Positions 1-64,000 of a DNA stretch of 64,000 nucleotides are shown here, piece by piece. The notes below the pieces were generated by a model. That model made no database searches. It was not told where the DNA came from and was given only the letters and a program-made list of their open reading frames with translations. This stretch comes from an uncultured Alphaproteobacteria bacterium (GTDB lineage Bacteria; Pseudomonadota; Alphaproteobacteria; Micavibrionales; UBA1664). Each line of letters starts with the position of its first letter. Within the stretch, counting starts at the first letter, position 1. The stretch is taken from contig CALSUG010000006.1 in assembly GCA_943789475.1 (NCBI GenBank), positions 199,425-263,424 on the forward strand, given 5' to 3'. A program made the position numbers and the translations under genes.

Positions 1-291
1 ATTGTATAAACAATCATCAACTATATTTTTTGGGGAAGAAAAATTATGATACTATTAACTTTAATTACAATTTTAGGCGCAATTACATTTCCAGCGCTAA
101 TCACATTTTCCATTATCAATGGAAAGCGATCTGAAAAAATTTTTATGCAAACATTGAATAATGCAATGCAATTTAAAAACATTCATAATCACATGGTTCG
201 TTTTGCATTCCATAAATCAGCTGAATTGTAAAAATCACGAAGTTCAGAAACACGTATAATTTGGCCAATATGACGTAAAAACAAGATGCAG

Positions 292-660
292 ATCGGAAGG
301 TCTGTAAGCCGGATTTTGTACACGTTTCTGTTCCACAAAGTGGGGAAACGGTGGCAATCATTCATCTAGGGTGGTTGTCACCAATCACCTCATGCGCCCT
401 ACCCGAACTCCGATGCAAAGATACACCATAATGGAATTCCTATTTGGGCTTGCATCCAACAGGGTTTACAATGCCTTTATTGTTACCAACAAAGCGGTGC
501 GCTCTTACCGCACCTTTTCACCCTTACCTGACAAGCAGGCGGTTTGTTTTCTGTTGCACTTTCCCTCGAGTTACCCCGGGCGGGCGTTACCCGCTGCTGT
601 TTCTTTGTGATGTCCGGACTTTCCTCTTGTTTAAAACAAGCGATCGCCCAACCTTCCGAT
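292..660 (-). ncRNA. rnpB: RNase P RNA, bacterial type A
   Basis: The minus-strand read starts AUCGGAAGGU (660-651) and ends ACCUUCCGAU (301-292), giving a 10-bp P1 helix. It contains GAGGAAAGUCCGGA (626-613) and UACAAAAUCCGGCUUACAG (320-302), both universally conserved RNase P RNA blocks. Track ORFs 371..610 and 444..896 lie inside or across it and are artefacts. Confidence 0.85.
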
Positions 661-681
661 CACACATATGCTTTATATATC

Positions 682-1173
682 CTATAGAGATCTTATTGCA
701 AGATTTTCATTCACTAGACGATCCCATGGGAATAATTCACCTGGATCTTGTTTACGGTCAGGCGCAATGTCAGAATGCCCCAATACCAATTTTTTATCGA
801 TTGGGTATTGAGCATGTAAATCCTTCATCAAGAATATTAACGCATCCATTTGCACATTTGGAAATGGGCGATATCCAAATTCATGACCAGGGTTAACCAA
901 TTCAATTCCAACTGAAAAGTCATTAAAGTTTTTCAATTCATTCCATTGTGAAACACCTGCATGCCATGCACGTTTGTCAGGCGAAACATGATTATAAACC
1001 GTACCATCCTCATCAATCGTATAATGGGCACTCACCTCCGCTTGAACATCACACAATCTATTTAAGGCATCTTGTGCCGTTCTCATACCCGTATAATGGA
1101 TAATAATTGAGTTAATAATCACACCATCCGGGCGATCATTATAATTGGATGAAGGCATATGTATCATGTTCAT
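682..1173 (-). CDS. N-acetylmuramoyl-L-alanine amidase (Amidase_2 / AmpD-like)
   Basis: 163-aa ORF with IIIHYTG, AHYTIDEDG, AWHAGVSQW, GIELVN and LGHSDIAPDRKQDPG motifs typical of AmpD-type zinc amidases. Confidence 0.8.
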   Translation of the reverse strand: MNMIHMPSSNYNDRPDGVIINSIIIHYTGMRTAQDALNRLCDVQAEVSAHYTIDEDGTVYNHVSPDKRAWHAGVSQWNELKNFNDFSVGIELVNPGHEFGYRPFPNVQMDALIFLMKDLHAQYPIDKKLVLGHSDIAPDRKQDPGELFPWDRLVNENLAIRSL

Positions 1174-1367
1174 AATAATACATGATTTCGCTTGAATTTC
1201 GACTTAATTAAGCCGGTTAAGTTTAAACAAACCATACTAACATGTTGATATTATTAATTCCGACTTAAACGACTTAGGGCTTTTCTTTTTAGGTGAGAAC
1301 AATTTTATCATATTAGATAGGCTTATTATACTATACAAGTATCAATCCATGTGACTTTTTGTACAAA

Positions 1368-2120
1368 TCATACTCCAACAATCAATTTAACGCACAACAC
1401 ACTAACCATTCCCTTTAGCAGATAAACAAAGATCTTGCTGTCTATTTTATGCAATATTTTTGTGCCAACCCAACTGCCTAAAAAACCACTGACCACCATC
1501 AATATGATCAGTGGTATATATGCATAAAATGCAAAACCAAAAATCCCAAATATAATGATTTTAACAACATGTAATGAGGTCATACAAACCGCATGGGATG
1601 CGATAATTTGTTGCCGTGACAAATTCATTCGTGACATTGCCGCACCAAATATCATGCCACCACCCGCACCAAACATTCCTACAAAAGACGCAAGCCAACC
1701 TAGTACAGAAATTTTATACGGAATATCAATCGTTCGTTTGAATTTTGGCAGCCAGATAAAAACAAGTGCCAGCACCCCTACAATAATTTTTAAAATGTCT
1801 TGAGGCATATTGAAAACAAGTTGAGAACCACAAAAACTACCGACAATTACACCTGCAACAAATGGAATTAAAAATAACCAATTGATATATTTCCTCAATA
1901 AAAAAGAACGACTTACATTACTTCCCAATTGCACAACACCATGCACAGGAATGACCGTTAATGGCGGATAAAACATCAACATAACAATCATCAACATAAC
2001 GCCACCACCGACCCCCATTACCGCCGTAATTAAGGATGTAATAAAACTAACGCTAATTAAAAAATAGTCAGACCATAATAAATCAAACATATGTACCCCC
2101 ATAAAAAAAATGCCCCTCAT
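1368..2120 (-). CDS. TauE/SafE (TSUP) family membrane permease
   Basis: 250-aa polytopic membrane ORF with paired Gly-rich TM motifs (VMGVGGGVM, MFGAGGGMIFG). The real start may be the internal Met at 2090. Confidence 0.75.
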   Translation of the reverse strand: MRGIFFMGVHMFDLLWSDYFLISVSFITSLITAVMGVGGGVMLMIVMLMFYPPLTVIPVHGVVQLGSNVSRSFLLRKYINWLFLIPFVAGVIVGSFCGSQLVFNMPQDILKIIVGVLALVFIWLPKFKRTIDIPYKISVLGWLASFVGMFGAGGGMIFGAAMSRMNLSRQQIIASHAVCMTSLHVVKIIIFGIFGFAFYAYIPLIILMVVSGFLGSWVGTKILHKIDSKIFVYLLKGMVSVLCVKLIVGV

Positions 2121-2138
2121 CGGGACATTTAAAATGAT

Positions 2139-2681
2139 TTATTTTGTTGTGTCTGGGCTCATCACCATCAGGATTTGTCGACCTTCTGTTTTCGCCTCTT
2201 GATCAACCTTGGCAATATCTAACATATCGGCCTTCATACGTTGAACAACTTCCATACCCAATTGGATATGCGCCATTTCACGTCCACGGAAACGTAGCGA
2301 AACTTTTAATTTATCACCTTGTTCGATAAATTTACGCGCCGCCTTTAATTTCGTTTGATAATCATGATCACCTATCGCAGGACGAAGTTTTATTTCTTTC
2401 ACATTCACCGTGACTTGTCTTTTTTTGGCTTCACTTTGTTTTTTTTGTTGTTCAAATCTAAATTTACCGTAATCAAGAATTTTACAAACAGGTGGTTCTG
2501 CATTTGGAGAAATCTCAACCAAATCCATTCCAATTTCGTAAGCCTTTTCAATAGCTTGCTTCGTCCCATAAACACCCAGCATTTCACCATCGGCATCAAT
2601 TAATCGAATTTTCATGTTAGTGATAGCCTCGTTAATACGTGTGCCGTCACCTTTTTGTGGTTTTTGGAATGGTCGTCTGAT
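2139..2681 (-). CDS. infC: translation initiation factor IF-3
   Basis: IF-3 signature: KIRLIDADGEMLGV, EISPNAEPPVCKILDYGKFRFEQQKK, KEIKLRP. Homology continues upstream of the first ATG (RRPFQKPQKGDGTRINEAITN) with no in-frame ATG. AGGAG at 2690-2694 is followed 8 nt later by ATC at 2679-2681, which fits the non-AUG start typical of infC. The 5' end is uncertain. Confidence 0.85.
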   Translation of the reverse strand: MRRPFQKPQKGDGTRINEAITNMKIRLIDADGEMLGVYGTKQAIEKAYEIGMDLVEISPNAEPPVCKILDYGKFRFEQQKKQSEAKKRQVTVNVKEIKLRPAIGDHDYQTKLKAARKFIEQGDKLKVSLRFRGREMAHIQLGMEVVQRMKADMLDIAKVDQEAKTEGRQILMVMSPDTTK

Positions 2682-2751
2682 TTTAAAATCTCCTAATTTT
2701 TGTTACTTCAATCATATTAATATGGCGGTTTTGCAAGTCTTGCAAGGGTTT

Positions 2752-4212
2752 TTATCGTTCATTCATTGCTTGGCTTAAACTTTTTATCAATGGCTTCATA
2801 ATATATTCCATCACGGTCTTCTCTCCAGTCAAGATATCAACCGATGCAACCATACCTGGAATGATAGGTAAATTTTCACCATTACGTGTAATTGTATTCT
2901 CATTTGTTGTAATACGAATTTTATAAAAACTTTCACCCTTTTCATCCGTGATTGTATCCGCGGAAATCCCTGTCAACTCCCCCTTTAATCCGCCATAGAT
3001 AGAAAAATCATATGCCGTAATTTTCACCGTTGCCTCTTGTCCTGGGTGCAAGAATGCAACATCAGACGGTTTAATTTGCGCCTCAACCACCAATTGATCA
3101 TCCAATGGTACAATTTCCATGATGGCATCACCTGGCTTAATAACACCACTACCATCACTTGTTTGAATACGAATGTCCTTCACAATACCACGCACGGGTG
3201 AGCGAATATCAGTACGACTTTTCCTATCTTGTAATGCAGGCATCTGTTGTTCTAATGCCTTTACATCAATTAATGCCGATGTCATGTCATTTTGTGCGGT
3301 TGTACGGAATGTGGTTTCTATATCTTTTAAGCGAGCCTCGGCCTCGGCAATTGCAGAACGAGCACGAGGTAAACTTGATCGCAATCCATTAATTTCGGAT
3401 TGCTGTTGCGCTAATTGTTGCTCCAATTGCAAAACATCACGTTTTGGCGCGGATCCACGATCCACCAATGGCTTAATCATGGCCATTTCCTCACGTGTCA
3501 GCGCAATAACACGATTCAAATCACCCAATCGCGTATTAATTTCCGACACTTCCTGACGACGTTGTGACCGTTGAGATTCCAAAACTGATTTTTGAGAGTT
3601 CAATTGAGACCTATTCGCACGAAATGAATTCAATTCCTCTTGAACCGTTTGCGGAATGGCCGCAATCATTTCTTCACTAAACTCCAATACAGCTTGCCCC
3701 TCGGCTTCGGCTTGCAAACGCATAACCTTCGCCTGTAATCCCATCATACGGGCACGCACGGAACCTAACTCAGATGACGCACCAACATCAGACAAGCGCA
3801 TCAATATCTGCCCTGTATCAACGGTATCGCCTTCTTTGACTAATAATTGCTGAACTGTTCCACCTTCTTGATGTTGAATAATTTGAACTTCACTAGAAGG
3901 GACAACCTTCCCCTGCCCACGCGTAATTTCATCCAATTTCGCAAAATTTGCCCAAATAATAAAAGATAAAATAATTCCAATGATAAAGAAGAATTGCAAG
4001 TGACGCGCAAGGGGCAAATCCTCATCTGTGACCAACATCTTATCACCATAAGCCTCAACCTTACTCATACCACGTGATATTGATGATGATGCCTTATGCA
4101 GCACATCCCAATCCTTTGCACTATTCAGGTTTGGTTTAGCTTGTTTTTCATCAACCTTTAGCTTCAATTCTTTCACAGGTTCTTTTTTTACTGGTTTCTT
4201 TTTATCCGCCAT
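2752..4212 (-). CDS. type I secretion periplasmic adaptor (HlyD/LapC family)
   Basis: 486 aa with a single N-terminal TM (FFFIIGIILSFIIWANFA), a long Q/R/E-rich coiled coil and a C-terminal barrel region. Its start overlaps the stop of the upstream ABC gene at 4212. Confidence 0.9.
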   Translation of the reverse strand: MADKKKPVKKEPVKELKLKVDEKQAKPNLNSAKDWDVLHKASSSISRGMSKVEAYGDKMLVTDEDLPLARHLQFFFIIGIILSFIIWANFAKLDEITRGQGKVVPSSEVQIIQHQEGGTVQQLLVKEGDTVDTGQILMRLSDVGASSELGSVRARMMGLQAKVMRLQAEAEGQAVLEFSEEMIAAIPQTVQEELNSFRANRSQLNSQKSVLESQRSQRRQEVSEINTRLGDLNRVIALTREEMAMIKPLVDRGSAPKRDVLQLEQQLAQQQSEINGLRSSLPRARSAIAEAEARLKDIETTFRTTAQNDMTSALIDVKALEQQMPALQDRKSRTDIRSPVRGIVKDIRIQTSDGSGVIKPGDAIMEIVPLDDQLVVEAQIKPSDVAFLHPGQEATVKITAYDFSIYGGLKGELTGISADTITDEKGESFYKIRITTNENTITRNGENLPIIPGMVASVDILTGEKTVMEYIMKPLIKSLSQAMNER

Positions 4213-6551
4213 TACTTCCCTGCCTTTTCTGCTTCTGGATCAGCATCAATAGTGCGTTTAAATTCACCTTTTTGAAGACGGTCAATCACTTCTTGTTTTG
4301 GCCCATCTGCCAAAATTTTTCCACGATCCATCAAGATTAATCGATCACATAATTGCAACATACTTCCCTTATGCGTAATCAATATCATCGTACGGTCACG
4401 GTTAATAGCATGCAAACGACGCATTAAACGGTTTTCCGATGACGGGTCCATTGATGCCGTCGGTTCATCCAAAATCATTACAGGTGGATCATATAACAAG
4501 GCACGCGCTACGGCGACAGCTTGTTGTTGTCCACCAGACAACGCTTCGCCTCGCTCACCAACTTGCGTATCCAAACCATGTTGCGTATCACGCAAAAATT
4601 CCATCACACCTGACAACTCAGCGGCGCGCAATACAGCACGTTCTGGTGCTGTCTCGTGCCCCATCGTAATGTTTTCACGCACTGAACCATAAAATAGCAT
4701 TGGACGTTGCTGAACCACACCAATATTACGGCGTAAATCACCTGGGTCGACTTGGCGCACATCCGTTTCATCCAATAAAATCGCACCTGTATCTGGATCA
4801 TACAAATTCATCAACAGGCGTTGTAATGTTGTTTTACCCGATCCAACTGCACCAATAATACCAACATGTTCACCCGGTTGAATGTTCAAAGAAATCTTGC
4901 TCATAGCAGGAACCGATTGATCTGGATAATGGAATGTCACATCGCGGAATTCGACATTTCCTTTAGCCTGTGGAACAGAAATAAAGCTTTTTCCCTTTGG
5001 ACGCTCAACATCCTTCTCCATCAAATCATCTAATTGTTTTAAAGATTCACGAGATTGATTCATACGTGTCAACAACCCTGCAACCTGCCCTAATGGAGCC
5101 ATCGCACGCCCAGACAACAAGACGCACGCAATCAATGCTCCCATGGATAATTCACCTTCGGTGATCAAATGCACACCAACAATGATAATCATCACGGATG
5201 CCATTTGTTGCAAGAATACCGCCCAATTTTGTGTTTTTGATGAAATACGGCGAATTTTCACACCTGTGTGTGATGCCTTATCTGTTAGCTCTTCCCAACG
5301 GCGCTGTGTATGGCTCTCCGCGGCTTGCACTTTAATTGTTTCAAGACCTGTTACAGTTTCAAATAACAACGCGCTTTTCAATGCGCTCTCAGCCATAGAT
5401 TCTTGGATGACACCTTTCAATTGACGTTGATAATACAGCCCAATCAAAATCACCAATGGCATAACAATCAAGGGAACGAGTGCAACCATTCCACCCAAAA
5501 GATACATAACAACAACAAATAGTGCTGCAAATGGCAAGTCGATCAATGTAACCATTGTCGCAGAAGTAAAGAAATCTCGTACCGTTTCAAATTCACGCAT
5601 CGTGCTCGTTAATACGCCTGCACTCCCTGGTCTTTGCGACAATTTCATACCTAATACTTGCTCGAAAATGCCTGCCGACATTTTCACATCGGCGCGACGC
5701 CCTGCAATGTCCAAAAACATTGCTCGCAAATTTTTCAACATAAAATCAAATACGTAAGCCAGTGTAACACCCGCGGCCAATACCCACAATGTATCAACCG
5801 CATTGTTAGGCACAACGCGGTCATACACATTCATAACGAATAAAGGTGAAATCAGTGCAAAAATATTGATAAAGATCGCGCCTAACATGACCTCAATATA
5901 AATACCCTTATTTTCTTTTAATTTTGACCAAAACCAATCACGCCCCTGCTCCAACAATGCTGGCCCTGCACGATCATCAGCACGAAATGTCGGACGAATA
6001 AAGAAACAATTACCTGTATAGATAGGCATCAATTCTTTTAATGTCATTGATCTGTTTTCATCGGGGGTTTCCGGAAAAGAAACCGTAAATAATGTTTCTA
6101 CAGCCAATGCTTTTTTACCACTTTTGTTTTTCTGAATGACTGATTCACCTTTTGGATGACTAATCTCTTTTAAAATACAAGCCTGGCCACCTTCAAGAAT
6201 TAAAATACACGGAAGGTTCGGCGCAATAGCTAATGCAGGTAATGTTTTTGAAACCAACCGCGCCGACAAATCCGCACGTTCAGCCGCACGAACAAATAAA
6301 TTCGGTGTAATACCTGATCTAGGGACAGGAAGACCCGCAATTAAACCATTTGACGATACACGACGACCGTAATGGCCAGCCATAATTTGCAAACACTCAA
6401 GCAATGGATCTTTTAACGCCAGTCGGTCGGCCTGTAATGGCCATGCAACATTTTCCTCCTTCTGAGGGGATGCATGCTGCTGCTCTGTGTTACCCACATC
6501 TTGTGTAGATTTTTCTTTGTTTTCTTTTGGGTTATCTTGCTTGTCGCTCAC
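4212..6551 (-). CDS. type I secretion ABC transporter, ATPase/permease with N-terminal C39-like domain (LapB/HlyB type)
   Basis: 779 aa with an N-terminal peptidase-C39-like region, a 6-TM exporter core, Walker A GAVGSGKTT, signature LSGGQQQ and Walker B MILDEPTAS. Confidence 0.9.
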   Translation of the reverse strand: MSDKQDNPKENKEKSTQDVGNTEQQHASPQKEENVAWPLQADRLALKDPLLECLQIMAGHYGRRVSSNGLIAGLPVPRSGITPNLFVRAAERADLSARLVSKTLPALAIAPNLPCILILEGGQACILKEISHPKGESVIQKNKSGKKALAVETLFTVSFPETPDENRSMTLKELMPIYTGNCFFIRPTFRADDRAGPALLEQGRDWFWSKLKENKGIYIEVMLGAIFINIFALISPLFVMNVYDRVVPNNAVDTLWVLAAGVTLAYVFDFMLKNLRAMFLDIAGRRADVKMSAGIFEQVLGMKLSQRPGSAGVLTSTMREFETVRDFFTSATMVTLIDLPFAALFVVVMYLLGGMVALVPLIVMPLVILIGLYYQRQLKGVIQESMAESALKSALLFETVTGLETIKVQAAESHTQRRWEELTDKASHTGVKIRRISSKTQNWAVFLQQMASVMIIIVGVHLITEGELSMGALIACVLLSGRAMAPLGQVAGLLTRMNQSRESLKQLDDLMEKDVERPKGKSFISVPQAKGNVEFRDVTFHYPDQSVPAMSKISLNIQPGEHVGIIGAVGSGKTTLQRLLMNLYDPDTGAILLDETDVRQVDPGDLRRNIGVVQQRPMLFYGSVRENITMGHETAPERAVLRAAELSGVMEFLRDTQHGLDTQVGERGEALSGGQQQAVAVARALLYDPPVMILDEPTASMDPSSENRLMRRLHAINRDRTMILITHKGSMLQLCDRLILMDRGKILADGPKQEVIDRLQKGEFKRTIDADPEAEKAGK

Positions 6552-6643
6552 GTCAGAGAATTCCTAATAGCTAATTAATCGCCTCAGAGTATGGCGATAT
6601 AACCTTAATAATATCTTTATTTTAATAAATTGCAAAGATGCAT

Positions 6644-6670
6644 AAAAAAAACCGCCCTAAAGGACGGTTC
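6644..6670 (-). terminator. rho-independent terminator after tolC
   Basis: On the minus strand: AACCGUCC-UUUA-GGGCGGUU followed by U8. The stem is perfect on the minus strand (one G-U pair) but has a C-A mismatch on the plus strand. It lies 24 nt after the tolC stop. Confidence 0.6.
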
Positions 6671-6693
6671 ATTTTAAATACTTACATCTAGTT

Positions 6694-8043
6694 TTAGTAG
6701 TTAACTAATTGCGCTGTAGCTTCCGCAGGAACGCTAACACCAAGTGTTGGAAGAAGCTTACCCTGCAAACCCAACAGACGATAAACAGCCAACATTTCAA
6801 CATACTCTGCACTTACAGCGTTAGAGCGAGAAACAAACAGTTCATTTTGTGAATCCAAAACATCAAGTAGAGTACGACGATCTAATTCAAACTGATCCTT
6901 GTATGCCGCAACAACTTTTTCATTTGCAATCGCTTGCGCTGCGAACTCATTCGCACGCTCGCCTGCAGAAACCATTGATGCCCATGTTTGACGGATATCA
7001 TTTTCCAATTGGCGTGCACCCTCTACTCGAGATTCTTTTGCTTGCGCATGACGATAAACATGTTCACGACGTAATGCTGTATCAATACCACCACGGTAAA
7101 CATTCCAATTGGCAACAATTTGCGCTGATGCTGACTTATCATTACCATCAACACCACTTAAATCATCATTTTGACGACCTTGTAGTTGAAGATCAACTTC
7201 TGGCCAAAATGCCGATTCCGTTGCTTCATATTCTTGCCATGAAACATCCATATCTTCTTCGAAAATTCCAAGCGTTGGCGAATTTGTAACAGCAACTTTA
7301 ATTGCTTCATCAACATCCGCAGCAACTGCCTCAACTGGTAAAACTGGCATAATTAAAACATCTGGTTTTTCGCCAATTTCACGAATATAGAGAGCTTCTG
7401 CATTACGTAATGATTGCTTTACATTCGCTTCGTTTGCTTTTGCTGCTGCTAAACGTGCCTCAGCCTGTGCAATATCTGCTTCTGTTGAACGACCTGCCTG
7501 CACAGTTGCAATAATTTCATTCATCATTGAACCATGCTCACGAACATTATCACGTGCAATACGCAACAAATCACGTTGGCGTAAGACCTCTAAATATGAT
7601 TCAACTATATCAAATCCAACAAGTTCTGCCGTTTCATGAACACGATATGCCGCAGAGCGTGTACGCGCTTCTTGACGATCAACTTCATTTTGAGCCGCAA
7701 AACCATCAAATAGCATTTGTGTCAAAGTTGCAGTATAATCATAAATTCCACGTGAACGATCATCTAAACCTGCGGCACGAGTACCTTGATCATCCGTATA
7801 TTCAACGCCAGCACTTGCTCTTAAATCCACTGAAGGTAAAAACAAACCGTGTGCTTGTCTTAACTCTTCATCTGTTGCACGGCGGTTATTTGCAACGACA
7901 CCATATTCTGGGTTTGACGCCAAGCCACGTGTCAATGCGTCCTCTAAGGCAATTTCTTCTGCAGATACAGATCCAAAACCTAATGTCACAACAAAAGATA
8001 GTGTTAGTGCGGTTGTTTTTAATAATGTTGTCATTGTCTTCAC
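6694..8043 (-). CDS. tolC: TolC-family outer membrane channel of the type I secretion system
   Basis: 449 aa with a signal peptide ending SVSA-EE, a two-fold internal TolC repeat and the pattern LEDALTRGLASNPEY...LRQA. It is adjacent to the T1SS ABC/HlyD genes and the substrate. Confidence 0.85.
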   Translation of the reverse strand: MKTMTTLLKTTALTLSFVVTLGFGSVSAEEIALEDALTRGLASNPEYGVVANNRRATDEELRQAHGLFLPSVDLRASAGVEYTDDQGTRAAGLDDRSRGIYDYTATLTQMLFDGFAAQNEVDRQEARTRSAAYRVHETAELVGFDIVESYLEVLRQRDLLRIARDNVREHGSMMNEIIATVQAGRSTEADIAQAEARLAAAKANEANVKQSLRNAEALYIREIGEKPDVLIMPVLPVEAVAADVDEAIKVAVTNSPTLGIFEEDMDVSWQEYEATESAFWPEVDLQLQGRQNDDLSGVDGNDKSASAQIVANWNVYRGGIDTALRREHVYRHAQAKESRVEGARQLENDIRQTWASMVSAGERANEFAAQAIANEKVVAAYKDQFELDRRTLLDVLDSQNELFVSRSNAVSAEYVEMLAVYRLLGLQGKLLPTLGVSVPAEATAQLVNY

Positions 8044-8090
8044 TCCTTAGACATTTGAACTTTATAAGTAATAAACACGTATATTTCACA

Positions 8091-8124
8091 AAAAGCAAGA
8101 GCGCAGTAACTTTTCTGCGCTCTT
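8091..8124 (-). terminator. rho-independent terminator after the adhesin gene
   Basis: 10-bp perfect stem AAGAGCGCAG / CTGCGCUCUU (8097-8106 / 8115-8124) with an 8-nt loop. On the minus strand it is followed by GCUUUUUG. Confidence 0.6.
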
Positions 8125-8143
8125 ATCCTTAGATTACAATACC

Positions 8144-11100
8144 TTAATAGACATCTATATGTCCCTGATCATAAAGATCTTGGACATCAAGGTTGTTAAT
8201 ATTAATACCTGAATGGTTTTCAATACGTGCAACATTATAAAAATCGTTACCATTTCCATCCGTATTCACCTGAACCATGGCATCACCACCAACATTCACG
8301 ATACGTACAAAATCTGTAATATCGTCATTGGCACCAAAACCTGAAATCACATCGATTAACGACAACACATCACCTTGCGCCAAATTGAAATCCATAATTT
8401 GATCTACGACATTGTTGTTATTTGCCTTGTCTGCATCAATTACAAAAACATCTGCCCCTATGCCACCCCAAAGTTGATTATTTCCTTTTTCACCAAATAA
8501 AACATCATTTCCCTGAGCACCAAATAATTTGTCATTACCTGTCCAGCCATAAATAGCGTCATTACCAATATTACCTGCAATAACATCATTGCCTGTCCAA
8601 CCAAACACCTGAGCGCCGTCAGTATCTTGTGTTTGATACGCCGCATGACCTCCAATTGTTGTATTAGGACCATGAATTTGATTACCGTAATCTGACGCAT
8701 CATTTTGTGTCTGAGTTACTTTAACCACTTTAATATCCAGCACTCCATAATCTTGGTCACCGTCTCCATCCTGAATACGGTATCCAAATTTTTCTCTATG
8801 GCTTGAGTTTGGAGAACCCTCTTCAGAAACATAAGCATATGAACCATCTTTAAACATATATAATTGCCCGTGATCACCCTGAACAACCATGGCATCACCA
8901 CCTTCGGCAAAATTATAAGTCTTACCACCGAATGTAACTGATTTAATTGTATTTGGTCCTTCAACACTCAACACATCACGACCATTATTATCTTGGTTAT
9001 GATTTGTTATAACGTTACCAATCGTTGCCCAATCACAAGACCATAACGTCACAACATCATCTTTCGCAACAGGACCTGTATCCTGCACTCGAACAGTCAA
9101 CGTTGTTGTTGAAACATCTCCATCATCATCTCTTGCACAAATACGGAAATTCAGATTCACACGCTCATTCGGATTTGTTGCAGATGCATTATCCAACGGA
9201 CCAAACTGTTTAAACTGATAAGAACCGTCTGGATTCACCTTCAGTGTAAATATTGTTTGACCACCCGCTTTACCCACATATGTGTTACCTGCACCATTAA
9301 CAGTCACATTGATTGGCACACCACCTGATGATAAATTGCCACCAGCCATAGCGCCTGTCGCTGTAAAGTGACCTCCTGCTGGTATACAGAATTCACCAGG
9401 ACCATCACTTCCAAAATCAGCCACAATAGTACCGTTAATGACATTTGTATTTGTCAAATCACGCTCATACGATATTGGTGATCCAGGTTGTGTAATCACA
9501 GGAACATCATCCGCATTAACAACCAAACGTAAGTTTGTATTTGTTGTCGCAGTATTATTGTTCAAGTTAAAGTCTGTATCTGTTACACGTTCAGTCGACG
9601 TTACAGATAATGTTAAATTAAACGTACCTGTTACACCGTCTGGAACATTGATCTTCAAGTTATTCAACTGATTTTGTGTCAATTCCCAAACGCCTGGTGA
9701 TACTTCCGTCCCTTTATTCAGAGAAGCTCCATTTGGTATTCCAGAAATAGTAATCTTACTCAAACTTTCAGAACCATCTGTATCTGTTAATCCTGCAGAA
9801 ACATTCAAGTTAATCGATGTTCCTTCTTCACCAGAAGCATTTGATGCCGTCAATGTCGGTGCATCTGCAACTGCATCAACAATGATCTCACCAGCTGTCG
9901 ATGTCGACTGTGTCTGGTTCGTTGTTGTGTTTGTTGATGTCGCAGTAACCGTTAGGCCTGTCAAATCAACATCGCTGTCTGCTGGCGGTGTAAAACGCAA
10001 GCTATTTGCAAAATCTTGACCCGCAGGCATCGTGATTGTCCACGTCCCTGTCGCAGCATTGTAAGAACCACCTGCCAAGTGTGATAGACCCCATGATGAT
10101 GGTATACCGCTCACTTCAACTGTTAATTGTTGTGGTGCATTACCATTCAATGACGCTGTGATTGGAACCAATACTGAGCCATCTTCAAGAACTTGAGCTG
10201 AACCTGATCCATTTGCACCAAATGTTACTGATGGTGGCTGGTTATCTGGGTTCACCGCAATAACAACACTATCTGTTGATGTCGCAGTATTATTGTTCAA
10301 GTTAAAGTCATTATCCGTCACAGATTCTGTTGATGTTACTGACACACTCAATGTCACGTTACCGTTACCATTTGCTGGCGTGTTCAAGCGAACATTATTC
10401 AACTGACCTTGTGTTAATTCCCAAACACCTGGTGATACTTCTGTTCCTTTGTTCAAGCTGTAACCAGCTGGAACACCAGAAATAGTCACTTTACCAAGTG
10501 TTTCAGAGCCATCTGTATCTGTTAATGAGTTCGACAAATCAATCTTAACTGATTGACCTGCAACCACACTCTTATCAGAACCAGCATCAATAACCGGCGC
10601 ATCTGCAACTGCATCAACAATGATCTCACCAGCTGTCGATGTCGACTGTGTCTGGTTCGTTGTTGTGTTTGTTGATGTCGCAGTAACCGTTAGGCCTGTC
10701 AAATCAACATCGCTGTCTGCTGGCGGTGTAAAACGCAAGCTATTTGCAAAATCTTGACCCGCAGGCATCGTGATTGTCCACGTCCCTGTCGCAGCATTGT
10801 AAGAACCACCTGCCAAGTGTGATAGACCCCATGATGATGGTATACCGCTCACTTCAACTGTTAATTGTTGTGGTGCATTACCATTCAATGACGCTGTGAT
10901 TGGAACCAATACTGAGCCATCTTCAAGAACTTGAGCTGAACCTGATCCATTTGCACCAAATGTTACTGATGGTGGCTGGTTATCTGGGTTCACCGCAATA
11001 ACAACACTGTCTGAACTTCCTGCTTGATTATTACTCAAATTAAAATCGTTATCCGTTACAGATTCCGTTGAGGTTACACGAACTGTCAATGCAACATTAC

Positions 11101-14100
11101 CGTTACCATTTGCTGGTGTGTTTAATTGCAATCCAGCCAAATCGCTCTGACTAACCATCCATGTTTGCAATCCACCAGAAGTTGTAACCAGACTTCCTGC
11201 AGACAAACTATATCCAGTTGGAATACCTTCAATAAATACAGCACTTAAAGTTTCAGAACCATCTATATCTGTTAGTGAATTTGTGATGTTCAAAGCAACT
11301 GATTGGCCAGCAACAACACTACTATCAGATCCTGCATCAATAACTGGCGCATCTGCAACAGCATCAACGATGATTTGAATAACCTCAGTAATTGATGCGT
11401 TTGTGTTTGTTGTTGGTGCAAATGCATTTGCAGTTACATTAATTCCATTCAAATCAACATCACTATCCGCTGGCGGTGTAAATGTTAAACCGCCTGTATA
11501 GTCAACACCCGCAGGCATCGTAATTGTCCATGTCCCTGTCGCAGCATTATAAATCCCATCCACATTACCAATTGTCCATGACGGATCAATTCCAGAAACA
11601 GTAACCGTCAACACTTCTGTGTTGTCGCCTGTAATTGTTGCAGAGAACGGTACAAATACAGAACCATCTTCAAGAACCTGATGTGTACCATCAACATTCA
11701 ATGTCGGTGGGTTCGCAGTATCCGCAATCACAACGTTTAATGTTTGCGTATTTGTTGCCGTATTATTTGTTAAATCAAAATCATTATCTGTCACAGCCTC
11801 AGTTGATGTTACAGAAACCTGTAAAGGAACAGATCCACTAAAGTTCTGAGGTGTATTCAAACGTAATCCAACCAAATCAGATTGAGTAACAGACCAAACA
11901 CCTGGTGATACTTGTGTACCCGCAGTCAAACTAAATCCAGTTGGCAAACCAGAAATTGTAACATTACCAAGTGATTCAGAACCATCTGTGTCCGTTAAAG
12001 CGTCCGAAATATCCAGTGCGATTACTTGACCTTCTAAACCATTTGCGTTGTTAACATTTAGTACAGGCATATCAGCCACGGCATCCACGATAATTTCAGA
12101 TGGCGCACTATTATTAACACTATCACCTGTTTGTGGTTGTGTTGCCGTTGCAGTCAACGTCAAACCAGTCATATCAACATCACTATCCGCAGGTGGCATG
12201 AATGTTAGACCACCAGTATAGTTCTGCCCTGCAGGCATCGTGATTGTCCATGTCCCTGTCGCAGCATTATACGTACCATTATTTACACCTGCCGTAACAG
12301 TCCATGTTGAATCGATACCTGTAAGAGTAACTGTCAAAACCTCTGTTGGATCATTACCGTTTAACCCAGCCGTAAAATCAACAAATACTGAACCATCTTC
12401 AAGAACTTGATGTTGACCATCAATGTTCACAGATGGTGGCGTTGCGTTATTTGTTACAGTTACGCTTAAAGTATCTGTTGACGTTGCCGTGTTGTTTGTT
12501 AGGTCAAAGTCAGTGTCTGTAACACTCTCTGTCGCCGTTACAGAAACAGAAAGATTAAACGTTCCAATTCCACCAGCAGGAATATTCAACTGAAGTCCTG
12601 ACAAGTCAGATTGCGAAACAGACCAAACACCTGGTGACACTTGTGTACCCGCCGACAAGCTATATCCTGCAGGTAAACCAGAGATAGTAACATTACCAAG
12701 AGATTCAGATCCATCTGTGTCTGTTACTGCGTTAGTAACATTCAACGCAATACTTGATCCTGCAACACCAGCGATATCAGCGGCATCAATAGTTGGAGCA
12801 TCTGCAACCGCATCTACAACAACTTGTGTTCCTTCACTATCCGTTGCTGTTGTGCTATTACCGGGCTGTGTTGCTGTTGCTGTAACAGTCAACCCTGTTA
12901 AGTCAACATCACTATCAGCTGGTGGTGTAAATGTTAAACCACCAGTATAATCCTGCCCTGCAGGCATTGTAATTGTCCATGTGCCTGTCGCAGCGTTGTA
13001 TGCACCATTATTGGCACCAGTCGCGATTACCCATGATGGGTCAACACCAGTTAACGTAACCGTCAACACTTCTGTTGGTGCTGCATTTGCGGAAAGAGCA
13101 GCTGAAAAATCAACAAAGACTGAACCATCCTCAAGAACTTGATGGGCACCATCAACAGTCACTGTTGGTGGGTTAGCATTACCAACTTGCAAGTTAACTG
13201 CAAGTATATCTGTTACTGTGGCTGCGTTATCCGTTAAGTCAACCTCTGTATCTGTTGGAGTATCTGTCGCAGTAACAGACACAGATAAATTAAAATTACC
13301 CACGTAATGAAGTGGTGTGTTTAATTGTAATCCAGCTAAATCAGATTGAGAAACAAACCAAACACCTGGATAAGTTTGCGTTCCTGCAGATAAACTAAAT
13401 CCTGCTGGAACACCCGAAATTGTTACATTGCCAAGTGATTCAGAACCATCAGTATCTGTCACGGCATTTACAATATTCAGAGCGTAACTTGTTCCACCAA
13501 CACCCGTTACATCAGACGTCGTTAATGTTGGTATATCAGCCACAGCATCAGTCACGACATCAACAAGAGTAGAAATAGATGTGTTTGATCCATCAGATTC
13601 TGTCGCTGTCGCTGTCACTTGAATGTTCGTCATATCACCATCACTGTCAGCAGGAGGTGTCAAAGTTAATGAACCGCTATAATGTTGGCCAGCTGGCATT
13701 GTGATCGTCCATACGCCTGTTGCTGCGTTATATGTACCATTATTTGTGCCCGCACTTACTCCCCAACTTGCGTCCAAGTTAGAAACTTGAACAGATAATG
13801 TTTCGGAACCATCTGTATCTTCCAATGTCGCAGACACATCCAATGTAATAGATCCATCTTCCTTAACGATAGGATTATTCACAATCAATGAAGGAGCATC
13901 AGGAACTGGGGAGAACGTCACATTAAACGGCATCGACGTTGTATTTTCATTATTTGTAAAATCAAACTCTGTATCCGTTGGTGTATCTTCATTAACAACA
14001 GTCACCCCCAAATTAACCGTACCACTGTAATCTGTTGGTGCTGTCAATTCCAGGCCTGGGACATCGGCAAGAGGAACGGTCCACGTTCCATTTCCATTAT

Positions 14101-15595
14101 CAACACCATGATTAAGAGAAAAACCCGCTGGCATTCCAGTAATAACAACAGATGTAATTGATTCGGAACCATCTGCATCGATTAGACTTGTTTGAACATT
14201 AAGCGCGACCGGATTATCTTCAAAACCCGAAACATCCGTTGCACTCAAATTAATTGGATCCGCAACCGCATCAACAACAACATCAAACTCATCTGTTGTC
14301 ACAGATGTATTGCCCGTCCCAGAATCAGTTTGCGTTACAGTCACAGTTGGGCGCATATCCTCATCACTATGTAGTGGTGGTGTAAACCTAGGCCCTGATG
14401 TTAACTGCTCACCTGGCAGCAAATTAATTGTCCACGTTCCCGCAACCGCATCAAATGTTCCGTTAGCCGTTGTTGGATCAGTTAAATCTGGTGTCCAACC
14501 TGGCTCAATATCACTAATTACAATACTAATAGAATCTGAACTATCAGACGGTGCAGCATAAATACCAAGATCTACCGTATTATCCTCATAAAGAGATACA
14601 GCATTAACAACAAGTGCAGGAGGGCTCATTGGAGCATTAAACACGAACTGTTCATCTTGAACCGTTGGACGATCAAACGCCAATTCAGTCACACCAATCG
14701 CGCCAATCGCGTCATTATTACCCGCAGTACCACCATTTACGGAACTGCCAAACCCTGCCCCCGTGTTACCCAAGGCATTTGCAGCGTTATCTCCTGCTGC
14801 AGGCTCTATTGAGGCTAGTGTTTGCGCAATATCACCTGACGCAGGTTCAATCGCAGCTATTTCCTCTGCTTTAGGCTCAACAACAGGTACCACAGCCACA
14901 ATTTCTTCAACTGGTTCTACCATCACAGTTGTTAAAATATCTGTTACAGATATAACCGTTCCATCCGCCAATGTCATTTGAGGAATATCTGTTGCATTTT
15001 CAATAGCGGAAAAATTCGTTAAAATTGTTTGCGTGCCATCATTAAATGAAATAACCAATTCACCTTTTTCATTCAGTTGAGCATCTTTTATATCCGCCTG
15101 ATTAAAATCAGATACATATGTTTCACCTTCAACCAATGTATAATTTAGAGATAAGGCATCCATTTCAACATTCGGTTTTGAAAGCAAATTGACAAATTCG
15201 TCCCCCGCAGCAGGAGTTATGTTATCTAACGCGCTCGCATCCGCAACAAGCGTATCTGAAGGTGAAGAGAGACCTTCTGCAAGCTTTGTTAGATTAATCA
15301 CCTCACCATCACTCAGTTCAATATTTTGAAATTTTGAACTTCCGAGCGCTTCAGTGTAATTATCGACTGTTAATGTTTGACCATCCGTAAATGTAATCAA
15401 GAGCATGCCACCCTCAATGATTTGCATACCCGATATATCCTGCAAACCAAAATTAAAGTGTGTTGGTTCTTCTGTCGACAATGAGACAGATACGTTACTG
15501 CCTTCACATGGTTTTTCGACTTGAAATGTCGTACTTGTTGCAGTGCATTCTTGTGCGGATGTATCAAATGTATTCGTCATTTTTTCTCTCTTCAT
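8144..15595 (-). CDS. giant repeat adhesin, T1SS substrate (LapA/RTX-like; T1SS-143-type repeats plus C-terminal secretion domain)
   Basis: 2483-aa acidic, Cys-poor ORF with seven ~245-aa modules, each containing VDAVAD...[15 protein letters not shown].PAG(F/Y)SL. C-terminal RTX nonapeptides ([42 protein letters not shown]) are followed by a [12 protein letters not shown]...DFVRIV type secretion domain. It sits next to tolC, the ABC exporter and hlyD. Confidence 0.9.
   Translation of the reverse strand: [2483 protein letters not shown]
9500..14300 (-). repeat. in-frame tandem array of ~738-nt (~245-aa) modules inside the adhesin gene (approximate limits)
   Basis: The VDAVAD motif recurs seven times. 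The modules diverge progressively toward the 5' end of the gene. Confidence 0.8.
9861..11008 (-). repeat. two adjacent modules sharing a 410-nt block that is 100% identical
   Basis: 9861-10270 equals 10599-11008 base for base by my reading (offset 738 nt). The first mismatches are at 9860/10598 and 10271/11009. Confidence 0.85.
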
Positions 15596-15827
15596 TTCAG
15601 AGCCTCAAAAGGCCCAAACTCCCATTTGTTAAAGCAAAAAACCACCTAAATTGCAAATAAATAGTTTTCTGACTGTGCTTTTATATACCATAACAGCAAT
15701 TAAGTCAATTTTTATGTGAATAAACTTATCGTTCCTACATATATTTCTTCTAACATTTTTTCATTTTAAGGATAAAATATAAATAAAACTTTAATGCAGG
15801 GCGATATATATGAAAGCCATTATTTAC

Positions 15828-17321
15828 CTATTTCACAAGTTCCGAAAACAAATCTTGATGCATAAACCTATGCACACTATCTGGACGGTCAACAACATCA
15901 TGAATAATTGTCCCCCCTAAATAATCTATAACCGTTTTAATCATTTCATGTTCTTCCACGCCTTCTGGCATGTCAATCAACAGCATTTCAGAAAGCCCAA
16001 TAATACTATTTAAAGGCGTTCTTAATTCATGCGACATATTTGCCAAAAATTCGCTTTTTGCATGATTGGCCTTTTCTGCTTCTAACAACGCACGTTCCAG
16101 ATCATCGTTCAGCATTTCATTTTCGATCATACTTTCACGAAAGGTAAATAGTGTGCGTGCCATACTTCCTATTTCATCACTAGAATTACGCCCCTCAATA
16201 ACTGCTTTAAAATCTTTACGAGCAATAGACTCCATCACCTTTTTTAATTTTTCCAAACGTGCAATTACACGTTGACCAATATATCGCCAGCTTAAGAAAA
16301 CGGAAAATAAAACACTTATAAATGCGACCATAAATATTGCAAATTTACCGACTTTTATCTGCTCGCGAACAGTATTACTGGTTTCAATGACATGGTTTTT
16401 TGCATCTTCTGCGAATAAATTAATCGCAGCATTTGTATCCATCGTAACATCTTTAATCATATCTTTCTTTTTTTGAATTTCATTTCGTAAATTCAAAATA
16501 CGTATTTGTTGATCAAAAAAATTATCCTCACCTCTCCCCATTAAAAAAATAGAATCGAAATACTCCGTTTTCAATTCATGCCCTGCAATTTTAAATTCTT
16601 CTAAACCTCTCTCAACACGCCCTATACTTGCATTATACCTTTCCTTCAAAGGCACTATTTTTTCCTTTTCTGACACATGTGTAACCGTATCTAAAAGATC
16701 ATGAAGAAGGTTGCCTTCAATTTCTATTTGTAAAGATCCTGACAAAACTTCTGCTTTTTCCATTAATTTTTTATACGTATCAGAGTCTTCTAATCCGATA
16801 ATCAAATCAAATTGAGCATCATCAGATATAGGCTGAATAGCAGAAACAAAATCAGAATAAAGTGTATTTAATTTTTTTGAAAAATTTTGTAATTGTTTTT
16901 CTCTATCTATTCTCTCCACAATCATTTCACTATACTGATTAAACAGTAAATCCAAATGATCTGAATGACGCGTAATATTTTGCAGATCATCAACATTCTT
17001 ATGATAAAATTTTCTAATGTGGTTAATTTTATCGTTTTTTTCCGCAAAAATGACACGTACATCATTGTGTATGGTTTCCACCTCTACATACGTCTTCGCA
17101 CTCGACATTTTTGATGATAAATAATCAATCCGCGCACCTATTTCGACGATTGCTGATACGGATTGCATGACCGGAATATTTTCTTCCGAAATATTATAAA
17201 GAGATTTTCCCGATAAATTAAAAAACACCCATGCAACAATTCCTAAAAAAATCGTTAACGCGTTAACAACCCCTAATGAGTAATATAACCTGCTCTTAAT
17301 ACTTGATTTAAATTTTAACAC
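15828..17321 (-). pseudogene. truncated sensor histidine kinase (sensor, 2 TM, HAMP, HisKA; no HATPase_c)
   Basis: 497 aa. The H-box [23 protein letters not shown] is present, but the ORF stops ~60 aa later. Only 230 nt of AT-rich non-coding DNA follow, before the adhesin gene. Confidence 0.55.
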
Positions 17322-17341
17322 GACTTGACAACCCCATGGTT

Positions 17342-18532
17342 TTACTGCTGAACAATTTTATCAATATGTTTGAATGCATTTCCATGTTTCAAAATAGTTA
17401 AAAAAACATCATCTAACCCCTGATTATCTTCATCACCATAATGTAAAATAATATCTTCAATAACTATATCTTTCATCTCATATAACGTATTTAAAAATGT
17501 TTCCCGTGTAAGATTCTCCTTCACGTTTTTCAATATTTCAATCGCAACGCGCCCTACCAAATATCCTTCCAACGAAACAAATCCAAAATCAAGATCAGGA
17601 GAATAATTTACTAATGCTTTTTGATAGGATGCAACCAATTTGCTTTTTTCTGGAGAGAACGGAAACGGAACGACTTGTGAAATAATAACTCCATCACCAT
17701 CATCCCCTAACTCTTTAGACAATGCATCACTACCGACAAACGAAATATTCACAAACAATGGATCCATTCCTATCTTTTTGGCAACACGGATAAATTCCGC
17801 GCATGGTTTATATGCACCAACCATCACCACTGCCTCGGGCTTTGCTTTTCTAATTTTTAATACCGCCGATTTTACCGCTGTCGTATTACGTTTGTATGCA
17901 CCTTCAGCAACCAATTTTAGGTTTCGTTTCTCTAGCGCACGTTCAACACCTGACAATCCAGCGCGCCCATATGAATCATCTTGATACAAAATAGCTATCC
18001 GTTTAATTCCTAAATCTGCTGTTAAACGCTCAATCCATTCTTCTGTCTCCTGCCAATAAGACCCTCGCACATTGACAACATATCTTTTATAAGGATTTCG
18101 TAAAAATTCCGCCCCCGTGAAAGGCCCAATGAACGGCACTTTCTCTTCCGATATAATCGGCTCTATTGCACTTGCCGTTGGTGTTCCCACGCCGCCGATC
18201 ATGGCAAAAACGTTATCCTCTTTTATTAATTTTTTTGTATTTTCGATGGCCCTATCTGGCTCATACCCATCATCATACGCTATGACTTTAAGTTTTTTAC
18301 CATTCAAACCACCTTGCGCATTGAATTCTTTGAAAGCAGCAAGAATTCCTTCATTCATGCCTATGCCTAATGCTTTTGCGGGACCACCCAAAGCTGCCGT
18401 TTGACCAAAATAGATTATATCATCTTCCGCTTTTACTCGACATGATAATGTTATTATACAAATAAAAATCAGGAAAAGAGTGCATAATACACTCAAACTA
18501 TTTTTATCACTTTCAACCATAACTATCCCCAC
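17342..18532 (-). CDS. periplasmic substrate-binding protein (LivK / Peripla_BP_6 type), likely sensor partner of the kinase
   Basis: 396 aa with a signal/TM segment, then [30 protein letters not shown] and YQDDSYG motifs of type-1 periplasmic binding proteins. It ends 20 nt upstream of the kinase ORF. Confidence 0.75.
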
Positions 18533-18678
18533 TGTTATTTTTGCAACTATAACAATACCACATATATGCTTTATTATTAATTAACAATTCAACCAACAGT
18601 ATACATCCACTAATCAAGAACGCACAAAGCAACGCAAATAATACAAAGAACACTTGCATAACATGATAATAAAAAGTA

Positions 18679-20244
18679 CTAATATCGAACTATATAGGGG
18701 TGTAGCTCAGTTGGTAGAGCACCGGTCTCCAAAACCGGGTGTCGCAGGTTCGAATCCTGTCGCCCCTGCCATTTTTGATAAGACGTCAAATTTACCAACA
18801 AATCAAACGGCGTTTTCAAAGTATAGCAAAGCTTTGCGCCCTTTAGTTCCAAGTTCGAAAACACATATCCGATTAATTGGCGTTTTTCGTCCGTTGTCGA
18901 ACGATCAAAAATGTTTAGCGCCTTTGAAGCTATAGAAACCAAGGTACTGACTGCCATTCGAAATTCTTCATCACCTGAATTATGGCGTTCTAATTGTTCC
19001 TGCACTTCCTGCCTGTGCTGGATTAGCTGACCATGCTTTCTGTCATACATATCCTTTGTAATACTCTTATCCAGATATTCATCCAAAAGTACATCAAGCC
19101 GTCTTGTTAAAATGCCATGTTCTTTGTTCAAGGCAGTAATAGACGCCTGATAATAATCTTGTTCGTTTCTATGTGTCTTTTTCAGGCTTTCTAATATTTC
19201 GGTTAGCAATTCTTCAGGAATTTGAATTGACGCAAAAATACCCCTGAGCTGATCCAAAACAATATTTTCTTTAGTGTATAGCTTTTTATCTGGATTTGCA
19301 GGATCACGATTGATTAAATAGATATGCCTTCCCTTCTTCAAATCGCAACTGACAAGCCTGCCAGATACAGCGCATTTGATAAGCCCACGAAAGATATATG
19401 GATATTTTGTTTCAACTACAGCTTGATTACGTCCACGACCTTCCCTGACAGCCTGACAAGCATCAAATAAATCTTTGCTAATTAATGGGTCATAAGCATG
19501 CGGATATAATTGCCCCTTTACCTTCATCATCCCATAATAAAATGGGTTTTGTAATAATCTATGGATTGTTTGCGTATAAACTTTTTTGCCCTTTAAGGTT
19601 CGCAAGCCCCAATCATTTGCTTTTCTGACCAGTTCAGCGATTGAATAAATGCCCTTAGAATATTCTTGAAAAAGGTTTCTGACTAAAAAGGCTCGTTCAG
19701 GGTCAATAATAACCGTGTTTTTTCGTCTTTCTGGATCAGGCGCATTTAAATACCCTAATGGCGCTGATCCTGTGCATTCACCTTGTGAAAGCTTTTGTTT
19801 GAGGCTTCTTTTGACGTTATCGGACAAACTATCAGTGTATGATTGCGCCATGACAACACCCATATTCCACATAAGCTTTTGCATACTATTGGAATCTTTA
19901 TTGAGGACATTACTTTCTTTAACAAAATGAAGTTCCAAAATGTCTTTTTCGAATAATTCGTTTAATACGGGAGTTTCTTTGAAACTACGTTGCAGGCGGT
20001 CAACTGTATCAACAACCAGCGCAATTTTTTCCTTTTGCGCTTTGATAAAATCAATCATCCGCATAAATTCAGGCCGTTCGCCTTTTGTTGAAGATTCAAT
20101 CGCCGTGAATTGCTTTATGATTTGAAAATTATTTCGGTCTGCATACTGCCTTAAATTCGAAATCTGGGCATCCAGCGAATGACCGTCCTCTTGTTCCTTT
20201 GTCGACACACGGGCTAAAATTACGGCTTTCATGGTCAGCGTCAC
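18679..20244 (-). CDS. large serine recombinase (integrase)
   Basis: 521 aa. N-terminal resolvase catalytic domain (AVILARVSTKEQ, DRLQRS), then recombinase, zinc-ribbon-like and coiled-coil regions. The last ~31 codons are antisense to tRNA-Trp. Confidence 0.9.
   Translation of the reverse strand: MTLTMKAVILARVSTKEQEDGHSLDAQISNLRQYADRNNFQIIKQFTAIESSTKGERPEFMRMIDFIKAQKEKIALVVDTVDRLQRSFKETPVLNELFEKDILELHFVKESNVLNKDSNSMQKLMWNMGVVMAQSYTDSLSDNVKRSLKQKLSQGECTGSAPLGYLNAPDPERRKNTVIIDPERAFLVRNLFQEYSKGIYSIAELVRKANDWGLRTLKGKKVYTQTIHRLLQNPFYYGMMKVKGQLYPHAYDPLISKDLFDACQAVREGRGRNQAVVETKYPYIFRGLIKCAVSGRLVSCDLKKGRHIYLINRDPANPDKKLYTKENIVLDQLRGIFASIQIPEELLTEILESLKKTHRNEQDYYQASITALNKEHGILTRRLDVLLDEYLDKSITKDMYDRKHGQLIQHRQEVQEQLERHNSGDEEFRMAVSTLVSIASKALNIFDRSTTDEKRQLIGYVFSNLELKGAKLCYTLKTPFDLLVNLTSYQKWQGRQDSNLRHPVLETGALPTELHPYIVRY
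18696..18771 (+). tRNA. trnW: tRNA-Trp (anticodon CCA)
   Basis: AGGGGTG acceptor stem pairs with CGCCCCT. D-loop AGCTCAGTTGGTAGAGC. Anticodon arm CCGGT-CTCCAAA-ACCGG. T-arm GCAGGTTCGAATCCTGT. Encoded GCCA 3' end. 76 nt. Confidence 0.95.
18765..18773 (+). repeat. left junction core (attL) CCTGCCATT
   Basis: Identical 9-mer at 25530-25538. Covers the last 7 nt of tRNA-Trp plus 2 nt. Confidence 0.55.
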
Positions 20245-20250
20245 CCCTAT

Positions 20251-22263
20251 CTAAATCTGTCCAAACATATGCCGTAAAGTTTTAACGGCACTACTTGGTG
20301 GAAGTTTTAATATTTCTTCGTAAAGGCTTATGGTGATAGAGCAATATTTTGGGCGATCCTCAAAAGAATGGTTGTCTTCAAGTATTAAAGCAGCGTCTTC
20401 GCCGTGTGCCTGCCCTACAGCACCAAACACTTCTTCTAGAAAAGCTAAAACATCTTCTTCGTTTGGAATTTCATTAAACTGAGAATATTCACTTATAACC
20501 CTTCCTGTCAGACCTAACTCCCGATCAATAAGCTCTTGTGGCAAATCAGAAGTATCAACCCCCACATCTGAACCATGAGCGTAGCTATAACATTTTTGTG
20601 GGTTGGCCATCTCATAATGTTTATATTGATCAACCAGCAATTGCGTGTATTCTAAAAGTGCTTCTCCCGATGTATATGGAAGGCGCTGATAAAGAATTTC
20701 GATTATAATAGGCAAAGATACCTTCCTAACCTCTGACATACTTTGTCCTCTCTCGACAGCTTGTCTGTATGCCATAACAATTTGATCATATCCTTCAGGA
20801 CTAGCTTCTTTAATAGCTTGATAAATAGGTGTCTGAGATAAAGTTTTTTCAAATTTATTTAGTTCAGATGGCAAGATATTTGTGATAGCAACATCACTAT
20901 AATCAGGATATCTGGTGATGAAGTTGCCACTAATTAATTCTTCATGGCTTGGCTCCCACATTTCACTTGGAGGTGTATCAAAAATACGATCAACAAATTG
21001 TTGACTAATGCCTTTTGAGAGTAAATATTTGCTGTCCATTGCATAATCAGAATAAAAATCAGATTGCTTCGCACCAGGAAAATCATATTGATGAAACCCA
21101 AGTTTGGCGTTTTTTGCTATTAGCCTTTCTTTCCCTGCAGCGTAAGGAATAATACAGGCGCTAGAACATTCGTAAGATGTATAAGTTGATAATCCTTTAG
21201 ACTCTATCAATGCCGCTAATTTTCTTGCAGATTCAACCCTACCACCAATGCTATTAAGATGTATTAATTTTATTGCTGGGTGAGCCTCCAAATATTCTTC
21301 TGTTTTTTCTGTTGCCCCAAAACCAATATACCCTGAAAACTCTAGTTCTGTAGCATCCCTTAAAACACGTAGCTGAAATTGTCCCATAGGATCATTGCCT
21401 GAACCTATTAACCAAAACTCCTTCACTTGAGGCAGGGTTGTTGTAAAAATAGTACTTATAAAGCCAAGCATCCCTAATATGGTTAAAGCTTGCGCAACCT
21501 TACCCCATGATTTTTTTGAACGTTTTGAATAATTGTTAGCAGAGCGCCATATACCTACCGCCTGCCAGATGGTGACTACAAAAATAACAGCCCACATGAA
21601 AATAAGAGCATAAGCTGTAAATTGAGGGCTTTCATCAAAACTAAGATCGTAAGTCAAAAGCGAAACAACGATGCCAAATAAAATGTTAACTAAAGCACCA
21701 TTAATCCAATAACTTCGTACGAGAGAATGTTCGCCGTACCAATGTTTCAAAAAATAATTTTTATGATTATCGGGTAGTGGAATGTGTTCTTCAATAATTT
21801 CTACTTTATCTTCTGTACCCGCACATTTTTTGTATGTTTTAATTGCTAGAAAAACACCGCCAATAACGCCAATAATGTTCCATGCAGCGCCAATATTATC
21901 GGATATACTTGCAAAGATATCTTCTAGTGCGCCTACAATTCCAACTACAATTGTAAGAATAAAAATTGCCGCTATAAACGACAATGTTTTACGCACAGTT
22001 TCTTTCGAAATACTTTTTTTCTTAAAAACTATTTTTTTAGATAGAAAGGAAATACCCTTAAAAATATATCCATCCCCCCAAATCCAAAAACCCAGCCAAT
22101 ACATTAGCAACGGCAGGTTAAGTACAGTGAATGCGCCTAAAAATGTCAAAAAATTAAACGATGAATATTCTTGAGCTAGGCCGCCAGCTATCAGCATAGT
22201 AACAATGCTCCATAAAATACAAACAGAAATCTTAATTTTTTTTGATTTTGTTGGTGTCGGCAT
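20251..22263 (-). CDS. polytopic membrane protein with ClpP/crotonase-like periplasmic domain (COG3904-like) and helical C-terminal domain
   Basis: 670 aa with multiple N-terminal TM segments and HWYGEHSLVRSYWINGALVN...WQAVGIWRSANNY. This is followed by IHLNSIGGRVESARKLAALI...CSSACIIPYAAGKERL, resembling ClpP-fold serine hydrolases. The function is unknown. Confidence 0.55.
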   Translation of the reverse strand: MPTPTKSKKIKISVCILWSIVTMLIAGGLAQEYSSFNFLTFLGAFTVLNLPLLMYWLGFWIWGDGYIFKGISFLSKKIVFKKKSISKETVRKTLSFIAAIFILTIVVGIVGALEDIFASISDNIGAAWNIIGVIGGVFLAIKTYKKCAGTEDKVEIIEEHIPLPDNHKNYFLKHWYGEHSLVRSYWINGALVNILFGIVVSLLTYDLSFDESPQFTAYALIFMWAVIFVVTIWQAVGIWRSANNYSKRSKKSWGKVAQALTILGMLGFISTIFTTTLPQVKEFWLIGSGNDPMGQFQLRVLRDATELEFSGYIGFGATEKTEEYLEAHPAIKLIHLNSIGGRVESARKLAALIESKGLSTYTSYECSSACIIPYAAGKERLIAKNAKLGFHQYDFPGAKQSDFYSDYAMDSKYLLSKGISQQFVDRIFDTPPSEMWEPSHEELISGNFITRYPDYSDVAITNILPSELNKFEKTLSQTPIYQAIKEASPEGYDQIVMAYRQAVERGQSMSEVRKVSLPIIIEILYQRLPYTSGEALLEYTQLLVDQYKHYEMANPQKCYSYAHGSDVGVDTSDLPQELIDRELGLTGRVISEYSQFNEIPNEEDVLAFLEEVFGAVGQAHGEDAALILEDNHSFEDRPKYCSITISLYEEILKLPPSSAVKTLRHMFGQI

Positions 22264-22281
22264 AAGGCTGTGTCCTTGTTT

Positions 22282-23424
22282 TTATACTGTTTTCAATAAT
22301 TCTGTTTTTACAATATCGTCTTTTATCAAGGGTATAAAGTCCCTTAATTGCGATTTGATAATGTTCAATGAACGAAAACGGGGGTTTTTGTCATCTTGAT
22401 CCAATTTTTTTACATCAGCCTTCAGGCGATAAAACTGGCTATCATTTAACCCTAGCAATAACTTTGCACCCCTTATGCCATTTTGTTGACATGTGATTAT
22501 AAACCCTATTAGGGATGAAATACTTTGCGGTCTTTTATTTGGAAATATATTGTTAATATTGGCAATCAATTTTTCAGTAGAATGGCTATCAATATTCATC
22601 ATATAAAGTCCGTTTGTAATTTCCTGCCAATAATGCATTAAAATCGCCCGTGACAAATTACCATTATATAATCCCTTGAATGTAATGGGTTGAGTACTGT
22701 TTAGCGTTTTAAGCAGGGATTTTATTTTTCGTGATTGCAACCGTATTTCAAACCGTAAAACTTCAGGCTTTGTCATGTTTTTGAACATATCGACTTGGCA
22801 ATCATAATCGTTTTCAGCGCCCCTTTTATCACCGCACTTGCTCGCTTGTTCCAAATCCTTCACCTTGTCATACAGGGCAATTTCAAATGTGCTGGCATGG
22901 TATTTGACCATTTGCCCACCATTGCGAAAATCAGTTTTATTCAAATCTAATTTTTTATTCATATCAACCTTTTCCAACGTTTGAATAAGGACATGACACG
23001 GCGCATCCCGTTCCAAAAGGATGTTTTTTGAATAATGAATTGCCGATATTTTCGCATGAATAAGAAATTCGGCGCTGGTCTCAATTCCCATGCGTTTCAA
23101 GGCATCCAATAGAGTTTGAATGATATTATCAAAATCATTGTCTTGCAATTCTTCAAAATTATTTTGAAACATCAATTTGGGTGCTGAAAATTCAATCTTC
23201 ATCCATATTGACTTGGCGTATTCACCAAATGGTTTTTTAAATAGCGTAATGCGTGGCAAATACCCTTGTAATTTTTCTTTTTTAGTTGGGTTGTAGTGGC
23301 ATTTTATAATACCTTTATCGCCATACATAGGATTGCTTGCAAAACCTGCGTGCGGTGTAAACCGATCAGGTTCATTGATTTTAAAATCACCATAATTAAG
23401 GTTAATCACGACCGTATCCAACAT
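22282..23424 (-). CDS. putative rolling-circle replication initiator (phage/plasmid gene II/X, CRI-like)
   Basis: 380 aa. The N-terminus MLDTVVINL, the block IEFSAPKLMFQNNFEEL and AKISAIHYSKN resemble the filamentous-phage/plasmid replication protein family. Assignment is from memory of the family pattern only. Confidence 0.5.
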   Translation of the reverse strand: MLDTVVINLNYGDFKINEPDRFTPHAGFASNPMYGDKGIIKCHYNPTKKEKLQGYLPRITLFKKPFGEYAKSIWMKIEFSAPKLMFQNNFEELQDNDFDNIIQTLLDALKRMGIETSAEFLIHAKISAIHYSKNILLERDAPCHVLIQTLEKVDMNKKLDLNKTDFRNGGQMVKYHASTFEIALYDKVKDLEQASKCGDKRGAENDYDCQVDMFKNMTKPEVLRFEIRLQSRKIKSLLKTLNSTQPITFKGLYNGNLSRAILMHYWQEITNGLYMMNIDSHSTEKLIANINNIFPNKRPQSISSLIGFIITCQQNGIRGAKLLLGLNDSQFYRLKADVKKLDQDDKNPRFRSLNIIKSQLRDFIPLIKDDIVKTELLKTV

Positions 23425-23695
23425 TTCTACAACCTTTATTCAATACATCTTTTAATTTTTGGAAAATAGCGTCTTCAATGGCCTTGCTGGCCTGTTTATT
23501 AATCGGATGATAGATATTAAATATCTGCCCTCCTGATTTGCGTGTCGGATACGTTAAACGGTATCCCGTTTGATCTAACTTTTCATGGATAGCAATACCA
23601 CTGACATAAACGGCATCATTTAAAACCAATGACGCAAAGGCAATTAAACCCGATCTGGCTGGCACTAGGTTAATATCAATATTACTGATTATCAT
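23402..23695 (-). CDS. SpoVG-like protein
   Basis: Starting from the internal Met (MIISNIDINLVP...), the sequence aligns by eye with SpoVG: AFASLVLNDAVYVSGIAI..., YPTRKS.G, and the HPIN motif followed by IEDAI. The track ORF start at 23830 is probably too far upstream. Confidence 0.55.
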   Translation of the reverse strand: MIISNIDINLVPARSGLIAFASLVLNDAVYVSGIAIHEKLDQTGYRLTYPTRKSGGQIFNIYHPINKQASKAIEDAIFQKLKDVLNKGCRNVGYGRD

Positions 23696-23906
23696 CCTGC
23701 GCCTGCCTGTTTTTGCGTTTTGTCGGGATGATTTGTTCCCGTTCGTTAATCGTGACCAGCAATGACATGAAACCTGATAGATTTTGATATGATTCAGCAA
23801 CCTGCCTGTCTGAAACAGGCTGACTTGCAATCTTATTCAAAGCTTTTGAAAATTTGTCATTAAATACCATCCCTATTGTATGCGCATAAATGGCATAGGA
23901 TTGCAC
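23682..23906 (-). CDS. small hypothetical protein (first gene of the Rep operon?)
   Basis: 74-aa ORF overlapping the SpoVG-like start by 14 nt. No recognisable motif. Its position is compatible with an Xis/regulator role, but this is unproven. Confidence 0.3.
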   Translation of the reverse strand: MQSYAIYAHTIGMVFNDKFSKALNKIASQPVSDRQVAESYQNLSGFMSLLVTINEREQIIPTKRKNRQAQDDNQ

Positions 23907-23983
23907 TTAAATCACGGGGTACGAAAAACAGCTATTTCGTACTAAACTATAGAAAATAGAATAATATTAATTTATGATTATTC

Positions 23984-24412
23984 ATGCCTTATAAAATAGC
24001 ACTATTATTACTTTTTGTATTCATGTCCTCTAAAGCCTCTAATGCAGGACTATGCACAAGGGAACTTCAAGAAAAAGCAAATGTTTTTGAGGTTAACTGC
24101 GCAATGGATAAGCGTTTTTGTGAGGTTAACGGCTATATGTCGTCGAACCTATTAAAAACAGGCTATTCAGGTAATTTAGCTTTTTTTCAACAAACACCTG
24201 AAAAATTAAGGACACACAAAAGAGATACTCTAACAATTAGAACATCAAGAGGTGACACTCAAGGCACTGAAACACCTGAAGGGTATTTTGAAGCTATGAA
24301 ATTTGCAGAAAAAAGAATGCTGAACGAACTTGAAGGTGACCTCACATATTTTGACGCTTTAACAGGAAAAATTGTTGATGCTCCAAAAATAGAGTGCATT
24401 CCAACGAAGTAA
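23984..24412 (+). CDS. secreted Cys-containing hypothetical protein
   Basis: 142 aa with a signal peptide (ALLLLFVFMSSKASNA) and no recognisable domain. Confidence 0.45.
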   Translation: MPYKIALLLLFVFMSSKASNAGLCTRELQEKANVFEVNCAMDKRFCEVNGYMSSNLLKTGYSGNLAFFQQTPEKLRTHKRDTLTIRTSRGDTQGTETPEGYFEAMKFAEKRMLNELEGDLTYFDALTGKIVDAPKIECIPTK

Positions 24413-24418
24413 TGCTAC

Positions 24419-25354
24419 TTATTTGATTTGGCGCAGTCCAGCGCTAGACAGCTTTTCTTTCATGGTTTCTAGGGGATATTCACGGTCAAGCATAATGGCT
24501 GAAATAATACCGAATGACAGATTTTTTAAATGCCCTTCATCACCTGTTTTTTCAGCATTCATATTCCATGACACGGCTTTTGATAATATAAAATCTTCAT
24601 CATTTTTCGGTTCTTCTTGCATTTCAGTGCGCACAACAAGAGAGCCTAGCTTTATTGATTCAAGAGTGCTTTTGTCTTTATCCCGTTCTTTGACACATTC
24701 TTTTTCCCATTTTTGGATTGCATCAATAGATACGCCACAGGCATCGGACAAATCGCATTCAGCAACGTATTTTTCTTTACCTTGCCCCATCAATTTATAA
24801 AGATGCTGAACTGTAATCCAGCGCAATTCCTGTAAATCGTATGCATCACCTTGTTTGCGAATGTTGGTTGGTTCTACAAGCCATTCCACTTGTCCTTCAT
24901 TAAGCGCATACAAAGATTTTTCTAAGCCTAAGCGCCATGCCATGCGTCCATATTTCCCAAATGAGTTATGAAGTATTGCACCTATTGCTAGGCGTTCGCA
25001 TATTAATTTTTGATCACCTTCAAAGATATCTTCAGATAAGTCGGGATCATACCACATGGTTTCATTTGTATGCATATTACAGGTTTTTGCATCAATCCAA
25101 CCATCCTTGGATTCCGCAATTTTTTGATATAATCCGAATATCTGATTTTCTGACCATTCAGTCAAAATGCCTGACAATTCACCTACTTTATTTAAGGCCT
25201 GATATGCTTTTTCCTGCTTACCTTTTTCAGATTTTTTTCCATGTTTGGGATCACTATCACGATGCAATTTAACCAACTCATCAACAATATCATGACAGCG
25301 CTGGATTTGTTCGTCCGTTAATTCAGGTCTTTGGAATACTTTTTTTTTATTCAT
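24419..25354 (-). CDS. hypothetical protein (island cargo)
   Basis: 311-aa uninterrupted ORF with no recognisable motif. Confidence 0.5.
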   Translation of the reverse strand: MNKKKVFQRPELTDEQIQRCHDIVDELVKLHRDSDPKHGKKSEKGKQEKAYQALNKVGELSGILTEWSENQIFGLYQKIAESKDGWIDAKTCNMHTNETMWYDPDLSEDIFEGDQKLICERLAIGAILHNSFGKYGRMAWRLGLEKSLYALNEGQVEWLVEPTNIRKQGDAYDLQELRWITVQHLYKLMGQGKEKYVAECDLSDACGVSIDAIQKWEKECVKERDKDKSTLESIKLGSLVVRTEMQEEPKNDEDFILSKAVSWNMNAEKTGDEGHLKNLSFGIISAIMLDREYPLETMKEKLSSAGLRQIK

Positions 25355-25529
25355 ACAACTTTAACTTCTATTACACTAATTGTGCTTTATACTCTTAAAG
25401 TATATAACATCATTTTATTAAACTTATTAACACAGATACAAACCAAATCAAGCAACTCTAAAACCCTTGTTATAGGCGGATAATAAAATCACATCTTGAT
25501 AATAATTCGTTCGTAATGTATCCAAAATG

Positions 25530-25538
25530 GCCTGCCAT
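25530..25538 (+). repeat. right junction core (attR) CCTGCCATT
   Basis: Identical to 18765-18773. It is embedded in AATGGC-CT-GCCATT. Confidence 0.55.
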
Positions 25539-25695
25539 TCAGTCCATCAATCCATCCGACATAGAGAATACGACCTGACAAGCGCGGCATTCCGCGCGAT
25601 GTTGTCATGTGCATCAAGAGGTGACCCCGAGAGAATGTTGTAAAAAGGTGTTTTCTTACCCATTTTCTCTACGCGCAATATTCCACCCGCTGGTT
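25531..25695 (+). repeat. dispersed intergenic repeat, copy A (165 nt)
   Basis: 147/165 identical to copy C without gaps (hand alignment). GC hairpin GCGCGG-CATT-CCGCGC at 25581-25596. Confidence 0.85.
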
Positions 25696-25700
25696 TGCGT

Positions 25701-25826
25701 TTTCCCTGTTTTACAGGGAATTAACAGGGAAATTTTTATTTTTATGAATGCGTTTTGAAATAAACACCAGAGAATTCAGTGCCTACAGACGAAATTATGC
25801 ATTTAGAACAGGGAAAATACAGGGAA
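25701..25826 (+). promoter_or_regulatory. cluster of five ACAGGGAA 8-mers (one inverted), candidate protein-binding iterons
   Basis: TTCCCTGT-ttt-ACAGGGAA (25701-25719), plus ACAGGGAA at 25723, 25808 and 25819. The two direct pairs are each phased 11 nt apart. The last copy ends 1 nt before the stop codon of recombinase 2. Confidence 0.5.
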
Positions 25827-25827
25827 T

Positions 25828-27363
25828 TCACACGTTTTGGATTATCTTAAAACTGCTCAAGATTGCGGACCCAACATAATCACGAGAACACCCTTCGCGT
25901 CTTGCAATTGCGGCAAGAGCTATACCGTCAAAATGTTCATCACGCCATATGGTACCTTGAATAAATTTCTTCAACGCTTTGGCGGGCATATCAAATAGAT
26001 CACGTCCCTTGGCTTTAATAATTTGCGATCCGGCCTGCGCTCGATGCAATTCATAAGGCACGTTCACTACTGCTTCGTCTTGAGAGCAAGTCAAGTGGAT
26101 GTTTAGATGTTTTTGAACAATTTTTGATAGCGGAGTAAGGTCGAAATTGAGGATCAATTGATCCTGGTGAACCATGGCTTTAGTTAAGAGGCACCGCACA
26201 AGATCATAAGACGGAATTGTTGCTTGGTGTTCTAAAAAATATTTTACAGCACTCCCTTCACTGTCATTAATCCATTTAGATAAATTTTGTCTTATTGCGT
26301 TTTCAATTGTAGATTCGATTTCATGAGCAGGAAATCGTGCCCGCAAATAATTAGGATGTCTCTTATCGATTGTCAAAGCATTATTACAGTAATAGCGATA
26401 ACGTTTGCCATTCCCCTTATTTGTAAAAACAGGTGTATAAGGACTGTCGCTTTCATCAAAAATCAAACCTGTCAGTAAATTTCGATGCTTTTGCTTTTTC
26501 TTGCCTCTGTCATCTGGCGCATGGTTTTGTAATAGATCTTGTACAGCATCCCATAATTCTTGAGAAATTATAGCATCGTGAAGCCCATCATGAATTTTAT
26601 CAATGTGTCGAATTTTCCCGATATAGACTGGGTTAGTGAGTATACTGTGTAATGCACCGCGACTAAAATAATGCCCGCCATATTGAACGCCCTTTTGAGA
26701 TATACGAACACGGCTTTTAATTTTGCGCTGCTTTAGTGTATCTGTGAGTTTTCGCAGGAATCCCAACTCTAGATACAGTTCAAAAATATGTTTTGCGATC
26801 GGGGCATCTGTGTCATTTACAATTAACCGTCGATCACCAATATCAAACCCAAATGGAGCACGCCCACCTTGCCACATCCCTTTAGCTTTTGACGCTGCGA
26901 TTTTATCACGGATGCGTTCTCCAGACACCTCTCGTTCAAATTGTGCAAAGGATAATAAAACATTGAGCGTTAATCTTCCCATTGATGTAGTTGTGTTGAA
27001 CGATTGGGTAACACTTACAAATGTGACATCGTGGGCATCGAATACTTCGACTAATTTTGAAAAATCAGTTAGAGATCTGGTCAAGCGATCAATTTTATAA
27101 ACGACGACGGTTTGAATTTTACCCGCCTTGATATCACCCATTAATCGCATGAGCGCTGGACGTTCCAGTGACCCACCCGAAAAACCGCCGTCATCGTAAT
27201 AATCTTTAGACGCTGTCCAACCCTCCGACTTTTGGCTGGTGATGTAGGCCTTACAAGACTCTCTTTGAGCATCAAGGGTGTTGAACTCCATGTCTAATCG
27301 TTCATCGGTAGATTTACGGGTGTATATGGCACAGGTTTTTTGTATAGTTTTCATAGCAACCAT
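25828..27363 (-). CDS. large serine recombinase (second copy, different family member)
   Basis: 511 aa with CAIYTRKSTDE (catalytic Ser region), YKIDRLTRSLTDF, then recombinase and zinc-ribbon-like regions. Confidence 0.9.
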   Translation of the reverse strand: MVAMKTIQKTCAIYTRKSTDERLDMEFNTLDAQRESCKAYITSQKSEGWTASKDYYDDGGFSGGSLERPALMRLMGDIKAGKIQTVVVYKIDRLTRSLTDFSKLVEVFDAHDVTFVSVTQSFNTTTSMGRLTLNVLLSFAQFEREVSGERIRDKIAASKAKGMWQGGRAPFGFDIGDRRLIVNDTDAPIAKHIFELYLELGFLRKLTDTLKQRKIKSRVRISQKGVQYGGHYFSRGALHSILTNPVYIGKIRHIDKIHDGLHDAIISQELWDAVQDLLQNHAPDDRGKKKQKHRNLLTGLIFDESDSPYTPVFTNKGNGKRYRYYCNNALTIDKRHPNYLRARFPAHEIESTIENAIRQNLSKWINDSEGSAVKYFLEHQATIPSYDLVRCLLTKAMVHQDQLILNFDLTPLSKIVQKHLNIHLTCSQDEAVVNVPYELHRAQAGSQIIKAKGRDLFDMPAKALKKFIQGTIWRDEHFDGIALAAIARREGCSRDYVGSAILSSFKIIQNV

Positions 27364-27508
27364 ACATGCTTCCTATATGAAGTAAGTCCAGTTAAATAGA
27401 AATTAAAATTTACTACTTCTTATTAATAATTAATCTATGTGAGTAATAAAAAACCATTAAACTATCGCCGCAGAACAGGATGTTTATCTTAAACTGGAAA
27501 TAACTAGT

Positions 27509-28108
27509 ATGTCTCAAGAACCTATAGGGTGGTTTTTAATCGATAGTAACAACGGTCGTCACGGTCCTTTTGATTGGGTTATTAGTAGTGCTCCTGCGCC
27601 GCAAACCGCAAAATTATTACCATCTCACTTCAAACACCATGACGATATTTCCGCCATAAAAATGCAGGGTTGTTATAGTCTTATGATTGGCTTGCCTGAT
27701 GATTTAAATGTAAAATGGGACGCTGTGAAGGTTAAGAACTCTCCGATTGAATGGATGGCTGTTAATTCCTCTAAACCGCTTTGTGATACTGGGTATTCAT
27801 TGCTTATCCAGACAAGTAATGAATGGGCGCAGGCTCATATCGATGATGATCAAGATGTGGTCAAAGAATTGTTACTGACCGAGACTGAAACGCTGTTACA
27901 GAACAGTATTGGTAATGCTGATTATATCAGCCTACATCGTTGGCGTTATGCGAATACAGTTATTGGTAGTGATCAAGAAAGCCAGATGCACTTTTTAGAT
28001 GAAATTAATAACCTCGCAGCGTGCGGTGACTGGTGTATTAAAGGGAGTGTTGAATCTGCATATTTAAGCGCGTTATCTCTCGCTGAAGCGCTGAAAAAAC
28101 ACTTATAG
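27509..28108 (+). pseudogene. 5'-truncated renalase-like NAD(P)/FAD-dependent oxidoreductase (C-terminal ~60%)
   Basis: HGPFDWVISSAPAPQTAKLL...HRWRYA...CGDWC matches the C-terminal part of ~330-aa renalase-family proteins. The N-terminal dinucleotide-binding GxGxxG region (~130 aa) is absent, and recombinase 2 lies immediately upstream. Confidence 0.6.
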
Positions 28109-28170
28109 TCGATGCACGCATTAAAAATTTGTAACTTTTATATTCGCTGACCTTTCATGATAATATAAAG

Positions 28171-28749
28171 ATGAAAAATATTTTATTTATTGTCTCAGCA
28201 GTTCTATTCTTAGGCGGGTGCAGTGTGTTTGGTAAAAGTGATGTCAAAATAGCCCCTTATGATGTTTTAGAAAAAAACGAACAATTTGAGGTTCGTCATT
28301 ACAAATCTCTGATTTTAGTCACAACACCGATGATAAATCTTAATGAAAAAAAGAACCCTTTTTACAAATTATTCAATTATATTTCTGGCGGAAATGATCA
28401 AAAGAAACAAATTTCTATGACAGCTCCTGTGTTTATGGATAAAAAAGATGACATGACTGAAACAATGTCTTTTGTAATGCCTAATGATTTTTCGATTAAG
28501 ACAACACCTGTGCCAATTGATAAAGCAATCAATATAGAAGAAATTAATGATTATACCGTTGCGACGATTAAATTTAGCGGTCGTTTATCACAAGAAAATA
28601 TTGCCGAGCATCAGAAAATTTTGGATAATTGGATTACCGCGAAAAAATATAAGGTGATTGGACAACCAAAAACGGCTGGATATAATCCACCTTTTACAAT
28701 TCCTGCGCTTCGACGGAATGAAATTTTAGTCCCGATCGAAAAACCATGA
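28171..28749 (+). CDS. SOUL/HEBP heme-binding family lipoprotein
   Basis: 192 aa with lipobox LGGC, YEVLEKNEQFEVRHY, MTAPVFM and GYNPPFTIPALRRNEI, typical of the SOUL family. Confidence 0.75.
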   Translation: MKNILFIVSAVLFLGGCSVFGKSDVKIAPYDVLEKNEQFEVRHYKSLILVTTPMINLNEKKNPFYKLFNYISGGNDQKKQISMTAPVFMDKKDDMTETMSFVMPNDFSIKTTPVPIDKAINIEEINDYTVATIKFSGRLSQENIAEHQKILDNWITAKKYKVIGQPKTAGYNPPFTIPALRRNEILVPIEKP

Positions 28750-30284
28750 CAACATTACGCCTCATTTTAGGAGATCAATTAAACCTAAAAATATCATCTT
28801 TATCTGATTGTAATAAAGATAAAGATATCATTTTGATGTGTGAGGTCTGGGACGAGGCAACTTATGTTCGTCATCATAAAAAGAAAATCGCTTTTATTTT
28901 CTCTGCTATGCGCCATTTTGCTGAAGAGTTAAAAAAGCAAGGTTACAACATTCATTATACAAAACTTGATGGTGAAGAAAACACTGGATCTTTTTGTGGT
29001 GAAGTTAAACGTACGATTGAAGCGCATACCATTGACAGCGTTATTGTAACCGAGGCATCTGAATATCGGGTGCTAAAAAGTATGAGATCATGGAACAGAG
29101 AATTTGGTGTTCCGATTGAAATTCGGCCTGACGATCGGTTTTTATGCACGCACGATGAATTTCAGTCATGGGTGGGTGGACGCAAACAATTACGCATGGA
29201 GTATTTCTATCGTAAGATGAGAAAAAAACACAACATTATTATGGATGGCGAGAAACCCGAAGTCGGTCAATGGAATTACGATAATGAAAATCGTAAACCA
29301 CCCAAAGAGGGCTTGCATCTTCCACAAACTTATATGTTGGATCCAGATGATATAACCCGTGAAGTCATGGATTTAGTGGCAGATCGTTTCCCCAATCATT
29401 TTGGAGACTTAGAACCGTTTCATTTTGCCGTCACGCGCGATCAGGCCTTGCAGGCTCTGAATCAATTTATTCGTGAGCGATTGATGAATTTTGGAGATTA
29501 TCAGGATGCGATGGTTCAAGGTGAGCCATGGATGTATCATGCGCATCTCAGCTTTTACATTAACTGTGGTCTGCTGCTTCCTCTTGAATGTGTGGAGGCA
29601 GCCGAGAATGCCTATCACGATGACAAGGCGCCACTCAATGCCGTGGAAGGTTTTATTCGACAAATTATTGGATGGCGAGAGTATGTGCGCGGTATTTATT
29701 GGTTGCGAATGCCTGCATATGAACGTGAAAATTTTTTAGAGGCGAACCGAGCATTACCAGAACTGTTTTGGGGTGAAAAAACACAAATGAATTGCCTTAG
29801 TCAATGCGTCAAAGAAACAAAAGAAAATGCATATGCACACCACATCCAACGCTTGATGGTGTTGGGGAATTTCGCGTTGATCGCTGGCTTGTCGCCAGAA
29901 GAGGTCAATGAGTGGTATATGATCGTTTATGCCGATGCCTATCAATGGGTTGAGCTGCCCAATGTAACGGGGATGATCCTCTTTGCCGATGGAGGATATT
30001 TGGGGTCCAAGCCCTATGCTGCTAGCGGTGCTTACATCAATAAAATGTCGAATTATTGTAAAGGGTGCAAATATAAGGTCACAAAAAAGAACGGCCCTGA
30101 GGCGTGTCCTTTTAATTATTTATATTGGGATTTTTTAATTCGTAATGAAGATAAACTAAGTAAAAATAATCGTTTAGGTATGATTTACAAAACGCTAGAG
30201 CGTTTTGATGAAAACAAAGTGTCTGCAATTAAAGAGGATAGTAGACGTTTCTTAAAGGCATTGGATCATGGTGAAAAAGTCTAA
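28746..30284 (+). CDS. cryptochrome/photolyase family protein, FeS-BCP / (6-4) photolyase-like (COG3046)
   Basis: 512 aa. N-terminus LRLILGDQL, and the four-Cys pattern (CLSQC...; CKGCKY...; [10 protein letters not shown]) characteristic of iron-sulfur bacterial cryptochrome/photolyases. Confidence 0.8.
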
Positions 30285-30408
30285 TTTACCACAGAAAATA
30301 TGTCTGACGTGTAACCTGCCATTCACGTGGCGGAAAAAGTGGGAAAAAGTATGGAGTGAAGTGAAATATTGTTCGGAAAGATGCCGGCGCCATAAAGGAA
30401 AAAAATGA
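30268..30408 (+). CDS. DUF2256 zinc-ribbon-like small protein (46 aa; absent from the ORF track)
   Basis: [46 protein letters not shown] carries the CxxC...PFxWRKKW...YCSxxCR pattern of DUF2256. It overlaps the photolyase stop in another frame. Confidence 0.7.
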
Positions 30409-30626
30409 TGAAAGATAGGGCCCCAAAAACAGATATTTCAATAGAGCATAGCCAGATAATAGAGATGGCATGGTGTGATGAGACAAGCTTTGATGCGATT
30501 GAATCGCAAACGGGTTTACTTGAGAAAGATGTGATCCGTATCATGCGCAGCTATATGAAACCATCAAGCTTTCGGATGTGGCGTAAGCGTGTCAGTGGAC
30601 GAAAGGCAAAACATGAAAAATTGTAA
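30405..30626 (+). CDS. DUF2805 / TIGR03643-family small protein
   Basis: 73 aa with [47 protein letters not shown]. It has a 4-nt ATGA overlap with DUF2256. Confidence 0.7.
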
Positions 30627-30671
30627 AGATAATTTGATACATTTTTGCGCTATTTGTTTATATTAAATTCT

Positions 30672-31349
30672 ATGAAAATACTAATCATAGAAGATGACAC
30701 GCAGGTCGCATCCTATATATCTAAGGGAATGTTAGAGGCGGGCCATACTGTTGATATGGCGGACAACGGAAAAGACGGCCTGTTTTTAGCAACAACAGAA
30801 TTATATGATGTCATGATTATTGACCGTATGTTACCTGAATTAGATGGTCTAACAATTATCCAAACATTACGAGGATCGCAAAACCAAACACCTGCGCTAA
30901 TTTTAAGCGCTTTGGGTGAAGTCGATGATCGTATAAAGGGACTTAAATCTGGCGGTGATGATTACATGGTAAAGCCATTTTCATTTGCTGAGTTATTAGC
31001 GCGCGTTGAAATTTTAGGTCGCCGAAACACCAATCAAGCCTCTAAAGAAACGATATTAAAAATTCAGGATTTAGAGTTTAATTTACTCTCACGGCAGGTG
31101 ACGCGACAAGGAAAAATCATAGAATTACAATCAAAAGAATTTCAATTGCTCAATTATATGATAACTCATAAGGGACAGGTTGTGACACGAACCATGTTGT
31201 TGGAACATGTTTGGAATTACCATTTTGACCCACAAACAAATGTGATTGATGTTCATATTTCCAGACTTCGAAACAAAATTGATAAAGGATTTGAAACACA
31301 AATTATAAAGACGGTGCGCGGTGCGGGATACATTATCGAAGACGAATAG
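30672..31349 (+). CDS. OmpR-family response regulator
   Basis: MKILIIEDD, DVMIIDRMLPELDG, a receiver Lys region and a winged-helix C-terminus (VHISRLRNKID...TVRGAGY). The track start at 30645 is a TTG extension. Confidence 0.9.
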   Translation: MKILIIEDDTQVASYISKGMLEAGHTVDMADNGKDGLFLATTELYDVMIIDRMLPELDGLTIIQTLRGSQNQTPALILSALGEVDDRIKGLKSGGDDYMVKPFSFAELLARVEILGRRNTNQASKETILKIQDLEFNLLSRQVTRQGKIIELQSKEFQLLNYMITHKGQVVTRTMLLEHVWNYHFDPQTNVIDVHISRLRNKIDKGFETQIIKTVRGAGYIIEDE

Positions 31350-32598
31350 GCATTATATACAAAGCTCAAGCTTTGTTATGGCGATACTATTCACTATATT
31401 ATGTGGCGGTGCAGCGTTATGCCTTGGGTATTTCATTAATTATTTTACGACAGGGCATTTTATCCATAGTACCGAGGCGGCATTAGACGCCGAAATTCGA
31501 TATCTCGACGCTGACGGTTTAGGTGAGATTCCGCCCGACCATAATAATATTATTTATATTCCACTTGAGGGTTTATCAGAAGATATTACAAAATCAGTTT
31601 CAAAATTGGTTGAAGGTGTTTTAGTTTTTGATCACCCAACAAATGGGAATAAATATGCCGCAAAAATTCATACATTTGATACGGGAAAACAATTATTAAT
31701 TGGACTTGATATTACCGAAATATCTCATGATTTTAAATTCATGCAAATCATTGGTGTTACTAGCATTGTGTTTGTTATGCTGGTTGTTTTTTTCGCTTAT
31801 ATCATCAGTGTTTTTGTGGTGAGTAATACCAATAAAATTGCCCATACAGCCCAAAATATTATTGATACAGGAGATCTGTCGCGACGCTTAGAAGTGGAAT
31901 CAAATTGGGATGATTTAAGTAACATGGCATCTGTTTTGAATAAATTATTAGACCGCATTCAGGAGTTGATGTTAGGTGTGCGTCAGGTGTCAGATAATAT
32001 TGCACATGATTTACGGACCCCCATTACACGGCTTCATAATAAAATTGAGGACCTTGAAACAAAATATGGCCATGACGATTATGCCGCCTTGCGCGATGAG
32101 ACAACGCATATTTTAAATGTTTTTAACGCTCTTTTGCGTATCTCACGTATTGAATCCGAGAAACAAAAAAGTCAATTTCAGACAATTAATATGAAAGATA
32201 TTTTAGAAGATGTTGTTGATTTTTATGCACCCTTAGCGCATGAAAAAAACATCTCGCTCAATGTAGAACTAAATAATAAAAATATATATGGTGATCGAGA
32301 TTTATTGTTTCAGGCCTATGCAAATATTTTGGACAACGCCGTTAAATTCACCCCGGAACAAGGCACTGTTTCAATCTCCATTTTAAACAGTGAAATTCTT
32401 ATTTCAAACACTGGATCAACAGTCAATGACAATGACAAGAATAAAATTTTTGATCGGTTTTACCGAACAGACAGCAGCCGTAATACACCAGGGGCAGGTT
32501 TAGGGCTTAGTCTTGTAAAGGCCGTTATCGATTTGCATGATGGAGCGCTCCATGTTGAAAATAAGGACAACCATTTTACAATTATTACATCTTTGTAA
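31321..32598 (+). CDS. sensor histidine kinase (2 TM, HAMP, HisKA, HATPase_c)
   Basis: H-box SDNIAHDLRTPIT, N-box ILDNAVKFT and G-box GAGLGLSLV. GTG start overlapping the regulator gene. Confidence 0.85.
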   Translation: MRDTLSKTNRHYIQSSSFVMAILFTILCGGAALCLGYFINYFTTGHFIHSTEAALDAEIRYLDADGLGEIPPDHNNIIYIPLEGLSEDITKSVSKLVEGVLVFDHPTNGNKYAAKIHTFDTGKQLLIGLDITEISHDFKFMQIIGVTSIVFVMLVVFFAYIISVFVVSNTNKIAHTAQNIIDTGDLSRRLEVESNWDDLSNMASVLNKLLDRIQELMLGVRQVSDNIAHDLRTPITRLHNKIEDLETKYGHDDYAALRDETTHILNVFNALLRISRIESEKQKSQFQTINMKDILEDVVDFYAPLAHEKNISLNVELNNKNIYGDRDLLFQAYANILDNAVKFTPEQGTVSISILNSEILISNTGSTVNDNDKNKIFDRFYRTDSSRNTPGAGLGLSLVKAVIDLHDGALHVENKDNHFTIITSL

Positions 32599-32634
32599 TT
32601 CGACTTTTAAGACAGTGTCGGTCATATTGAAATC

Positions 32635-33885
32635 ATGAAAATTGCAATTATTGGCGCAGGGATATCGGGCATGGGCGCGGCGTATTTATTGTCACGGCAC
32701 CATGATGTCACCCTCTATGAAAAAAACAATTACCACGGAGGTCACAGTCGTACAATTGATGTTGAAATTGGCGGTTACAAAACGCCTGTGGATACTGGAT
32801 TTATCGTTTTTAATAATTGGAATTATCCTCATTTACTTGGACTGTTTAAAGAGCTAGGCGTCCCATATCAAAAAAGTGATATGTCCTTTGGCGTCTCCAT
32901 TGATAATGGTTGGCTGGAATATGGATCGGACGGCATGTTTTCGCAAAAGCGGAATATTGTCCGTCCAAAATATTATGGTATGTTGGCCGATATATTACGG
33001 TTTAACAAACAAGCATTGACCTATATTGAAAAAGATTCTGAAATTACGCTGCAACAATGTTTGGATGAGCTCAACATGGGAGATTGGTTTCGCCGATATT
33101 ACATGTTGGCGATGGGCGCCGCGATTTGGAGTTGTCCTATCGAAACAATTATGAAATTCCCTGCGAAAACATATCTAAGGTTTTTCAAAAATCATGGGTT
33201 GCTAAGCGTGAATAATCGCCCTCAATGGTATACAGTGACAGGCGGAAGCCGTGAATACACATCGCGGTTAATCGATAAAATAAAAGGCACAACCCAATTC
33301 ACATGTGGTGCAAAAAATATCAAACGTGATGGGGAACATGTCCATGTGACGGACATGCATGATAAAACAGAAATATATGATCAGGTTGTCATGGCATGCC
33401 ACGCTGATGGAGCTTTGGCTATGATCGAAAAACCGACACAAAATGAAGTGGAAATTCTGGGTGGTTTTCAATATCAAGACAACCACATTATCGTCCATTC
33501 CGACGAAACATTCATGCCAAAAACAAAAAAATGTTGGGCTAGTTGGGTTTATTTATCAGAAGGTCGAGAGGATAAGAATGACGCCGTGTCCCTGACATAT
33601 TGGATGAATAATTTACAAGATTTAAATCGTGAGCATCCAATTTTTGTGACGCTTAACCCGGGACGACGCCCTGACGAAAATAAAATTATGGACGAACATG
33701 TTTTCTCTCATCCCATTTTTGATTTAGGCGCGATACAATCACAAGATAGGATTGATAAAATTCAAGGCAAAGATAATTTGTGGTTCTGTGGTGCATATCA
33801 ACGCTATGGTTTCCACGAAGATGGTCTTCTAAGCGCGGTAAATGTTGCCAAGGCAATGGGGATATCAATTCCATGGGAAAAATAA
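32635..33885 (+). CDS. FAD-dependent amine-oxidase-like oxidoreductase (COG2907; UfaD-like)
   Basis: MKIAIIGAGISGMGAAY dinucleotide fold, 416 aa. Conserved partner of DUF1365 and CFA-synthase-family genes. Confidence 0.8.
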   Translation: MKIAIIGAGISGMGAAYLLSRHHDVTLYEKNNYHGGHSRTIDVEIGGYKTPVDTGFIVFNNWNYPHLLGLFKELGVPYQKSDMSFGVSIDNGWLEYGSDGMFSQKRNIVRPKYYGMLADILRFNKQALTYIEKDSEITLQQCLDELNMGDWFRRYYMLAMGAAIWSCPIETIMKFPAKTYLRFFKNHGLLSVNNRPQWYTVTGGSREYTSRLIDKIKGTTQFTCGAKNIKRDGEHVHVTDMHDKTEIYDQVVMACHADGALAMIEKPTQNEVEILGGFQYQDNHIIVHSDETFMPKTKKCWASWVYLSEGREDKNDAVSLTYWMNNLQDLNREHPIFVTLNPGRRPDENKIMDEHVFSHPIFDLGAIQSQDRIDKIQGKDNLWFCGAYQRYGFHEDGLLSAVNVAKAMGISIPWEK

Positions 33886-33887
33886 AT

Positions 33888-34655
33888 ATGCCACAAATTC
33901 TATTTGGGCGCGTGATGCATGCGCGTTTATTACCAAAGAAAAACGCGTTTAATTACGGTATTTATTATATTTCAATTCCATTGTCACAAATTCAAAACGC
34001 ACCTATTTCTTATAATAAATTTGGTTTGTTAAGCTTTTTTGATAAAGATCATGGAGCGTGTGATGGGTCAAATCTTGATGCATGGGCACGTCAAATTTTA
34101 ACTGATTACAATATTCAAAATGTCACCGACATCACATTGATGTGCATACCGCGTGTGATGGGATACGTTTTCAACCCAGTTTCCTTTTGGATATGTCGCG
34201 ATAAAGACAAAAATATACGCGCTGTTATTTGCGAGGTTCATAATACATTTGGTGAACGTCATACCTATCTGTGTGCGCACCCGAATCATCACCCCATCAA
34301 AAATCAGGATGTTTTAAAAGGTGAGAAATTATTTCATGTTTCACCTTTTTTAGAACGTGAAGGACATTACGAATTCAAATTTCAAATTACGGCCGATGAT
34401 TTAAAAATTGATATTAATTTTTTTAATGCTGATGGTGAGAGACAACTTCTGACTTATCTCAAAGGGGATCTTGAAACAATGACTTCGTTATCATTACGCA
34501 AAGCATTTTGGAAATACCCTCTTGTCACATTCAAGGCGATTATTTTAATTCACTGGCAAGCTCTCAAAATTATTGCAAAAGGGATCAAATATATTTCAAA
34601 ACCAGACCAAAAAACAGAATCGTTAAGCACAACAACAAACCTTACAAAAATGTAA
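33888..34655 (+). CDS. DUF1365 family protein (UfaO-like)
   Basis: Starts MPQILFGRVMHARLLPKKNAFNYGIYY, with the HxR...F.Y pattern typical of DUF1365. The track ORF start at 33780 overlaps the previous gene and is an over-extension. Confidence 0.75.
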   Translation: MPQILFGRVMHARLLPKKNAFNYGIYYISIPLSQIQNAPISYNKFGLLSFFDKDHGACDGSNLDAWARQILTDYNIQNVTDITLMCIPRVMGYVFNPVSFWICRDKDKNIRAVICEVHNTFGERHTYLCAHPNHHPIKNQDVLKGEKLFHVSPFLEREGHYEFKFQITADDLKIDINFFNADGERQLLTYLKGDLETMTSLSLRKAFWKYPLVTFKAIILIHWQALKIIAKGIKYISKPDQKTESLSTTTNLTKM

Positions 34656-34701
34656 TTTGTGCGCCATGTGCCGTTTATAATGAAAGAGGTAGAATAATAA
34701 T

Positions 34702-35862
34702 ATGCTGACACAAAAAATATCAAACCAACTATTTAAAAAACTTGATAACATGGAATCGGGGTATCTTAAAATTATTACGCCTGATGGTCAAACGCGTGAA
34801 TTTCAGGGGCGCGATCAAGGAGAAAAGGCCACGATTGAATTTCGCGATTGGAGTGTATTATCAAACATGATACGCAAAGGTGATATTGGTTTTGCCGAAG
34901 ATTATCGCGCGGGAAAATGGGAAACTGATAATCTGGCGGGGCTTACAACATTGGGCCTGCAAAACCGACAATCGATGCAAGACCTTGTCTCTGGGGGGCG
35001 CATGGGGCGCGTTATGGCGATGCTTTCTTATTTGTTAAAAATTAATTCTATCAAAGGCAGTAAGCGCAATATCCATGCCCATTATGATTTGGGTAATGAT
35101 TTCTATAAATTATGGTTGGACCCTTCCATGACATACTCATCTGGTATTTTCAAAGATTCTTCTGAAAATTTAACGAACGCGCAGTATAATAAATATGACC
35201 GTATTGTTGACTGCCTTAATACAAATTCTGGATCTGTTTTAGAAGTGGGATGTGGTTGGGGTGGTTTTGCAGAACGCGCGTGTGAACAAGGCGATTTTGA
35301 CATTAAAGGCATTACATTGTCCGAAGAACAACATGACTATGCGCGTGATCGTTTGGGGCAAAATGCCAATATTGTATTGGAAGATTATCGCCATCAATCA
35401 GGAAAGTTTGACAATATCGTTTCCATTGAAATGTTTGAAGCCGTAGGAGAACGTTATTGGGCGACTTATTTCTCAAAAATTAAAGAGTTGCTCAGCAAAA
35501 ATGGTAAGGCCGTTATTCAAACGATCACAATGAATGAACAAGACTTTCCTCAATATCGTCGCGGGGGTGATTTTATCCGCAGCTTTATTTTCCCAGGTGG
35601 CATGTTGCCCAGCCCAACACGATTTAAAGAAGAAGCGTCAAAAGCAGGGTTGCACGCCCATAATGATTTTTATTTCGGACAAGGTTATGCGCGAACATTG
35701 GAGCTATGGCTGGAAACATTTGAGAATAAATATAATCATGTTAAAGCGCTTGGCTTTGATGATGGCTTTATTCGATTATGGCGTTTTTATCTGGCAGGCT
35801 GTATCGCGGGATTTAAAACCGAACGCACGAATGTCATGCAAATTGAACTCAGTCATGCTTAA
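34702..35862 (+). CDS. cyclopropane-fatty-acyl-phospholipid synthase family SAM-dependent methyltransferase
   Basis: 386 aa with HYDLGNDFYKLWLD, VLEVGCGWGGFA (SAM motif I), IVSIEMFEAVG and FIFPGG. Confidence 0.85.
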   Translation: MLTQKISNQLFKKLDNMESGYLKIITPDGQTREFQGRDQGEKATIEFRDWSVLSNMIRKGDIGFAEDYRAGKWETDNLAGLTTLGLQNRQSMQDLVSGGRMGRVMAMLSYLLKINSIKGSKRNIHAHYDLGNDFYKLWLDPSMTYSSGIFKDSSENLTNAQYNKYDRIVDCLNTNSGSVLEVGCGWGGFAERACEQGDFDIKGITLSEEQHDYARDRLGQNANIVLEDYRHQSGKFDNIVSIEMFEAVGERYWATYFSKIKELLSKNGKAVIQTITMNEQDFPQYRRGGDFIRSFIFPGGMLPSPTRFKEEASKAGLHAHNDFYFGQGYARTLELWLETFENKYNHVKALGFDDGFIRLWRFYLAGCIAGFKTERTNVMQIELSHA

Positions 35863-36367
35863 GTTTTTTCTTACATTATTCATGTCTATTTCGACGCCTG
35901 TTTTTGCGGATTCAGTTGTTGAAAATTATATGCCTGATGCGCAAAAAGTGGGCGAAGGTCGGCTCACATTTTTGGCATGGGATCTTTACGATGCGACTTT
36001 ATATGCACCTAAAGGTCAATGGAAAAGCGTGGGGCCGTTTGCATTAAAGCTGTCTTATTTTCGTGAAGTCTCGGGAACTGATATTGCGGATCAGTCGATG
36101 GAAGGAATTCGCAACCAAGGGTTTGATAATGAAATTAAGTTGGCGGCATGGCATGCACAATTGAAAAAAATATTCCCTAATGTTGCGAAAGGATCAAATT
36201 TAATTGGTATTTATAAACACACAGGTGAGACCATTTTTTATGATCAAGAAAATAAAATAGGGCAAATTAATAATCCAGAATTTGGCCGTTTATTCTTTAA
36301 TATCTGGCTAGGCGAAAAAACGAATGTTCCTCATCTTCGCAAAAAATTACTGGGGCGATCTTCATGA
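35855..36367 (+). CDS. chalcone-isomerase-like periplasmic protein
   Basis: 170 aa counted from the internal ATG. Signal peptide MLKFFLTLFMSISTPVFA, then LTFLAWDLYDATLYAP. It overlaps the cfa-like stop by 8 nt. The track start at 35534 is an over-extension. Confidence 0.6.
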   Translation: MLKFFLTLFMSISTPVFADSVVENYMPDAQKVGEGRLTFLAWDLYDATLYAPKGQWKSVGPFALKLSYFREVSGTDIADQSMEGIRNQGFDNEIKLAAWHAQLKKIFPNVAKGSNLIGIYKHTGETIFYDQENKIGQINNPEFGRLFFNIWLGEKTNVPHLRKKLLGRSS

Positions 36368-37659
36368 CTACTTCCCTATCACAGGCATCATTATTCCAAT
36401 ATGGATTCCTCGCCTTGCCTTTGGCCTTTGCGGGGGTACCGCTTTACATTCACGCACCTGATTTTTATACACGGGATTTGGGATTAAGCCTTGGTTTGAT
36501 TGGCGCGATATTACTATTTATTCGCTTGTTTGATGCTGTTCAAGATCCGATTATTGGATACTTGAGTGATAAGTACCCACGCCAACGGCACAATATTATA
36601 ATGGTTGGCATCACATTGTTGATGGTTGGGATCAGTGGTATTTTTCATGGTAATCATTCACCAATCCCCCTTTCAGTATGGTTTACCCTGTCGATGATTG
36701 TTGCGACGACGGGTTTTAGTATTTTGGCAATAAACCTGACCATGATTGGCGGCTTATGGTCGAATGATAAAAATGAACGCACACGAATATCATCCTGGCG
36801 CGAAGCCTTTAGTTTGGTTGGGTTATTAATCGCTTCCATTATCCCAACATTATTTTCTTATGATTATTTAGTCGTCACATTTATAGCGTTGATCGGTGTT
36901 GCATATTATTTATTCGCTAATTTTTTAAAAGATAATCCTGTCCAAAATAACAAAAAAAACGCAACGATATCATTTTCATTTTTAAAAATTTTATTCGGGC
37001 AAGATAGATTATTTTTTACAATTTGTTTTATCACCCATATCGCCGCGGCCATCCCTGCGGTGATGGTACTATTCTTTATTAATGATTATTTACAAGCGGA
37101 AAGCTTGCAAGGACTATTCCTTCTTCTTTATTTCCTATCGGGCGCTTTATTTATGCCATTTTGGACATGGGGCGCGGCGCGGTTTGGCAAATATCAAACA
37201 TGGATAGGGGCGATGGTTTTATCTGTTATTACATTCTGTTTTGCCTATACATTGCAATCAGGTGATATTGTCACCTATGGTATTATTTGTATGCTATCAG
37301 GTATTGCACTTGGCGGTGACTTATCTCTTCCACCTTCTATTTTAGCAGACCGAATTAGCAGAAAAAAACAAGAATATCAGGCGACACAATATTATGCGGC
37401 CTTGGCCTTTTTGCCCAAAATTGCCGTTGCGATTGCCAGTGGTGGAACATTTTTGATTTTAAATCATTATGGTTTCACCGTCGGCGCAGAAAAATCAGAG
37501 TACACGCAAAAGGTGATGATTGTTATGTATGCACTTGTCCCATGTTTTATTAAATTGATCGCCGTTGTATTATTATGGCGATTAGATGACTTCAAAGGAG
37601 AAAAAGATGAAAAAATTAATGAAAGGATTAATGCTCATGAGCGTTCTAGGATTTCTTAG
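36364..37659 (+). CDS. MFS/GPH-type transporter
   Basis: 431 aa, ~12 TM segments, RLFDAVQDPIIGYLSD motif. Confidence 0.75.
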   Translation: MTTSLSQASLFQYGFLALPLAFAGVPLYIHAPDFYTRDLGLSLGLIGAILLFIRLFDAVQDPIIGYLSDKYPRQRHNIIMVGITLLMVGISGIFHGNHSPIPLSVWFTLSMIVATTGFSILAINLTMIGGLWSNDKNERTRISSWREAFSLVGLLIASIIPTLFSYDYLVVTFIALIGVAYYLFANFLKDNPVQNNKKNATISFSFLKILFGQDRLFFTICFITHIAAAIPAVMVLFFINDYLQAESLQGLFLLLYFLSGALFMPFWTWGAARFGKYQTWIGAMVLSVITFCFAYTLQSGDIVTYGIICMLSGIALGGDLSLPPSILADRISRKKQEYQATQYYAALAFLPKIAVAIASGGTFLILNHYGFTVGAEKSEYTQKVMIVMYALVPCFIKLIAVVLLWRLDDFKGEKDEKINERINAHERSRIS

Positions 37660-38152
37660 TGGATGTTTTGGCGGACCATCCCTCAAACACTACGACAACA
37701 CAACACCTCAGTTGAGCTTGGAAGAATATTTCTCAGGCCCGATTAAGGCATGGGGTATTGTTCAAGACCATCGTGGCAATGTCACACGGCGTTTTGATGT
37801 GACAATGAACGGCACATGGAAAGATGGTGTTGGAACATTGGATGAAGATTTTGAATATTATGATGGCGAAACACAAAAACGTATTTGGACAATTACAAAG
37901 ATCGCCGATAATAAATATGAAGGGCGCGCAGGCGATATTTTGGATAAAGCCACGGGCGAGGTGAATGGTCAGGCCATGCGATGGGCGTATGTGATGGACT
38001 TGCCTGTTGGGGACACAACATATAAAATCACATTTGATGATTGGATGTTCATGATGAATGATGGCGTTTTGATCAATCGATCTTATCTTAAAAAATTCGG
38101 TGTGACGGTTGCTGAGCTCACATTATTCATGCAAAAACAGGATGCGAAATAG
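37607..38152 (+). CDS. DUF3833 lipocalin-like lipoprotein
   Basis: Lipobox LSGC, then LEEYFSGPIKAWGIVQDHRGNVTRRFDV...W.I.K. The track start at 37586 is probably too early. Confidence 0.7.
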   Translation: MKKLMKGLMLMSVLGFLSGCFGGPSLKHYDNTTPQLSLEEYFSGPIKAWGIVQDHRGNVTRRFDVTMNGTWKDGVGTLDEDFEYYDGETQKRIWTITKIADNKYEGRAGDILDKATGEVNGQAMRWAYVMDLPVGDTTYKITFDDWMFMMNDGVLINRSYLKKFGVTVAELTLFMQKQDAK

Positions 38153-38154
38153 AG

Positions 38155-38895
38155 ATGAAAAATAAATCAGTTTGGATTATTGGGTGTAGCTCGGGCATTG
38201 GTGAGGCCCTTGCCAAAGAACTGCATGACCAAGGTTCCAACCTGGTTTTATCGGCACGGAACGAAGATAAACTGAACGCGTTGAATAATGAACTTGATCA
38301 AAAACATCAGGTTTTACCATTAGACGCTGGCAATCCACAGGCAATGATCAAAGCAAGTAAGAGCATTAAAAATTTAGACAGCGTTGTCTTTTTGGCGGCG
38401 ATTTATTCGCCCCATTCCGATACCCCCAAACCCATCGAGTTTGTGCATGACATGATCAATGTTAATTTAGGCGGTGCTTTTAACACTGTCTATGCCGTGC
38501 GTGATCTATTCGAAAAACAAGGATACGGACATATTGCATTATGCGGGTCTGTTGCGGGGTATCGAGGACTTCCGAATGGACAACCTTATTGTGCGACCAA
38601 GGCCGCGATTATTAATTACGCTGAAAGCCTTAAAATCGAGCTTGAACCAAAAAATATCAAGGTTCAAGTCATCAATCCTGGCTTTGTGAAAAGTCCTCTC
38701 ACGGATAAAAATGAATTTGATATGCTGATGATCATGGAAACAAAAGACGCGGCGAAAGCCTTGGCAAAGGGCTTATCCTCAAATCGTTTTGAAATTAATT
38801 TTCCATGGGGATTTACGGTTATCATGAAACTCATTCGGGCGCTTCCCCAATGTCTGTATTTTATGCTTTCCCGTCAAATGAGAGATAAACAGTAA
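38155..38895 (+). CDS. SDR-family oxidoreductase
   Basis: IIGCSSGIGEALA (TGxxxGxG variant) and YCATKAA (YxxxK). Confidence 0.85.
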   Translation: MKNKSVWIIGCSSGIGEALAKELHDQGSNLVLSARNEDKLNALNNELDQKHQVLPLDAGNPQAMIKASKSIKNLDSVVFLAAIYSPHSDTPKPIEFVHDMINVNLGGAFNTVYAVRDLFEKQGYGHIALCGSVAGYRGLPNGQPYCATKAAIINYAESLKIELEPKNIKVQVINPGFVKSPLTDKNEFDMLMIMETKDAAKALAKGLSSNRFEINFPWGFTVIMKLIRALPQCLYFMLSRQMRDKQ

Positions 38896-39605
38896 TGTAT
38901 AATCACATTGCCATCATAGGCAGTTCAAGGGCCATAGGCAGCGCCTTTTATGCCGAGCTATCCACGCTCTGTCCTCAGGCGGTTATCCATACATTTTCAA
39001 GGCATGATGAAGGCCGCAGCCACCATCATATGATTGATTATACTGATGAAAAAACAATTGAACACTCCGCCAAAAAAGCATCTTTGGGTGCGCCATTTGA
39101 CCTTATTCTTGTTACAACAGGCGTTTTAAAGACTGAACCCAACATCGAGCCTGAAAAGTCTTTAAAAGATTTATCAGCACACAAATTTGAGGCCATTTTT
39201 GCGGCCAACACAATTTTTCCAGCTCTGATCGCAAAACATTTTTTGCCAAAATTAAATAGAAAAGATCGATCTGTTTTTGCCGTTTTATCAGCGCGGGTCG
39301 GTAGCATATCGGATAATCATTTGGGAGGGTGGCATGCTTACCGTGCATCAAAATCCGCCCTGAATATGATTATTAAAAACGCAGCTATTGAAATTGGACG
39401 ACGATGTCCAAATGCAATTATTGTGTCTTTACATCCTGGAACAGTCGATAGCAAACTTTCTAAACCGTTTCAAAGTCAGGTGTCAAAAGACAAATTATTT
39501 ACGCCAGAATATTCGGTTCAAAAATTGATAAATGTTATGAACGGCCTGACACCGGATGACAGCGGAAAATGCTTTGGATGGGATGGGCAGGAAATCGAAC
39601 CATGA
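38895..39605 (+). CDS. SDR-family oxidoreductase (CsgA/C-factor-like)
   Basis: IIGSSRAIGSAF and YRASKSALN. The stop overlaps the photolyase start. Confidence 0.8.
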   Translation: MYNHIAIIGSSRAIGSAFYAELSTLCPQAVIHTFSRHDEGRSHHHMIDYTDEKTIEHSAKKASLGAPFDLILVTTGVLKTEPNIEPEKSLKDLSAHKFEAIFAANTIFPALIAKHFLPKLNRKDRSVFAVLSARVGSISDNHLGGWHAYRASKSALNMIIKNAAIEIGRRCPNAIIVSLHPGTVDSKLSKPFQSQVSKDKLFTPEYSVQKLINVMNGLTPDDSGKCFGWDGQEIEP

Positions 39606-41038
39606 CAAACACCCCTATTATTGTTTGGTTTCGACAAGACTTACGCCTGCGCGATAATCCCGCTTTTATCGCGGCGGCTGAAACAGGACAACCCGTTTTA
39701 CCTATTTATATTTTAGATGATGAAAATGCAGGTGATTGGAAAATGGGCGCGGCAAGCCAATGGTGGCTCCATCACTCTTTAACATCTCTGAATAAAAATT
39801 TGGATGGTAATTTACGTGTATATCATGGTGATGCCTCAACAATTATTAGCGATATTATAACCGAAACAAAGGCAACTACGCTTTATTGGAATCGATGCTA
39901 TGAACCATGGCGGATAGCGCGTGATAAAGGCATTAAATCTTCTTTAAAGGATAAACATATTCATGTGCAAAGCTTTAATGGATCATTATTGTTTGAGCCA
40001 CATGCTGTTTTAAAAGAAGATGGCACGCCCTATAAAGTCTTTACGCCCTTTTACCGCAAAGGATGTTTGGAACGGAATGTAGAGCCTCCCAAACCACAAG
40101 ATACACCTGATGCAATCGAATACTATTACGCTACAAACAAAACACAAATTAGCGATTTAAAACTATTGCCAACGATCCCATGGGACACAACGATGCGTGA
40201 AGAATGGACAATTGGTGAGGACGGCGCGCAAAAACGTCTATCTGAGTTTTTAAATAATGGCCTAAATAATTATAAAGAAGGACGCAATCATCCTGCGCAA
40301 GACAATGTGTCGCGCTTGTCCCCTTATCTGCATTTTGGTGAGATCTCTCCGCGTGATATATGGCATGAGACCAAGGCGACAATGGTCGCCCAAGGATTAG
40401 AAAAAGACGGTGATCATTTTTTAAGCGAGATTGGCTGGCGCGAATTTTCGAATAATTTACTGTATCACTTCCCAGATTTACCACGAGAAAACTTACAAAA
40501 AAAATTCGATTATTTTCCATGGTGTGATGACCAAGAAGCATTGAAAGCATGGCAAACAGGACAGACAGGATATCCAATTGTTGATGCCGGTATGCGCGAG
40601 TTGTGGCAGACAGGGTACATGCATAACCGTGTCCGTATGATTGTTGGATCGTTTTTAGTCAAAAATCTGCTCCTCCACTGGCACCATGGCGAGAGTTGGT
40701 TCTGGGATACATTGGTGGATGCTGATTTGGCTAATAACAGCGCGTCTTGGCAATGGATCGCAGGATGTGGCGCTGACGCCGCGCCTTATTTCCGCGTTTT
40801 TAACCCCATAACACAGGGACAAAAATTTGATAAAGACGGAACATATATCCGAAAATATATTCCTGAAATCGCCGCCCTTCCTGAAAAATATCTGAATTGC
40901 CCTTGGGAAACCCCCCAAGACATACTTAATCATTGTGGTATTACATTAGGCAAGACTTACCCAAACCCCATTGTTGATTTAAAAGTGTCCCGTGAACAAG
41001 CGCTCAATGCCTTTCAATCAATTAAAGAGAATAGTTAG
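39602..41038 (+). CDS. phrB: deoxyribodipyrimidine (CPD) photolyase, class I
   Basis: MTNTPIIVWFRQDLRLRDNPAF, SRLSPYLHFGEIS, GWREF, TGYPIVDAGMREL..TGYMHNRVRMIV, DADLANNSASWQW and FRVFNP. Starts at the internal ATG at 39602. Confidence 0.9.
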   Translation: MTNTPIIVWFRQDLRLRDNPAFIAAAETGQPVLPIYILDDENAGDWKMGAASQWWLHHSLTSLNKNLDGNLRVYHGDASTIISDIITETKATTLYWNRCYEPWRIARDKGIKSSLKDKHIHVQSFNGSLLFEPHAVLKEDGTPYKVFTPFYRKGCLERNVEPPKPQDTPDAIEYYYATNKTQISDLKLLPTIPWDTTMREEWTIGEDGAQKRLSEFLNNGLNNYKEGRNHPAQDNVSRLSPYLHFGEISPRDIWHETKATMVAQGLEKDGDHFLSEIGWREFSNNLLYHFPDLPRENLQKKFDYFPWCDDQEALKAWQTGQTGYPIVDAGMRELWQTGYMHNRVRMIVGSFLVKNLLLHWHHGESWFWDTLVDADLANNSASWQWIAGCGADAAPYFRVFNPITQGQKFDKDGTYIRKYIPEIAALPEKYLNCPWETPQDILNHCGITLGKTYPNPIVDLKVSREQALNAFQSIKENS

Positions 41039-41043
41039 CGGCG

Positions 41044-41205
41044 GACTACAACCTCTGCCATTCAGTCCATTAATTTCATAAATTATCGATAATTACTCCG
41101 TGTGCCCCGCTTCACGCGGCGCTTGTTGATCTATTCCTTCTCGACGGATCACGGAGAACGAAATATATCACGCTATTTCACCCTTTTTCTCTACGCGAAA
41201 TAACT
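41044..41205 (+). repeat. dispersed intergenic repeat, copy B (diverged interior)
   Basis: Shares GACTACAACC-N-CTGCCATTCAGTCCAT at the 5' end and CACCC(T/A)TTTTCTCTACGCGAAAT at the 3' end with copies C/A. The interior differs but keeps a GC hairpin at 41104-41122. Confidence 0.7.
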
Positions 41206-41346
41206 AAGCCCACCTAACGTTAGATACGATTGAAGTACCAGCTCATTGGAAAGATAAAGAAGATGCGTTTAGAGAAAACCTAGAAGCTACATTACAGCTA
41301 AAGCAAACCTTATTCTGCCATTACTGTTTTGGCAAGCTCAACCGCA

Positions 41347-43428
41347 TTACATTAGCTGTTTTTTTATTTTAGCTATTTCGTTTTGAATAGAATTCAGCAA
41401 GCTATTTTTTGTCTGAATTGTTGCTTGATACATCCCTTCCGCTTCGGCGCAAATAAATGCTAGCTTTTCAGCACGCATATTAGCAGCAGATCCTTTGATT
41501 TTATGAGCCGCTTTACGCCATCGTTGGTTATCATCACTATCTATTGCACCTTTTAAGCTCTCTACAGCCTCATCCGATGTTGTGAAAAATAAATCAAAGA
41601 GCATTCTTTCATCTTCTGAGTCACTGCCAAATAATTCACGTAATGCAGGAAGATCGACTGGTGTTAGTGTATCGACAGATACGGGATCTTGATTTTGGAT
41701 ATTTTCCGAGGATGTTGGAATGCTTGATTCAGCAGAACTTAAATCTAACTCTTCATACCGCACCCATTTTTGTAACGTTTGTTGTAGGGCGTTTGGGTCC
41801 ACAGGTTTGCTAAGATAATCATCCATTCCCGCGGCAATACATTTTTCACGATCTCCCTTCATTGCATTTGCAGTCACTGCAATAATAGGTGTATGAAGCG
41901 CATTACCTTGATGCATTTTACGAATAGATTCTGTTGTTTCAAAACCGTCCATACCAGGCATTTGGCAATCCATTAAAATGGCATCATACATTCCAACTTG
42001 TGTGTATTCAAAGGCTTCTTGTCCATTATCAACCATTTGCACTCGATCAATTCCCATTTTTTTCAAAAGTTTTCGCATATACATCAGATTAATCGGATGA
42101 TCATCAACAACCATGATATTCGCATTGGAAAAATCAACTTTAGTCAAATGACGCGTATCTGTTGACGTGTGGGTAGTATCGATATCCGCCTCGATAATTG
42201 GGATTTTAAACCAGAAACTAGATCCCTGTCCTTCAATACTGTGAACACCTATTGCGCCCCCCATAAGCTCGGTTAATTTTTGACTTATGCTAAGACCTAA
42301 ACCTGTTCCGCCAAATCGTCGAGATGTAGATTCATCCGCCTGTGTGAATTTCATAAAAATATCATTTAGTCGATCTTTTGGAATACCAATTCCCGTATCA
42401 TCAACAACAATTTTCATCATATTATCTTCAGTACGAGAGAGTGTTAAAGCTATCTCTCCTTTATCAGTGAATTTAAGCGCATTACCGATAAGGTTAATTA
42501 TAATTTGCTGTAATCGTGTTGAATCTCCGATCAGCCCTGCAGGAAGACTAGAGGGATAATGATATTTGAATTCAATTTTTTTATCTTCTATTTGAGATTT
42601 GAGTAATTTTGTTGTGTCATCAATGACCGCTTTTAAATTAAAAGGAATATTTTCAAGTGTCATTTCTCCCGCTTCGATCTTTGAAAAATCGAGAATATCA
42701 TTGAGTAATATAAGAAGAGATTCGGATGATTTATTGATAGCCTCAATCGATTGTTCTTGCTCTGCATTTAATGGGGTATCCATAAGTAAATCAGATAAAC
42801 CAATAATACCATTCATCGGGGTGCGGAGCTCGTGACTCATATTTGCTAAGAATTCACTTTTTGAAACATTAGCAGTTTCTGCCTTTTCTATTTGACGCTG
42901 CAATTCAATCTCGCTGGCTTTACGTTCAGTTACATTACGCTCTATTGCTGTAAAATGCGTAACAACACCTTTGTCATCTTTCACGGGGGTGATATTGATG
43001 TCTAACCAATATTCAGCACCATCTTTTGAGAAATTTTTAAGTTCACCTTGAAATGATTTTCCATTAGATAGTTTTTCTTTGAGGTCGTCTAAGACATTTC
43101 TATCCGTTGCATTACCTTGAAAAATACGGGGCGTTTTTCCAATAACCTCTTCTGCGGTATAGCCTGACAATTTGGAAAAAGCATGGTTCACATAGATGAT
43201 ATTGGGCCCATTGACCAAATCGGAATCCGTAATCATGATCGCATCTTTTGCGTTAACAACTGTTGCTTCTAATAACCGGATGTTTTCATGAAGATTTATG
43301 TTTATATCGTAAAGCTCTTGGCTTTTTTTCTCTAATAAAATTTCGGCCTGTTGGCGCGCATTTTTTTCGCGCGCAAGCCGTTTCTTCATGCGTTCTATTT
43401 TATGTTCTGCGTCATTATCAATTGTCAT
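41347..43428 (-). CDS. cytoplasmic hybrid histidine kinase (coiled coil, PAS, HisKA, HATPase_c, REC, HPt)
   Basis: 693 aa. H-box [29 protein letters not shown], receiver ILMDCQMPGMDG and HPt AHKIKGSAANM. ATGA overlap with the H-NOX stop. Confidence 0.9.
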   Translation of the reverse strand: MTIDNDAEHKIERMKKRLAREKNARQQAEILLEKKSQELYDININLHENIRLLEATVVNAKDAIMITDSDLVNGPNIIYVNHAFSKLSGYTAEEVIGKTPRIFQGNATDRNVLDDLKEKLSNGKSFQGELKNFSKDGAEYWLDINITPVKDDKGVVTHFTAIERNVTERKASEIELQRQIEKAETANVSKSEFLANMSHELRTPMNGIIGLSDLLMDTPLNAEQEQSIEAINKSSESLLILLNDILDFSKIEAGEMTLENIPFNLKAVIDDTTKLLKSQIEDKKIEFKYHYPSSLPAGLIGDSTRLQQIIINLIGNALKFTDKGEIALTLSRTEDNMMKIVVDDTGIGIPKDRLNDIFMKFTQADESTSRRFGGTGLGLSISQKLTELMGGAIGVHSIEGQGSSFWFKIPIIEADIDTTHTSTDTRHLTKVDFSNANIMVVDDHPINLMYMRKLLKKMGIDRVQMVDNGQEAFEYTQVGMYDAILMDCQMPGMDGFETTESIRKMHQGNALHTPIIAVTANAMKGDREKCIAAGMDDYLSKPVDPNALQQTLQKWVRYEELDLSSAESSIPTSSENIQNQDPVSVDTLTPVDLPALRELFGSDSEDERMLFDLFFTTSDEAVESLKGAIDSDDNQRWRKAAHKIKGSAANMRAEKLAFICAEAEGMYQATIQTKNSLLNSIQNEIAKIKKQLM

Positions 43429-43967
43429 TTTTTCTTGAGTGTAAAGATGCGGGAATACATTTCATCTGTATTTTGATCTTCACTGTCTATCTCTATATCT
43501 TCTTTATAAAAATCTATACATCCTGCCATCAACCCATGTGCAAAATCGGCAAAGGGACATTGGGATTCGTAAACCATTATTAAAGTCTTATCGTCTTCAC
43601 GGGTCGTTTTGAAAGAAGGCAAGTTTGCTTCTGGATATAATTTTTTAACTTCAACATGGATCGTGTCATGAACACTTTCTAAAAATTCAAATGCGGATTG
43701 TGGTTCTTCAAAAAAATGTGGCATTAATTCGCTAAACCTCGAAAAAAGATGATGCCCATACTTATAAACAAGATCCTTAACTGGAATATTTGAATGCTTA
43801 CTGAGTGCGCCAACAAGATGTAAAAGCTCAACATGATTATAAGTTCCGACCGCCGTGTAAGCTCCGTCAGTTTCTAACTCACAATCATCAATAATATCAT
43901 CCACCATATCTGTACCGAACAAGGTCTCAACTAGTTGAAAAAATTCTGTAAAGACGATGCCCTTCAT
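43425..43967 (-). CDS. H-NOX (heme nitric oxide/oxygen binding) sensor protein
   Basis: 180 aa with MKGIVFTEFFQLVE, the proximal-His region VHDTIHVEVKKLYPEANLP, and a YESQC variant of the YxSxR motif. Confidence 0.8.
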   Translation of the reverse strand: MKGIVFTEFFQLVETLFGTDMVDDIIDDCELETDGAYTAVGTYNHVELLHLVGALSKHSNIPVKDLVYKYGHHLFSRFSELMPHFFEEPQSAFEFLESVHDTIHVEVKKLYPEANLPSFKTTREDDKTLIMVYESQCPFADFAHGLMAGCIDFYKEDIEIDSEDQNTDEMYSRIFTLKKK

Positions 43968-44060
43968 ATAAGATGCCCCTTATTTTTAAGTTTTATGCAT
44001 TTTCAGTGTATCGAGAAAGGTTAAAAACAAGAATAAGATTAGTTAAAATGTCATACATTC

Positions 44061-45431
44061 TTATGCTGTTTTGTATTCACGCACCTTACGATAGAGTGTT
44101 GATTTTGCGAGCCCCAATGATTTTGCTGCCTGTGTCATGTTGTTATTATGATGATGCAAAGCCTCTTTAATCATCACGATTTCCATTTCTTCTATCGTTT
44201 TATAAGGAGTGGATATTTCATCTATATTAGGAATGTCCTTCTCCTTACTTTGGTTTAATTGTTTTTGAAGAGGAAAATCCGAGATTTGTAATCGTACATT
44301 ATTGCTTAACACAAAGGCGCGATGAACACTGTTTTCCAGTTCACGTACATTTCCTACCCACCGTCTTTTTTGTAAGACCATAACCGTTTTTGGATCAATA
44401 TTTTTTTTAGGCATATTCGCAGTGATCGCAATATTGTTCATGAAACAATCAATGAGTGTTGGAATATCTTGTGGTCGATCTCGCAAGGCAGGAATACGCA
44501 TCTGTAATACATTAAGACGATAATAGAGATCTTCGCGAAACAATCCCTTTTGCACATCATTTTCTAGATTTCTATGTGTCGCGGCAATAATACGCACATT
44601 GACCTTAATAGATCGTGATGCCCCCACAGGTTCAACTTCTTTTTCCTGCAGAACACGGAGCAATTTAACCTGAGCCTCCAACGGCAAATCACCGACTTCG
44701 TCTAAGAATACAGTCCCCCCATCGGCCTCACGAAATTTACCGATTTTACTTTCTGTCGCACCCGTGAACGCACCTTTTTCATGACCAAATAATGTACTTT
44801 CAACTAAATCTGCGGGAATAGCACCACAATTGATTGCAATAAAGGCGGCGCCAGATTGCGAACTTTCCCCATGAATGGCCTTTGCAAACAACTCCTTACC
44901 AACACCTGTTTCTCCGTTAATTAAGGTCGGAAGATCAACCATGGCCGCTTTACGCCCTAATTGAACTATTTCACTTAATCCACCATCATGACCAATCATA
45001 TTATCGAATGTGAAACGATCTGTTTTGTCATGCTTTAATCGCACAATTTCTTTTTCCATCGTCTGCATTTTCAGAACGTTTTGAATTGTCACCGTCATAC
45101 GATCTTTATCGTATGGTTTACTAATATAATCGGACGCACCAATTTTAATTGCCTCTACGGCTTGCTCTAAATCTTGTGCGCCAGACACCATAATTACAGG
45201 AAGGGATGGATATAACTTTTTAATCTTCTTTAATACATTCATTCCATTCATAATCGGCATTTCAATATCAGATATGACTAAAGATATTGTTTTCTTCGTT
45301 AACAAAATTTCAAGAGCTTTACGGCCATTTTCTGCCACATAGGAATGTAAATTCATTTTAGTGCGCAGAAATGCTTCTAATATTACCCGCTGGGTTGCGT
45401 CATCCTCGATAATCAAAACTGTTTTAGCCAT
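44061..45431 (-). CDS. sigma-54-dependent response regulator (NtrC/LuxO class)
   Basis: REC domain ([13 protein letters not shown]), AAA+ Walker [15 protein letters not shown] loop (EKGAFTGA) and a C-terminal Fis-type HTH ([15 protein letters not shown]). Confidence 0.9.
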
Positions 45432-45457
45432 ACATTGAGCATATCACAAAAAGCATC

Positions 45458-45479
45458 ATAATGATAATTTTATCATTAT
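45458..45479. promoter_or_regulatory. perfect 9-bp inverted repeat ATAATGATA-ATTT-TATCATTAT, candidate enhancer (UAS) site
   Basis: Lies ~90 nt upstream of the sigma-54 promoter, in the divergent intergenic region next to the activator gene. An extra ATGATA half-site is present near 45492. Confidence 0.4.
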
Positions 45480-45549
45480 AAAACGATCAAAAATGATAGG
45501 CTAAGAATAATCGTCATGCTATCGTATTGATTTTACAAACTATTTTATT

Positions 45550-45565
45550 TGGCACGTTCATTGCT
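45550..45565 (+). promoter_or_regulatory. sigma-54 (-24/-12) promoter TGGCAC-N5-TTGCT
   Basis: TGGCACGTTCATTGCT matches the consensus TGGCAC-N5-TTGCW with GG-N10-GC spacing. It is followed by SD AGGAAGGAG (45581-45589) and the ATG at 45597. Confidence 0.7.
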
Positions 45566-45596
45566 CTTATACTATTACGCAGGAAGGAGACAACGT

Positions 45597-46511
45597 ATGA
45601 AAATAGCCACTCACAACTCTGAAAAACTCCTCTTGGCCGATTTGCGTGAAGCAAGGATCGGAAATCCAACTCATCGTTGTCTCCTTTTGCGACTATCCAA
45701 GGCGAAAGAACCCATGACCACATGGCTACCACGCTTGGAACGCTCCCTCCGTCACACATTAGGGGAAACAATTAATCAAGTTTACCTGACTCATGATCAA
45801 GATGTATTCATATACGGTTGGGGAATCACTCAAACATTGGTACAAGATCTAATGTTTGATTTGTCAGAAACACTTTCTGGCAAAACCCTACAAGGCTTAA
45901 TACATTTTTATGAAATTGGCATACATTGGGATGAGCTAGAATCCATGTGTGTTGGAAAAGTTCGTGCATTTGAGGCAAAACAAAAACAAGAAAAATCCGT
46001 TAAACAAAGCAATGAATTTGAAAAAATTTCTGCTGATGATGCATTTAAGGAAATGGACTCATCCTTAATAAAATCAATTGAAAAACGTCGATCAACACGC
46101 AAAGATCCTAAAATACTAATTGTTGAAGATGATGTTTTTTCTCAAACCCTTATTAAAAAGGCACTGAACGACAAATATGATTTGGCCTTATCCGATGATG
46201 GCCAAGGCGCAATTTTAGGGTATGTGAAGGTCGCACCAGACATTATGTTTCTAGATATAGAATTACCTGATATTAATGGTCATGATGTTTTGAAAAAAAT
46301 TAAAATGATTGATAAGAACGCTTATGTTGTCATGTTTAGCGGAAATGGTGATCGTGAAAATATTTTAAAGGCTCTTGATCTTGGTGCACAAGGATTTGTG
46401 GGCAAACCTTTTGCAAAAGAAAAGTTAATCCAGTACATCGAAAAATCACCATCTGTGAAACAAAAAACATCCACTCGAAACACAATAAACGCAAAGGAAA
46501 AATTATCATGA
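45597..46511 (+). CDS. response regulator with C-terminal REC domain and ~170-aa N-terminal domain of unknown function
   Basis: C-terminal KILIVEDD...IMFLDIELPDINGHDVLKKIK...VVMFSGNGD...GFVGKPF. Starts at the Met after the SD; the track start at 45549 is upstream of the promoter. Confidence 0.75.
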   Translation: MKIATHNSEKLLLADLREARIGNPTHRCLLLRLSKAKEPMTTWLPRLERSLRHTLGETINQVYLTHDQDVFIYGWGITQTLVQDLMFDLSETLSGKTLQGLIHFYEIGIHWDELESMCVGKVRAFEAKQKQEKSVKQSNEFEKISADDAFKEMDSSLIKSIEKRRSTRKDPKILIVEDDVFSQTLIKKALNDKYDLALSDDGQGAILGYVKVAPDIMFLDIELPDINGHDVLKKIKMIDKNAYVVMFSGNGDRENILKALDLGAQGFVGKPFAKEKLIQYIEKSPSVKQKTSTRNTINAKEKLS

Positions 46512-46669
46512 ATCCAATCATTCCTATGTTTTTTATTACGCTATTTATGATGGCCATAACTATGACCTTGGCTCTATCACCTGACGCATCAATAGGATGC
46601 ATAATGCTGGGCACAGAAATTAATGGTGACTACTCAACTGAATATTTATTCTTGGGCGATTGCCGTTAA
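46508..46669 (+). CDS. possible translationally coupled 53-aa hydrophobic/secreted peptide
   Basis: ATGA overlap with the regulator stop. Sequence MNPIIPMFFITLFMMAITMTLALSPDASIGCIMLGTEINGDYSTEYLFLGDCR has a signal-like N-terminus and 2 Cys. Not in the ORF track (<60 aa). No homology evidence. Confidence 0.25.
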   Translation: MNPIIPMFFITLFMMAITMTLALSPDASIGCIMLGTEINGDYSTEYLFLGDCR

Positions 46670-46705
46670 AAAATTATATAAAAACTGAGAACACTGTCAT
46701 TATTT

Positions 46706-47427
46706 CTATTCTTTATTATAGATTACTGGCATTTCACCTTTCCACTCTGACCATTTATTATTATCTGTAATCAACTCTGCCATAAAGTGACCTACGTTAA
46801 TACGGCTGGTTTTACCTGCATCAAAAATTGCATCTCTGATTGGTGATGAGTGCAGATCATATGCAGTAACGTCGGCACAATCAATCAAGCCATCTGGACG
46901 CACCACAACCCATTCAATGACCTCATCATTCTGCCCAATTTGAGTACGCAAATAATCAGCAGCTTCCTCATTATCCACATGTGGAGGAAGTAGTAAACGA
47001 AGAAGCCAAATTACACATTTATGACTGCAAGAAACTTCCTCATTCAAATCACGATTACGGTTTCCTGTTGTGTTCATAAGGACAAACTTGATTGCTTTTT
47101 TCGAATCGCTTGCCTTGACGGCATTACACAGTCTTCTCGTTGCATCTGTCACGAGTCTGCGTGGCGATCCAAACATTCCCTTAAAAGTTAAATTGTGGCC
47201 TAAGCATGATATCAACGCATCACAACCTTGCACATGCCCCTCCATTTCAATATCACTAAGCTCTAATATGCTTGCGTTATTAACAATAGATTTTCATGGT
47301 TCCTGATTTTTTCAGGAAGGCTATCCATTGATCGAACAACGGCTTTTACTTTTTGCCCTCGTCCAAGTAATTGCTCAACAAGCAAACGGCCTGTTGCACC
47401 GCTTGCACCTACCACAAGAACTGTCAT
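46706..47427 (-). pseudogene. NmrA/atypical-SDR NAD(P)H-binding protein, disrupted by a 1-nt frameshift
   Basis: The N-terminal frame reads MTVLVVGASGATGRLLVEQLL...ENLLLITQAY* (47427-47263). The C-terminal frame reads ..NNASILELSDIEMEGHVQGCDALISCLGH... (to 46706). The two frames can only be joined between 47263 and 47296. Confidence 0.65.
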
Positions 47428-47577
47428 CGTTTTCTTTCTATTTTATGATTATCCATTAGATATTATGGCATAATAACATGAAAATTCGACGCTCTTTGAA
47501 AACAATTAAAGTTGCCAACTTTATCGACAATGATTTTGCACTTGTAATGTACTAAAAATAGAGAAAATTTATTACCT

Positions 47578-47753
47578 GACTACAACCACTGCCATTCAGT
47601 CCACCAATCCATCCGACATAGAGAATACGACCTGACAAGCGCGGCTTTCCGCGTGGTGTTGCTATGCATGTCAAAAGGTGACGCCTAGAGAATGTTGTAG
47701 AAAGGTGTTTTCTCACCCATTTTCTCTACGCGAAATATTTCACCCTCTGGTTT
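47578..47753 (+). repeat. dispersed intergenic repeat, copy C
   Basis: See copy A. It includes the 10-nt upstream extension GACTACAACC shared with copy B. Confidence 0.85.
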
Positions 47754-48173
47754 TAAAGCATAAAAAATAATCATGAGACTGATATCTAATCAACTGTAAA
47801 AAACTAACTTTTCTCGACGCCCTACTCATACTCATCTTTCCTAGTGATAACTATCCTGAACCATATTTTTTAACCAGCCTACACTATAACGGGTGTCCAA
47901 TTTCCATCGAATTAACAATTTCTGACCACAGTACTTTGTGAACATATAATCCACAATATCGCTTCTTAATTAGCTCCCTAATTTCATCTAAGGAAGTTAT
48001 TCCACGAATGCCTTCCATCGTAATAAAGATAACTCTTATAGCACAACAAATTCATATAAATGATACGGGTGTTGGCAATACATTTTTGACATGTTAATTT
48101 TACATACTCAACATGATAGTATGCAGTATGAAAATAAAATTGACTCATATATTTTTATTTTCTATAAAAATAT

Positions 48174-48989
48174 ATGCAGCACTATAGTCGCCCTCATTTT
48201 TATTACAAACCTGATGATCAGAAGGCGGAACAATTTGCAAAAAAACTTGGTGAGGTTACTGGTGTATACGATCAAGAAAATTGTGATGTAATTGTTACTA
48301 TTCCTGGTGATGGCTCTGTTTACCATGCCTTTCATCATGCAGTGAACAAGCCGGTGTTTGCCGTCAAACCAACAACGAGTAATAGTGTTCTTTTTAGTGG
48401 ACATGAAAACATTGAAAATGGACTCCAGCTTAAAGAAGCTCTTACTAGTGCACACACGCACACCATTCACCCATTAAAAACAGACATCTACATGTCTGAT
48501 GGAACGATGACCCAAGTGTGGTCTTATGTTGATATCAACATTCGGTCAGACAACGCGCAAGCCACACTAATTCAAGAACATATTAATGATATTCCAAGCA
48601 CAGATAAACCTGTGATGGGAAGCGGTTGGATCGTTGCAACTCCTTTGGGATCAACGGCCCTTAATGAAACACGTGATGGAGAAGTGTTACCAATAGGAAC
48701 ACCATCAATCGTTCGTACAATGAATGGCGTGAGTAATTATTACGAACGACAGATGTTAAAAGAAAAAAATATGATCTCGGTTATAATTGGAGACAATTCG
48801 TTATTTCATATAAGAGTTGCGGCAAATCATGAAAAGCGAGCAACTGTTATTGATCATGATAGTTGGACATTCTCACCTAAAGACGGAACAAATATTGTCA
48901 ATGTCCGTGTAACAATCGATAAAGCACCTGAGCGTGCGCGAATATTATTGCTGAATACACGATACAGAACACCAAACCCATTTTTGTAA
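48174..48989 (+). CDS. divergent NAD kinase-like protein
   Basis: 271 aa with VIVTIPGDGSVYHAF (GGDGT-type motif) and WIVATPLGSTALNE (TPTGSTAY-type motif). Confidence 0.65.
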   Translation: MQHYSRPHFYYKPDDQKAEQFAKKLGEVTGVYDQENCDVIVTIPGDGSVYHAFHHAVNKPVFAVKPTTSNSVLFSGHENIENGLQLKEALTSAHTHTIHPLKTDIYMSDGTMTQVWSYVDINIRSDNAQATLIQEHINDIPSTDKPVMGSGWIVATPLGSTALNETRDGEVLPIGTPSIVRTMNGVSNYYERQMLKEKNMISVIIGDNSLFHIRVAANHEKRATVIDHDSWTFSPKDGTNIVNVRVTIDKAPERARILLLNTRYRTPNPFL

Positions 48990-49006
48990 TTTGATAGGAT
49001 ATTAAA

Positions 49007-51685
49007 ATGACACAATCAAAATTATCATTACGCGTAACGCAGGCATCCCTTAACCAAACTGCACTTGATTGGCCACAAAACATGGCCAACCATTATGCCG
49101 CAATTGATGTTGCCGTTGGTGAAGGCAGTGACATGGTTTTAATGCCAGAGTTGAGCATCACGGGTTACGAAGTGAATGATGATTTCCAACGCACAGATAA
49201 TAATCGTATTTATGATGCGTTATGTTCAGTTGCTGATTACGCTCATAGTAAAGATCCCAATCTTTTGGTGTCTGTTGGGAACCCATGGCGTGTTCAATTG
49301 CGTGAGGCGTTTGAGAGTGCTGCACCAAATCCTGATTTGATTAAAAATCCATTATATGACCGATTAAACCTTCCCTTTAATGTTCAAACCTTGATGGGGG
49401 GCGGGCGTATATTGGGCATGACGGCTAAGACAAATTTATTCCGTGATGAACGCGGTTATGAGAACCGTTATTTCAACGAATGGAGTTTTGCAGCAGCAGA
49501 AGAATTTGCGAAACTAATGGGTGTTCAAAGTACTTATGGAACATTGCCAATTCGATTACCAGGTCAAGAAATTATTCCGTTTGGTCTCCCTCTTTACTTT
49601 GTTCAAGATAAGAATGAGAGTGCTTATATTCATGTAACATCAATTTGCGAAACAAAATGGACTGCGACGAAATATGATGGTTACCCATATAATGATAGTC
49701 GTTATGAACAATTGAATATTATTCCTTCTACATCACGATGGTTGGGAACGAAATCAGGTATTTTACGGGAAATATCAAACGCAAGTCCGCCAACGCGTTT
49801 AAAGAACGATAAACATATGCATTTGAATGATCTGGCATCGCAATATGATGATGTTGTTATCGATACAGATGGTTTAGGGACAAGTGGTGCAACATTTTCA
49901 CAATATGGGCATCGCAATATTTCTCAGAACGGTAAGACTATTTCTGTTGGACAACGTATTACATTTGGTCAAGGTGCGACAACGACATCAACAATTCAAA
50001 TTAATAATGCTGATCTCGCATTAGAGGATAAAACGCATGTAACCATTACGCGTGATTTTAAAAATGTTAATGCACCACAGGAAGTGGGTTTTGCATGGAA
50101 CACGCATCAAGGTGCATGGGATCATCCTGAAAACTCAGATCGTTGGAAAGAAGAACATATTCGCAATCAAGCATTATGGATGTTTGATTATATGCACAAA
50201 ACGGGTGCGCGCGGAATTATGGAGGCGTTAAGTGGAGGAAAGGATTCTTCATTCAATTGTGCCATGGTGCGTGTGATGGTCGAATTGGCAATACATGATC
50301 TTGGTGTTGAAGGATTTTGTGAACAAATGTCACATCTTCCTTACAAAGATAAAATTTTGCAAGCCTATAATGGTGGCGGCAAAGAGGCCGCGATTGAGGT
50401 GTGTATGGATAACATGTTAACTGCTGTTTATATGGGTACGAATAACAGTTCGTTTGAAACGTGGAACGCCGCCAAAACACTAATTGACGGTGGTGAATTT
50501 GAAGATAGCGATAAATTTTTCAAAGGAATTGATGGTAAATTTGTTGAACGTAATGTTCAAGATTTATTAGATTTTTACGCATATATTTTTGCAGTTTCAA
50601 ATTCAACAGAAGTCCCTCGTGAAAAGAAATTGGAAGTGATGGAGGATTTGGCTGAATTTTTAAATGCTAATCCACATGACCATACGCCGGATGAAATGGA
50701 TGCGTGGGAAACACGCTTGTTCAAAAAATATCCAGAGGTTCAACAACTTGTCTCTGCAGCAAAACCCGGGCATGGTTTAGGATACGAAAATATTCAGGCT
50801 CGCGGACGTGAAGTTTTGATCATGTTGTTTGCCAATATCGAAGGGAAAATGCCTGTTGCTAATCCAAATTTGGATGAGGCCTATGGTGCGTATGCAACAT
50901 TTGGTGGTGATTTGCACAGTGGTACCGTGAATTGGAATGCTGGATTACACAAGGCTGATCAAGAAGCCTTAATGGAGTATTTAGAAGAAAAAGGTGTGCA
51001 GGGTGTTATGGATCGTATTGTTGCGCTTGCCCCTGCGAATAACAATCGTCCAAGCGCAGAACTCCAGCCGAAAAAAGATGGTGAAGTATCTCAATTTGAT
51101 GAAGACGCATTGCAAGGAACATTTCCGCAAAAAGCCGCATTGGCACGCTTGCGCCATCACACGAAAATACATACCGCCGATGGTTCACGTTGGATGAATG
51201 CGGGTGAATTATTTGATCGTGCACGCGAAGATAATTTATTTAATCCATTGGATGATAATCAGTTGTTCAACTCGGTTGCTTATTTTTACCAACGGTGGGA
51301 AGGGCCCGCGCAACACAAAATTCATGCAACACCACTTGCACCAACAATGGGTGAAAATGTTGATAAACAAACGTCTCTTCGTACACCGAATTTAAGCGGT
51401 GATAGCAAGGATGAAATTGTCGCGCTCGGGATTAATTTAATATTCAAATGGGCGGAGGAAGATAATATTTCCCTTGATGGATATGGTGATCTACATCGTC
51501 GTGCGTGGCAAGATAAAGCCTTTGCATCATCCTTCGTGAGTCATGCAAAAAATCAAGGTGATGATAAAGATGTCATGACGTATGACCTGCGCGCTTTATA
51601 CAACAAGGTTAAAGAAAACGGGTGGGATGGAACATTTCCTAAACCACAAACTACATATTCCCAAAAAACATGGAACATAGGATAA
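49007..51685 (+). CDS. nadE: glutamine-dependent NAD+ synthetase, unusually long (892 aa)
   Basis: N-terminal CN-hydrolase triad context (MPELSITGY; AKTNLFRDERGYENRYF; SICETKW). C-terminal PP-loop SGGKDSS, YENIQARGR and ATFGGDLHSG. Long insertions and a ~250-aa C-terminal extension. Confidence 0.8.
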   Translation: MTQSKLSLRVTQASLNQTALDWPQNMANHYAAIDVAVGEGSDMVLMPELSITGYEVNDDFQRTDNNRIYDALCSVADYAHSKDPNLLVSVGNPWRVQLREAFESAAPNPDLIKNPLYDRLNLPFNVQTLMGGGRILGMTAKTNLFRDERGYENRYFNEWSFAAAEEFAKLMGVQSTYGTLPIRLPGQEIIPFGLPLYFVQDKNESAYIHVTSICETKWTATKYDGYPYNDSRYEQLNIIPSTSRWLGTKSGILREISNASPPTRLKNDKHMHLNDLASQYDDVVIDTDGLGTSGATFSQYGHRNISQNGKTISVGQRITFGQGATTTSTIQINNADLALEDKTHVTITRDFKNVNAPQEVGFAWNTHQGAWDHPENSDRWKEEHIRNQALWMFDYMHKTGARGIMEALSGGKDSSFNCAMVRVMVELAIHDLGVEGFCEQMSHLPYKDKILQAYNGGGKEAAIEVCMDNMLTAVYMGTNNSSFETWNAAKTLIDGGEFEDSDKFFKGIDGKFVERNVQDLLDFYAYIFAVSNSTEVPREKKLEVMEDLAEFLNANPHDHTPDEMDAWETRLFKKYPEVQQLVSAAKPGHGLGYENIQARGREVLIMLFANIEGKMPVANPNLDEAYGAYATFGGDLHSGTVNWNAGLHKADQEALMEYLEEKGVQGVMDRIVALAPANNNRPSAELQPKKDGEVSQFDEDALQGTFPQKAALARLRHHTKIHTADGSRWMNAGELFDRAREDNLFNPLDDNQLFNSVAYFYQRWEGPAQHKIHATPLAPTMGENVDKQTSLRTPNLSGDSKDEIVALGINLIFKWAEEDNISLDGYGDLHRRAWQDKAFASSFVSHAKNQGDDKDVMTYDLRALYNKVKENGWDGTFPKPQTTYSQKTWNIG

Positions 51686-51688
51686 CAA

Positions 51689-52873
51689 ATGATAAAATAC
51701 AAAACGCCTATGGATGTATGGAAAGCATTATCATCTGTTTCAAAAGGTGCAGATAGAGCGGCAATTTTAAAAAATCATCATACTCGAAAGCTGGTTTTAA
51801 ATTCGGGGTCATTTGTTATTTTTTCAACAGGATTTATTGATAAAACTGGTAAAGATTTTAAATCAAAATTATCTAATATTCACTTACTTCAAACACAGCG
51901 CATTAGTCCCAAAGGCGGAAGTTTTGATGGCAAAGGAACATTCGGTGGAATGTCTGAGAGAACGTCTGATCAGGACTATGAAAAGCTTCGTAAAAAAGGT
52001 ATTTTCAATATAAATCTTGCTAATGATGTTTTTTCGAAAGATGACCTGATCTTATCTCCTGGTGGAAATGTTAAAAAAACATTTGATCTTGATGATATCG
52101 CGCGTGTTTCTGCAGCGCGCGAAACCATGGAAGAATTCATGGAATTGACGGCTGTGTCTGATATTTATAAAAAATTGGGTATAGAGCGAGATGGCTTAAG
52201 ATTTTCTTTTTCTTCTGCAGCATTAACACAAATTCCTCTGCAATATGTTCGTGATGACAATTACATTGTGAATCTGTGGTCTGGTGATCTTGAGTATAAA
52301 GCATATGCTATCACACCATTTGGGCATTTAGCATCTATCGACAGAGATGTTTTTGAACATGTTTTAAATGTTTCGCGAACAGGCAATAGTGCGCCTAAAA
52401 CAGGTCGTGAAATTTTGGATTTACAATCTGTTTCATTGTTTGACGCGTTGAAACAGTGGGGGAGATTTAATGAAGATGGATCTCGCGATCTATCACACGA
52501 TTATCGATATCCACACGAATGGATGGGGATGTGGCGTAAGGCCCAAATTGAACTTAATCTCCATTGTGGCGGCGGGGTAGGTCTCGGCGCTAGGGAGGTG
52601 CAGATGTGCAATTTAATTCATGAATTACAAGATTCAGCTATTGATGATGCTGTTGCTCAAGGAATGAATCCCCACCGCATTAATATCCTTGGTGCATTAA
52701 TAGAAATGAATGGTGGTAAAATAAACGACTTGAGTGAATTGGAAAAATTCGAAGAAGATTTTGATTTACCTCACTTAACATTCAAACACATGCAAGACAC
52801 GGTCGATAAAGTAATGACAGATAGAGGTTATACGCCCCCATCCAAAATTCAGAAATCGCATTTGACTATCTAG
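51689..52873 (+). CDS. hypothetical protein, third gene of the NAD operon (weak Nudix-like motif only)
   Basis: 394 aa, starting 3 nt after the nadE stop. FGGMSE...SAARETMEEFMEL loosely recalls a split Nudix box, but the canonical spacing is not met. Confidence 0.5.
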   Translation: MIKYKTPMDVWKALSSVSKGADRAAILKNHHTRKLVLNSGSFVIFSTGFIDKTGKDFKSKLSNIHLLQTQRISPKGGSFDGKGTFGGMSERTSDQDYEKLRKKGIFNINLANDVFSKDDLILSPGGNVKKTFDLDDIARVSAARETMEEFMELTAVSDIYKKLGIERDGLRFSFSSAALTQIPLQYVRDDNYIVNLWSGDLEYKAYAITPFGHLASIDRDVFEHVLNVSRTGNSAPKTGREILDLQSVSLFDALKQWGRFNEDGSRDLSHDYRYPHEWMGMWRKAQIELNLHCGGGVGLGAREVQMCNLIHELQDSAIDDAVAQGMNPHRINILGALIEMNGGKINDLSELEKFEEDFDLPHLTFKHMQDTVDKVMTDRGYTPPSKIQKSHLTI

Positions 52874-52875
52874 AT

Positions 52876-53604
52876 TTACCTAAGTGCTAAACCCTTTACT
52901 TTGCCTTTTGTAAGGCTTTGTTGAATTTGGTTATTTAGCACACCTAATGCATGTTTGTTTTTCGTAACGATTAACGCAGTATACGGTTTTTGATCTCGTT
53001 CATAATCAAATCGATTGATGTCTGTACCAGCCTCTTGAGCGATCAATAATCCCGCGGCAATATCATATTCAGCGGCAGTGATATCCGCGGCTTTACCTAC
53101 ATTCATTCTTTTTTTAACAATTTCATGTGTTTTATTCGTTAATGAAACGCGGTTTTTTGCAAGTGTCACCATCTTTTGCGCTATCGCAACATCTATATAC
53201 GCCTTTTTTGTTTGTGCCAGAGTTGATTGAACACTCGCTAACGCTTTTTGAGCAACATATTGCACCTCTAAATCTGCAACGCGTTCTCGTTTTGAACGCT
53301 TGCCGGCGACCTCAATTTCCTGTTCAAAACCCAGCGTATATTCTGCACCGTCAAATCCACTAAGCGTGCCATTCCCCCCAAAATTTTCGACTTCAAATAC
53401 AATTTCTGGATTTGGTGAAAGTGATTGTTGTGTGTAATTTCCTGACACCGATTCTATGCTTGCTATATGAGATTGTACTTGCGGATTTGTATCTAATACA
53501 GATTGATATGCATCTTCTAAACTTAATATATTTTCTGCCTGCACTTGGGTCGAGATAAGCACTGCCACCATTAGTACAGGAAGAATTTTTCTTCCTTTTA
53601 ACAT
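52876..53604 (-). pseudogene. chimeric ORF: CzcC/TolC-family N-terminal ~175 aa fused to inositol-monophosphatase-family C-terminal ~60 aa
   Basis: The N-terminus has a signal peptide plus LSLEDAYQSVLDTNPQVQ...AGKRSKR (outer-membrane efflux factor). The C-terminus EYDIAAGLLIAQEAGTDINRFD matches the WDxAAGxxxxxEAGG motif of IMPase/SuhB. The junction is near 53060-53080. Confidence 0.55.
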
Positions 53605-53688
53605 CTTAAATTCCTTTGTTGTTTAATAATAAAAAATACGTATTCAACGAGGAATACGAAAAAATATAGGCACACTTTGCCTATAAAA

Positions 53689-53997
53689 TTAAACTATCGG
53701 AGGTCGATATAAGGAAGAGGGTTCACTAGAAACAAACGTTTCAAATGATTGAATAATCGTGTGATTTTTAATCGAGTTAGAAGACAGACTTGTAAACGGT
53801 CCTGCTAAAATATGAGAATGAATGCAACAACAATCCTGACATTCGTCATTTTCTTCCGTTTGATCATTAGTATGATCCACATCAATTACATGTGTTTCTT
53901 GATGCATTTTTTCTTCTACAACGGAGGCACCTGCTGAATCGGAAAAACCGCCAACAGTAAACGAAACCAAACATGCTATTAAAATCAAAAAACGCAT
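53689..53997 (-). CDS. small periplasmic Cys/His-rich protein, CzcI-like
   Basis: 102 aa with a signal peptide, ECQDCCCIHSH and a C-terminal LYRPPI. Its position immediately upstream of the czcC remnant mirrors the czcI-czcC order. Confidence 0.4.
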   Translation of the reverse strand: MRFLILIACLVSFTVGGFSDSAGASVVEEKMHQETHVIDVDHTNDQTEENDECQDCCCIHSHILAGPFTSLSSNSIKNHTIIQSFETFVSSEPSSLYRPPIV

Positions 53998-54181
53998 AAA
54001 ACCTGATATATCATAAAGTTGTATTTAAAGATACACATCAAATACGGCAACTAAATGGCAAAACTGGGTAATCACTTATTTTTTGCTGTTGGGGCTGATC
54101 ATTCACTTCCACAGTCCCAACGCACTCATATGTGCGTCGTATACGAGGCTATAATGCCCGCCATCAACATCGATATATTTT

Positions 54182-54955
54182 TTAATTTTCGGGAGAATTT
54201 TTACCCGCTTGCATCACACTGAACAACCCATTTCCAGGTTCGTGAAAAATGTCTTTTCGTAAATACAGATATATTTTTTTATCTTTTTTATCTAAAAATT
54301 CATCCCCTATCGTGGCAAGGTATGTTTTATTACTATCTCCAATCGTCAATGTTGTATTTAAATTGTGTATATTCCACTGAAAATCCACTGAAGAAGAGGG
54401 ATTTTTATTAAAAAAAACTCCTTCATTTTCTTCTTTAAAAATAAAATGATCATCATTAGGCAACTTTATTGTTTTATTAATCAGGTAATTATATATTTCC
54501 TTATCAATTTCATCATTACCTTCTATTTCCTCACCGTTATATGCTTTCTTTAAAAGGTGAATTCCTTCTGGAGATAACAGCCAATTCCCATGTTTTGTTT
54601 CTTCCCAAAAAAAGTGAATTGAATTGTTATCATCTGTAGCGTAATACCCTGCCGTTTTATTATTTCTCACAAAGTTATAACAGTATTTTCTACTGATTGG
54701 AGAAATGTATATAAGGCATATTTTACTGGTACTTTTATTAAATTTCCATCGCCCTTGTATTATATGCCCTGCTGTCGTGTTACCCCAATTTTCTTCTAAT
54801 TGTTGTGAAAAAGTATTATCGCTTGCAAAAAAGATACGATCAAACTTATGCGCTGTAAAAAATGTTTTATTAGCAATAACGCTCGCATGTGCATTTGATG
54901 TTTCAAACCCTCCCCATACGAAGATCATAATGGCTAAAAAATAAATAAAATTCAT
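54182..54955 (-). CDS. secreted hypothetical protein
   Basis: 257 aa with a signal peptide (…ETSNAHA) and no recognisable domain. Confidence 0.5.
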   Translation of the reverse strand: MNFIYFLAIMIFVWGGFETSNAHASVIANKTFFTAHKFDRIFFASDNTFSQQLEENWGNTTAGHIIQGRWKFNKSTSKICLIYISPISRKYCYNFVRNNKTAGYYATDDNNSIHFFWEETKHGNWLLSPEGIHLLKKAYNGEEIEGNDEIDKEIYNYLINKTIKLPNDDHFIFKEENEGVFFNKNPSSSVDFQWNIHNLNTTLTIGDSNKTYLATIGDEFLDKKDKKIYLYLRKDIFHEPGNGLFSVMQAGKNSPEN

Positions 54956-54976
54956 ATTGCTCGTAATATACGTTTT

Positions 54977-57181
54977 TTATACAAATTTGGGTAATGAAAA
55001 GTTTTTCCAAAGTGACTTGTAATCTGACTTACCTACAAAATGGCCGATCAGGGTACAGATTGGTTTAAATGTTGCAGTTAAAACAACTCCCCTCCAATCG
55101 CCTTTTTTACGATACCCCATAGTGTATGCGTTTTGATGTACCCATCCCTCAACTAAAACATTGAAAATTATTTTTTCACGTAATGATCCCTTATGTTTGC
55201 GTAAATATTTTACCAAAGGAATCGCCCATGCATGATAACCGTTAAGCGTTTCTGGCTTTAAGCGATCTCGACCAAATTTTGTGTTTCCAACATAATCACG
55301 TTTATCAAGCCAACCACGCTCTATTGTGAAATATGTACACAAAACAGTGCCACCGCCACCGCCACCGCCACCGCCGCCGCCGCCGCCGCTAGGACCGTTA
55401 CATGATCCACAACTTCCCTCAACGCTAGTTCCATTAGTGTGTCCATCTTGGCGGGCGTCGTGATTGCTTCTGTAATCTCCTCGACCGTCACCATCAACGT
55501 CAACAGATTCTGGTCCACCACCACCGTTATTACCACCGCCGCCACAATTTGATCGAGCCCCTTGATTTACCCAATTTCCCCATCCGGGTATTTCTCCTGG
55601 CTCTGTGCTAGTTCGCGTTCTTGTTTTTGCAGGTTGAGAACATGTGGCCGCTTGTGTTTCTTGAAAAGTACAATTCATACTACCTCTTTGTGCCCATCGA
55701 CCATCATATTCACTATGATTTGGTGTTAGATTTTGAACATCAGTCCAACCACTAACGACACTTCTTCGCTCATAAGTCACACCATTATTTGTTGTGAGCT
55801 CTCCCCCAAGATCAGGGAACATTTGGTTACAAGTGAAGTGAAGTGTATTAGGTCTAGAACATTCGATACTTACACCTTCATGAGAAACCACTTCAACTTC
55901 ATCTGTTTGTGATCCTGTTTCTCCACCATAATCATTCATTACTTCATAAAAACGAGAAATCTTTTTAAGTGTAATTTCGCCTGTCATTTCACCATATGAA
56001 AGAGATCCTTGTTTGTTATCCAAAGCGTTGTGAACACCTGTAAAATCATTGTGTGAAACATTGATAGTAACTGTACCGGCTGTATCAGGTTGCGCAGGAC
56101 AGGCCTGAACAATGATGTTTTCTTCTTCGCGAAGAAGACGACGTTCTTCAGCACTCATGCCTTCAAGCAGGTCTAACGCACCAGCGTCTTCACACGTATC
56201 AAACTCATCGTTATCTTCGCCTTTTTCAGGATCTTCTTTTTTATTAACATCCTTACACTCAAGATCATTTAAGTTAGAACGTAATGTGTTGGCAATACCA
56301 CCTGATGATATACCAGATAATGACGCCATGTTTACCGCATCAGCTGTACTGGCAGAAACAACACGTGTAACGCTTTCGTTTAATGCAATACACTCATTTG
56401 AAATTTCACTCCATGTTAAAGAATTATCAGCAATAACTTCCGTTTCACTATCAAATCCACGACCTTGAACAACAATATCGCCAGCTGCGGTAAATGAAGC
56501 ATCAACACGTTGTAAAATACCACCTTCTTGATCTGCACCACATGAGGCAGCGCGTGTAATAAATTTTTCTTGTGTTTGTGTTACTTGGACAGGGGCAGGT
56601 ATGCGAATGGCCGCAACGGCTGATCCTTCTGGAATGTTAATTGTACTACATCCACCGCTCAGCGATAATGTACTTGCTCCATCATTAATCGCGATAGATG
56701 AACCTGTCATCACACCAAAATTTTGATTGGGAATAATGTCTTTAATTTTTAATGACACAAGACCTGATTGCTTCGCACCAAGCCCTTTAAGGAATAGATC
56801 ACCATCACTATCTTGTTTATCAAACCATGTGAGGTGATATGCATCGCCACTAATATTACAATGAGCACTTTGAATATAGCTTTCTGCTTGTCCTAAGTTA
56901 AGAGATCCAAATTGTGCTTCGGATAAATCTAGAGATCCTTCTGGAAGTAATTGTGCTTGCCATGCAGTCGAATTAACCACGGCATTTAAGGCTTGATTAG
57001 AATAATGTTCAAAAGCCTGAGCATATGATGTGGCCATCGCCTCAACACGTTTAACGTCTTGTTCTTGACTGGCAACTTCATCTTCTGGAACACAAGCGGA
57101 AAGAACAAGAGCGCTCGCCCCCATCAATAAAACACCACTTAATCCATTCATATTAATAACTTTTTTACTCATCTCAATCAT
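54977..57181 (-). CDS. large lipoprotein with DxDxDG-like acidic motif, poly-Gly tract and basic C-terminal domain
   Basis: 734 aa with lipobox LVLSAC, DVDGDGRGDY, a G13 run, then CTYFTIERGWLD...GYHAWAIPLVKYL. Unknown family. Confidence 0.65.
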   Translation of the reverse strand: MIEMSKKVINMNGLSGVLLMGASALVLSACVPEDEVASQEQDVKRVEAMATSYAQAFEHYSNQALNAVVNSTAWQAQLLPEGSLDLSEAQFGSLNLGQAESYIQSAHCNISGDAYHLTWFDKQDSDGDLFLKGLGAKQSGLVSLKIKDIIPNQNFGVMTGSSIAINDGASTLSLSGGCSTINIPEGSAVAAIRIPAPVQVTQTQEKFITRAASCGADQEGGILQRVDASFTAAGDIVVQGRGFDSETEVIADNSLTWSEISNECIALNESVTRVVSASTADAVNMASLSGISSGGIANTLRSNLNDLECKDVNKKEDPEKGEDNDEFDTCEDAGALDLLEGMSAEERRLLREEENIIVQACPAQPDTAGTVTINVSHNDFTGVHNALDNKQGSLSYGEMTGEITLKKISRFYEVMNDYGGETGSQTDEVEVVSHEGVSIECSRPNTLHFTCNQMFPDLGGELTTNNGVTYERRSVVSGWTDVQNLTPNHSEYDGRWAQRGSMNCTFQETQAATCSQPAKTRTRTSTEPGEIPGWGNWVNQGARSNCGGGGNNGGGGPESVDVDGDGRGDYRSNHDARQDGHTNGTSVEGSCGSCNGPSGGGGGGGGGGGGGTVLCTYFTIERGWLDKRDYVGNTKFGRDRLKPETLNGYHAWAIPLVKYLRKHKGSLREKIIFNVLVEGWVHQNAYTMGYRKKGDWRGVVLTATFKPICTLIGHFVGKSDYKSLWKNFSLPKFV
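55349..55387 (-). repeat. coding microsatellite (GGC)5(GGT-GGC)4, 13 consecutive Gly codons
   Basis: The plus strand reads gcc acc gcc acc gcc acc gcc acc gcc gcc gcc gcc gcc. Confidence 0.9.
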
Positions 57182-57425
57182 CCCTTACTTAAATAGCACC
57201 CGTATAAACAAAGGCACAGTTCTCCTATCTTTGTTCCAGAGTACACCCACATTCCTTAAATTTAAGTAAAATTTTAAATAACGAAAGAGCCGCACTCAAC
57301 AATGACCACATGGCTACCACGTTTGGAGCACTCGCCTTTCTTTAACACACCTAATAGAATTGAAAACCCCTTCAAAACACGCTAATCTACGGATAATTGC
57401 TAAATAGAAAAAAGTAACAACTGAA

Positions 57426-58538
57426 ATGGATTTTGAAATTTTTCTCTCAACGACCCCTGGCTTGGAAAGTGCACTTTATGAAGAGGTTCGCAACAAAGGG
57501 TTCAAACAAGCAAAGAGAATCAAAGGTGGCGTTACGATTAGGGGAGGATGGCCAGAAGTTTGGCGTGCAAATTTATGGGTGCGTGGAGCGTCGCGTGTTT
57601 TAGCACGCATAACATCATTTAAGGTTACACATCTGGCACAATTAGAAACTCGAGCAGAAGGTGTTTCATGGAACGACATCCTTGATCCGCAATACTCTTT
57701 TCGTGTTGAGGTCAGCTGCTCTAAGTCACGTATATATCATTCAGGAGCCGCGGTTGAACGTATTGAGCGAGCCCTCAGCAAGATTTTAAAGATTCCGGCT
57801 TCATCCGAGGCCGAAATAACAATCATGGGCCGAATTGAGCACGACATATGCACACTCAGTGTTGATACATCGGGCGTGCTACTGCACAAGCGGGGTTTTA
57901 GAACTTCGATTAACAAAGCACCAATGCGCGAAAATATGGCAGCTCTTTTTTTACAGCAATGTGGTTACAAAGGAACAGAATCTGTTTTCGATCCCATGTG
58001 TGGCTCTGGCACTTTCATCATTGAGGCCGCCGAAATAGCCGCCCGTTTAAATCCCGGTCGATCAAGGCATTTCGCTTTTGAAAAACTTGTCACATTTGAT
58101 CCGCAAGTGTGGAAAAGAATGTGTGACGTTAAGCGGCAGGCCGAGACGGGCATTGTCTTTTATGGCAGTGATCGTGATGATGGCGCCGTGAAAATGAGTG
58201 GTGAAAATGCAGCACGTGCCGGCGTTGATAAACTCACCGAATTTAAACAACAAACAATTAGTGATATAACCCCCCCCACAAACACACCTGGCCTTGTAAT
58301 CATAAATCCACCGTATGGAAAACGCATTAGCGATGCACAAAAACTTAGACCACTATATCAAACCCTAGGTAAAATCTTACTGGAAAAATTTTCTGGCTGG
58401 CGTGTCGGCATCATCACGACCGATAAAGGGTTAGCTCAAGCGACAAACCTGCCCTTTCTACCGACAACAGCACCTGTCCAACATGGCGGTTTGCGCGTCA
58501 CACTTTTTCAGACAGATGCGCTTAATAGAAACAATTAG
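57426..58538 (+). CDS. THUMP-domain class I SAM-dependent RNA methyltransferase (RlmL/COG0116-like)
   Basis: 370 aa with DPMCGSGTFIIEAA (SAM motif) and INPPYG catalytic motif, plus an N-terminal THUMP-like region. Confidence 0.8.
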   Translation: MDFEIFLSTTPGLESALYEEVRNKGFKQAKRIKGGVTIRGGWPEVWRANLWVRGASRVLARITSFKVTHLAQLETRAEGVSWNDILDPQYSFRVEVSCSKSRIYHSGAAVERIERALSKILKIPASSEAEITIMGRIEHDICTLSVDTSGVLLHKRGFRTSINKAPMRENMAALFLQQCGYKGTESVFDPMCGSGTFIIEAAEIAARLNPGRSRHFAFEKLVTFDPQVWKRMCDVKRQAETGIVFYGSDRDDGAVKMSGENAARAGVDKLTEFKQQTISDITPPTNTPGLVIINPPYGKRISDAQKLRPLYQTLGKILLEKFSGWRVGIITTDKGLAQATNLPFLPTTAPVQHGGLRVTLFQTDALNRNN

Positions 58539-58600
58539 GGGTTAATGTCTCTGCGTCACTCACCATAGAGACATACAATTAAAATGAATTATTATTCGTT

Positions 58601-61600
58601 TTAATCAATCAAACAAGTTGTTTCACTTGAATTCCAAACCAGGCAAGATGCCGAAGAAGTAGATATTTGCAAATCTTCTAATTCATTTTTTTTCTGTTTA
58701 TTTTTCTTTTTGGAAGGTTTAGATACTTTGTTCTCAACAAATGTTGCCACATAATTATCTATATTATTATCTGGAACACCGGCAGCGGGGCCATTTTCAA
58801 ATATAAATTTATTATCTGTTCCCGTTACGGATGCAGGTGAGAGGTTTGCATGTGTTTCATGGTAAACCTCTGTTCCAATCAAACCATTAGGAGAAAAATC
58901 CAAATAATTCTTCGCATAAATTAAGAACCGACCGCTATCTGAATCAATGGCTGATGCACCAACATTGTTAACAAGATCACCTTCAATATTTAAAATAACG
59001 GTACTACCAGATCCTGATCCTGTAACAGCTCCACTGTTCAACACTATATCTCCTTGTGTACTCTCTAGATACACTACACCTCCACCAGTCAAACCATTAT
59101 CTACCGTTATAGTGCCTCCGAAGACACTCAAATCATATCCAGATGGAGAAACGTCAACATTATCTATATTAACAACACTTGTCGTTTCATCTTCACCAAT
59201 ACGCAGCTCGTTAACAGCAGAAAAACGATTGATATCTGTATTATCAAGAACCAACGTTCCTGCTCCAGATCCTAAACCAACTGTTGCTCCGACTGTTCTT
59301 GTTAGAAGGGTTAAATTATTCCCTGATGAGATGGTCGGTGTATTAAAAAAATCATAACTATCTGCGTTTAGCTTTATATTCGCGTTCGTTGTTGACACCT
59401 CCCCGTCACTCATAAAAATATCATCATTGTTTGAACCTGATCCTCGCCCCTCACCTGTAATGTTGATTTCACCGTCAACAGAGGTTACTTGCGTTCCAAC
59501 TTGTCTAATGTGAACACCGTGGTTAGAATTTGTTCCTTCTCCACCGACACCACTAATCACGATTGTTGCCGCATCTGTCCCTGTTCCTGTGGAAGATATT
59601 GCGGCACTATCGTTTATATAAACACCAAAATTTTCGTGGTCCGCTCCACTACTATTCCCCTCACCTACAATTGAAATATTCCCATCTACAGACGTTATCG
59701 TGGTTCCAGCCCCCTTAACATTAATACCAAAATTAGATCTACTTCCATGTCCTGCCGTTCCATTCAAAGTGATTGTTGCCGCATCTGCCCCCGTCCCCGT
59801 AGAAATAACATCTACTCCACGACTAAGAAATATTCCAACATTATTTTGACCTGCAACGTTTCCACCATTACCTGTGATTAGAATATCCCCATCTACCGAG
59901 GTTATCCGCGCATCATTTACGGCATTTATACCATGATTATATTGACTTCCTAATGCACCCGTACCAGTCAAAGTAATTTTTCCAGCATTCACCCCAACAC
60001 CTGTTGATAAAATTTTAGCGCTGTTAGAAAATTGAATTCCTACGTTTGACTGATCCGTACCATCACTTCCCCCTAAACCTGTAATCTGCAAATTTCCATC
60101 CACGACAGAGATTGTTGCGCTACTCCTACTATAATATCCAATATTACCTCGCCCACCAGCACCCCCAGTTGCATTGATGGTAATATCCGCGGCATTAACA
60201 CCCGTTCCTGTAGAAATAATGTCCGCGCCATTTTCTGTGTATAAACCATAATTACTATCACCACCGCTACCGTCACTTCCGCCAAGGGCCGTGATATTTA
60301 TATCACCTACAATAGAATTAATAATTGTATTACCATCAGTTAAATAAACACCATGATTTTGCGTTGTACCATTTCCACCTGTACCGTTTATTGTAATTTC
60401 TGAAGCATCTGAGCTTGTTCCTACCGATGATACTTCGGCGTTAGATGCCACTATAATACCGTAATTTTGGCCACCACTTCCATGACCACCCTGACCTATG
60501 ATCTCAACATTACCAGCAACCGATGTTATTTGCGTTCCTGTATCTTCAACACGCACTCCATAATTAAGACTATCTCCATTCGCTCCTGTACCGTTTATTG
60601 TAATTTTAGCAGCATTTACGCCAGTACCAGTTGATGCAATATCAGCATCAACTTCTATAAAAGTACCATAATTATAATTGCTTCCTGCTGCTCCATTGGA
60701 GCCACCTTGACCAGTGATATTAACATCACCATCAATTGAAGTGATTAAAGAACCTCCATTTGTATGTCTTATTCCATGGTTGTAATCACCGCCAGCGCCA
60801 CCAGTACCATCCAGTGTTATTTTCGCGGCATTTACACCTGTTCCCGTTGAGGTTATATCGGCGTCACCCATCAAAGTAATACCGTAATTCTGCGCACTCA
60901 CATCCGCTCCATTAGAGCCACCTTGACCAGTGATATTAACATCACCATCAATTGAAGTAATTAAGCTACCCGCATCATCAACACGAACACCGTGATTGTT
61001 ATCTTCACCAGCACCACCAGTACCATCCAGTGTTATTTTTGCGGCATTTGCACCTACTCCTGTTGAACTTATATTCGCTCCCGAGACAACACTAATCCCA
61101 TAGTTGTTGGCACTTCCTGCCGCTCCGTTGGATCCACCTTGGCCCGTAATATCAATATTCCCCTCTACAGATGTAAGAGATGCGCTATTTAAAGTAACCC
61201 CAACACCTCCACCTTGAGCTAAAGCTCCCGTACCATCCAGTGTTATTTTTGCGGCGTTCACACCCGTACCAGTTGAACTTATGTCTGTTCCTGATATAAG
61301 GTTAATCCCCACATTACCCGACGTTCCTACCGTCCCAAAAGAACCTGCTTGACCAACAAAATCAATGTCTCCATCAACGGAGGTTATTGTTAAATCTCGA
61401 CCATAAACCCCATAATTGTTATCTTCTCCAACGCCACCAGTCCCGTTAAAATTTAAAGTTGCTGCATTGACACCAGCTCCGGTTGAGGAAATAGTTGTAT
61501 CTTGGAGATATATACCAATATTACTATCGCTTCCCGCAACACCAGTCGTGCCACCTTGACCAGTGATATTAATATTACCTTCCGCCGAGGTAATGTCTGC

Positions 61601-63469
61601 CCCTCTTATATAAACACCTCGGTTATCATCTATACCATTACCACCAATACCATCCAATGTTATAGATCCAGTTGTTGACTGTATTGTTGATCCGCCACTA
61701 TAGCTAATACCATCTTGAGCTGATAACCCCGCATTATCTTGTCCATGGCCTTTAATACTTACATTTCCAGTCCCCGTAGAAATATTCGCCGAATTAAATC
61801 GAACACCATCGTCATTACTGGCTGTTCCATAAGCATAATCTGTCAGTGGATTTAGCCCACCACCAGCAACAAAATCACCGCCATTTGTTGTAATGTTGGC
61901 TATATTTACAAAAATAGATCCCGCATTATTGTTATCTGCATCTGAATTTAAAATAACATCCATCTCACCAGAGGTTGATGTAATATCCGCATTAACAAAA
62001 ATACTGTTATGTGCCTTTAATGTTAAAGATGCATCACCACCGGCTGTTTTTTCAATCTCGTCATCAACTGTAATATCACCATCTTGAGTATTCGCACCTG
62101 ATGCAGTCGTTTGAATAGTAACAGATGTCCCTCCATTCAACGCGGCCTCAATACTTGCCGTTGTTACATAAGCATCATCATCTGTTGAATCAAAATTTGG
62201 CCCACCCGTTACATTTGTATCAGGCGCTGAATCACGAATTATTATATTATTTGGGTCAAGCAACCACTGCCCCGCTTTACCATTTTCAGCTGAAGCGTTC
62301 ACAGATCCAGTAGACGTTAGTACTTTTTTACCAGATGTTTCAACAAGACCACCGTCACCACCGTTAGATCCACCTTTAGCTTCGATAGATCCCTTAAATA
62401 CTGTGGTATCATCCGACCAAACAATCACTTTACCGCCATCACCAGCATCTGTGGCGTTAGACGTTATTTTTGCGGCTTCAGAAACTGTTACAGTCTGAGA
62501 AGTTTTGGCATCACCTTTTCCTTGGTAATCACCACCAACCAATATATCACCACCACCTGACTTACCTGTGGCATTCAATGTTCCTGTCACATTCACATTA
62601 CCACCACCAAGTACAATTTTACCACCAACCTGAGTGATCGATGACACATCGACAATACCGTCCATATTAATAATATTGCTCACCACGTCATCAACCTGAG
62701 GAACAGATAACTGAACATGTCCTCCTCGCGCGCTGATAAGGCCGCTATTACTGATCAAGGCCTGTGACATTTCATCATCAACCGCAACCTCCACCAATCC
62801 ATCGCCATACAGATCTAATGTCGCGGTACTACCTGCGGACAAAGAAATGCGTCCCATTTTCGCAGTAATTACACCTCTATTATCAATAGTTGGTGCAACA
62901 AAGGCAGCCAATCCAGCCTCACCAACAGTTATTGTTCCACGATTGACAATTGAACCACCTGTATCGACATTAGTGATATTAATTTGACTATCACCATTCA
63001 TAAATTGTTGGTTATTAATATCGCCTGTTGTTGCAACAATGCCATTCACATCGATCTGAGAATTTTGACCAAAAATAATTCCATTACCATCCAAGATCAT
63101 CACCTGGCCATTAGATTTTAAATTTCCTAAAATCTGAGTTGGGTTGGATGCCTCGCCGACAACACGGTTAACAGCAATCGAGCTAGAACTAGGTTGAAAA
63201 AATTCTGTAGTCGCATCAACACCAATATTAAAACTATCCCAATTAATAACCGCACGGTCCGTTCCTTGGTGAATATTTAATCTATTATTATCAATATATT
63301 CTAAATTAATGGAGCCACCAACGACAGTACCATTTGTTGGTAATGTCGTGTTATCAAAGGCATTTGCTGTGCTCATAACAAAAAATGATGTGCTCAAAGC
63401 TAACGCTTTCCACAACGATTTTTTGTTATGTGATTTTTTTTTACATTCTTTTTTATGCATACATATCAA
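58601..63469 (-). CDS. two-partner secretion exoprotein (TpsA, filamentous-haemagglutinin family)
   Basis: 1622 aa with an extended signal peptide. TPS domain: NGTVVGGSINL...GTDRAVINWDSFNIG...QPSSSSIAVNRV...ILGNLKSNGQVMILDGNGIIFG. At least 10 tandem 72-aa beta-helix repeats (VNAAKITLDGTGG...ITSIDGDVNITGQGGSNGA). Confidence 0.9.
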   Translation of the reverse strand: MICMHKKECKKKSHNKKSLWKALALSTSFFVMSTANAFDNTTLPTNGTVVGGSINLEYIDNNRLNIHQGTDRAVINWDSFNIGVDATTEFFQPSSSSIAVNRVVGEASNPTQILGNLKSNGQVMILDGNGIIFGQNSQIDVNGIVATTGDINNQQFMNGDSQINITNVDTGGSIVNRGTITVGEAGLAAFVAPTIDNRGVITAKMGRISLSAGSTATLDLYGDGLVEVAVDDEMSQALISNSGLISARGGHVQLSVPQVDDVVSNIINMDGIVDVSSITQVGGKIVLGGGNVNVTGTLNATGKSGGGDILVGGDYQGKGDAKTSQTVTVSEAAKITSNATDAGDGGKVIVWSDDTTVFKGSIEAKGGSNGGDGGLVETSGKKVLTSTGSVNASAENGKAGQWLLDPNNIIIRDSAPDTNVTGGPNFDSTDDDAYVTTASIEAALNGGTSVTIQTTASGANTQDGDITVDDEIEKTAGGDASLTLKAHNSIFVNADITSTSGEMDVILNSDADNNNAGSIFVNIANITTNGGDFVAGGGLNPLTDYAYGTASNDDGVRFNSANISTGTGNVSIKGHGQDNAGLSAQDGISYSGGSTIQSTTGSITLDGIGGNGIDDNRGVYIRGADITSAEGNINITGQGGTTGVAGSDSNIGIYLQDTTISSTGAGVNAATLNFNGTGGVGEDNNYGVYGRDLTITSVDGDIDFVGQAGSFGTVGTSGNVGINLISGTDISSTGTGVNAAKITLDGTGALAQGGGVGVTLNSASLTSVEGNIDITGQGGSNGAAGSANNYGISVVSGANISSTGVGANAAKITLDGTGGAGEDNNHGVRVDDAGSLITSIDGDVNITGQGGSNGADVSAQNYGITLMGDADITSTGTGVNAAKITLDGTGGAGGDYNHGIRHTNGGSLITSIDGDVNITGQGGSNGAAGSNYNYGTFIEVDADIASTGTGVNAAKITINGTGANGDSLNYGVRVEDTGTQITSVAGNVEIIGQGGHGSGGQNYGIIVASNAEVSSVGTSSDASEITINGTGGNGTTQNHGVYLTDGNTIINSIVGDINITALGGSDGSGGDSNYGLYTENGADIISTGTGVNAADITINATGGAGGRGNIGYYSRSSATISVVDGNLQITGLGGSDGTDQSNVGIQFSNSAKILSTGVGVNAGKITLTGTGALGSQYNHGINAVNDARITSVDGDILITGNGGNVAGQNNVGIFLSRGVDVISTGTGADAATITLNGTAGHGSRSNFGINVKGAGTTITSVDGNISIVGEGNSSGADHENFGVYINDSAAISSTGTGTDAATIVISGVGGEGTNSNHGVHIRQVGTQVTSVDGEINITGEGRGSGSNNDDIFMSDGEVSTTNANIKLNADSYDFFNTPTISSGNNLTLLTRTVGATVGLGSGAGTLVLDNTDINRFSAVNELRIGEDETTSVVNIDNVDVSPSGYDLSVFGGTITVDNGLTGGGVVYLESTQGDIVLNSGAVTGSGSGSTVILNIEGDLVNNVGASAIDSDSGRFLIYAKNYLDFSPNGLIGTEVYHETHANLSPASVTGTDNKFIFENGPAAGVPDNNIDNYVATFVENKVSKPSKKKNKQKKNELEDLQISTSSASCLVWNSSETTCLID

Positions 63470-63699
63470 ACAATTAGAATATTTTCATCTCTCCCCATGA
63501 TAGAATATCAGAAACAGTTAACAAATCTATTAATCTTTGAGAAAAATTATCGTTGCAAATAACTATTGTATTTTGAGATTTATTAAAAAAACGTGATGTA
63601 GTATTAATATATTGTTAACTTTTGTAATTTTTGTATTTATACTACAAAGAGAAAACCATCATGAATTATTGTGACCCACCTTACTAAAAAGGAACTAAC

Positions 63700-64000
63700 A
63701 TGCTTTTAAAAAGCATCCAAAAATTATCGTTTTTTGTAGCAACACTTTATTGCTCCCTCACGATACCCTTAACAGCTTCTGCTCAATTATCTATCCCCAG
63801 TTCTGCAGAAATTGGCAGATCAGATTCGATGATTGAAAAACCCGATTTTAGACAAGTAACCTCCCCCAAAATAAACATTCCCGAAGTTCGTGTGGACAAG
63901 GCACCAGATGGTGCAGAAAACGTAAATTTTGTTCTAAGCAACATTAACTTAAAAGGTGTTAGTGCATACAATATCGCAGATTTACACCCCTTATGGAGCG
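63700..64000 (+). CDS. TpsB outer-membrane transporter (ShlB/FhaC/HecB family), 5' part only; runs off the window
   Basis: ATG at 63700, signal peptide ...LTASA-QL, then the POTRA-type start VNFVLSNINLKGVSAYNIADL. The frame is open to the window end. Absent from the ORF track because there is no stop. Confidence 0.7.
   Translation, partial: MLLKSIQKLSFFVATLYCSLTIPLTASAQLSIPSSAEIGRSDSMIEKPDFRQVTSPKINIPEVRVDKAPDGAENVNFVLSNINLKGVSAYNIADLHPLWS

Follow-up and report, generated by a model that had tools for sequence, protein, structure and literature searches.

Does the large serine recombinase gene that abuts tRNA-Trp in this genome belong to a mobile element, and could such an element have entered at a tRNA gene end, a landing site until now credited to tyrosine integrases only? 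The DNA studied is a 64,000-nt stretch (the window) of contig CALSUG010000006.1, positions 199,425-263,424 of the forward strand, from assembly GCA_943789475.1 of an uncultured Alphaproteobacteria bacterium (Micavibrionales; UBA1664). Judged from sequence comparison, the window very probably contains a 6,766-bp integrative element that entered the tRNA-Trp 3' end by serine-integrase attP × attB recombination.

Element ends and the empty site

The tRNA-Trp gene (18696-18771, forward strand) was called by ARAGORN at the position given in an earlier note on this DNA. It is intact, has the anticodon CCA and encodes its own CCA end. The element lies at this 3' end (18774-25539) and is flanked by two forward-strand copies of the common core CCTGCCATT. 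The left copy (18765-18773) is where the earlier note had placed it, but the right copy is at 25531-25539 and not 25530-25538, an error of one nucleotide. The crossover dinucleotide is predicted, to within 2 nt on either side, to be the CT at 18766-18767 (tRNA positions 71-72) and 25532-25533. A third copy of CCTGCCATT in the window (30315-30323) is a chance match within an intact DUF2256 gene, whose product covers the full Pfam model (all 40 positions; E 1.5e-22).

When the element ends are joined in silico, the product is ATCCAAAATGGC-CT-GCCATTTTTGAT, in which 11 of 12 positions are complementary. The dyad that had been proposed is thereby reproduced, and the sequence of its right arm, ATCCAAAATGGC, stands, although the arm occupies 25520-25531 rather than 25519-25530. 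Alternative dyad centres within the repeat give at most 6 complementary positions each. The chance check suggested in the earlier note was run on 9,503 in-silico joins at 9-mer direct repeats of this window whose copies are 2-20 kb apart: the real pair alone reached 11/12, and 10/12 was seen in four joins. With random right ends and the true left end, 11 was reached in 21 of 200,000 joins. The dyad formed by the joined ends is far beyond chance. The integrated junctions score 4/12 and 7/12, with a longest contiguous pairing of 6, in agreement with the claim that neither has arms longer than 6 nt. Large serine integrases use attP sites with an imperfect dyad, a 2-bp crossover and very short identity to attB, and the 11/12 match around CT has this form. 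It is unusual even so, as other members of the family described below score 4-8 of 12. The attB is not symmetric (2-5 of 12).

Two element-free metagenome relatives (L117 and L135) carry tRNA-Trp followed by ...CCTGCCATT|CAGTCCACCAATCC..., which differs from the predicted empty site by one substitution. The DNA to the right of 25539 is thus native flank, as the earlier note had supposed. This native tRNA-Trp downstream flank (25540-25735, forward strand) comprises the B half-site and a conserved non-coding stretch of ~190 nt with hairpins. The right boundary is confirmed by a separate line of evidence: antisense reading from 25531 restores a C-terminal peptide that is kept in relatives and is contiguous with the gene in unintegrated ones, including a circular contig. 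The excised element is predicted to have the circle-junction sequence GTATCCAAAATGGCCTGCCATTTTTGATAAGACG. The search proposed for both products yielded an empty site in the two relatives, and neither an empty site nor a circle junction for this exact strain. A second, unrelated serine recombinase gene, absent from the earlier note, lies 290 bp past the right end of the element.

The integrase gene, its tail and the cargo

The recombinase is encoded on the reverse strand (18679-20232; 517 aa from an ATG, the start used in public records) and is 100% identical to P0001. The ORF extends to 20244 and gives 521 aa from a GTG, the length stated previously. The protein matches Pfam Resolvase (PF00239, the catalytic domain; E 4.9e-23) and Recombinase (PF07508, residues 182-270; E 6.3e-16), and has a profile match (E 1.3e-11) to the catalytic domain of the TP901-1 integrase. 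Residues R8 and S10 do not vary among 37 homologues. Foldseek aligned the whole AF2 model to the SPbeta, Bxb1, PhiC31 and LI integrases, over ~540 columns at E 3e-18 to 5e-15 for the first three, with sequence identity to solved integrases of only 13-18%. The model has strands at 295-321, long helices at 340-419 and a disordered tail at 487-517. Pfam Zn_ribbon_recom has no match in the recombinase but is precomputed for its relatives P0062 and P0065, and three cysteines only are conserved (C259, C287 and C296); it is the structure model that suggests a zinc-ribbon domain. On this model, the recombinase has the full architecture of a large serine integrase, which bears out the identification as a large serine recombinase.

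The recombinase ORF runs antisense through tRNA-Trp, such that its Trp codon TGG is the CCA end of the tRNA and the final 29 codons, those beyond W488, lie antisense to the tRNA. End joining in silico exchanges this tRNA-encoded tail for a conserved peptide, ..LDTLRTNYYQDVI... The predicted excised-form C-terminus, AILDTLRTNYYQDVILLSAYNKGFRVA* (25448-25531, reverse strand), was obtained by translation and resembles tails in relatives; its coding sequence joins the recombinase gene only in the circular element. In 10 independent elements, four of them at tRNA-Asn and one each at tRNA-Trp, Glu, Ser, Pro, Gln and Arg, such a tail is restored by excision in silico. Native, unintegrated forms occur in L034, L043 and L104, the last a circular 11,197-bp relative with a 30-nt terminal overlap, an intact attP and a circularly permuted gene order. 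Because the ORF runs antisense through the tRNA, and because the conserved peptide is contiguous with the gene in the circular relative, attP must lie inside the integrase gene. With attP within an element ORF, integration alters the C-terminus of the product, as expected of an integration-dependent switch. The antisense overlap and the position of attP were absent from the earlier note, as was the large family at 14 tRNA types.

The remaining genes lie between the integrase and the right end. The first encodes a multi-pass membrane protein of 670 aa (20251-22263, reverse strand), a cargo product with a homologue in element L009. The ClpP-like character once assigned to it corresponds to a weak protease-like region (residues ~303-395) matching PHROG protease families at E 2.6e-6 to 2.7e-4. 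The Rep-like gene (22282-23424, reverse strand; 380 aa) was likewise named earlier, and its resemblance to replication initiators is faint: it matches phrog_702, 'replication protein', at E 2.6e-7, and Pfam Phage_CRI is found in 3/9 homologues (best E 2.3e-5). The SpoVG-like gene (23402-23695, reverse strand; 97 aa as called publicly) is confirmed by Pfam SpoVG (E 8.8e-9) and NCBIfam (E 5.7e-7). Both are core genes of the element family, present in 8/11 (Rep-like) and 9/11 (SpoVG-like) elements, and the SpoVG-like gene is always positioned just upstream of the Rep-like gene. The last two genes are orphans: an ORF of 142 aa (23984-24412, forward strand) with a signal-peptide-like N-terminus and no family matches, and a 311-aa protein (24419-25354, reverse strand) common to L009.

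Could this copy be a fixed remnant of a real family, its excision disabled by, for example, the swapped tail or a missing directionality factor? No such factor was identified, all three integrase-carrying assemblies have the element in place at the same site, and a decayed insertion (L122) has left a ..SYQKW scar beside tRNA-Trp. Against this, all six large ORFs and both att halves of the present copy are intact, and its dyad falls just short of perfect; moreover, the gene set equals that of L009, which sits at a different tRNA, and circular relatives exist. We consider loss of excision unlikely, though by no means negligible.

A family of integrases at tRNA gene ends

An antisense overlap with a tRNA gene is present at 58/80 related genome loci, involving 14 tRNA isotypes; other tails are found at 16/80 loci, and some of these are attP forms. 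Among the 120 best homologous proteins, tRNA-antisense tails are carried by ~100 (83 with the motif plus most of 17 that end shortly past the Trp codon) and a native tail by 3. Family core repeats are 6-12 bp long, with a minimal attL/attR identity of TGG-N-NN. An integrase of 89% identity (L106) is found at tRNA-Asn, with a P arm whose main difference lies in the central dinucleotide (TC vs AG). A cultured strain of Legionella adelaidensis has a 38%-identical member, also at tRNA-Asn, with CGAAC at +19-23. The element belongs to a widespread, apparently undescribed family of serine integrases that land at tRNA gene ends.

Comparison of the half-sites suggests what is recognized. The predicted B' half-site of the original attB (18742-18765, forward strand), defined by sequence and family comparison, consists of the tRNA acceptor and T-arm, with ATC at 18754-18756 (GAT at +10-12 from the centre) and GTTCG at 18748-18752 (CGAAC at +14-18). 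The P' half-site at the element right end (25508-25531, forward strand) shares its arm motifs with the family and has ATC at 25520-25522 (again GAT at +10-12) and GTTCG at 25509-25513 (CGAAC at +19-23). CGAAC is thus 5 bp further out in the element P' arm than in the tRNA T-arm, while the position of GAT is equal. This offset copy of the T-arm motif was not described in the earlier note. Across the family, TCGAAC is at +13-18 in 36/36 tRNA arms and CGAAC at +19-23 in 13/13 P' arms; the regular expression for these distal ends required D-x-[ILV]-R, which partly fixes the GAT and CG positions but neither the exact CGAAC nor its offset from W. An outer motif 5 bp nearer the centre in attB than in attP, as in large serine integrases, is seen on the tRNA-side half-sites only. 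On the CCA side, the P half-site at the element left end, GCCATTTTTGATAAGACGTCAAAT (18768-18791, forward strand), encodes recombinase ..NLTSYQKW on the reverse strand, and its inner bases GCCATTCT are kept in 36 family members; the P and B arms have the inner GCCATT(C)T alone in common, with no clear outer motif.

The tail Arg codon is CGA in 13/13 members while third positions of neighbouring codons vary, a constraint at the level of the DNA. That conservation is strongest in these nucleotides (CGAAC, with Arg always CGA) speaks against a reading of the excised-form tail as a functional protein module, a stability tag or directionality control that integration swaps as a switch. Conservation of the tail does run past the expected 24-bp half-site (..N-Y-Y-Q-D-V-I..), with a pN/pS of 0.55 that is rough because synonymous sites are saturated, and integration always removes the tail, replacing it with 3 to ~30 unrelated residues. 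Native tails of distant IMG/VR relatives also end in -LAA, -IAA, -VAA or -AAA, like ssrA tags. No such tag (-LAA/-VAA) was found on the excised-form protein of this element, which ends in -FRVA; the tails of close relatives have heterogeneous ends (RVA, SQ, RI, AV, KAA, RAA) with no common tag, and the tail is predicted to be disordered. We regard a protein-level module as improbable.

It is very improbable that the locus is an ordinary tyrosine-integrase (Islander-type) tRNA island with the serine recombinase as a passenger or resolvase. One distant Legionella relative does have a tyrosine recombinase gene adjoining the serine one, but no ORF of 18679-25354 matches Phage_integrase, and the repeat within the tRNA is only 7 nt long; no second match to the 19-nt tRNA 3' end was found with 3 mismatches allowed. 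In such an island, GTTCG...ATC...CCTGCCA at the right end would be a 3' fragment of the original tRNA, displaced and since decayed, and the P' arm is T-arm-like and lies exactly where that fragment is expected. The 'fragment', however, carries the same 5-nt insertion in 13 elements at 7 tRNA types, is no copy of local tRNA acceptor stems and is missing from empty sites. In addition, in circular L104, in L034 and in L043 the right-end arm runs on unbroken from the integrase ORF, which makes it part of the element rather than of the chromosome. A low-specificity serine transposase (TndX/TnpX-like), with the tRNA-end association as a sampling or assembly effect, would suit a family found at many different loci and 14 tRNA types, but is highly unlikely because the loci share one tRNA-gene sublocation and frame (TGG = CCA), their cores match the local tRNA end in every case, Pfam finds no DUF4368-type domain in the recombinase and the loci with other tails include attP forms.

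Related systems and a proposed mechanism

The integrase resembles the phage-type large serine integrases (LI/A118, Bxb1, PhiC31 and SPbeta) in domain order (catalytic, recombinase and, on the structure model, a putative zinc ribbon with coiled coil), in its short att sites with a 2-bp crossover and imperfect attP dyad, and in the outer motif 5 bp nearer the centre in attB. It differs in that the target is a tRNA gene 3' end, whereas theirs is a protein-coding gene; in that one attB half is a universal tRNA motif and the other a poorly conserved flank; and in that attP falls within the integrase ORF, with the result that the enzyme C-terminus changes on integration. With Islander/P4-type tyrosine-integrase islands the family shares insertion at a tRNA 3' end, a rebuilt gene, an adjoining integrase gene, and arrays and decayed scars. 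Unlike these islands, it uses a serine recombinase, a crossover at positions 71-72 and an identity block of 6-12 bp (vs 15-50 bp or more).

An attP within an element ORF, with a product changed by integration, is found among tyrosine integrases in SSV1-type archaeal viruses and in mycobacteriophages such as BPs. SSV1 integration splits the integrase gene, and BPs integration truncates the repressor, removing a degradation tag (integration-dependent immunity). In the present element, by contrast, a serine integrase would exchange its last 27-29 residues only.

Tycheposons and marine VEIME satellites are likewise small, integrative and self-replicating, and tycheposons sit at tRNA genes. Compared by description only, the tycheposon layout (an integrative element with replication genes and a site-specific integrase, located at a tRNA gene) is a general fit. 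In the descriptions at hand, a large serine recombinase occurs in 27/937 tycheposons and serine recombinases dominate VEIME module 3, and these same descriptions give no att sites, gene-tRNA overlap or homology for them. They list primase-helicase modules as replication genes, where this element has SpoVG-like and gpII/CRI-like Rep genes.

An element with a large serine integrase, SpoVG-like and rolling-circle-type Rep-like genes, and cargo would, we propose, integrate as follows. The attB would consist of the tRNA acceptor and T-arm (B'), CT at tRNA positions 71-72, and G73-CCA with the downstream flank (B). The attP would lie in the 3' end of the integrase gene, where the P arm would encode ..SYQKW (TGG being antisense to CCA) and the P' arm the last 27 integrase residues. 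Strand exchange at CT would rebuild an intact tRNA, whose last four bases (G73-CCA) would come from the element, and would give the integrase, in place of its native C-terminal tail, a peptide encoded by the antisense strand of the tRNA gene. The zinc-ribbon domain may read CGAAC, which corresponds to the universal tRNA T-loop G53-T54-T55-C56-R57; in the published attP/attB model for LI integrase, the zinc-ribbon motif is 5 bp further inward in attB (PMC3783163). After excision, the circle probably replicates through the Rep-like protein.

Since tRNAs in general have the CGAAC motif and the CCA end, family lineages may be able to move between tRNA types, mainly via changes in the central dinucleotide and discriminator base. 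We suggest, tentatively, that the universal T-loop and CCA end of tRNAs serve the family as a generic landing pad, with a built-in switch of integrase stability or directionality. If so, the choice of tRNA would be made largely by the central dinucleotide and discriminator base, and one or two base changes in attP would suffice for retargeting. With attP in the integrase ORF, each integration would also swap the C-terminus of the enzyme and place the integrase mRNA antisense to an abundant tRNA.

The tRNA-Trp element, its ends and its native flank

The element (6,766 bp, 18774-25539) abuts a tRNA-Trp(CCA) gene at 18696-18771, where the earlier note had placed it. The 9-mer CCTGCCATT is present in direct repeat: the left copy at 18765-18773 stands as first described, while the right copy is at 25531-25539, one base to the right of its original placement. 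The attP dyad proposed from the joined ends is also borne out: right end and left end together read ATCCAAAATGGC-CT-GCCATTTTTGAT, in which 11/12 positions pair. When all centres within the repeat were scored, no other centre gave more than 6 pairs, and the two integrated junctions score 4/12 and 7/12. The permutation test that the note had suggested was run by joining every 9-mer direct-repeat pair 2-20 kb apart in the window and keeping the best of ten centres: among 9,503 joins, only the real pair reaches 11, and four reach 10. Random right ends joined to the true left end reached 11 in 21 of 200,000 cases. The repeat and dyad are real and beyond chance. A third copy of CCTGCCATT, at 30315-30323, was considered as the border of a second tandem element holding a second recombinase; this was rejected because the copy falls within an intact DUF2256 gene (Pfam 1-40/40, E 1.5e-22) and a join there produces no dyad, and it is a chance match.

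All long open reading frames (ORFs) between the repeats but one are on the minus strand. They encode a recombinase that carries Resolvase and Recombinase domains (517 aa, or 521 aa when started at an upstream GTG), a membrane protein of 670 aa in which one stretch weakly resembles proteases, a Rep-like protein of 380 aa whose similarity to replication proteins of phages is weak (phrog_702, E 2.6e-7; Pfam Phage_CRI in 3/9 homologues), a SpoVG-like protein and a 311-aa orphan; the plus-strand ORF is an orphan of 142 aa. None of these ORFs encodes a tyrosine recombinase. PADLOC gave no matches to this cargo, nor did a PDB profile search with the Rep-like alignment. The AlphaFold model of the recombinase (mean pLDDT 77.9) aligns full-length in Foldseek to the SPbeta, Bxb1, PhiC31 and LI serine integrases (E 3e-18 to 4e-10).

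The predicted empty site of this element is GTCGCCCCTGCCATTCAGTCCATCAATCC. A scan of a metagenome collection with the tRNA-Trp 3' end plus TT as the query returned 36 loci, three of them informative. Two, the Tara Oceans contig L117 and the marine JGI contig L135, carry tRNA-Trp followed directly by CAGTCCACCAATCCATC..., which differs by one substitution from the sequence to the right of 25539 (87% identical across 85 nt, 74% across 193 nt). Because both join tRNA-Trp straight to this sequence, its prediction as the native tRNA-Trp flank was correct. In L135 the flank is followed by an arsC gene, without a recombinase. The third locus, L122, has tRNA-Trp followed by TTTGATAAGA.. and a mere ..SYQKW remnant; here a similar insertion, in a different organism, has decayed. 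Exact-protein look-ups with the integrase and the neighbouring binding protein found no empty site or circle from the same strain, returning integrated copies only and a 1.6-kb contig that ends inside the tRNA.

The flank itself (25540-25735) is conserved in L135 and L117 despite differing neighbour genes, and contains nested repeats (ATAGAGAAT ... GAGAGAATG ... TTTTCTC ... ATTTTCTCT) and a GC hairpin. An Rfam search with the conserved flank gave nothing significant; the flank may encode a small RNA that has escaped annotation, or serve as a processing and terminator region co-transcribed with the tRNA. A second copy of the flank (~175 bp) is found at 47586-47762, ~88% identical to 25532-25722, with homology starting exactly at the CT crossover (aCTGCCATTCAG...). 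No tRNA or P'-type (right half-site) motif is present to its left, and a further hairpin common to the first copy and L135 is absent from it. This second copy may record an old recombination event or may be a duplicated functional unit.

Integrase genes that read into tRNA genes

The recombinase ORF passes the edge of the element: its last 29 codons (QGRQDSNLRHPVLETGALPTELHPYIVRY) are the antisense of tRNA-Trp, and the TGG codon (Trp) preceding this tail is the complement of the tRNA CCA end. A protein search identified 2,355 homologues, the majority of which have exactly 500 aa and 95% query coverage. Homologue C-termini read ..EW(L/R)xxxDSN(L/Q/P)RP.., the translation of GGATTCGAACC, the T-arm antisense. 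This motif is found in 83 of the best 120 homologues, and in 17 more of these the stop falls within 5 residues of the Trp codon, in most cases where a tRNA-Gln or tRNA-Pro end would put it. Integrated forms make up about 100 of the best 120; three have a different, mutually similar tail. In a scan of 80 loci (one genome per species), the ORF overlaps an antisense tRNA gene in 58, and four further loci have tRNA-like tails. Fourteen tRNA isotypes are overlapped, led by Asn (13), Glu (13), Gln (8), Ser (5) and Arg (4). The hosts are mostly Alphaproteobacteria MAGs (Micavibrio, Rickettsiales, Rhodospirillales), along with Bdellovibrionales, Chlamydiae, CPR and Legionella; one Legionella adelaidensis strain, available in culture, has a family member (38% identical) at tRNA-Asn. 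In three loci from Myxococcota, Chlamydiae and CPR (L044, L066 and L074), no CCA is encoded by the overlapped tRNA gene, and the conserved Trp is missing from that point of the protein; the TGG codon is therefore tied to the CCA end.

When the element is circularised in silico at the repeat, the ORF runs on into 25531-25448 and ends ..KWQ-AILDTLRTNYYQDVILLSAYNKGFRVA before a stop codon, which gives a predicted excised-form integrase of 516 aa. Distal ends of other elements were sought upstream of the integrase as a TGG that shares the local core and starts a tail fitting W-x(2-5)-[DN]-x-[ILV]-R. A clear single distal end was found in nine further elements, at tRNA-Asn (4), Glu, Ser, Pro, Gln and Arg, with cores of 6-12 bp and lengths of 5-11 kb; their restored tails include WLTILDTLRTKHYQDVI, WLSCFDTLRTRYYQDVI and WRHKIDTLRTTYQAEIL. 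The gene runs uninterrupted into the same tail in homologues without a tRNA (loci L034 and L043; proteins P0050, P0059 and P0114). The contig encoding P0050, L104, is 11,227 bp in length with a terminal overlap of 30 nt, the mark of a circular contig in k=31 assemblies, and its gene order (integrase, attP, far-end genes, SpoVG, Rep) is circularly permuted with respect to the integrated copies. Since joining restores a tail that is contiguous in L104 and the other tRNA-less forms, attP is placed inside the integrase gene, ~28 codons before the stop. Circular forms exist in the family; the predicted circle junction of this element is GTATCCAAAATGGCCTGCCATTTTTGATAAGACG.

Probable crossover point, proposed half-site recognition and tail exchange

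The shortest identities between attL and attR in the family, TGGCTC and TGGTCG, consist of TGG, the discriminator complement and two bases, and the identity of several elements stops exactly there. These minimal identities and the dyad axis of this element place the crossover at the two bases after TGG-N, which here would be the CT at 18766-18767 (plus strand; tRNA positions 71-72), good to about +/-2 nt.

With positions numbered outward from this centre, the element-side arms carry GA(T/C) at +10-12 and CGAAC at +19-23 in 13/13 cases (10 reconstructed, 3 native), as does the Legionella adelaidensis member for CGAAC. In 36/36 tRNA arms, +10-12 is GAT-like and +13-18 reads TCGAAC. The Arg codon of the motif is CGA in 13/13 while neighbouring third positions vary freely, so it is the DNA that is constrained. 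In the LI-type half-site model, base pairs 16-24 correspond to 11-19 (PMC3783163), and the attP and attB motif offsets of this family fall within these ranges. The predicted zinc-ribbon domain of the enzyme would recognise G53-T54-T55-C56-R57 of the tRNA, of which the element bears a copy at attP spacing. On the CCA side (the P and B arms), the inner GCCATT(C)T is the only common part, and attB as a whole is asymmetric (2-5 of 12). An outer CCA-side motif with an apparent 5-bp shift (in this element, P has TCAAA at +19-23 and B has TCAAT at +14-18) was set aside because the pattern fails in Asn-type elements.

The native tail is always lost on integration and is replaced by a tRNA-dependent tail of 3 to ~30 residues that is predicted to be disordered. 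Conservation of the native tail continues past the expected half-site (N-Y-Y-Q-D-V-I; pN/pS ~0.55, with synonymous sites saturated), offering weak evidence that it may have a role at the protein level. Distant IMG/VR relatives (L087-L095 and L101; 29-41% identical) have uninterrupted tails whose last residues, -LAA, -IAA, -VAA or -AAA, are similar to degradation tags of the ssrA type; integration would remove them. The tails of close relatives do not have -LAA, -IAA or -VAA ends. In the integrated state, the integrase gene is convergent with tRNA-Trp and its mRNA is complementary to it; speculatively, either arrangement could damp integrase expression.

Apparent target switching, possible neighbouring insertions and significance

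The closest relative of the integrase (P0002, locus L106; 89% identical) is at tRNA-Asn with different cargo (Fic, helicase), and the chief difference between its P arm and that of this element is the central dinucleotide, TC there and AG here. The remaining close relatives (59-70% identical) likewise all sit at tRNA-Asn, so the Trp specificity looks like a recent switch. The earlier note had held that finding the same cargo at other boundaries would count against the element; L009 (tRNA-Asn, 6,744 bp) has all five large genes in common with it, and the case is benign, as the ends are the same and the tRNA alone differs. The 11 delimited elements encode the integrase (11/11), a SpoVG-like protein (9/11) and a Rep-like protein (8/11), always in the order SpoVG, Rep, variable cargo, integrase. 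Among the cargo of other elements are type I restriction-modification (L105), AbiE and Eco57I-type systems (Legionella) and Fic.

Several loci have more complex arrangements. In both L010 (630, 2993) and L035 (4250, 5560), two positions are candidates for the far end, and the tails they restore are closely related, which suggests tandem or nested insertions at one tRNA. In Legionella adelaidensis NCTC12735 (L147, NZ_LR134433.1; 36495 and 47462-48961), the member, at 252461-253960 of NZ_LR134433.1, has SpoVG, HTH and tyrosine recombinase genes just upstream, and an internal attP-like junction (P-arm remnant, TGGCTC, P' arm) points to a tandem array. Although its record bears the label of a plasmid, it carries rho, uvrB and cydAB. 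The 58%-identical integrase of L105 (10001-11611) has a tail that is neither tRNA-derived nor the native peptide, with HTH and histidine kinase genes downstream, and may represent insertion at a non-tRNA site.

In the window, a second large serine recombinase gene (25828-27363, minus strand; 511 aa, 27% identical to the first) lies 290 bp past the right end of the element and has a weak zinc-ribbon match below Pfam's cut-off. It is abutted by an amine-oxidase-like gene (27509-28108, plus strand) that appears 5'-truncated because it matches Pfam positions 238-442 of 443 only. Neither the N-terminal half of this gene nor an arsC like that of L135 was found in the window. The second recombinase and truncated gene may be what is left of an unrelated insertion that interrupted a protein-coding gene. 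Beyond the left-hand neighbours of the tRNA (binding-protein and histidine-kinase genes), at ~8000-15600 (minus strand), are genes for a protein of 2,483 aa in which RTX (HemolysinCabind) repeats are weakly matched and then an outer-membrane efflux (OEP) protein; the corresponding stretch in L107 is 12926-20377.

Tyrosine integrases were explicitly stated to be the only enzymes integrating at tRNA genes (Islander authors, 2014), and a large survey of serine-integrase targets nowhere mentions tRNA (PMC10083194). The tycheposon preprint lists a large serine recombinase in 27/937 tRNA-associated elements, without att details, and the marine VEIME satellites include a serine-recombinase module. 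We found no account in the open-access literature of a serine-integrase family targeting tRNA ends, of attP inside an integrase ORF or of T-arm mimicry. An integrative element with a serine integrase is a known kind; on the sequence evidence, what is new is the target class and the att architecture, replicated many-fold in public data, and the interpretation in the earlier note is supported.

The family is an exception to the rule that tyrosine integrases alone use tRNA genes, and at the tRNA-side half-sites it confirms the 5-bp attP/attB half-site model many times over. The tRNA overlap explains a common annotation oddity, recombinases ending in ..DSNxRP.. peptides. These integrases are possible tools, with an attB already present in any bacterium encoding CCA-ended tRNAs, and the family suggests a route by which site specificity may shift between tRNA types.

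Follow-up and report, generated by a model that had tools for sequence, protein, structure and literature searches.

We find that the 165-nt repeats in the window, by which we mean the whole 64,000-nt stretch of DNA that was analysed, are best explained as the end segment of an island family. The islands encode a large serine recombinase (LSR) of the type that we call SR2, the repeated unit would be the end that lies next to the recombinase gene, and integration would occur at the CT dinucleotide in the acceptor end of tRNA-Trp; we put the probability of this reading at roughly 0.6. If the unit is an island end segment, its copies mark island borders and are neither a new RNA gene nor a mini-element. 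A preliminary description of this DNA had left the repeat family unclassified; with the unit now found at 10 other loci, the family can be assigned to these islands at the probability just given.

The unit is present three times in the window (n = 3), always on the + strand. The copies, with their hairpins and short boxes, are as follows.

25532-25696, + strand: copy A, taken to be the tRNA-linked (attL-type) unit of the resident SR2 element; hairpin GCGCGG-CATT-CCGCGC at 25582-25597
25564 and 25631 (GAGAA), 25665 (TTCTC): boxes of copy A
41055-~41219, + strand: copy B, with 5′ CTGCCATTCAGTCCA and 3′ CACCCTTTTTCTCTACGCGAAATA conserved and a core unrelated to that of A and C
41104-41122: hairpin of copy B, GCCCCGC-TTCAC-GCGGCGC
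47589-47753, + strand: copy C, 89% identical to A; hairpin GCGCGG-CTTT-CCGCGT at 47639-47654
47621 and 47688 (GAGAA), 47710 and 47722 (TTCTC): boxes of copy C

The 5′ motif CTGCCATTCAGTCCA occurs in exact copies at 25532, 41055, and 47589. If up to three mismatches are allowed, the window contains six matches to this motif, three of them exact, and none of 100 shuffled sequences reaches six. The 3′ motif CACCCWTTTTCTCTACGCGMAAT is found at 25657, 41179, and 47714, where the number expected by chance is 0. Copies A and C are identical at 147 of 165 positions (89%) without a gap, and they may have been homogenised by gene conversion. Copy B resembles A and C at both ends only, because its 102-nt core is just 32% identical to theirs, a value that 113 of 500 shuffles equal; the spacing of the end motifs is nonetheless nearly the same (115 vs 116 nt). 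Upstream of B and C, the sequence GACTACAACC is held in common, and the likeness extends for ~30 nt (80% over 49 nt). B and C also lose their 3′ homology at nearly the same point. Neither nhmmer nor BLAST detected a fourth copy in the window and the ~13 kb of contig next to it. The preliminary description had reported three copies in the same orientation, an ungapped A/C match of 147/165, a copy B that keeps only its termini, and some further upstream identity between B and C, and all of this was reproduced, with the upstream homology proving longer than had been noticed.

The three copies differ in their settings. Copy A is followed by SR2. Copy B is flanked by a photolyase gene, whose stop codon is on one side, and by a hybrid histidine-kinase gene, whose 3′ end is 140 nt away. 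Copy C lies beyond a block of kinase, H-NOX, sigma-54 activator, and response-regulator genes; its homology to A ends at CTGGTTT, and downstream of C there is no recombinase.

The relationship of the unit to a tRNA is clearest outside this genome. The window itself has one relevant tRNA gene.

18696-18771, + strand: tRNA-Trp (CCA anticodon), identified by ARAGORN and Rfam

The last bases of this tRNA, CT-G-CCA (18766-18771), are also the first bases of the repeat family. Beyond this genome, we recovered the unit at 10 other metagenomic loci (L141/L158/L217, L209, L210, L215, L216, L218, L219, L220/221, L229, and L233), and at each of them it starts in the CTGCCA end of a tRNA-Trp, with a junction that reads ..CCC-CTGCCA-TTCAGTCC.. 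At one of the 10, only a 3′ fragment of the tRNA is present; ARAGORN calls full tRNA-Trp genes in which G-CCA is contiguous with the unit. A scan of IMG/VR with the 5′ 15-mer gave 112 matches, and the two loci that proved real when judged with a profile of A, B, and C were both linked to tRNA-Trp. A scan of metagenomes with the 5′ 20-mer gave 11 matches, of which six were real, all six linked to tRNA-Trp, and the other five were chance matches in coding DNA. L219, L220/L221, L229, and L233 were added through the genomic context of SR2 homologues. The 3′ motif is conserved only among the closest relatives, and scanning IMG/VR with it yielded chance matches only. Patterns requiring both ends of the unit were matched nowhere in JGI metagenomes or in genomes totalling 596 Gb, and BLAST against plasmids and phages returned no match.

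The second partner of the unit is a recombinase gene, which in the window lies just past copy A.

25828-27363, - strand: SR2, an LSR of 511 aa, convergent with the unit, its 3′ end 132 nt after copy A
25701-25732: palindrome TTCCCTGT-N-ACAGGGAA (AATTCCCTGTT-A-AACAGGGAATT) with further ACAGGGAA half-sites, between copy A and the SR2 stop codon

Wherever there is enough DNA downstream of the unit (the window, L158, L210, L215, L219, L220/221, L229, and L233), a convergent LSR follows that is 58-80% identical to SR2. The order of these loci is tRNA-Trp, unit, ACAGGGAA repeats at most loci, and then the convergent SR2-type LSR. L209 ends inside the unit and so says nothing about linkage to an LSR, and L216 and L218 contain the island-specific CAGGGAA repeats. 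In the window, the palindrome and three to four further ACAGGGAA half-sites lie within 25701-25826; the palindrome and its half-sites are conserved in L215, L216, L218, L219, L229, and L233 and are absent after copy C. This region looks like an operator or a set of putative binding sites for a dimeric protein. SR2-type recombinase genes are usually preceded by genes for DUF2924, DUF5681, and a ParB-like N6/N4 methylase together with variable cargo, and the SR2 of the window has none of these usual partners. A DUF2924 gene precedes the SR2-type LSR in every other island, and in the window the start of SR2 is instead abutted by a C-terminal fragment of an amine oxidase (27364-28108; 199 aa, profile positions 238-442), of which a full copy lies at 32635-33885. 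The missing DUF2924 gene and the abutting fragment together indicate that the SR2 element has been truncated or rearranged.

The similarity of the unit among loci follows the recombinase rather than the tRNA. Between L158 and L210, the unit is 81% identical, the LSR 87%, and the tRNA 82%. When L215 or L220 is compared with L210, the tRNA is 100% identical, but the unit is only 60% identical and the LSR 61-64%, where the random baseline of the aligner is ~48%. Over all pairs, the identity of the unit correlates with that of the LSR (Spearman rho 0.65, p 0.008), whereas its correlation with the tRNA is not significant (rho 0.22). At L229, the tRNA fragment is nearest to that of L158, whereas the unit and the LSR are nearest to those of L215/L220. 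L220 and L221 share a block of island, unit, and tRNA that is 99.87% identical, and their units have zero differences where the compared sequences overlap, whereas their host flanks are 93-98% identical or unalignable. Because similarity of the unit tracks the recombinase rather than the host tRNA, we conclude that the unit belongs to the island, where it lies between the att crossover and the LSR gene.

The opposite assignment would make the unit host DNA, namely a 3′ flank of tRNA-Trp (a trailer, a terminator, perhaps a co-transcribed RNA) that is native to this alphaproteobacterial clade and conserved in it, with B and C as chromosomal paralogues and with the distal end of the unit serving SR2-type islands as attB. 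This would agree with the position of the unit, which is always directly after tRNA-Trp, and with the sharp end of A-to-C homology at CTGGTTT, just before the island-specific ACAGGGAA repeats. It would also agree with the L158-type unit, which breaks off at TTTTCTC, just 45 nt away from the stop codon of the recombinase gene, and with the unit at L227:3336-3397, which retains its 5′ half only, including a good terminator-like hairpin followed by T5. We nonetheless regard a host origin as unlikely, because identical tRNAs carry units that are just 60% identical, and because the L220/L221 units are alike inside an island block of 99.87% identity while the host flanks differ by 2-7%. In addition, no tRNA-linked locus without an island signature was recovered (L209 being uninformative in this respect), and a host flank gives no mechanism for paralogues that lack a tRNA and share a conserved left arm.

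In the window, the tRNA-Trp gene and copy A are separated by an island with a second LSR, SR1, which is only 27% identical to SR2.

18679-20232, - strand: SR1, an LSR of 517 aa (Pfam Resolvase and Recombinase)
~18768-25531: SR1 island, ~6.8 kb, between tRNA-Trp and copy A

The sequence CCTGCCATT is present at both ends of this island, once where the island meets the tRNA (18765-18773) and once where copy A begins (25531-25539). The island is bounded internally by a P′ arm, GCCATTTTTGATA (18768-18780), and a P arm, TATCCAAAATGGC (25519-25531). When the two are joined again, the rebuilt SR1 attP, TATCCAAAATGGC-CT-GCCATTTTTGATA, has arms that are inverted repeats at 12 of 13 positions, and its centre is the acceptor-end CT of the tRNA. 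Judging from this arrangement, CT 18766-18767 is the putative crossover dinucleotide, and the tRNA-to-unit junction is evidently the site that SR1 used. The uninterrupted form of that site, in which the tRNA is directly joined to the unit, is present at the 10 other loci. Since the order of tRNA-Trp, unit, and SR2-type LSR holds at other loci, copy A was formerly contiguous with the tRNA-Trp of the window. It had been proposed previously that the homology of A begins in the tRNA-Trp 3′ end as the right arm of an attB, and both the 10 joined loci and the palindromic attP bear this out.

The final ~31 codons of SR1 run antisense across the entire tRNA-Trp gene (18679-18771). Thus the attP must have lain within the 3′ end of the recombinase gene, and integration alters the C terminus of the protein. 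The cargo of the SR1 island (20251-25354) encodes proteins of 670 aa, 380 aa, and 311 aa and a SpoVG-like protein; the 380-aa protein has a weak PHROG match to a replication protein, and PADLOC gave no matches in this cargo. Searches of neighbouring unknown proteins with PADLOC and PHROGs gave nothing informative. A 3′ part of a tRNA-Trp lies at L229:11830-11875 and a 5′ part at L233:~11770-11810, with tyrosine-integrase genes nearby, so other types of island also stack at tRNA-Trp. Around the three copies in the window, no tyrosine integrase was found among the Pfam-scanned genes. tRNA-Trp is a known hotspot of composite islands (PMC8978831), and attP sites often complete their target gene (PMC12884075).

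Copies B and C have no tRNA beside them. In the place where the tRNA stands elsewhere, they have a conserved left arm of ~30 nt, and between them lies a conserved gene block.

41024-41054, + strand: left arm of copy B, AAAGAGAATAGTTAGCGGCGGACTACAACCT, a putative P arm, with a GAGAA box at 41027
47557-47588, + strand: left arm of copy C, ATAGAGAAAATTTATTACCTGACTACAACCA, a putative P arm, with a GAGAA box at 47561
41347-46666: conserved block of hybrid histidine kinase, H-NOX, sigma-54 activator, response regulator, and a 53-aa open reading frame

The photolyase gene ends inside the left arm of B, with its stop codon at 41036-41038. The site reads GGACT-ACAACCT-CT-GCCATTC-AGTCC, with mirror symmetry at five of five outer positions about the CT at 41055-41056, and C keeps four of these five. 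The same kind of symmetry is seen at locus L227 (GACTG-N6-CT-N6-CAGTC), where the left arm at 3336-3397, GAAGAATAGTTATCGCCTGACTGCACGCA-CT-GCCATTCAGTCCATAAATTTCA, is homologous to that of B and lies on the far side of the kinase block. A profile of the left arm also matches L227:9698-9740 (E 7e-4). This match coincides with the far end of a bona fide SR2-type island; it has the last gene of the island on one side and the 3′ end of the kinase gene on the other, where B is placed in the window, and a decayed unit follows it. A third and weak left-arm-like sequence, AAAAGAGAATTGTTATCACCAGGCTA (E 1.6), is found at L227:3895-3920, ~520 nt from the good copy. The P arm was also sought at the far ends of L229, L221, L219, and L158 and was absent there, save for a weak candidate at L221:2224, and the terminus of the block shared by L220 and L221 has a sequence unlike the left arm. 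The 29 matches of a degenerate left-arm pattern in IMG/VR were copies of one unrelated prophage sequence.

Because the left arm mirrors the right arm and recurs at the far end of the L227 island, B and C look like recombination products with the structure P arm-CT-P′/B′. Placed as they are at synteny breakpoints, they look like junction scars of a composite island array; copy C may be either a relic island end or a displaced native flank. We found no remnants of a recombinase or of island genes beside B or C, so an array requires extensive decay, and the common 3′ endpoint of B and C would have to be a coincidence if their deletions were independent, which counts against an array.

The preliminary description had suggested that B and C could be secondary attB sites. 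Its first element, a relation to att sites, stands, since the right half-site used at the tRNA, CT-GCCATTCAGTCC, is present unchanged in B and C. The further step, that they are unoccupied secondary or pseudo-attB sites for SR1 or SR2, seems to us quite improbable, since their left arm is conserved and is not tRNA-like; B and C have it in common with two L227 sites, and one of these is at the far end of an SR2-type island. Moreover, the left arm mirrors the right arm as in an attP, which fits a recombination product, and a pseudo-attB leaves the conservation of 150 nt past the half-site unexplained.

The kinase block has its own history. In L224-226, the closest relatives that we found (response regulator 92% identical), this block is surrounded by different genes, and neither of its ends has a unit. 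In L227/L228, where the kinase is 67% identical, the block adjoins the bona fide SR2-type island. Its neighbours thus vary: polA flanks it on one side in L224, and both L227 and the window have an SR2-type island. A search with the hybrid kinase for related genome loci returned distant paralogues only. The NmrA-like NAD-binding gene to the left of C (46706-47427) is split into 54-aa and 179-aa pieces, so it is a frameshift pseudogene unless the assembly is wrong here; splits of this kind are numerous in ENA contigs of the strain (in Peripla_BP and adhesin genes). Elsewhere, the window encodes two giant surface proteins rich in repeats, namely a 2483-aa RTX/cadherin-like adhesin (8144-15595; ~735-nt repeats), which adjoins a type I secretion system, and a 1622-aa protein of the two-partner-secretion type with ~210-nt repeats (58601-63469), as well as a bacterial RNase P RNA of class A (289-659, minus strand, 312 bits).

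Inside the unit, a GC hairpin lies at +45 to +75 in each copy and in all 12 family members examined, and in 12 of 12 copies the hairpin that scores as locally strongest falls at +38 to +51. Its stems differ in sequence (GCGCGG/CCGCGC, GCGGCG/CGCCGC, GCCCCGC/GCGGCGC, TGTGTACCG/CGGTGTGCA). The preliminary description was thus right to give each copy a central GC hairpin, and it went too far in calling the hairpin compensated, because column-wise covariation in an alignment of eight sequences is not above that of controls. As many cells are paired in 45 of 500 shuffles, and the covariation score is attained by 83 of 500. Even when the 3′ partner is slid by -2, 84% of cells still pair, because the stems are (GC)n-like. 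In the relatives, the tail of the hairpin is T-rich (GGTTTTGC, CTTTGC, GGGTTTTTC), with a U tract in L219, L216, and L227. The window copies have weak tails (GATGTTG, TTGTTG), which do not satisfy a 5-of-8 U-tract rule, and a consensus scan found no sigma-70 promoter or terminator in or beside these copies. We read the hairpin as a putative weak terminator, or an insulator, that would separate the tRNA from the recombinase gene transcribed towards it.

Short GAGAA boxes occur at fixed positions of the unit, forward at +33 and +100 and inverted (TTCTC) at +122 and +134, and GAGAA is also found at -27 in the left arms of B, C, and one L227 site (L227b). The background in the window is 0.2 GAGAA per 215 nt, and we suspect that the boxes are binding sites for an accessory protein. 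A more elaborate version, which we consider rather improbable, is that the right arms of attP and attB are identical over 15-25 nt, so that attL cannot be told from attB, nor attR from attP, and that the GAGAA boxes form a lambda-like complex att site. If the right arms are identical, new SR2-type or SR1 islands could keep entering the same tRNA CT and build arrays, and integration could be reversible by the integrase alone. Serine integrase sites are normally simple. If the complex site is real, an accessory protein such as DUF2924 would read the boxes and set the direction of recombination, which would be unusual for serine integrases.

A small structured RNA, either an sRNA or a tRNA 3′ external spacer RNA with selection on its ends and hairpin, would account for the equal spacing of the ends around the unrelated core of B, for the conserved position of the hairpin (12/12), and for the folding of the C minus strand, which is better than that of shuffles (z -2.5). 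Against it, Rfam gave no match at the gathering threshold or at E<=10, the promoter and terminator scan was empty, covariation is at the control level, other folds are no better than shuffles, and the conserved motifs are invariant boxes rather than paired columns; we consider such an RNA very unlikely. Three further candidates on or near this segment were set aside: a 38-aa minus-strand open reading frame (MGKKTPFYNIL...; 25532-25669), which is open in A and L218 and interrupted by stops in C, L158, and L215, so that it is probably no gene; a sigma-54 promoter or Qrr-like sRNA beside the LuxO-like neighbour, where the spacing is unfit and Rfam has no match; and a long closing stem on the C minus strand, in which the differences between A and C break the pairing without compensation.

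A MITE-like non-autonomous mobile element, which is the least probable of these readings, would explain the perfect 10-bp inverted repeat TAGAGAAAAT ... ATTTTCTCTA that brackets copy C 150 nt apart and the conserved ends around a variable core, but copy B shows no inverted repeat at seed 6, the left repeat is absent from tRNA-linked copies, the repeat of copy C is one of the GAGAA boxes, no target-site duplication was found, the other family members are all tRNA-linked, and the two-ended patterns were unmatched in the genomes and JGI metagenomes described above. The preliminary description had kept both a MITE and a small structured RNA as options, and neither is sustained by an Rfam match, significant covariation, a promoter or terminator consensus, or dispersed copies.

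Taken as an island end, the unit would have the following role. SR2-type islands, usually with DUF2924, DUF5681, and the ParB-like N6/N4 methylase, would integrate at the CT of tRNA-Trp, and the first ~25 nt of the unit, CT-GCCATTCAGTCCAYCAATCCAT, would be the right half of the att site; because these nucleotides replace the G-CCA end of the tRNA, the tRNA would remain intact. The hairpin and its weak U-rich tail would most plausibly halt read-through from tRNA-Trp into the convergent recombinase gene. The tRNA-Trp site of the window would be a composite array, in which the later and unrelated SR1 island entered the same CT and so separated copy A from tRNA-Trp. As junctions within the array or at its distal end, B and C would each consist of a ~30-nt P arm, the CT, and the unit, and together they would bracket the H-NOX/kinase block. 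No empty tRNA-Trp site or circular junction was recovered among the loci examined, so we infer the exact SR2-type crossover only from the symmetry and from B, C, and L227, and the order of events given here is likewise a reconstruction.

If this is correct, the repeats provide a usable border map of islands stacked at tRNA-Trp, with the H-NOX/kinase block and possibly the photolyase cluster inside the array. They would also define a widespread group of serine-recombinase islands, apparently alphaproteobacterial from the source names of the homologues, which have a precise tRNA-Trp target and variable cargo including helicase, nuclease-related, and other genes. Candidate attB and attP sites can be read directly from the data and thus may be of practical use in integrase prospecting, and the GAGAA-box region beside a serine-integrase site is a concrete lead for the binding of an accessory factor.

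Among known systems, MITEs, REP/ERIC repeats, and integron attC sites are likewise short repeats between genes in which the ends are conserved, the core varies, and a hairpin is present, but the unit differs from them in having no consistent terminal inverted repeats, target duplication, dispersal, or integron integrase. As for attC, a GTTRRRY core (GTTAGAT) occurs only after B, and the inverse core is absent at the 5′ ends. Intrinsic terminators and tRNA 3′ trailers share with the unit a GC-rich stem-loop 45-75 nt past the CCA that is free in sequence and has a T-rich tail, whereas the tails in the window are weak and fail the consensus scan. The attP of the lambda type is complex, with short boxes fixed on both sides of the crossover, as here at -27, +33, +100, +122, and +134, but the recombinase family differs and the resemblance is one of layout only.

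Islands at tRNA genes, such as Shewanella CGI48 at tRNA-Trp (PMC8978831) and the Islander/TIGER islands (PMC12884075), resemble what we describe in that the island supplies the displaced 3′ end of the tRNA, tRNA-Trp is a hotspot, several islands are stacked, and direct repeats stand at the borders. Such arrays are usually the work of tyrosine integrases and involve the duplication of a tRNA fragment, whereas here the enzymes would be serine recombinases working on the final bases of the tRNA, and most of the repeated block is not tRNA. Also comparable are the att sites of phage-type LSRs (phiC31, Bxb1, TP901-1, and SprA of SPbeta), where the LSR gene likewise adjoins the site, the site is an imperfect dyad about a non-palindromic central dinucleotide, here CT, and the junctions are hybrids with swapped half-arms. 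The sites described here are unlike these in three respects. The target is the acceptor end of a tRNA and not a protein-coding gene; the putative right arms of attP and attB are identical over 15-25 nt; and ~140 nt beyond the half-site are conserved, with GAGAA boxes, whereas classical sites are simple and ~40-50 bp long.

Follow-up and report, generated by a model that had tools for sequence, protein, structure and literature searches.

Five genes of an uncultured marine alphaproteobacterium, which encode a hybrid histidine kinase, an H-NOX protein, a sigma-54 activator (enhancer-binding protein, EBP), a receiver (REC) protein called here X-REC and a 53-residue peptide, are shown by comparison with related loci to form an evolutionarily conserved unit together with a sigma-54 promoter and an enhancer-like palindrome. 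On balance we lean, without great confidence, towards reading the block as a self-contained and autoregulated phosphorelay cassette that would work as a whole by the mechanism proposed below. The window, that is the whole stretch of DNA that was analysed, is 64 kb long.

Results and discussion

Organisation of the locus

The sequence details given in an earlier note on this DNA all hold, with five open reading frames, two ATGA overlaps and a perfect sigma-54 promoter (Table 1). The activator gene lies, as the note had stated, upstream of the H-NOX and kinase genes on the same strand, and the ATGA shared by the hnoX stop and the kinase start, on which it had based translational coupling of the two, is real. 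An hnoX gene thus shares an operon with the gene of a cytoplasmic kinase, as in pairs of the HnoK/HqsK/HahK type. A gap of 93 bp without terminator separates the activator gene from hnoX, and activator, hnoX and kinase are probably co-transcribed. No rpoN gene was seen within the window.

Table 1. Features of the cassette (positions in the window).
Feature	Position	Strand	Remarks
Hybrid histidine kinase	41347..43428	-	693 aa
Kinase, HPt with H642	41365-41601	-	Pfam and motif position
Kinase, REC with D487	41773-42117	-	Pfam and motif position
Kinase, HATPase	42196-42528	-	Pfam
Kinase, HisKA with H199	42667-42864	-	Pfam and motif position
Kinase, PAS, flavin-type (LOV/MmoS-like)	42919-43272	-	Pfam
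ATGA overlap, hnoX stop/kinase start	43425..43428	-	ORFs; translational coupling
H-NOX	43425..43967	-	180 aa
Activator (EBP)	44061..45431	-	456 aa
Activator, Fis-type HTH (HTH_8)	44073-44198	-	Pfam
Activator, AAA+ (Sigma54_activat), Walker A and GAFTGA	44499-44999	-	Pfam and motif
Activator, REC with D55	45084-45419	-	Pfam and motif
Candidate enhancer (UAS)	45462..45499	.	inverted repeat
Invariant block ATTGATTTTA	45526..45535	.	between enhancer and promoter; alignment of four intergenic regions
Sigma-54 -24/-12 promoter TGGCACGTTCATTGCT	45550..45565	+	32 nt 5' of X-REC ATG
Shine-Dalgarno AGGAAGGAG	45581..45589	+	X-REC gene
X-REC	45597..46511	+	304 aa; originally listed as ORF 45549-46511
X-REC, N-terminal alpha/beta domain	45597-46001	+	residues 1-135; AlphaFold2
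X-REC, CheY-like receiver	46113-46439	+	Pfam E 5e-23
ATGA overlap, X-REC stop/53-aa start	46508..46511	+	ORFs
53-aa ORF	46508..46669	+	

The kinase is a soluble, PAS-bearing protein with its own REC and HPt domains, in agreement with the earlier description: all domains were recognised by Pfam, and no transmembrane segment was found in the protein, the highest 19-residue Kyte-Doolittle mean being 0.91. HisKA, HATPase, REC and HPt domains lie on a single chain, the tripartite layout of ArcB, BarA and TorS, with H199, D487 and H642 as phospho-acceptors, and a coiled coil stands at the N-terminus. Assignment as an equivalog was rejected for BarA (441 bits against a cut-off of 890), TorS (415 against 677) and ArcB (364 against 838). 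The PAS domain is closest to the FAD-PAS of MmoS (3ewk) and to LOV domains; it reads GKTPRIFQG, lacks the photoactive Cys, and is probably a second, flavin-type input of the kinase.

The activator combines a REC domain, an AAA+ domain with GAFTGA (residues 220-225) and a Fis-type HTH, as is typical of NtrC-family enhancer-binding proteins. Its former designation as LuxO-class finds no support, the LuxO model (NF041946) giving 322.8 bits against a cut-off of 800. It was also rejected as an NtrC equivalog (TIGR01818, 412.8 bits against 558.6), and by its profile matches it is a generic NtrC-family protein.

A conserved sigma-54 promoter and a candidate enhancer

Within the 64-kb window TGGCAC-N5-TTGCW is matched exactly by this promoter alone, and shuffles give an expectation of 0.08. 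The claim that a consensus sigma-54 promoter faces the gene of the REC protein is well founded, as the match is unique, has properly spaced -24 GG and -12 GC elements and is conserved across loci. Such a promoter is found 5' of X-REC at 13 of 13 loci with an activator and at none of three loci without one (L029, L030, L032); that is, it co-occurs with an adjacent activator.

Upstream of it, the candidate enhancer has a core, TTATCA-N18-TGATAG (45470-45499), with AAACG in its centre, and an extra half-site, TGATAA (45462-45467), that makes the palindrome TGATAAttTTATCA. The repeat has a single exact occurrence within the window. A scan of 14 loci found 6-N18-6 inverted repeats at a distance of 77-80 bp from the -24 element, on its upstream side, in 11, all of them among the 13 loci with activator and promoter; the chance level is about 0.08 of shuffles per locus. 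Moreover, the half-sites covary between lineages (TTATCA/TGATAA, TTCTTA/TAAGAA, TTCTCA/TGAGAA). The activator would bind this palindrome. The invariant block that follows it has one mismatch to the consensus of a DNA-bending (IHF-like) site, and may be such a site. The idea that the path from sensor to sigma-54 is hard-wired locally gains from these observations, since the genes travel together in relatives and the promoter is accompanied by a co-varying palindrome at fixed spacing; no tie of the block to adhesin release or c-di-GMP was found.

Proposed mechanism

We propose that the kinase, under the two inputs of its flavin-type PAS domain and of the translationally coupled H-NOX, would autophosphorylate at H199, from where the phosphate would move to D487 in the same chain and on to H642 in the HPt domain. 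The HPt would phosphorylate D55 of the activator, which would bind the palindromic enhancer, some 80 bp 5' of the -24 element, and drive sigma-54-dependent transcription of the X-REC and 53-residue peptide genes. D220 of X-REC would be a second acceptor for the same HPt, and phosphorylation there would control the novel N-terminal domain, which would be either the real effector or a feedback regulator. We infer phosphotransfer from the HPt to both receivers purely from operon membership, X-REC being co-operonic with the kinase in the operon-type loci and the activator being probably co-transcribed with it in the window.

X-REC and the 53-residue peptide

The X-REC gene had been listed with a TTG start at 45549, which was rejected as it falls within the promoter; the ATG at 45597, with AGGAAGGAG ahead of it, is taken as the true start, and X-REC therefore has 304 residues, the length of its homologues. 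The 170-residue N-terminal domain announced earlier does exist and is indeed unmatched, but it consists of about 135 folded residues and a charged linker of about 35 residues that joins it to the receiver. Structure prediction with AlphaFold2, which had been suggested as a check, returned a confident fold (pLDDT 93). The domain has no match in Pfam (at E up to 10) or NCBIfam, and the best matches in a fold search, which are weak, were GGDEF domains. By sequence a GGDEF assignment was rejected, with no profile match and a hairpin that reads HDQDVF in the place of GG(D/E)EF. The domain was found nowhere but at the N-terminus of proteins about 300 residues long or in likely fragments, and R27, Y63, D69, E106 and K121 are invariant in it. 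The C-terminal half is a CheY-like receiver (Foldseek against CheY, E 2e-11) with the acidic residues (VEDD), D220, S248 and K270; across 30 sequences, no variation was seen at E177, D179, D220, S248 or K270.

X-REC could be a feedback element and not an output, either as a phosphate sink competing for the HPt or as a direct partner of the activator, in which case sigma-54 promoters at other places of the genome would be the true outputs. We take this possibility seriously but rather doubt it. Conservation is strongest for the divergent activator and X-REC alone, a pair that stands by itself in L024 and L028, X-REC is the first gene after the promoter at every locus that has one, and neither fold nor profile searches found a catalytic or DNA-binding signature in the N-terminal domain. 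A plain sink, however, needs no conserved 135-residue domain with invariant residues, and no further copy of the enhancer or promoter was found within the 64-kb window. PspA, a sigma-54 target that inhibits PspF, its own divergently encoded activator, offers an analogy of logic only, with the same divergent layout of activator and target as in the cassette.

The possible coupled peptide behind X-REC fares well: its ATGA is real, and with a dN/dS of about 0.05 (window against L009) and 0.02 (L013 against L023), the 53-residue ORF is by this measure a real gene. Homologues of identical length are present in L009, L013 and L023. The protein (Kyte-Doolittle mean 2.18) has a single hydrophobic helix and, after it, an acidic tail that contains two Cys, C31 and C52 (GC.MLG.EINGDYSTEYL.LGDCR), and matched nothing in Pfam, NCBIfam or PADLOC. 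Being small, with a hydrophobic helix and two Cys, and coupled to X-REC behind the sigma-54 promoter, it would fit an MgrB-like outline. MgrB itself, a small membrane peptide with Cys, inhibits the pathway by which it is induced. This likeness too is one of logic only, and an MgrB-type membrane action on the cassette kinase is unlikely because that kinase is soluble.

Distribution among relatives

Thirteen separate loci have activator and X-REC as a divergent pair, with protein identity falling to about 37-44%. Most relatives have a single operon that encodes X-REC, a second REC protein, a PAS-kinase-REC-HPt protein and, in about half, H-NOX; the activator is divergent from X-REC, the second REC protein, the optional H-NOX and the HPt-kinase in L015, L016, L021, L022, L025 and L027. 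The window carries a rearranged version in which the 53-residue gene replaces the second REC protein, and the same layout, with kinase, H-NOX and activator divergent from X-REC and peptide, is seen with different flanks in L009, L013 and L023. The kinase is 48% identical to that of the operon-type locus L022, the activator 50% and the H-NOX 66%.

It is also conceivable, although in our view unlikely, that H-NOX and kinase address X-REC only, while another kinase phosphorylates the activator and the two pathways meet at the X-REC gene. The link of the kinase with the activator is less universal than its link with X-REC, because X-REC and kinase, co-operonic in most relatives, are unaccompanied by the activator in L029 and L030, L024 has activator and X-REC and no kinase close by, and in L016 an additional hybrid kinase and a periplasmic binding protein adjoin the activator. 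That kinase, however, has no HPt, and would therefore need the one of the PAS-kinase (compare LuxQ and LuxU). Furthermore, activator, hnoX and kinase stand head to tail with short gaps in the window, L009, L013 and L023, and this kinase is the sole one in the block. A single HPt that serves both receivers is the reading towards which we lean.

The H-NOX protein

H-NOX is probably the gas sensor of the cassette, and NO would be its ligand. It matches the Pfam HNOB family (PF07700) over its full length (residues 2-161, E 3.9e-41) and the solved H-NOX 6ocv (E 1e-41), and keeps the proximal heme-ligating H104 (IHVEV), P117, Y133 and S135. The YxSxR heme-propionate motif is altered, the protein reading YESQC with Cys137 aligned to the Arg of YQSKR/YKSSR in solved chains. 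Cys occupies this position in each of the 120 closest homologues, whereas Arg is retained in the solved H-NOX proteins that are nearest, and the variant was not found in the titles and abstracts of the literature naming YxSxR together with H-NOX. As the Arg is missing, binding of heme and NO may be weakened or altered and is not to be assumed. The YxSxC protein might even be no heme-based NO sensor at all, but a poor heme binder with a role in thiol or redox sensing, or else a constitutive subunit of the kinase; this seems improbable to us, as the four residues named above are kept and the HNOB match spans the full length, and as the strong purifying conservation points to a pocket that is kept as well.

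The hnoX/kinase pairing is also found in L022, L025, L026 and L027, and 31 of 120 X-REC homologues have an H-NOX of the window's YxSxC clade on the same contig. H-NOX, present in about half of the relatives, is an optional input and not part of the cassette core.

Two-component genes are common and intergenic DNA rich in AT yields motif-like matches, yet a chance juxtaposition of unrelated genes beside a fortuitous promoter match is extremely improbable and in effect already refuted by the comparative data, since synteny, promoter and enhancer are kept across the 13 loci at such protein divergence and amid differing flanks, and the promoter is expected so rarely per window.

Comparison with known systems

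The concept is not new, because Vibrio already has an H-NOX route to a sigma-54 activator. In the H-NOX/HqsK systems of Vibrio harveyi and V. parahaemolyticus, as here, hnoX shares an operon with the gene of a soluble hybrid kinase, and an NtrC-family sigma-54 activator receives phosphate by a His-Asp-His-Asp relay, as it would in the cassette; luxO is divergent from the sigma-54 target qrr1. Unlike the separate and shared LuxU, the HPt of the cassette is fused to the kinase; unlike LuxO, its activator adjoins the sensor genes and fails the LuxO model. The target is a protein-coding operon (X-REC and peptide) and not a qrr small RNA, with no Rfam match at this place and a promoter-ATG distance of just 32 nt. 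The cassette also differs from the HqsK system by the flavin-type PAS of its kinase and the YxSxC of its H-NOX. HqsK feeds LuxU and, through it, LuxO, and is inhibited by H-NOX in its NO-bound form (PMC6759604).

In Vibrio fischeri the regulators downstream of HnoX/HahK and SypF likewise include a sigma-54 enhancer-binding protein. There HahK acts via the HPt of another kinase, SypF, and the regulators SypG and SypE are encoded far away, in the syp polysaccharide locus. SypE carries domains of kinase and phosphatase type, from which the N-terminal domain of X-REC differs, and the cassette has no polysaccharide genes wired to it. The enhancer-binding protein of that system is SypG (PMC10162802).

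One H-NOX-gated kinase serving several response regulators, as we envisage for the cassette, is also found in the HnoX/HnoK system of Shewanella oneidensis, where one regulator gives transcriptional feedback on the network: of HnoB, HnoC and HnoD, two control c-di-GMP levels, one of these being an EAL phosphodiesterase, and the remaining one regulates transcription (PMC4436077). The cassette has instead a sigma-54 AAA+ activator and an X-REC without EAL, HD-GYP or GGDEF signature.

Silicibacter sp. TrichCH4B has an H-NOX, an adjacent hybrid kinase and a His-Asp-His-Asp relay, with a free-standing Hpt and, as regulator, an orphan GGDEF enzyme that is active; its kinase SiliHK is, like HqsK, inhibited by NO-bound H-NOX (PMC4436077). 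The cassette resembles it as an alphaproteobacterial H-NOX beside a hybrid kinase, with what would be a four-step relay, and differs by its fused HPt and its sigma-54 activator, a sigma-54 step not being reported for Silicibacter.

To our knowledge, in every characterised H-NOX/kinase pair the ligand-bound H-NOX inhibits the kinase. By analogy, ligand-bound H-NOX would inhibit the kinase of the cassette, and the net effect would be a lower flow of phosphate, by which both the amount of X-REC and its phosphorylation would go down.

Results

Gene content of the cassette

The genes from which the earlier note had assembled a local H-NOX to sigma-54 circuit were all recovered as ORFs with matching domains: a kinase, an HNOB protein (H-NOX), an activator, a divergent receiver (REC) protein and a 53-aa ORF. 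The claimed coupling of H-NOX and kinase is likewise borne out by the overlap of their stop and start codons. The kinase has no hydrophobic segment, its highest 19-residue Kyte-Doolittle mean being 0.91. The activator, an NtrC-family sigma-54 activator hereafter called EBP, falls below both the LuxO and the NtrC equivalog cut-offs, and its earlier assignment to the LuxO class is not supported. For the divergent REC protein, hereafter X-REC, the ORF list placed the start at a TTG within the promoter; with the corrected start the protein has 304 aa, as do all close homologues.

Features of the cassette and of related loci
Feature	Position	Strand or orientation	Remarks
Kinase, 693 aa	41347-43428	-	PAS, HisKA, HATPase_c, Response_reg and Hpt domains
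PAS domain of kinase	42919-43272		
HNOB protein (H-NOX), 180 aa	43425-43967	-	ATGA overlap of H-NOX stop and kinase start
YESQC motif of H-NOX	43557-43571		residues 133-137
EBP, 456 aa	44061-45431	-	REC, sigma-54 AAA+, HTH_8; D55, Walker A, GAFTGA
Extra half-site making TGATAAttTTATCA	45462-45475		sole exact copy in window
Inverted repeat TTATCA-N18-TGATAG	45470-45499		window
Invariant ATTGATTTTA block	45526-45535		between enhancer and promoter
Sigma-54 promoter TGGCACGTTCATTGCT	45550-45565		exact consensus match
X-REC, 304 aa	start ATG 45597	divergent from EBP	preceded by AGGAAGGAG
53-aa ORF	46508-46511 (overlap)		ATG overlaps X-REC stop
Second REC protein, ~280 aa, locus L016	8897-9736		after X-REC
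Second REC protein, ~280 aa, locus L021	9887-10741		after X-REC
Second REC protein, ~280 aa, locus L022	9878-10720		after X-REC
Second REC protein, ~280 aa, locus L025	8882-9718		after X-REC

Beyond the kinase gene, about 300 bp from its end and on the opposite strand, lies a photolyase gene (39569-41038). A frameshift splits an NAD(P)H-binding (NmrA-like) gene at 46706-47427 (-) into ORFs of 54 and 179 aa; the identical split in four independent assemblies (L017-L020) makes a real pseudogene more probable than a sequencing error.

The sigma-54 promoter and its candidate enhancer

The promoter that had been claimed upstream of X-REC is the sole exact TGGCAC-N5-TTGCW match in the 64-kb window, where shuffles expect 0.08. 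A -24/-12 element precedes X-REC in 13 of 13 distinct loci with EBP, with small variants (TGGCAT, ATGCA, TTGAA, TGGTAT, CTGCT), and is absent from that position in all three loci without EBP (L029, L030, L032). Farther upstream, 77-80 bp from TGGCA, an inverted repeat of the form 6-N18-6 with a central (A)ACG is found in 11 of the 14 loci scanned; shuffles of the window intergenic region gave a comparable repeat at that position in about 8% of trials. Its half-sites read TTATCA...TGATAA in the window, L009, L013 and L023, TTCTTA...TAAGAA in L024, and TTCTCA...TGAGAA in L015, L016, L021, L022, L025 and L027, so that the two halves vary jointly between lineages. A dimer-binding enhancer co-evolving with an HTH protein is expected to show symmetric compensatory change at a fixed distance. 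This pattern, which we regard as strong though indirect evidence, points to the adjacent EBP as very probably the activator of the X-REC promoter. The invariant block between enhancer and promoter is a possible site of IHF-like bending.

The enhancer overlaps weak sigma-70-like matches for the EBP gene, which would allow EBP to repress its own transcription; as these matches are no more frequent than in shuffles, we give autorepression little weight. In an Rfam scan of 40500-48500, no small RNA turned up behind the promoter, which rules out a Qrr-like small-RNA target.

Conservation of the cassette

At least 200 full-length X-REC homologues were found at E < 1e-3, the best 120 of them at E 1e-66 or better and mostly about 290-310 aa long. 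Among those listed, the source-named ones are alphaproteobacterial MAGs, except one labelled Bdellovibrionales; none comes from a named or cultured organism, and most are from marine metagenome assemblies or MAGs. Scanning genome-collection contigs for X-REC gave distant or receiver-only matches and nothing else. Among named sequences, the IF-3 protein encoded in the window is nearest to those of Micavibrio and Rhodospirillales (61-64% identity), while its best hits without a name are from metagenome assemblies; a "gamma-type" label for the window's arrangement was dropped on this ground. Proteins identical to those of the window are also present on a 293-kb NCBI contig and in ENA and Logan assemblies. 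Close relatives of the cassette derive from Tara and other marine metagenomes, so the source, an uncultured alphaproteobacterium, is probably marine.

Two gene arrangements were found among the related loci. In the window-type loci (L009-L014 and L023, 70-91% identity), kinase, H-NOX and EBP share one strand while X-REC and the 53-aa ORF occupy the other; the flanks vary, three loci having respectively polA, a 5'-nucleotidase and unannotated genes. In the operon-type loci (L015, L016, L021, L022, L025 and L027, 43-49% identity), EBP is still divergent from X-REC, and downstream of X-REC, on its strand, come a second REC protein and then the PAS-kinase-REC-HPt protein. The H-NOX gene lies within this operon, ahead of the kinase, in L022, L025 and L027; between the window and L022, identity is 66% for H-NOX, 48% for the kinase and 50% for EBP. 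Smaller sets also occur: EBP and X-REC alone (L024 and the short contig L028), X-REC with H-NOX and kinase (L026), EBP with X-REC and kinase (L037), and X-REC with kinase and no EBP (L029, L030, L032).

H-NOX shares an identically sized contig with X-REC in 31 cases when the 120 best homologues of each are compared, and 19 of the 52 X-REC homologues on contigs of at least 10 kb have such a match. This variable presence, among loci and among X-REC homologues, indicates that H-NOX is an optional input, though a frequent one. Judged from gene content, X-REC has as its constant partners the hybrid kinase with its HPt domain and, in most loci, EBP. Chance juxtaposition of the cassette genes is excluded by these comparisons. 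Since the related loci are connected by phylogeny, their counts suggest more independent observations than there are; least affected by this are the compensatory half-site changes.

X-REC and the second REC protein

The C-terminal half of X-REC is a standard receiver with invariant E177, D179, D220, S248 and K270. The earlier note had described a 170-aa N-terminal domain of unknown kind and had proposed predicting its structure. The absence of a family match stands: neither this domain nor the 53-aa peptide matched anything in Pfam (E up to 10), NCBIfam or PADLOC, and a PDB sequence-profile search returned receiver domains only. The length does not, as the confidently predicted fold (pLDDT 93, pTM 0.86, from a 49-sequence alignment) comprises the first 135 residues. 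It runs helix, strand, helix, beta-hairpin, helix, strand and a long helix; R27, Y63, D69, E106 and K121 are invariant and W43 and D67 nearly so, D67 and D69 lying within the hairpin.

The N-terminal domain was modelled alone because Foldseek with the full-length model retrieved CheY-like receivers only. Against the PDB it ranked GGDEF domains first, with weak scores (E 0.02-0.2, TM 0.38-0.49), and ACT and other ferredoxin-like folds scored about level; with these weak fold scores and no family match, membership of the GGDEF family is unsupported. When 1.8 billion cluster representatives were searched exhaustively with phmmer, only 35 matched, 34 of them with a match starting within the first 17 residues; they are proteins of about 290-310 aa or shorter, the shorter ones probably truncated. 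Such a result indicates that the putative output domain is narrowly distributed and occurs in a single architecture.

The second REC protein and X-REC share 39% identity in their receivers. No Pfam family matches the N-terminal ~165 residues of the former (L016, L015), and this protein was rejected as an X-REC paralogue since BLASTP likeness is confined to the receiver, with none in the N-terminal domain (L022). It may carry a second uncharacterised output domain.

Kinase and H-NOX inputs

The kinase carries three phospho-accepting residues (H199, D487 and H642) and resembles BarA, TorS and ArcB at the family level only. The closest relatives of its PAS domain are the FAD-binding PAS of MmoS (3ewk) and LOV domains; where the latter have their photoactive Cys, the kinase PAS reads GKTPRIFQG. 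Because this Cys is absent, the domain probably acts as a redox-type sensor based on flavin rather than as a photoreceptor. The same PAS kinase occurs in cassettes without H-NOX, which thus looks like an added second input.

H-NOX has a full-length HNOB domain with the proximal His104 and with Pro117, Tyr133 and Ser135. Its YxSxR heme-propionate motif reads YESQC, Cys137 replacing the Arg; YQSKR and YKSSR are the corresponding sequences of the nearest solved H-NOX proteins. The Cys recurs in every one of the 120 nearest homologues (59-100% identity, most of them from alphaproteobacterial MAGs), and all but 3 of these carry a His-containing xHxEV pattern. Going by titles and abstracts, none of the papers listed for H-NOX and YxSxR together concerns a YxSxC variant, and these proteins look like an undescribed H-NOX subfamily.

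The 53-aa protein

The peptide that the earlier note had called possible is, as judged by its constant length in L009, L013 and L023 and its low dN/dS (0.04/0.86 for window versus L009, 0.03/1.83 for L013 versus L023), the product of a real gene, whose ribosome-binding site sits inside the 3' end of the X-REC gene. A single hydrophobic helix (Kyte-Doolittle mean 2.18) is followed in the protein by an acidic tail, conserved and with two Cys, GC.MLG.EINGDYSTEYL.LGDCR; the product is a candidate disulfide peptide, exported or anchored in the membrane, or else a feedback element. The gene is confined to the window-type clade, where it occupies the place of the second REC protein.

In L015, a 76-aa ORF with a good ribosome-binding site (7672-7902) lies between the sigma-54 promoter and X-REC, and its product likewise combines a single hydrophobic helix with a two-Cys tail. 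No similarity to the 53-aa protein was detectable, and the other loci yielded no homologue. A small ORF of this kind is thus not a general feature of the cassette, being found only in the window's clade and, unrelated, in L015.

Other genes of related loci and of the window

In L016, a LuxP/LuxQ-like pair lies directly downstream of EBP (2684-6206), made up of a periplasmic binding protein and a hybrid kinase that is membrane-bound and has no HPt. Lacking an HPt, the extra kinase would need that of the PAS kinase; the pair suggests that several sensors may converge on this HPt, much as several kinases converge on LuxU.

In L024, a tRNA-Ala (2887-2962) overlaps the annotated X-REC end and is followed by a type IVb pilus cluster (3134-10840; TcpQ, secretin, PilO, ATPase, platform protein). 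The cluster is probably an island at the tRNA, outside the cassette, and a type IV pilus link was rejected because the tRNA separates it from X-REC. A link to polysaccharide genes, which lie near L016, L021 and L023 but inconsistently, is unproven.

Elsewhere in the window, a type I secretion set (HlyD-like protein, ABC transporter, outer-membrane efflux protein) stands beside a 2483-aa RTX-repeat protein (2752-15595, -); a HAMP/HisKA protein that looks truncated (15828-17321) and a periplasmic binding protein (17342-18532) lie upstream. A large serine recombinase with Resolvase and Recombinase domains is encoded at 18679-20244 (-), and GC falls to 0.34-0.35 at 16-18 kb and 22-24 kb, stretches that may be mobile or acquired DNA. 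Downstream of the cassette lies a poorly characterised block: an 892-aa protein (49007-51685, +) with a weak partial NAD_synthase match only, and neighbours of 271, 394, 257 and 734 aa that match no Pfam family at E up to 1e-5. At 58601-63469 (-) lies the gene for a two-partner-secretion exoprotein of 1622 aa with a TPS domain.

Discussion

H-NOX pathways are established for a few cultured Gammaproteobacteria and a small number of other bacteria; there H-NOX signals to c-di-GMP enzymes or into shared relays of the quorum-sensing or syp kind. The cassette follows the same logic as the Vibrio H-NOX/HqsK to LuxU to LuxO pathway (PMC6759604) and as HnoX/HahK of V. fischeri, which with SypF controls SypG and SypE (PMC12369376, PMC10162802); the S. 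oneidensis network with several regulators, as summarised in PMC4436077, is a further parallel. It differs from these systems in that HPt is fused to the kinase, the kinase has a PAS domain, EBP is dedicated and encoded beside the sensor genes, a second regulator carries an uncharacterised domain, and H-NOX is of a non-canonical subfamily. Unlike in the LuxO system, the sole target seen in the window is an operon that codes for proteins rather than a small RNA. Literature searches turned up no account of the cassette.

We propose a relay in which a phosphoryl group would pass within the kinase from H199 to D487 and H642, and from the HPt domain to D55 of EBP and D220 of X-REC. Phosphorylated EBP would assemble on the enhancer and open the sigma-54 promoter, yielding more X-REC and peptide; in the operon-type relatives it would also yield more kinase and H-NOX, closing a feedback loop. 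By analogy, ligand-bound H-NOX would lower kinase output, as found for HqsK (PMC6759604) and SiliHK (PMC4436077); according to the latter source, all other characterised H-NOX-associated kinases are inhibited too. As a whole, we hold this scheme to be slightly better than an even bet.

The partners in the relay were assigned from operon membership: kinase and X-REC are co-operonic in the operon-type loci, and kinase and EBP are probably co-transcribed in the window-type loci, given a 93-bp gap without terminator. That the kinase feeds both receivers is, on this basis, fairly likely. X-REC may instead be a feedback element, either a phosphate sink or a PspA-like partner of EBP, a reading favoured by the bare EBP/X-REC pair being the most conserved unit (L024, L028). 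EBP may also be fed by another kinase, as L016, L024, L029 and L030 suggest. The earlier note had made its scheme depend on heme binding by H-NOX, a point on which YESQC bears directly: the YxSxC protein may not be a heme-NO sensor, and we consider NO its ligand with moderate confidence.

A bolder reading, which we think unlikely in its entirety, takes the cassette as an uncharacterised marine alphaproteobacterial pathway with a YxSxC H-NOX of altered ligand chemistry, a new X-REC effector module, and a pathway-induced, disulfide-containing 53-aa peptide, membrane-bound or exported and limited to the window's clade, as feedback or intercellular signal. The palm-like or ferredoxin-like domain of ~135 residues in X-REC could then be a nucleotide-binding GGDEF relative or a PspA-like EBP partner.

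With sensor, relay, activator, enhancer, promoter and target all inside ~5.3 kb, the proposed relay would be a dedicated, portable version of H-NOX signalling. It would offer a clean system for asking how one HPt splits phosphate between a transcriptional and a non-transcriptional receiver, X-REC offers a response-regulator output domain of unassigned role, and the natural YxSxC variant provides a test of how essential the YxSxR arginine is.

Follow-up and report, generated by a model that had tools for sequence, protein, structure and literature searches.

Three neighboring genes for putative NAD enzymes in an uncultured alphaproteobacterium are hemmed in by a repeat, a broken gene and a chimeric reading frame, raising the question of whether they were brought in as an accessory module or are a remnant of the lineage's own NAD metabolism. 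They lie within a 64,000-nt stretch of DNA, the whole of which was analyzed and is referred to here as the window. A preliminary description of this sequence had favored an inserted module over a core locus.

Gene order and signals at the locus

The three genes are co-directional on the plus strand and lie 17 and 3 nt apart, with open reading frames (ORFs) of 271, 892 and 394 aa, as had been described; we call their products NadK-like, NadE-long and the orphan. The trio arrangement was identical in four independent assemblies (100% nucleotide identity, all ORFs intact) and is therefore not an assembly artifact. Ribosome-binding sites were kept and spacing was tight. On the left, all the features reported earlier, namely the repeat, the decayed gene and the AT-rich DNA, were present. 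From left to right, the features were:

46706-47245 and 47263-47427: split NmrA-like/NAD(P)H-binding gene of the left flank
47560-47608: second repeat piece, similar to 41026-41074
47589-47753: repeat of 165 nt, 89% identical to 25532-25696
47754-48173: AT-rich spacer of 420 nt, GC 30.5% versus 39.2% for the whole window
48113-48140, plus strand: candidate sigma-70-like promoter within the AT-rich spacer, 34 nt 5' of the NadK-like gene
48174-48989, plus strand: NadK-like gene, 271 aa, first of the operon
48990-49006, plus strand: NadK-like/NadE spacer of 17 nt with an AGGA ribosome-binding site
49007-51685, plus strand: NadE-long gene, 892 aa
51689-52873, plus strand: orphan (type-A Nudix-fold) gene, 394 aa
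52876-53604, minus strand: chimeric ORF, ending 2 nt from the orphan stop codon
52876-53082, minus strand: IMPase-fusion remnant forming the 3' end of the chimera, the last 68 codons of a 733-aa gene
52903-52916, plus strand: candidate terminator-like hairpin, 30 nt past the orphan stop codon
53083-53604, minus strand: 5' part of an efflux gene of the outer membrane (OEP/CzcC-IhpA-like), joined in frame to the IMPase remnant

Both the promoter and the hairpin came from consensus scans and are weak candidates: the promoter matched 9 of 12 positions, such sites being fewer than shuffled sequences predict, and the count of terminator-like hairpins was not above shuffle expectation. An Rfam scan found no NAD riboswitch.

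Three divergent protein families

The product of the first gene had been described as kinase-like, and it matched NAD kinase models only. The best of these was PRK04761 (E 2.4e-20), at 72.8 bits against a cutoff of 211 bits; likewise, all nine members of the family matched NAD kinase models alone and none reached the curated cutoff. No Pfam match was found, and alignment to NADK1 of L. monocytogenes (PDB 2i1w) gave an E value of 0.01. Like the short alphaproteobacterial NAD kinases (PRK04761, 257 aa) and NADK1, which are of similar length, NadK-like has a G-D-G catalytic motif, a TPxGSTAxN motif and a collinear alignment over ~210 residues, but it differs from them in having GSG for GDG before the TP motif. 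The two motifs noted earlier were both present, as PGDGS and TPLGSTAL; the latter is part of TPLGSTALN, a version of glycine-rich motif II, (S/T)P(T/S)GSTAY(N/S), that aligned to TPSGTTAYN of NADK1. Residues G45-D46-G47, S160 and N164 were invariant across nine homologs. At the GGDG position, which most relatives retain, the first glycine is replaced by proline in the window, and the substrate-contacting NE/ND motif, kept as NE or ND in distant relatives (L011, L002 and L015), reads V-D-I in the window sub-clade, with the acidic residue kept and the asparagine lost. By its sequence, NadK-like appears to be a divergent member of the NAD kinase family, and the proline and the lost asparagine make an altered substrate specificity possible.

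The second gene was identified as that of a glutamine-dependent NAD synthetase, with both domains, the catalytic motifs and a NadE fold in the predicted model. Pfam NAD_synthase scored 35.5 bits (cutoff 21), CN_hydrolase scored 22.3 bits, slightly below its cutoff of 23.2, and the NCBIfam models PRK13981 (80.7 versus 479) and PRK02628 (78 versus 473) both fell short of their cutoffs. PDB sequence searches matched synthetases of Cytophaga hutchinsonii (3ilv, 1e-23) and human NADSYN1 (6ofb, 1e-15). The Glu-Lys-Cys triad and SGGKDS motif reported previously were borne out across 28 family members, in which E48/K141/C214 and S409-G-G-x-D-S414 were invariant, the PP-loop of NadE-long itself being S409-G-G-K-D-S414. 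The AF2 model (pLDDT 88.5) matched 6ofb (Foldseek E 7e-35, TM 0.81) and 3ilv (TM 0.89), and with these synthetases NadE-long shares the CN-hydrolase glutaminase, the PP-loop synthetase and the overall fold, although sequence identity is only ~19%. It also exceeds 3ilv in length by ~258 aa, which fall in the glutaminase domain (~100), in the middle of the synthetase domain (~60) and at the C terminus (~100) and are all predicted to be folded. Every member of the family had this extra length, those in complete operons included. The dN/dS ratio of NadE-long against its counterpart in the sister locus L003 was 0.12, a value that mostly reflects history preceding the deletions described below. The subfamily, of ~880-900 aa, was found only in metagenome-assembled genomes (MAGs) of Micavibrio-like Alphaproteobacteria; labels of the ~58 loci recovered were nearly all Micavibrio, Pseudobdellovibrionaceae, Bdellovibrionales or Alphaproteobacteria.

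A split Nudix-like signature had been suspected in the third protein, and we found both the GG...RExxEE pattern and a predicted Nudix fold. The orphan had no match in Pfam, NCBIfam, PHROGs, PADLOC or PDB sequence searches, its family profiles A2 (16 sequences) and A5 (34 sequences) matched nothing in PDB, and Pfam NUDIX did not match 16 family members even at E<=10. Top Foldseek matches of its AF2 model (pLDDT 77.5, pTM 0.81) in PDB and BFVD were almost all Nudix hydrolases, with probability ~1.0, target TM ~0.5 and E values of just ~1e-3, and the predicted fold matched those of NUDT16/X29 and NUDT9 (ADP-ribose, IDP and NAD-cap pyrophosphatases). The box is split into G86-G87...E90 and R144-E145-x-x-E148-E149, and G81, G86, G87, R144, E145, E148, E149 and E241 were invariant in 34 sequences, so that the RExxEE helix and the preceding glycines are shared with Nudix enzymes. 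In contrast to these, the orphan has an interrupted box, in which a variable insert of ~35-60 aa between the halves departs from the canonical spacing GX5EX7REUXEEXGU; it has an extra C-terminal helical domain (~120 aa in the model); and it has no detectable sequence homology to Pfam NUDIX or to PDB Nudix proteins. The model thus points to a very divergent Nudix-fold family, and the family is rare, with 87 representatives among 1.84 billion proteins. Its long members were checked for fusion partners, and one carried an epimerase domain while the rest were without matches.

The orphan (type A) lay directly 3' of NadE in the window and in L004, L001, L090 and L089. In the last of these, an NrtR-associated pncB-nadE operon encodes a NadE of the short, single-domain type, whose stop codon is overlapped by the gene for a homolog 32% identical to the orphan; in L088, a distant homolog had no adjacent NAD genes. 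The same post-nadE slot was occupied in L003, L005, L011 and L018 by a different gene, type B, encoding a NUDT9-like ADP-ribose pyrophosphatase (1q33, 1e-10). Homology to NUDT9 or to NUDT9-H of TRPM2 was not found in the orphan (hhalign of profile A2 against the type-B family, probability 0.3%), and any deep homology between the two occupants of the slot would be hypothetical. A 406-aa gene in L003 matches the orphan in position but is only 26% identical to it and belongs to type B.

The operon in relatives and its deletions in the window

In Micavibrio-like MAGs, NadE-long was usually set in a Preiss-Handler operon (prs, pncB, pncA, nadE), and pncB-pncA or prs adjoined it in about half of the ~58 loci. 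In the sub-clade of the window, a NadK-like gene also belonged to the operon, nadE was followed by a Nudix-type gene, and a nadD-fusion/IMPase-fusion pair was present; homologs of NadK-like held the same first position in seven other genomes. Gene orders in relatives included the following:

L004: nadK-like > U396 > pncA > nadE > type A, facing IMPase733 and the nadD-fusion
L003: pncB stub > pncA > nadE > type B, facing IMPase733 and the nadD-fusion
L014: nadK-like > pncB > pncA > nadE > nadD-fusion > IMPase
L001 and L002: nadD, with prs / nadK-like / pncB or U395 / pncA / nadE on the other strand

Two genes stood between nadK-like and nadE in L004, L014, L001, L002, L011, L015 and L005, and in both L003 and L004 the IMPase733 gene was followed by the nadD-fusion gene, whose product in relatives was identified as NadD (1kam, 3.5e-12). 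In L001 and L004, a 396-aa gene, U396, takes the place of pncB. It had no Pfam or PDB match, even as a profile; its RLDTHGG and GVGTGS motifs are similar to those of type II phosphoribosyltransferases, which gives a lead only.

Operons of this kind are documented as nadD<>pncA-pncB-nadE in Pseudomonas, as pncB-nadD-nrtR-nadE in cyanobacteria and as prs-linked salvage operons (Rodionov et al. 2008, PMC2330246), and the relatives share with them the genes pncA, pncB, nadD, nadE and prs, arranged as one transcription unit or as two divergent ones. The Micavibrio-like lineage differs in placing nadK-like first and a Nudix-type gene after nadE, and in encoding NadD and IMPase as long fusion proteins, and the window differs again in retaining just nadK-like, nadE and the Nudix-fold gene. 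A search of the literature for a Micavibrio NAD operon found nothing relevant.

The NaAD-producing genes pncB, pncA and nadD, which adjoin nadE in relatives, were missing here. By tblastn, the only operon genes in the window were the trio and a 68-aa IMPase tail; pncA and pncB were absent from the whole 64 kb, as was nadD, so that the window encodes no NaAD-forming enzyme and NadE-long is without a locally encoded source of NaAD. The right flank is, as the preliminary description had it, a deletion scar, formed by a true OEP'-'IMPase chimera. Its N-terminal ~174 aa matched OEP/TolC-CzcC-like models (Pfam OEP over residues 29-174, 3.5e-12; NCBIfam IhpA, 1.3e-16), and this efflux part marks the far edge of the deletion, outside the NAD system. 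The IMPase part aligned by tblastn to residues 666-733 of IMPase733 (84% identity in L003, 62% in L004) and contains the IMPase motif EYDIAAGLLIAQEAG; the 68-codon tail is a remnant of the operon's convergent partner. On the other side of nadE, the 17-nt spacer resembles the nadK>pncB spacer of L014 and is probably the junction of a deletion that removed pncB (or U396) together with pncA. The sister locus L003 bears a different scar, a 40-codon pncB stub.

Origin and function of the trio

The position of the trio beside a dispersed repeat and scars could suggest arrival on a mobile element, and one earlier proposal was that it replenishes NAD against NAD-depleting immunity or toxins, by analogy with the phage NAD reconstitution pathways (NARP). 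The likeness lies only in outcome, in that NARP pathways rebuild NAD from its breakdown products and the ancestral operon would do so from nicotinamide and possibly ADP-ribose. The proposal fails on components, since NARP1 (Adps and Namat), NARP2 (Nampt and Nmnat) and NARP3 (PnuC and a NadR-like protein) use other enzymes, none of which is encoded in the window. NARP systems are phage-borne, whereas the trio locus is chromosomal and found lineage-wide, and relatives of the NadE-long family and the orphan were absent from IMG/VR, INPHARED and PLSDB beyond ordinary distant nadE. PADLOC had no match for the trio, GC and GC3 were host-like, and no integrase, transposase or att-like features were found at its borders. 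A mobile, NARP-like module is therefore highly improbable, and the claim of insertion gives way to one of descent: the scars reflect loss of the partners pncB/pncA, the nadD-fusion and the IMPase-fusion. Of the three hypotheses proposed earlier, the closest was that these are simply the lineage's own nadE and nadK.

We consider it likely that Micavibrio-like Alphaproteobacteria inherited, by vertical descent, a chromosomal operon for salvaging and recycling NAD(P), and that the trio is the core of it that survives in this genome. This reading builds on what the sequences show: family- or fold-level gene identities, conserved catalytic motifs, the deletions, and the place of these genes in the operons of relatives. 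Judging from relatives, the ancestral operon would have run nadK-like > pncB or U396 > pncA > nadE-long > Nudix-type gene, flanked by fusion genes for a NadD-type NaMN adenylyltransferase and an IMPase domain and often by a prs-like gene, and would have served the Preiss-Handler route from nicotinamide through nicotinate, NaMN and NaAD to NAD and then NADP. In this genome, one deletion excised pncB/pncA, probably leaving the 17-nt spacer, and another took nadD together with most of the IMPase gene, of which 68 codons survive as a stub fused to the efflux-protein gene. NaAD is the predicted substrate of NadE-long because the operons of relatives hold a NadD-type adenylyltransferase; the enzyme would most likely amidate it to NAD with ammonia that its own glutaminase domain supplies through a channel. 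NadK-like would most likely phosphorylate NAD to NADP, and the orphan would most likely hydrolyze an NAD-derived pyrophosphate, ADP-ribose being the best candidate, a step that would put the ADP-ribose half of spent NAD back into use. The missing steps would presumably be supplied elsewhere in the genome or by uptake. On the opposite side of the balance, the pathway is incomplete unless uptake or gene copies elsewhere make up for the losses, curated equivalog cutoffs lie far above the scores of NadK-like and NadE-long, and sequence comparison ties the orphan neither to Nudix families nor to type B.

If the trio is such a core, the scars, repeats and divergent enzymes at this locus record the erosion of a native operon, not the gain of an anti-defense or accessory module. 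Current curated models overlook or only just pick up the three sequence families brought together at the locus: a glutamine-dependent NadE subfamily of ~890 aa restricted to Micavibrio-like bacteria, a divergent NadK subfamily set within a salvage operon, and a rare Nudix-fold family that accompanies NAD synthetase. Sister genomes have undergone independent deletions, and two unrelated Nudix-type genes alternate in one slot; together these amount to a small natural experiment on the dismantling and rewiring of NAD salvage in a lineage that is uncultured and probably lives as a predator or depends on a host. Known NAD biology is not overturned; the metabolism would be ordinary and the sequences unusual.

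Erosion could have gone further, to a broken pathway in which three useless ORFs are becoming pseudogenes. Such a relic would fit three decay events in 7 kb (the NmrA-like gene is split, an OEP'-'IMPase chimera has formed and pncB/pncA are gone), the independent erosion of L003 and the lack of an NaAD-forming enzyme in the window. Against it, none of the three ORFs is truncated or has lost an invariant catalytic residue of its family, their ribosome-binding sites and tight spacing are preserved, and the arrangement is fixed across the four assemblies. NadK, moreover, is needed even by NAD-importing bacteria such as Chlamydia, and we regard decay as unlikely. There is still less to recommend a self-sufficient minimal module in which the divergent kinase and long synthetase act on other substrates, for instance by converting NaAD to NaADP and NADP (a route proposed earlier, for which the sequence offered no support), NaMN to NMN as in Francisella, or imported prey or host deamido-NAD. 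Both enzymes fall far below equivalog cutoffs, the sub-clade has PGDGS for GGDG and has lost the asparagine of the NE motif, NadE-long carries ~258 extra folded residues, and the trio persists without nadD, pncA and pncB; however, relatives hold the same proteins in complete Preiss-Handler operons with a NadD-type, NaMN-specific adenylyltransferase, the extra length of NadE extends to members in those operons, and nothing points positively to another substrate. The orphan might, alternatively, be a non-enzymatic partner of NadE, either a Nudix-derived, NrtR-like regulator or an effector-binding regulatory subunit. For a long time, NrtR proteins were wrongly annotated as ADPR pyrophosphatases (PMC2330246), and such a role would suit a Nudix-like domain with a helical C-terminal domain that is tightly coupled to nadE, to the point of overlap in L089. 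Yet RExxEE and GG are the most conserved positions of the family, as expected of a metal-dependent hydrolase, no WHD_NrtR or HTH Pfam domain was matched in 16 members, L089 carries a genuine NrtR beside its orphan homolog, and no NrtR structure was among the top 50 Foldseek matches, making this very unlikely.

Beside the preferred reading of a salvage core, there is an outside chance that the trio is a self-sufficient module working on deamido-NAD, NAD or ADP-ribose imported from prey or host, with type A as a new NadE-coupled enzyme family acting on a novel Nudix substrate. Type A would then be translationally coupled to NadE, and it alternates in its slot with the NUDT9-like ADPRase.

The locus and its flanks

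The preliminary description of three co-directional genes with 17- and 3-nt gaps, bordered by a repeat, a decayed gene, an AT-rich spacer and a czcC'-'IMPase chimera, was borne out by ORF coordinates, repeat comparison, GC content and domain matches.

Features of the trio locus (window positions)
46706-47245 and 47263-47427, - strand: NmrA-like NAD(P)H-binding gene, broken into 179-aa and 54-aa pieces
47560-47753: copy of a dispersed intergenic repeat in the spacer upstream of the trio (165-nt part 47589-47753); other copies 25532-25696 and 41026-41074
48174-48989, + strand: NadK-like ORF, 271 aa
49007-51685, + strand: NadE-long ORF, 892 aa, 17 nt after the NadK-like ORF
51689-52873, + strand: orphan ORF, 394 aa, 3 nt after the NadE-long ORF
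52876-53604, - strand: chimeric ORF, ending 2 nt from the orphan stop

The split NmrA-like gene immediately left of the trio is a pseudogene and was found in all population copies. The left flank also holds a 420-nt spacer at 30.5% GC and the 165-nt repeat, which was 89% identical to 25532-25696, with an adjoining piece similar to 41026-41074. This repeat (~165-190 nt, 80-89% identity) occurred in at least three copies or part-copies within the window. To the right, the ORF at 52876-53604 is a genuine chimera, in which a ~174-aa OEP/CzcC-IhpA-like N-terminus continues in frame into an IMPase-family C-terminus. As the complete arrangement was 100% identical across four independent assemblies, it represents a real genotype. 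Base composition of the trio (GC 0.397, GC3 0.29-0.31) matched that of the window (0.392) and neighbouring genes (0.25-0.39).

The three proteins

NadE-long matched NAD_synthase, CN_hydrolase, 3ilv and human NADSYN1, and its triad Glu48-Lys141-Cys214 and PP-loop S409-G-G-x-D-S414 were invariant in 28 family members. Its AlphaFold model (pLDDT 88.5, pTM 0.89) superposed on 6ofb and 3ilv with TM scores of 0.81 and 0.89, differing from 3ilv by ~258 additional residues in three regions that are predicted to be folded. The dN/dS of NadE between the window and its closest relative (L003, NadE 89% identical) was 0.12. More than 100 relatives of ~880-900 aa were found, those from named genomes almost only in MAGs labelled Micavibrio, Pseudobdellovibrionaceae, Bdellovibrionales or Alphaproteobacteria, a mixture largely due to NCBI placing Micavibrio under Bdellovibrionales. 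Several Micavibrio-like genomes carried two paralogs (L039 and L042 on one chromosome, OZ257145.1; L033/L038; L028/L056; L055/L061): one, extended at its N-terminus to ~1180 aa, came behind pncB and a ~394-aa pncA-like gene, and the other, of ~885 aa, adjoined a prs-like gene.

NAD kinase models were the sole matches of the NadK-like protein, the best being PRK04761 (E 2.4e-20; 72.8 bits against a 211-bit cutoff); a Pfam search gave no match. G-D-G and the Ser and Asn of TPxGSTAxN were invariant across nine homologs. More distant members kept the canonical GGDG and NE/ND motifs; in the window's sub-clade PGDGS was present and the Asn of the NE motif was gone.

The orphan had no match in Pfam, NCBIfam, PHROGs, PADLOC or PDB sequences, and sequence-profile searches established no link between it and known Nudix families. 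Its structural model (pLDDT 77.5, pTM 0.81) matched almost only Nudix hydrolases in two libraries (NUDT16/X29, NUDT9, TRPM2 NUDT9-H and viral Nudix proteins), with probabilities of ~1.0 and E-values of only ~1e-3. Residues G81, G86, G87, R144, E145, E148, E149, E241 and L254, invariant in 34 family sequences with identities down to 22%, form a Nudix box interrupted by a variable insert. The predicted fold points to a new Nudix-fold family, and a rare one (87 representatives in 1.84 billion proteins).

In relatives, the slot after nadE was occupied by either of two sequence-unrelated families that alternated over the NadE tree: that of the window orphan (type A; also L004, L001 and L090), or a clear homolog of NUDT9 and TRPM2 NUDT9-H of the ADP-ribose pyrophosphatase type (type B; 1q33, 1e-10). 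Though both are Nudix-type, hhalign found no similarity between them.

Type B genes in relatives
L003, 4768-5988
L011, 12678-13898
L018, 6177-7403
L005, 7614-9989: fused to a ~385-aa N-terminal domain bearing a DAGRDHDDE motif

In locus L089, NadE was short and single-domain (278 aa), and its stop codon was overlapped by the start of a type-A homolog (32% identity). The association of type A with NAD synthetase therefore extends over two NadE architectures. There (3525-9137), an NrtR gene lay divergently upstream of a 211-aa gene, followed by pncB, the short NadE and the type-A homolog; the NrtR upstream of this pncB-nadE operon is genuine. A distant homolog (L088) was located elsewhere, beside ribulose-phosphate 3-epimerase. 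The orphan is most economically read as a pyrophosphatase whose substrate is ADP-ribose or a related dinucleotide derived from NAD; ADP-ribose itself is a tentative choice, at somewhat under even chances and less secure than the overall reading of the trio.

An NAD operon in relatives and its erosion

Gene context in relatives decided the interpretation of the trio. About half of ~58 NadE-long loci had either pncB-pncA immediately before nadE or a prs-like neighbour, and the operon was larger in the sub-clade nearest the window.

Gene order in relatives (NadE identity to the window)
L004 (80%): nadK-like, U396, pncA, nadE, type-A orphan; facing a 733-aa IMPase fusion and a ~400-440-aa nadD fusion
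L014 (72%): nadK-like, pncB, pncA, nadE, nadD fusion, IMPase fusion
L001, L002 (~53%): nadD on one strand; prs, nadK-like, pncB or U395, pncA, nadE on the other
Conserved, operon-linked nadD fusion/IMPase fusion pair: L004 7808-10009 and 10006-11325; L003 5991-9508; L014 12809-16281
U396 (395-396 aa) in the slot of PncB: L004 1925-3115; L001 8074-9261

The operon-linked adenylyltransferase was of the NaMN-specific NadD type (1kam, 3.5e-12), which points to the canonical route from NaMN through NaAD to NAD; Preiss-Handler-type salvage operons of such make-up are well documented (PMC2330246). It carried a ~240-aa C-terminal extension with a weak MazG-like signal. Its partner (733-747 aa) had a C-terminal IMPase domain behind an N-terminal half of ~450 aa, and is possibly an NADP phosphatase. 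U396 had no Pfam or PDB match, profile search included, and could be a phosphoribosyltransferase, either non-orthologous or diverged to an extreme degree.

Searching the window with all partner proteins (tblastn) recovered the three genes and residues 666-733 of the IMPase fusion only, the latter matching L003 at 84% identity over window positions 53082-52879; pncA, pncB, U396, prs and nadD were absent from the 64 kb. The 17-nt spacer between nadK and nadE occupies the place of two genes in relatives and resembles the nadK-pncB spacer of L014. L003 lacked the nadK-like gene and bore a different, independent deletion scar: of pncB, just the last ~40 codons were left (1261-1392) immediately before pncA, with 73-79% identity to the intact protein. 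Since the scars differ, erosion of the operon has been recurrent in this sub-lineage.

The trio is thus probably what remains of a native operon for NAD salvage and NADP formation, a real locus, ordinary in kind, with unusually divergent family members. Of the earlier proposals, the lineage's own nadE and nadK fitted best, not simply in an odd place but as survivors of an operon; that the trio is a non-functional relic is unlikely. A minimal module for an altered or non-standard substrate draws on the divergence of the enzymes from curated models and the changed kinase motifs, which leave that unsupported proposal some room, and we consider it rather improbable. A regulatory role for the orphan is less probable again. 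Least credible is a mobile or phage-like module countering NAD depletion: the enzymes of NARP1 (Adps and Namat), NARP2 (Nampt and Nmnat) and NARP3 (PnuC and NadR-like) are unlike those of the trio, viral contigs, phages and plasmids yielded no relatives beyond ordinary distant nadE, and PADLOC gave no match.

Other features of the window

8144-15595, - strand: giant repeat protein, a 2483-aa ORF of ~735-nt tandem units, in which a segment of 300 nt is duplicated at 100% identity
41347-45431, - strand: signalling cluster of an H-NOX (HNOB) protein, a PAS/HisKA/receiver/Hpt hybrid kinase and a sigma-54 activator, the last broken into two ORFs in one population assembly (L083)
54977-57181, - strand: protein of 734 aa containing many cysteines and long stretches of poly-glycine, without a Pfam match in the precomputed annotation of population contigs
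58601-63469, - strand: giant repeat protein, a 1622-aa two-partner-secretion (TPS-domain) exoprotein with 216-nt repeats
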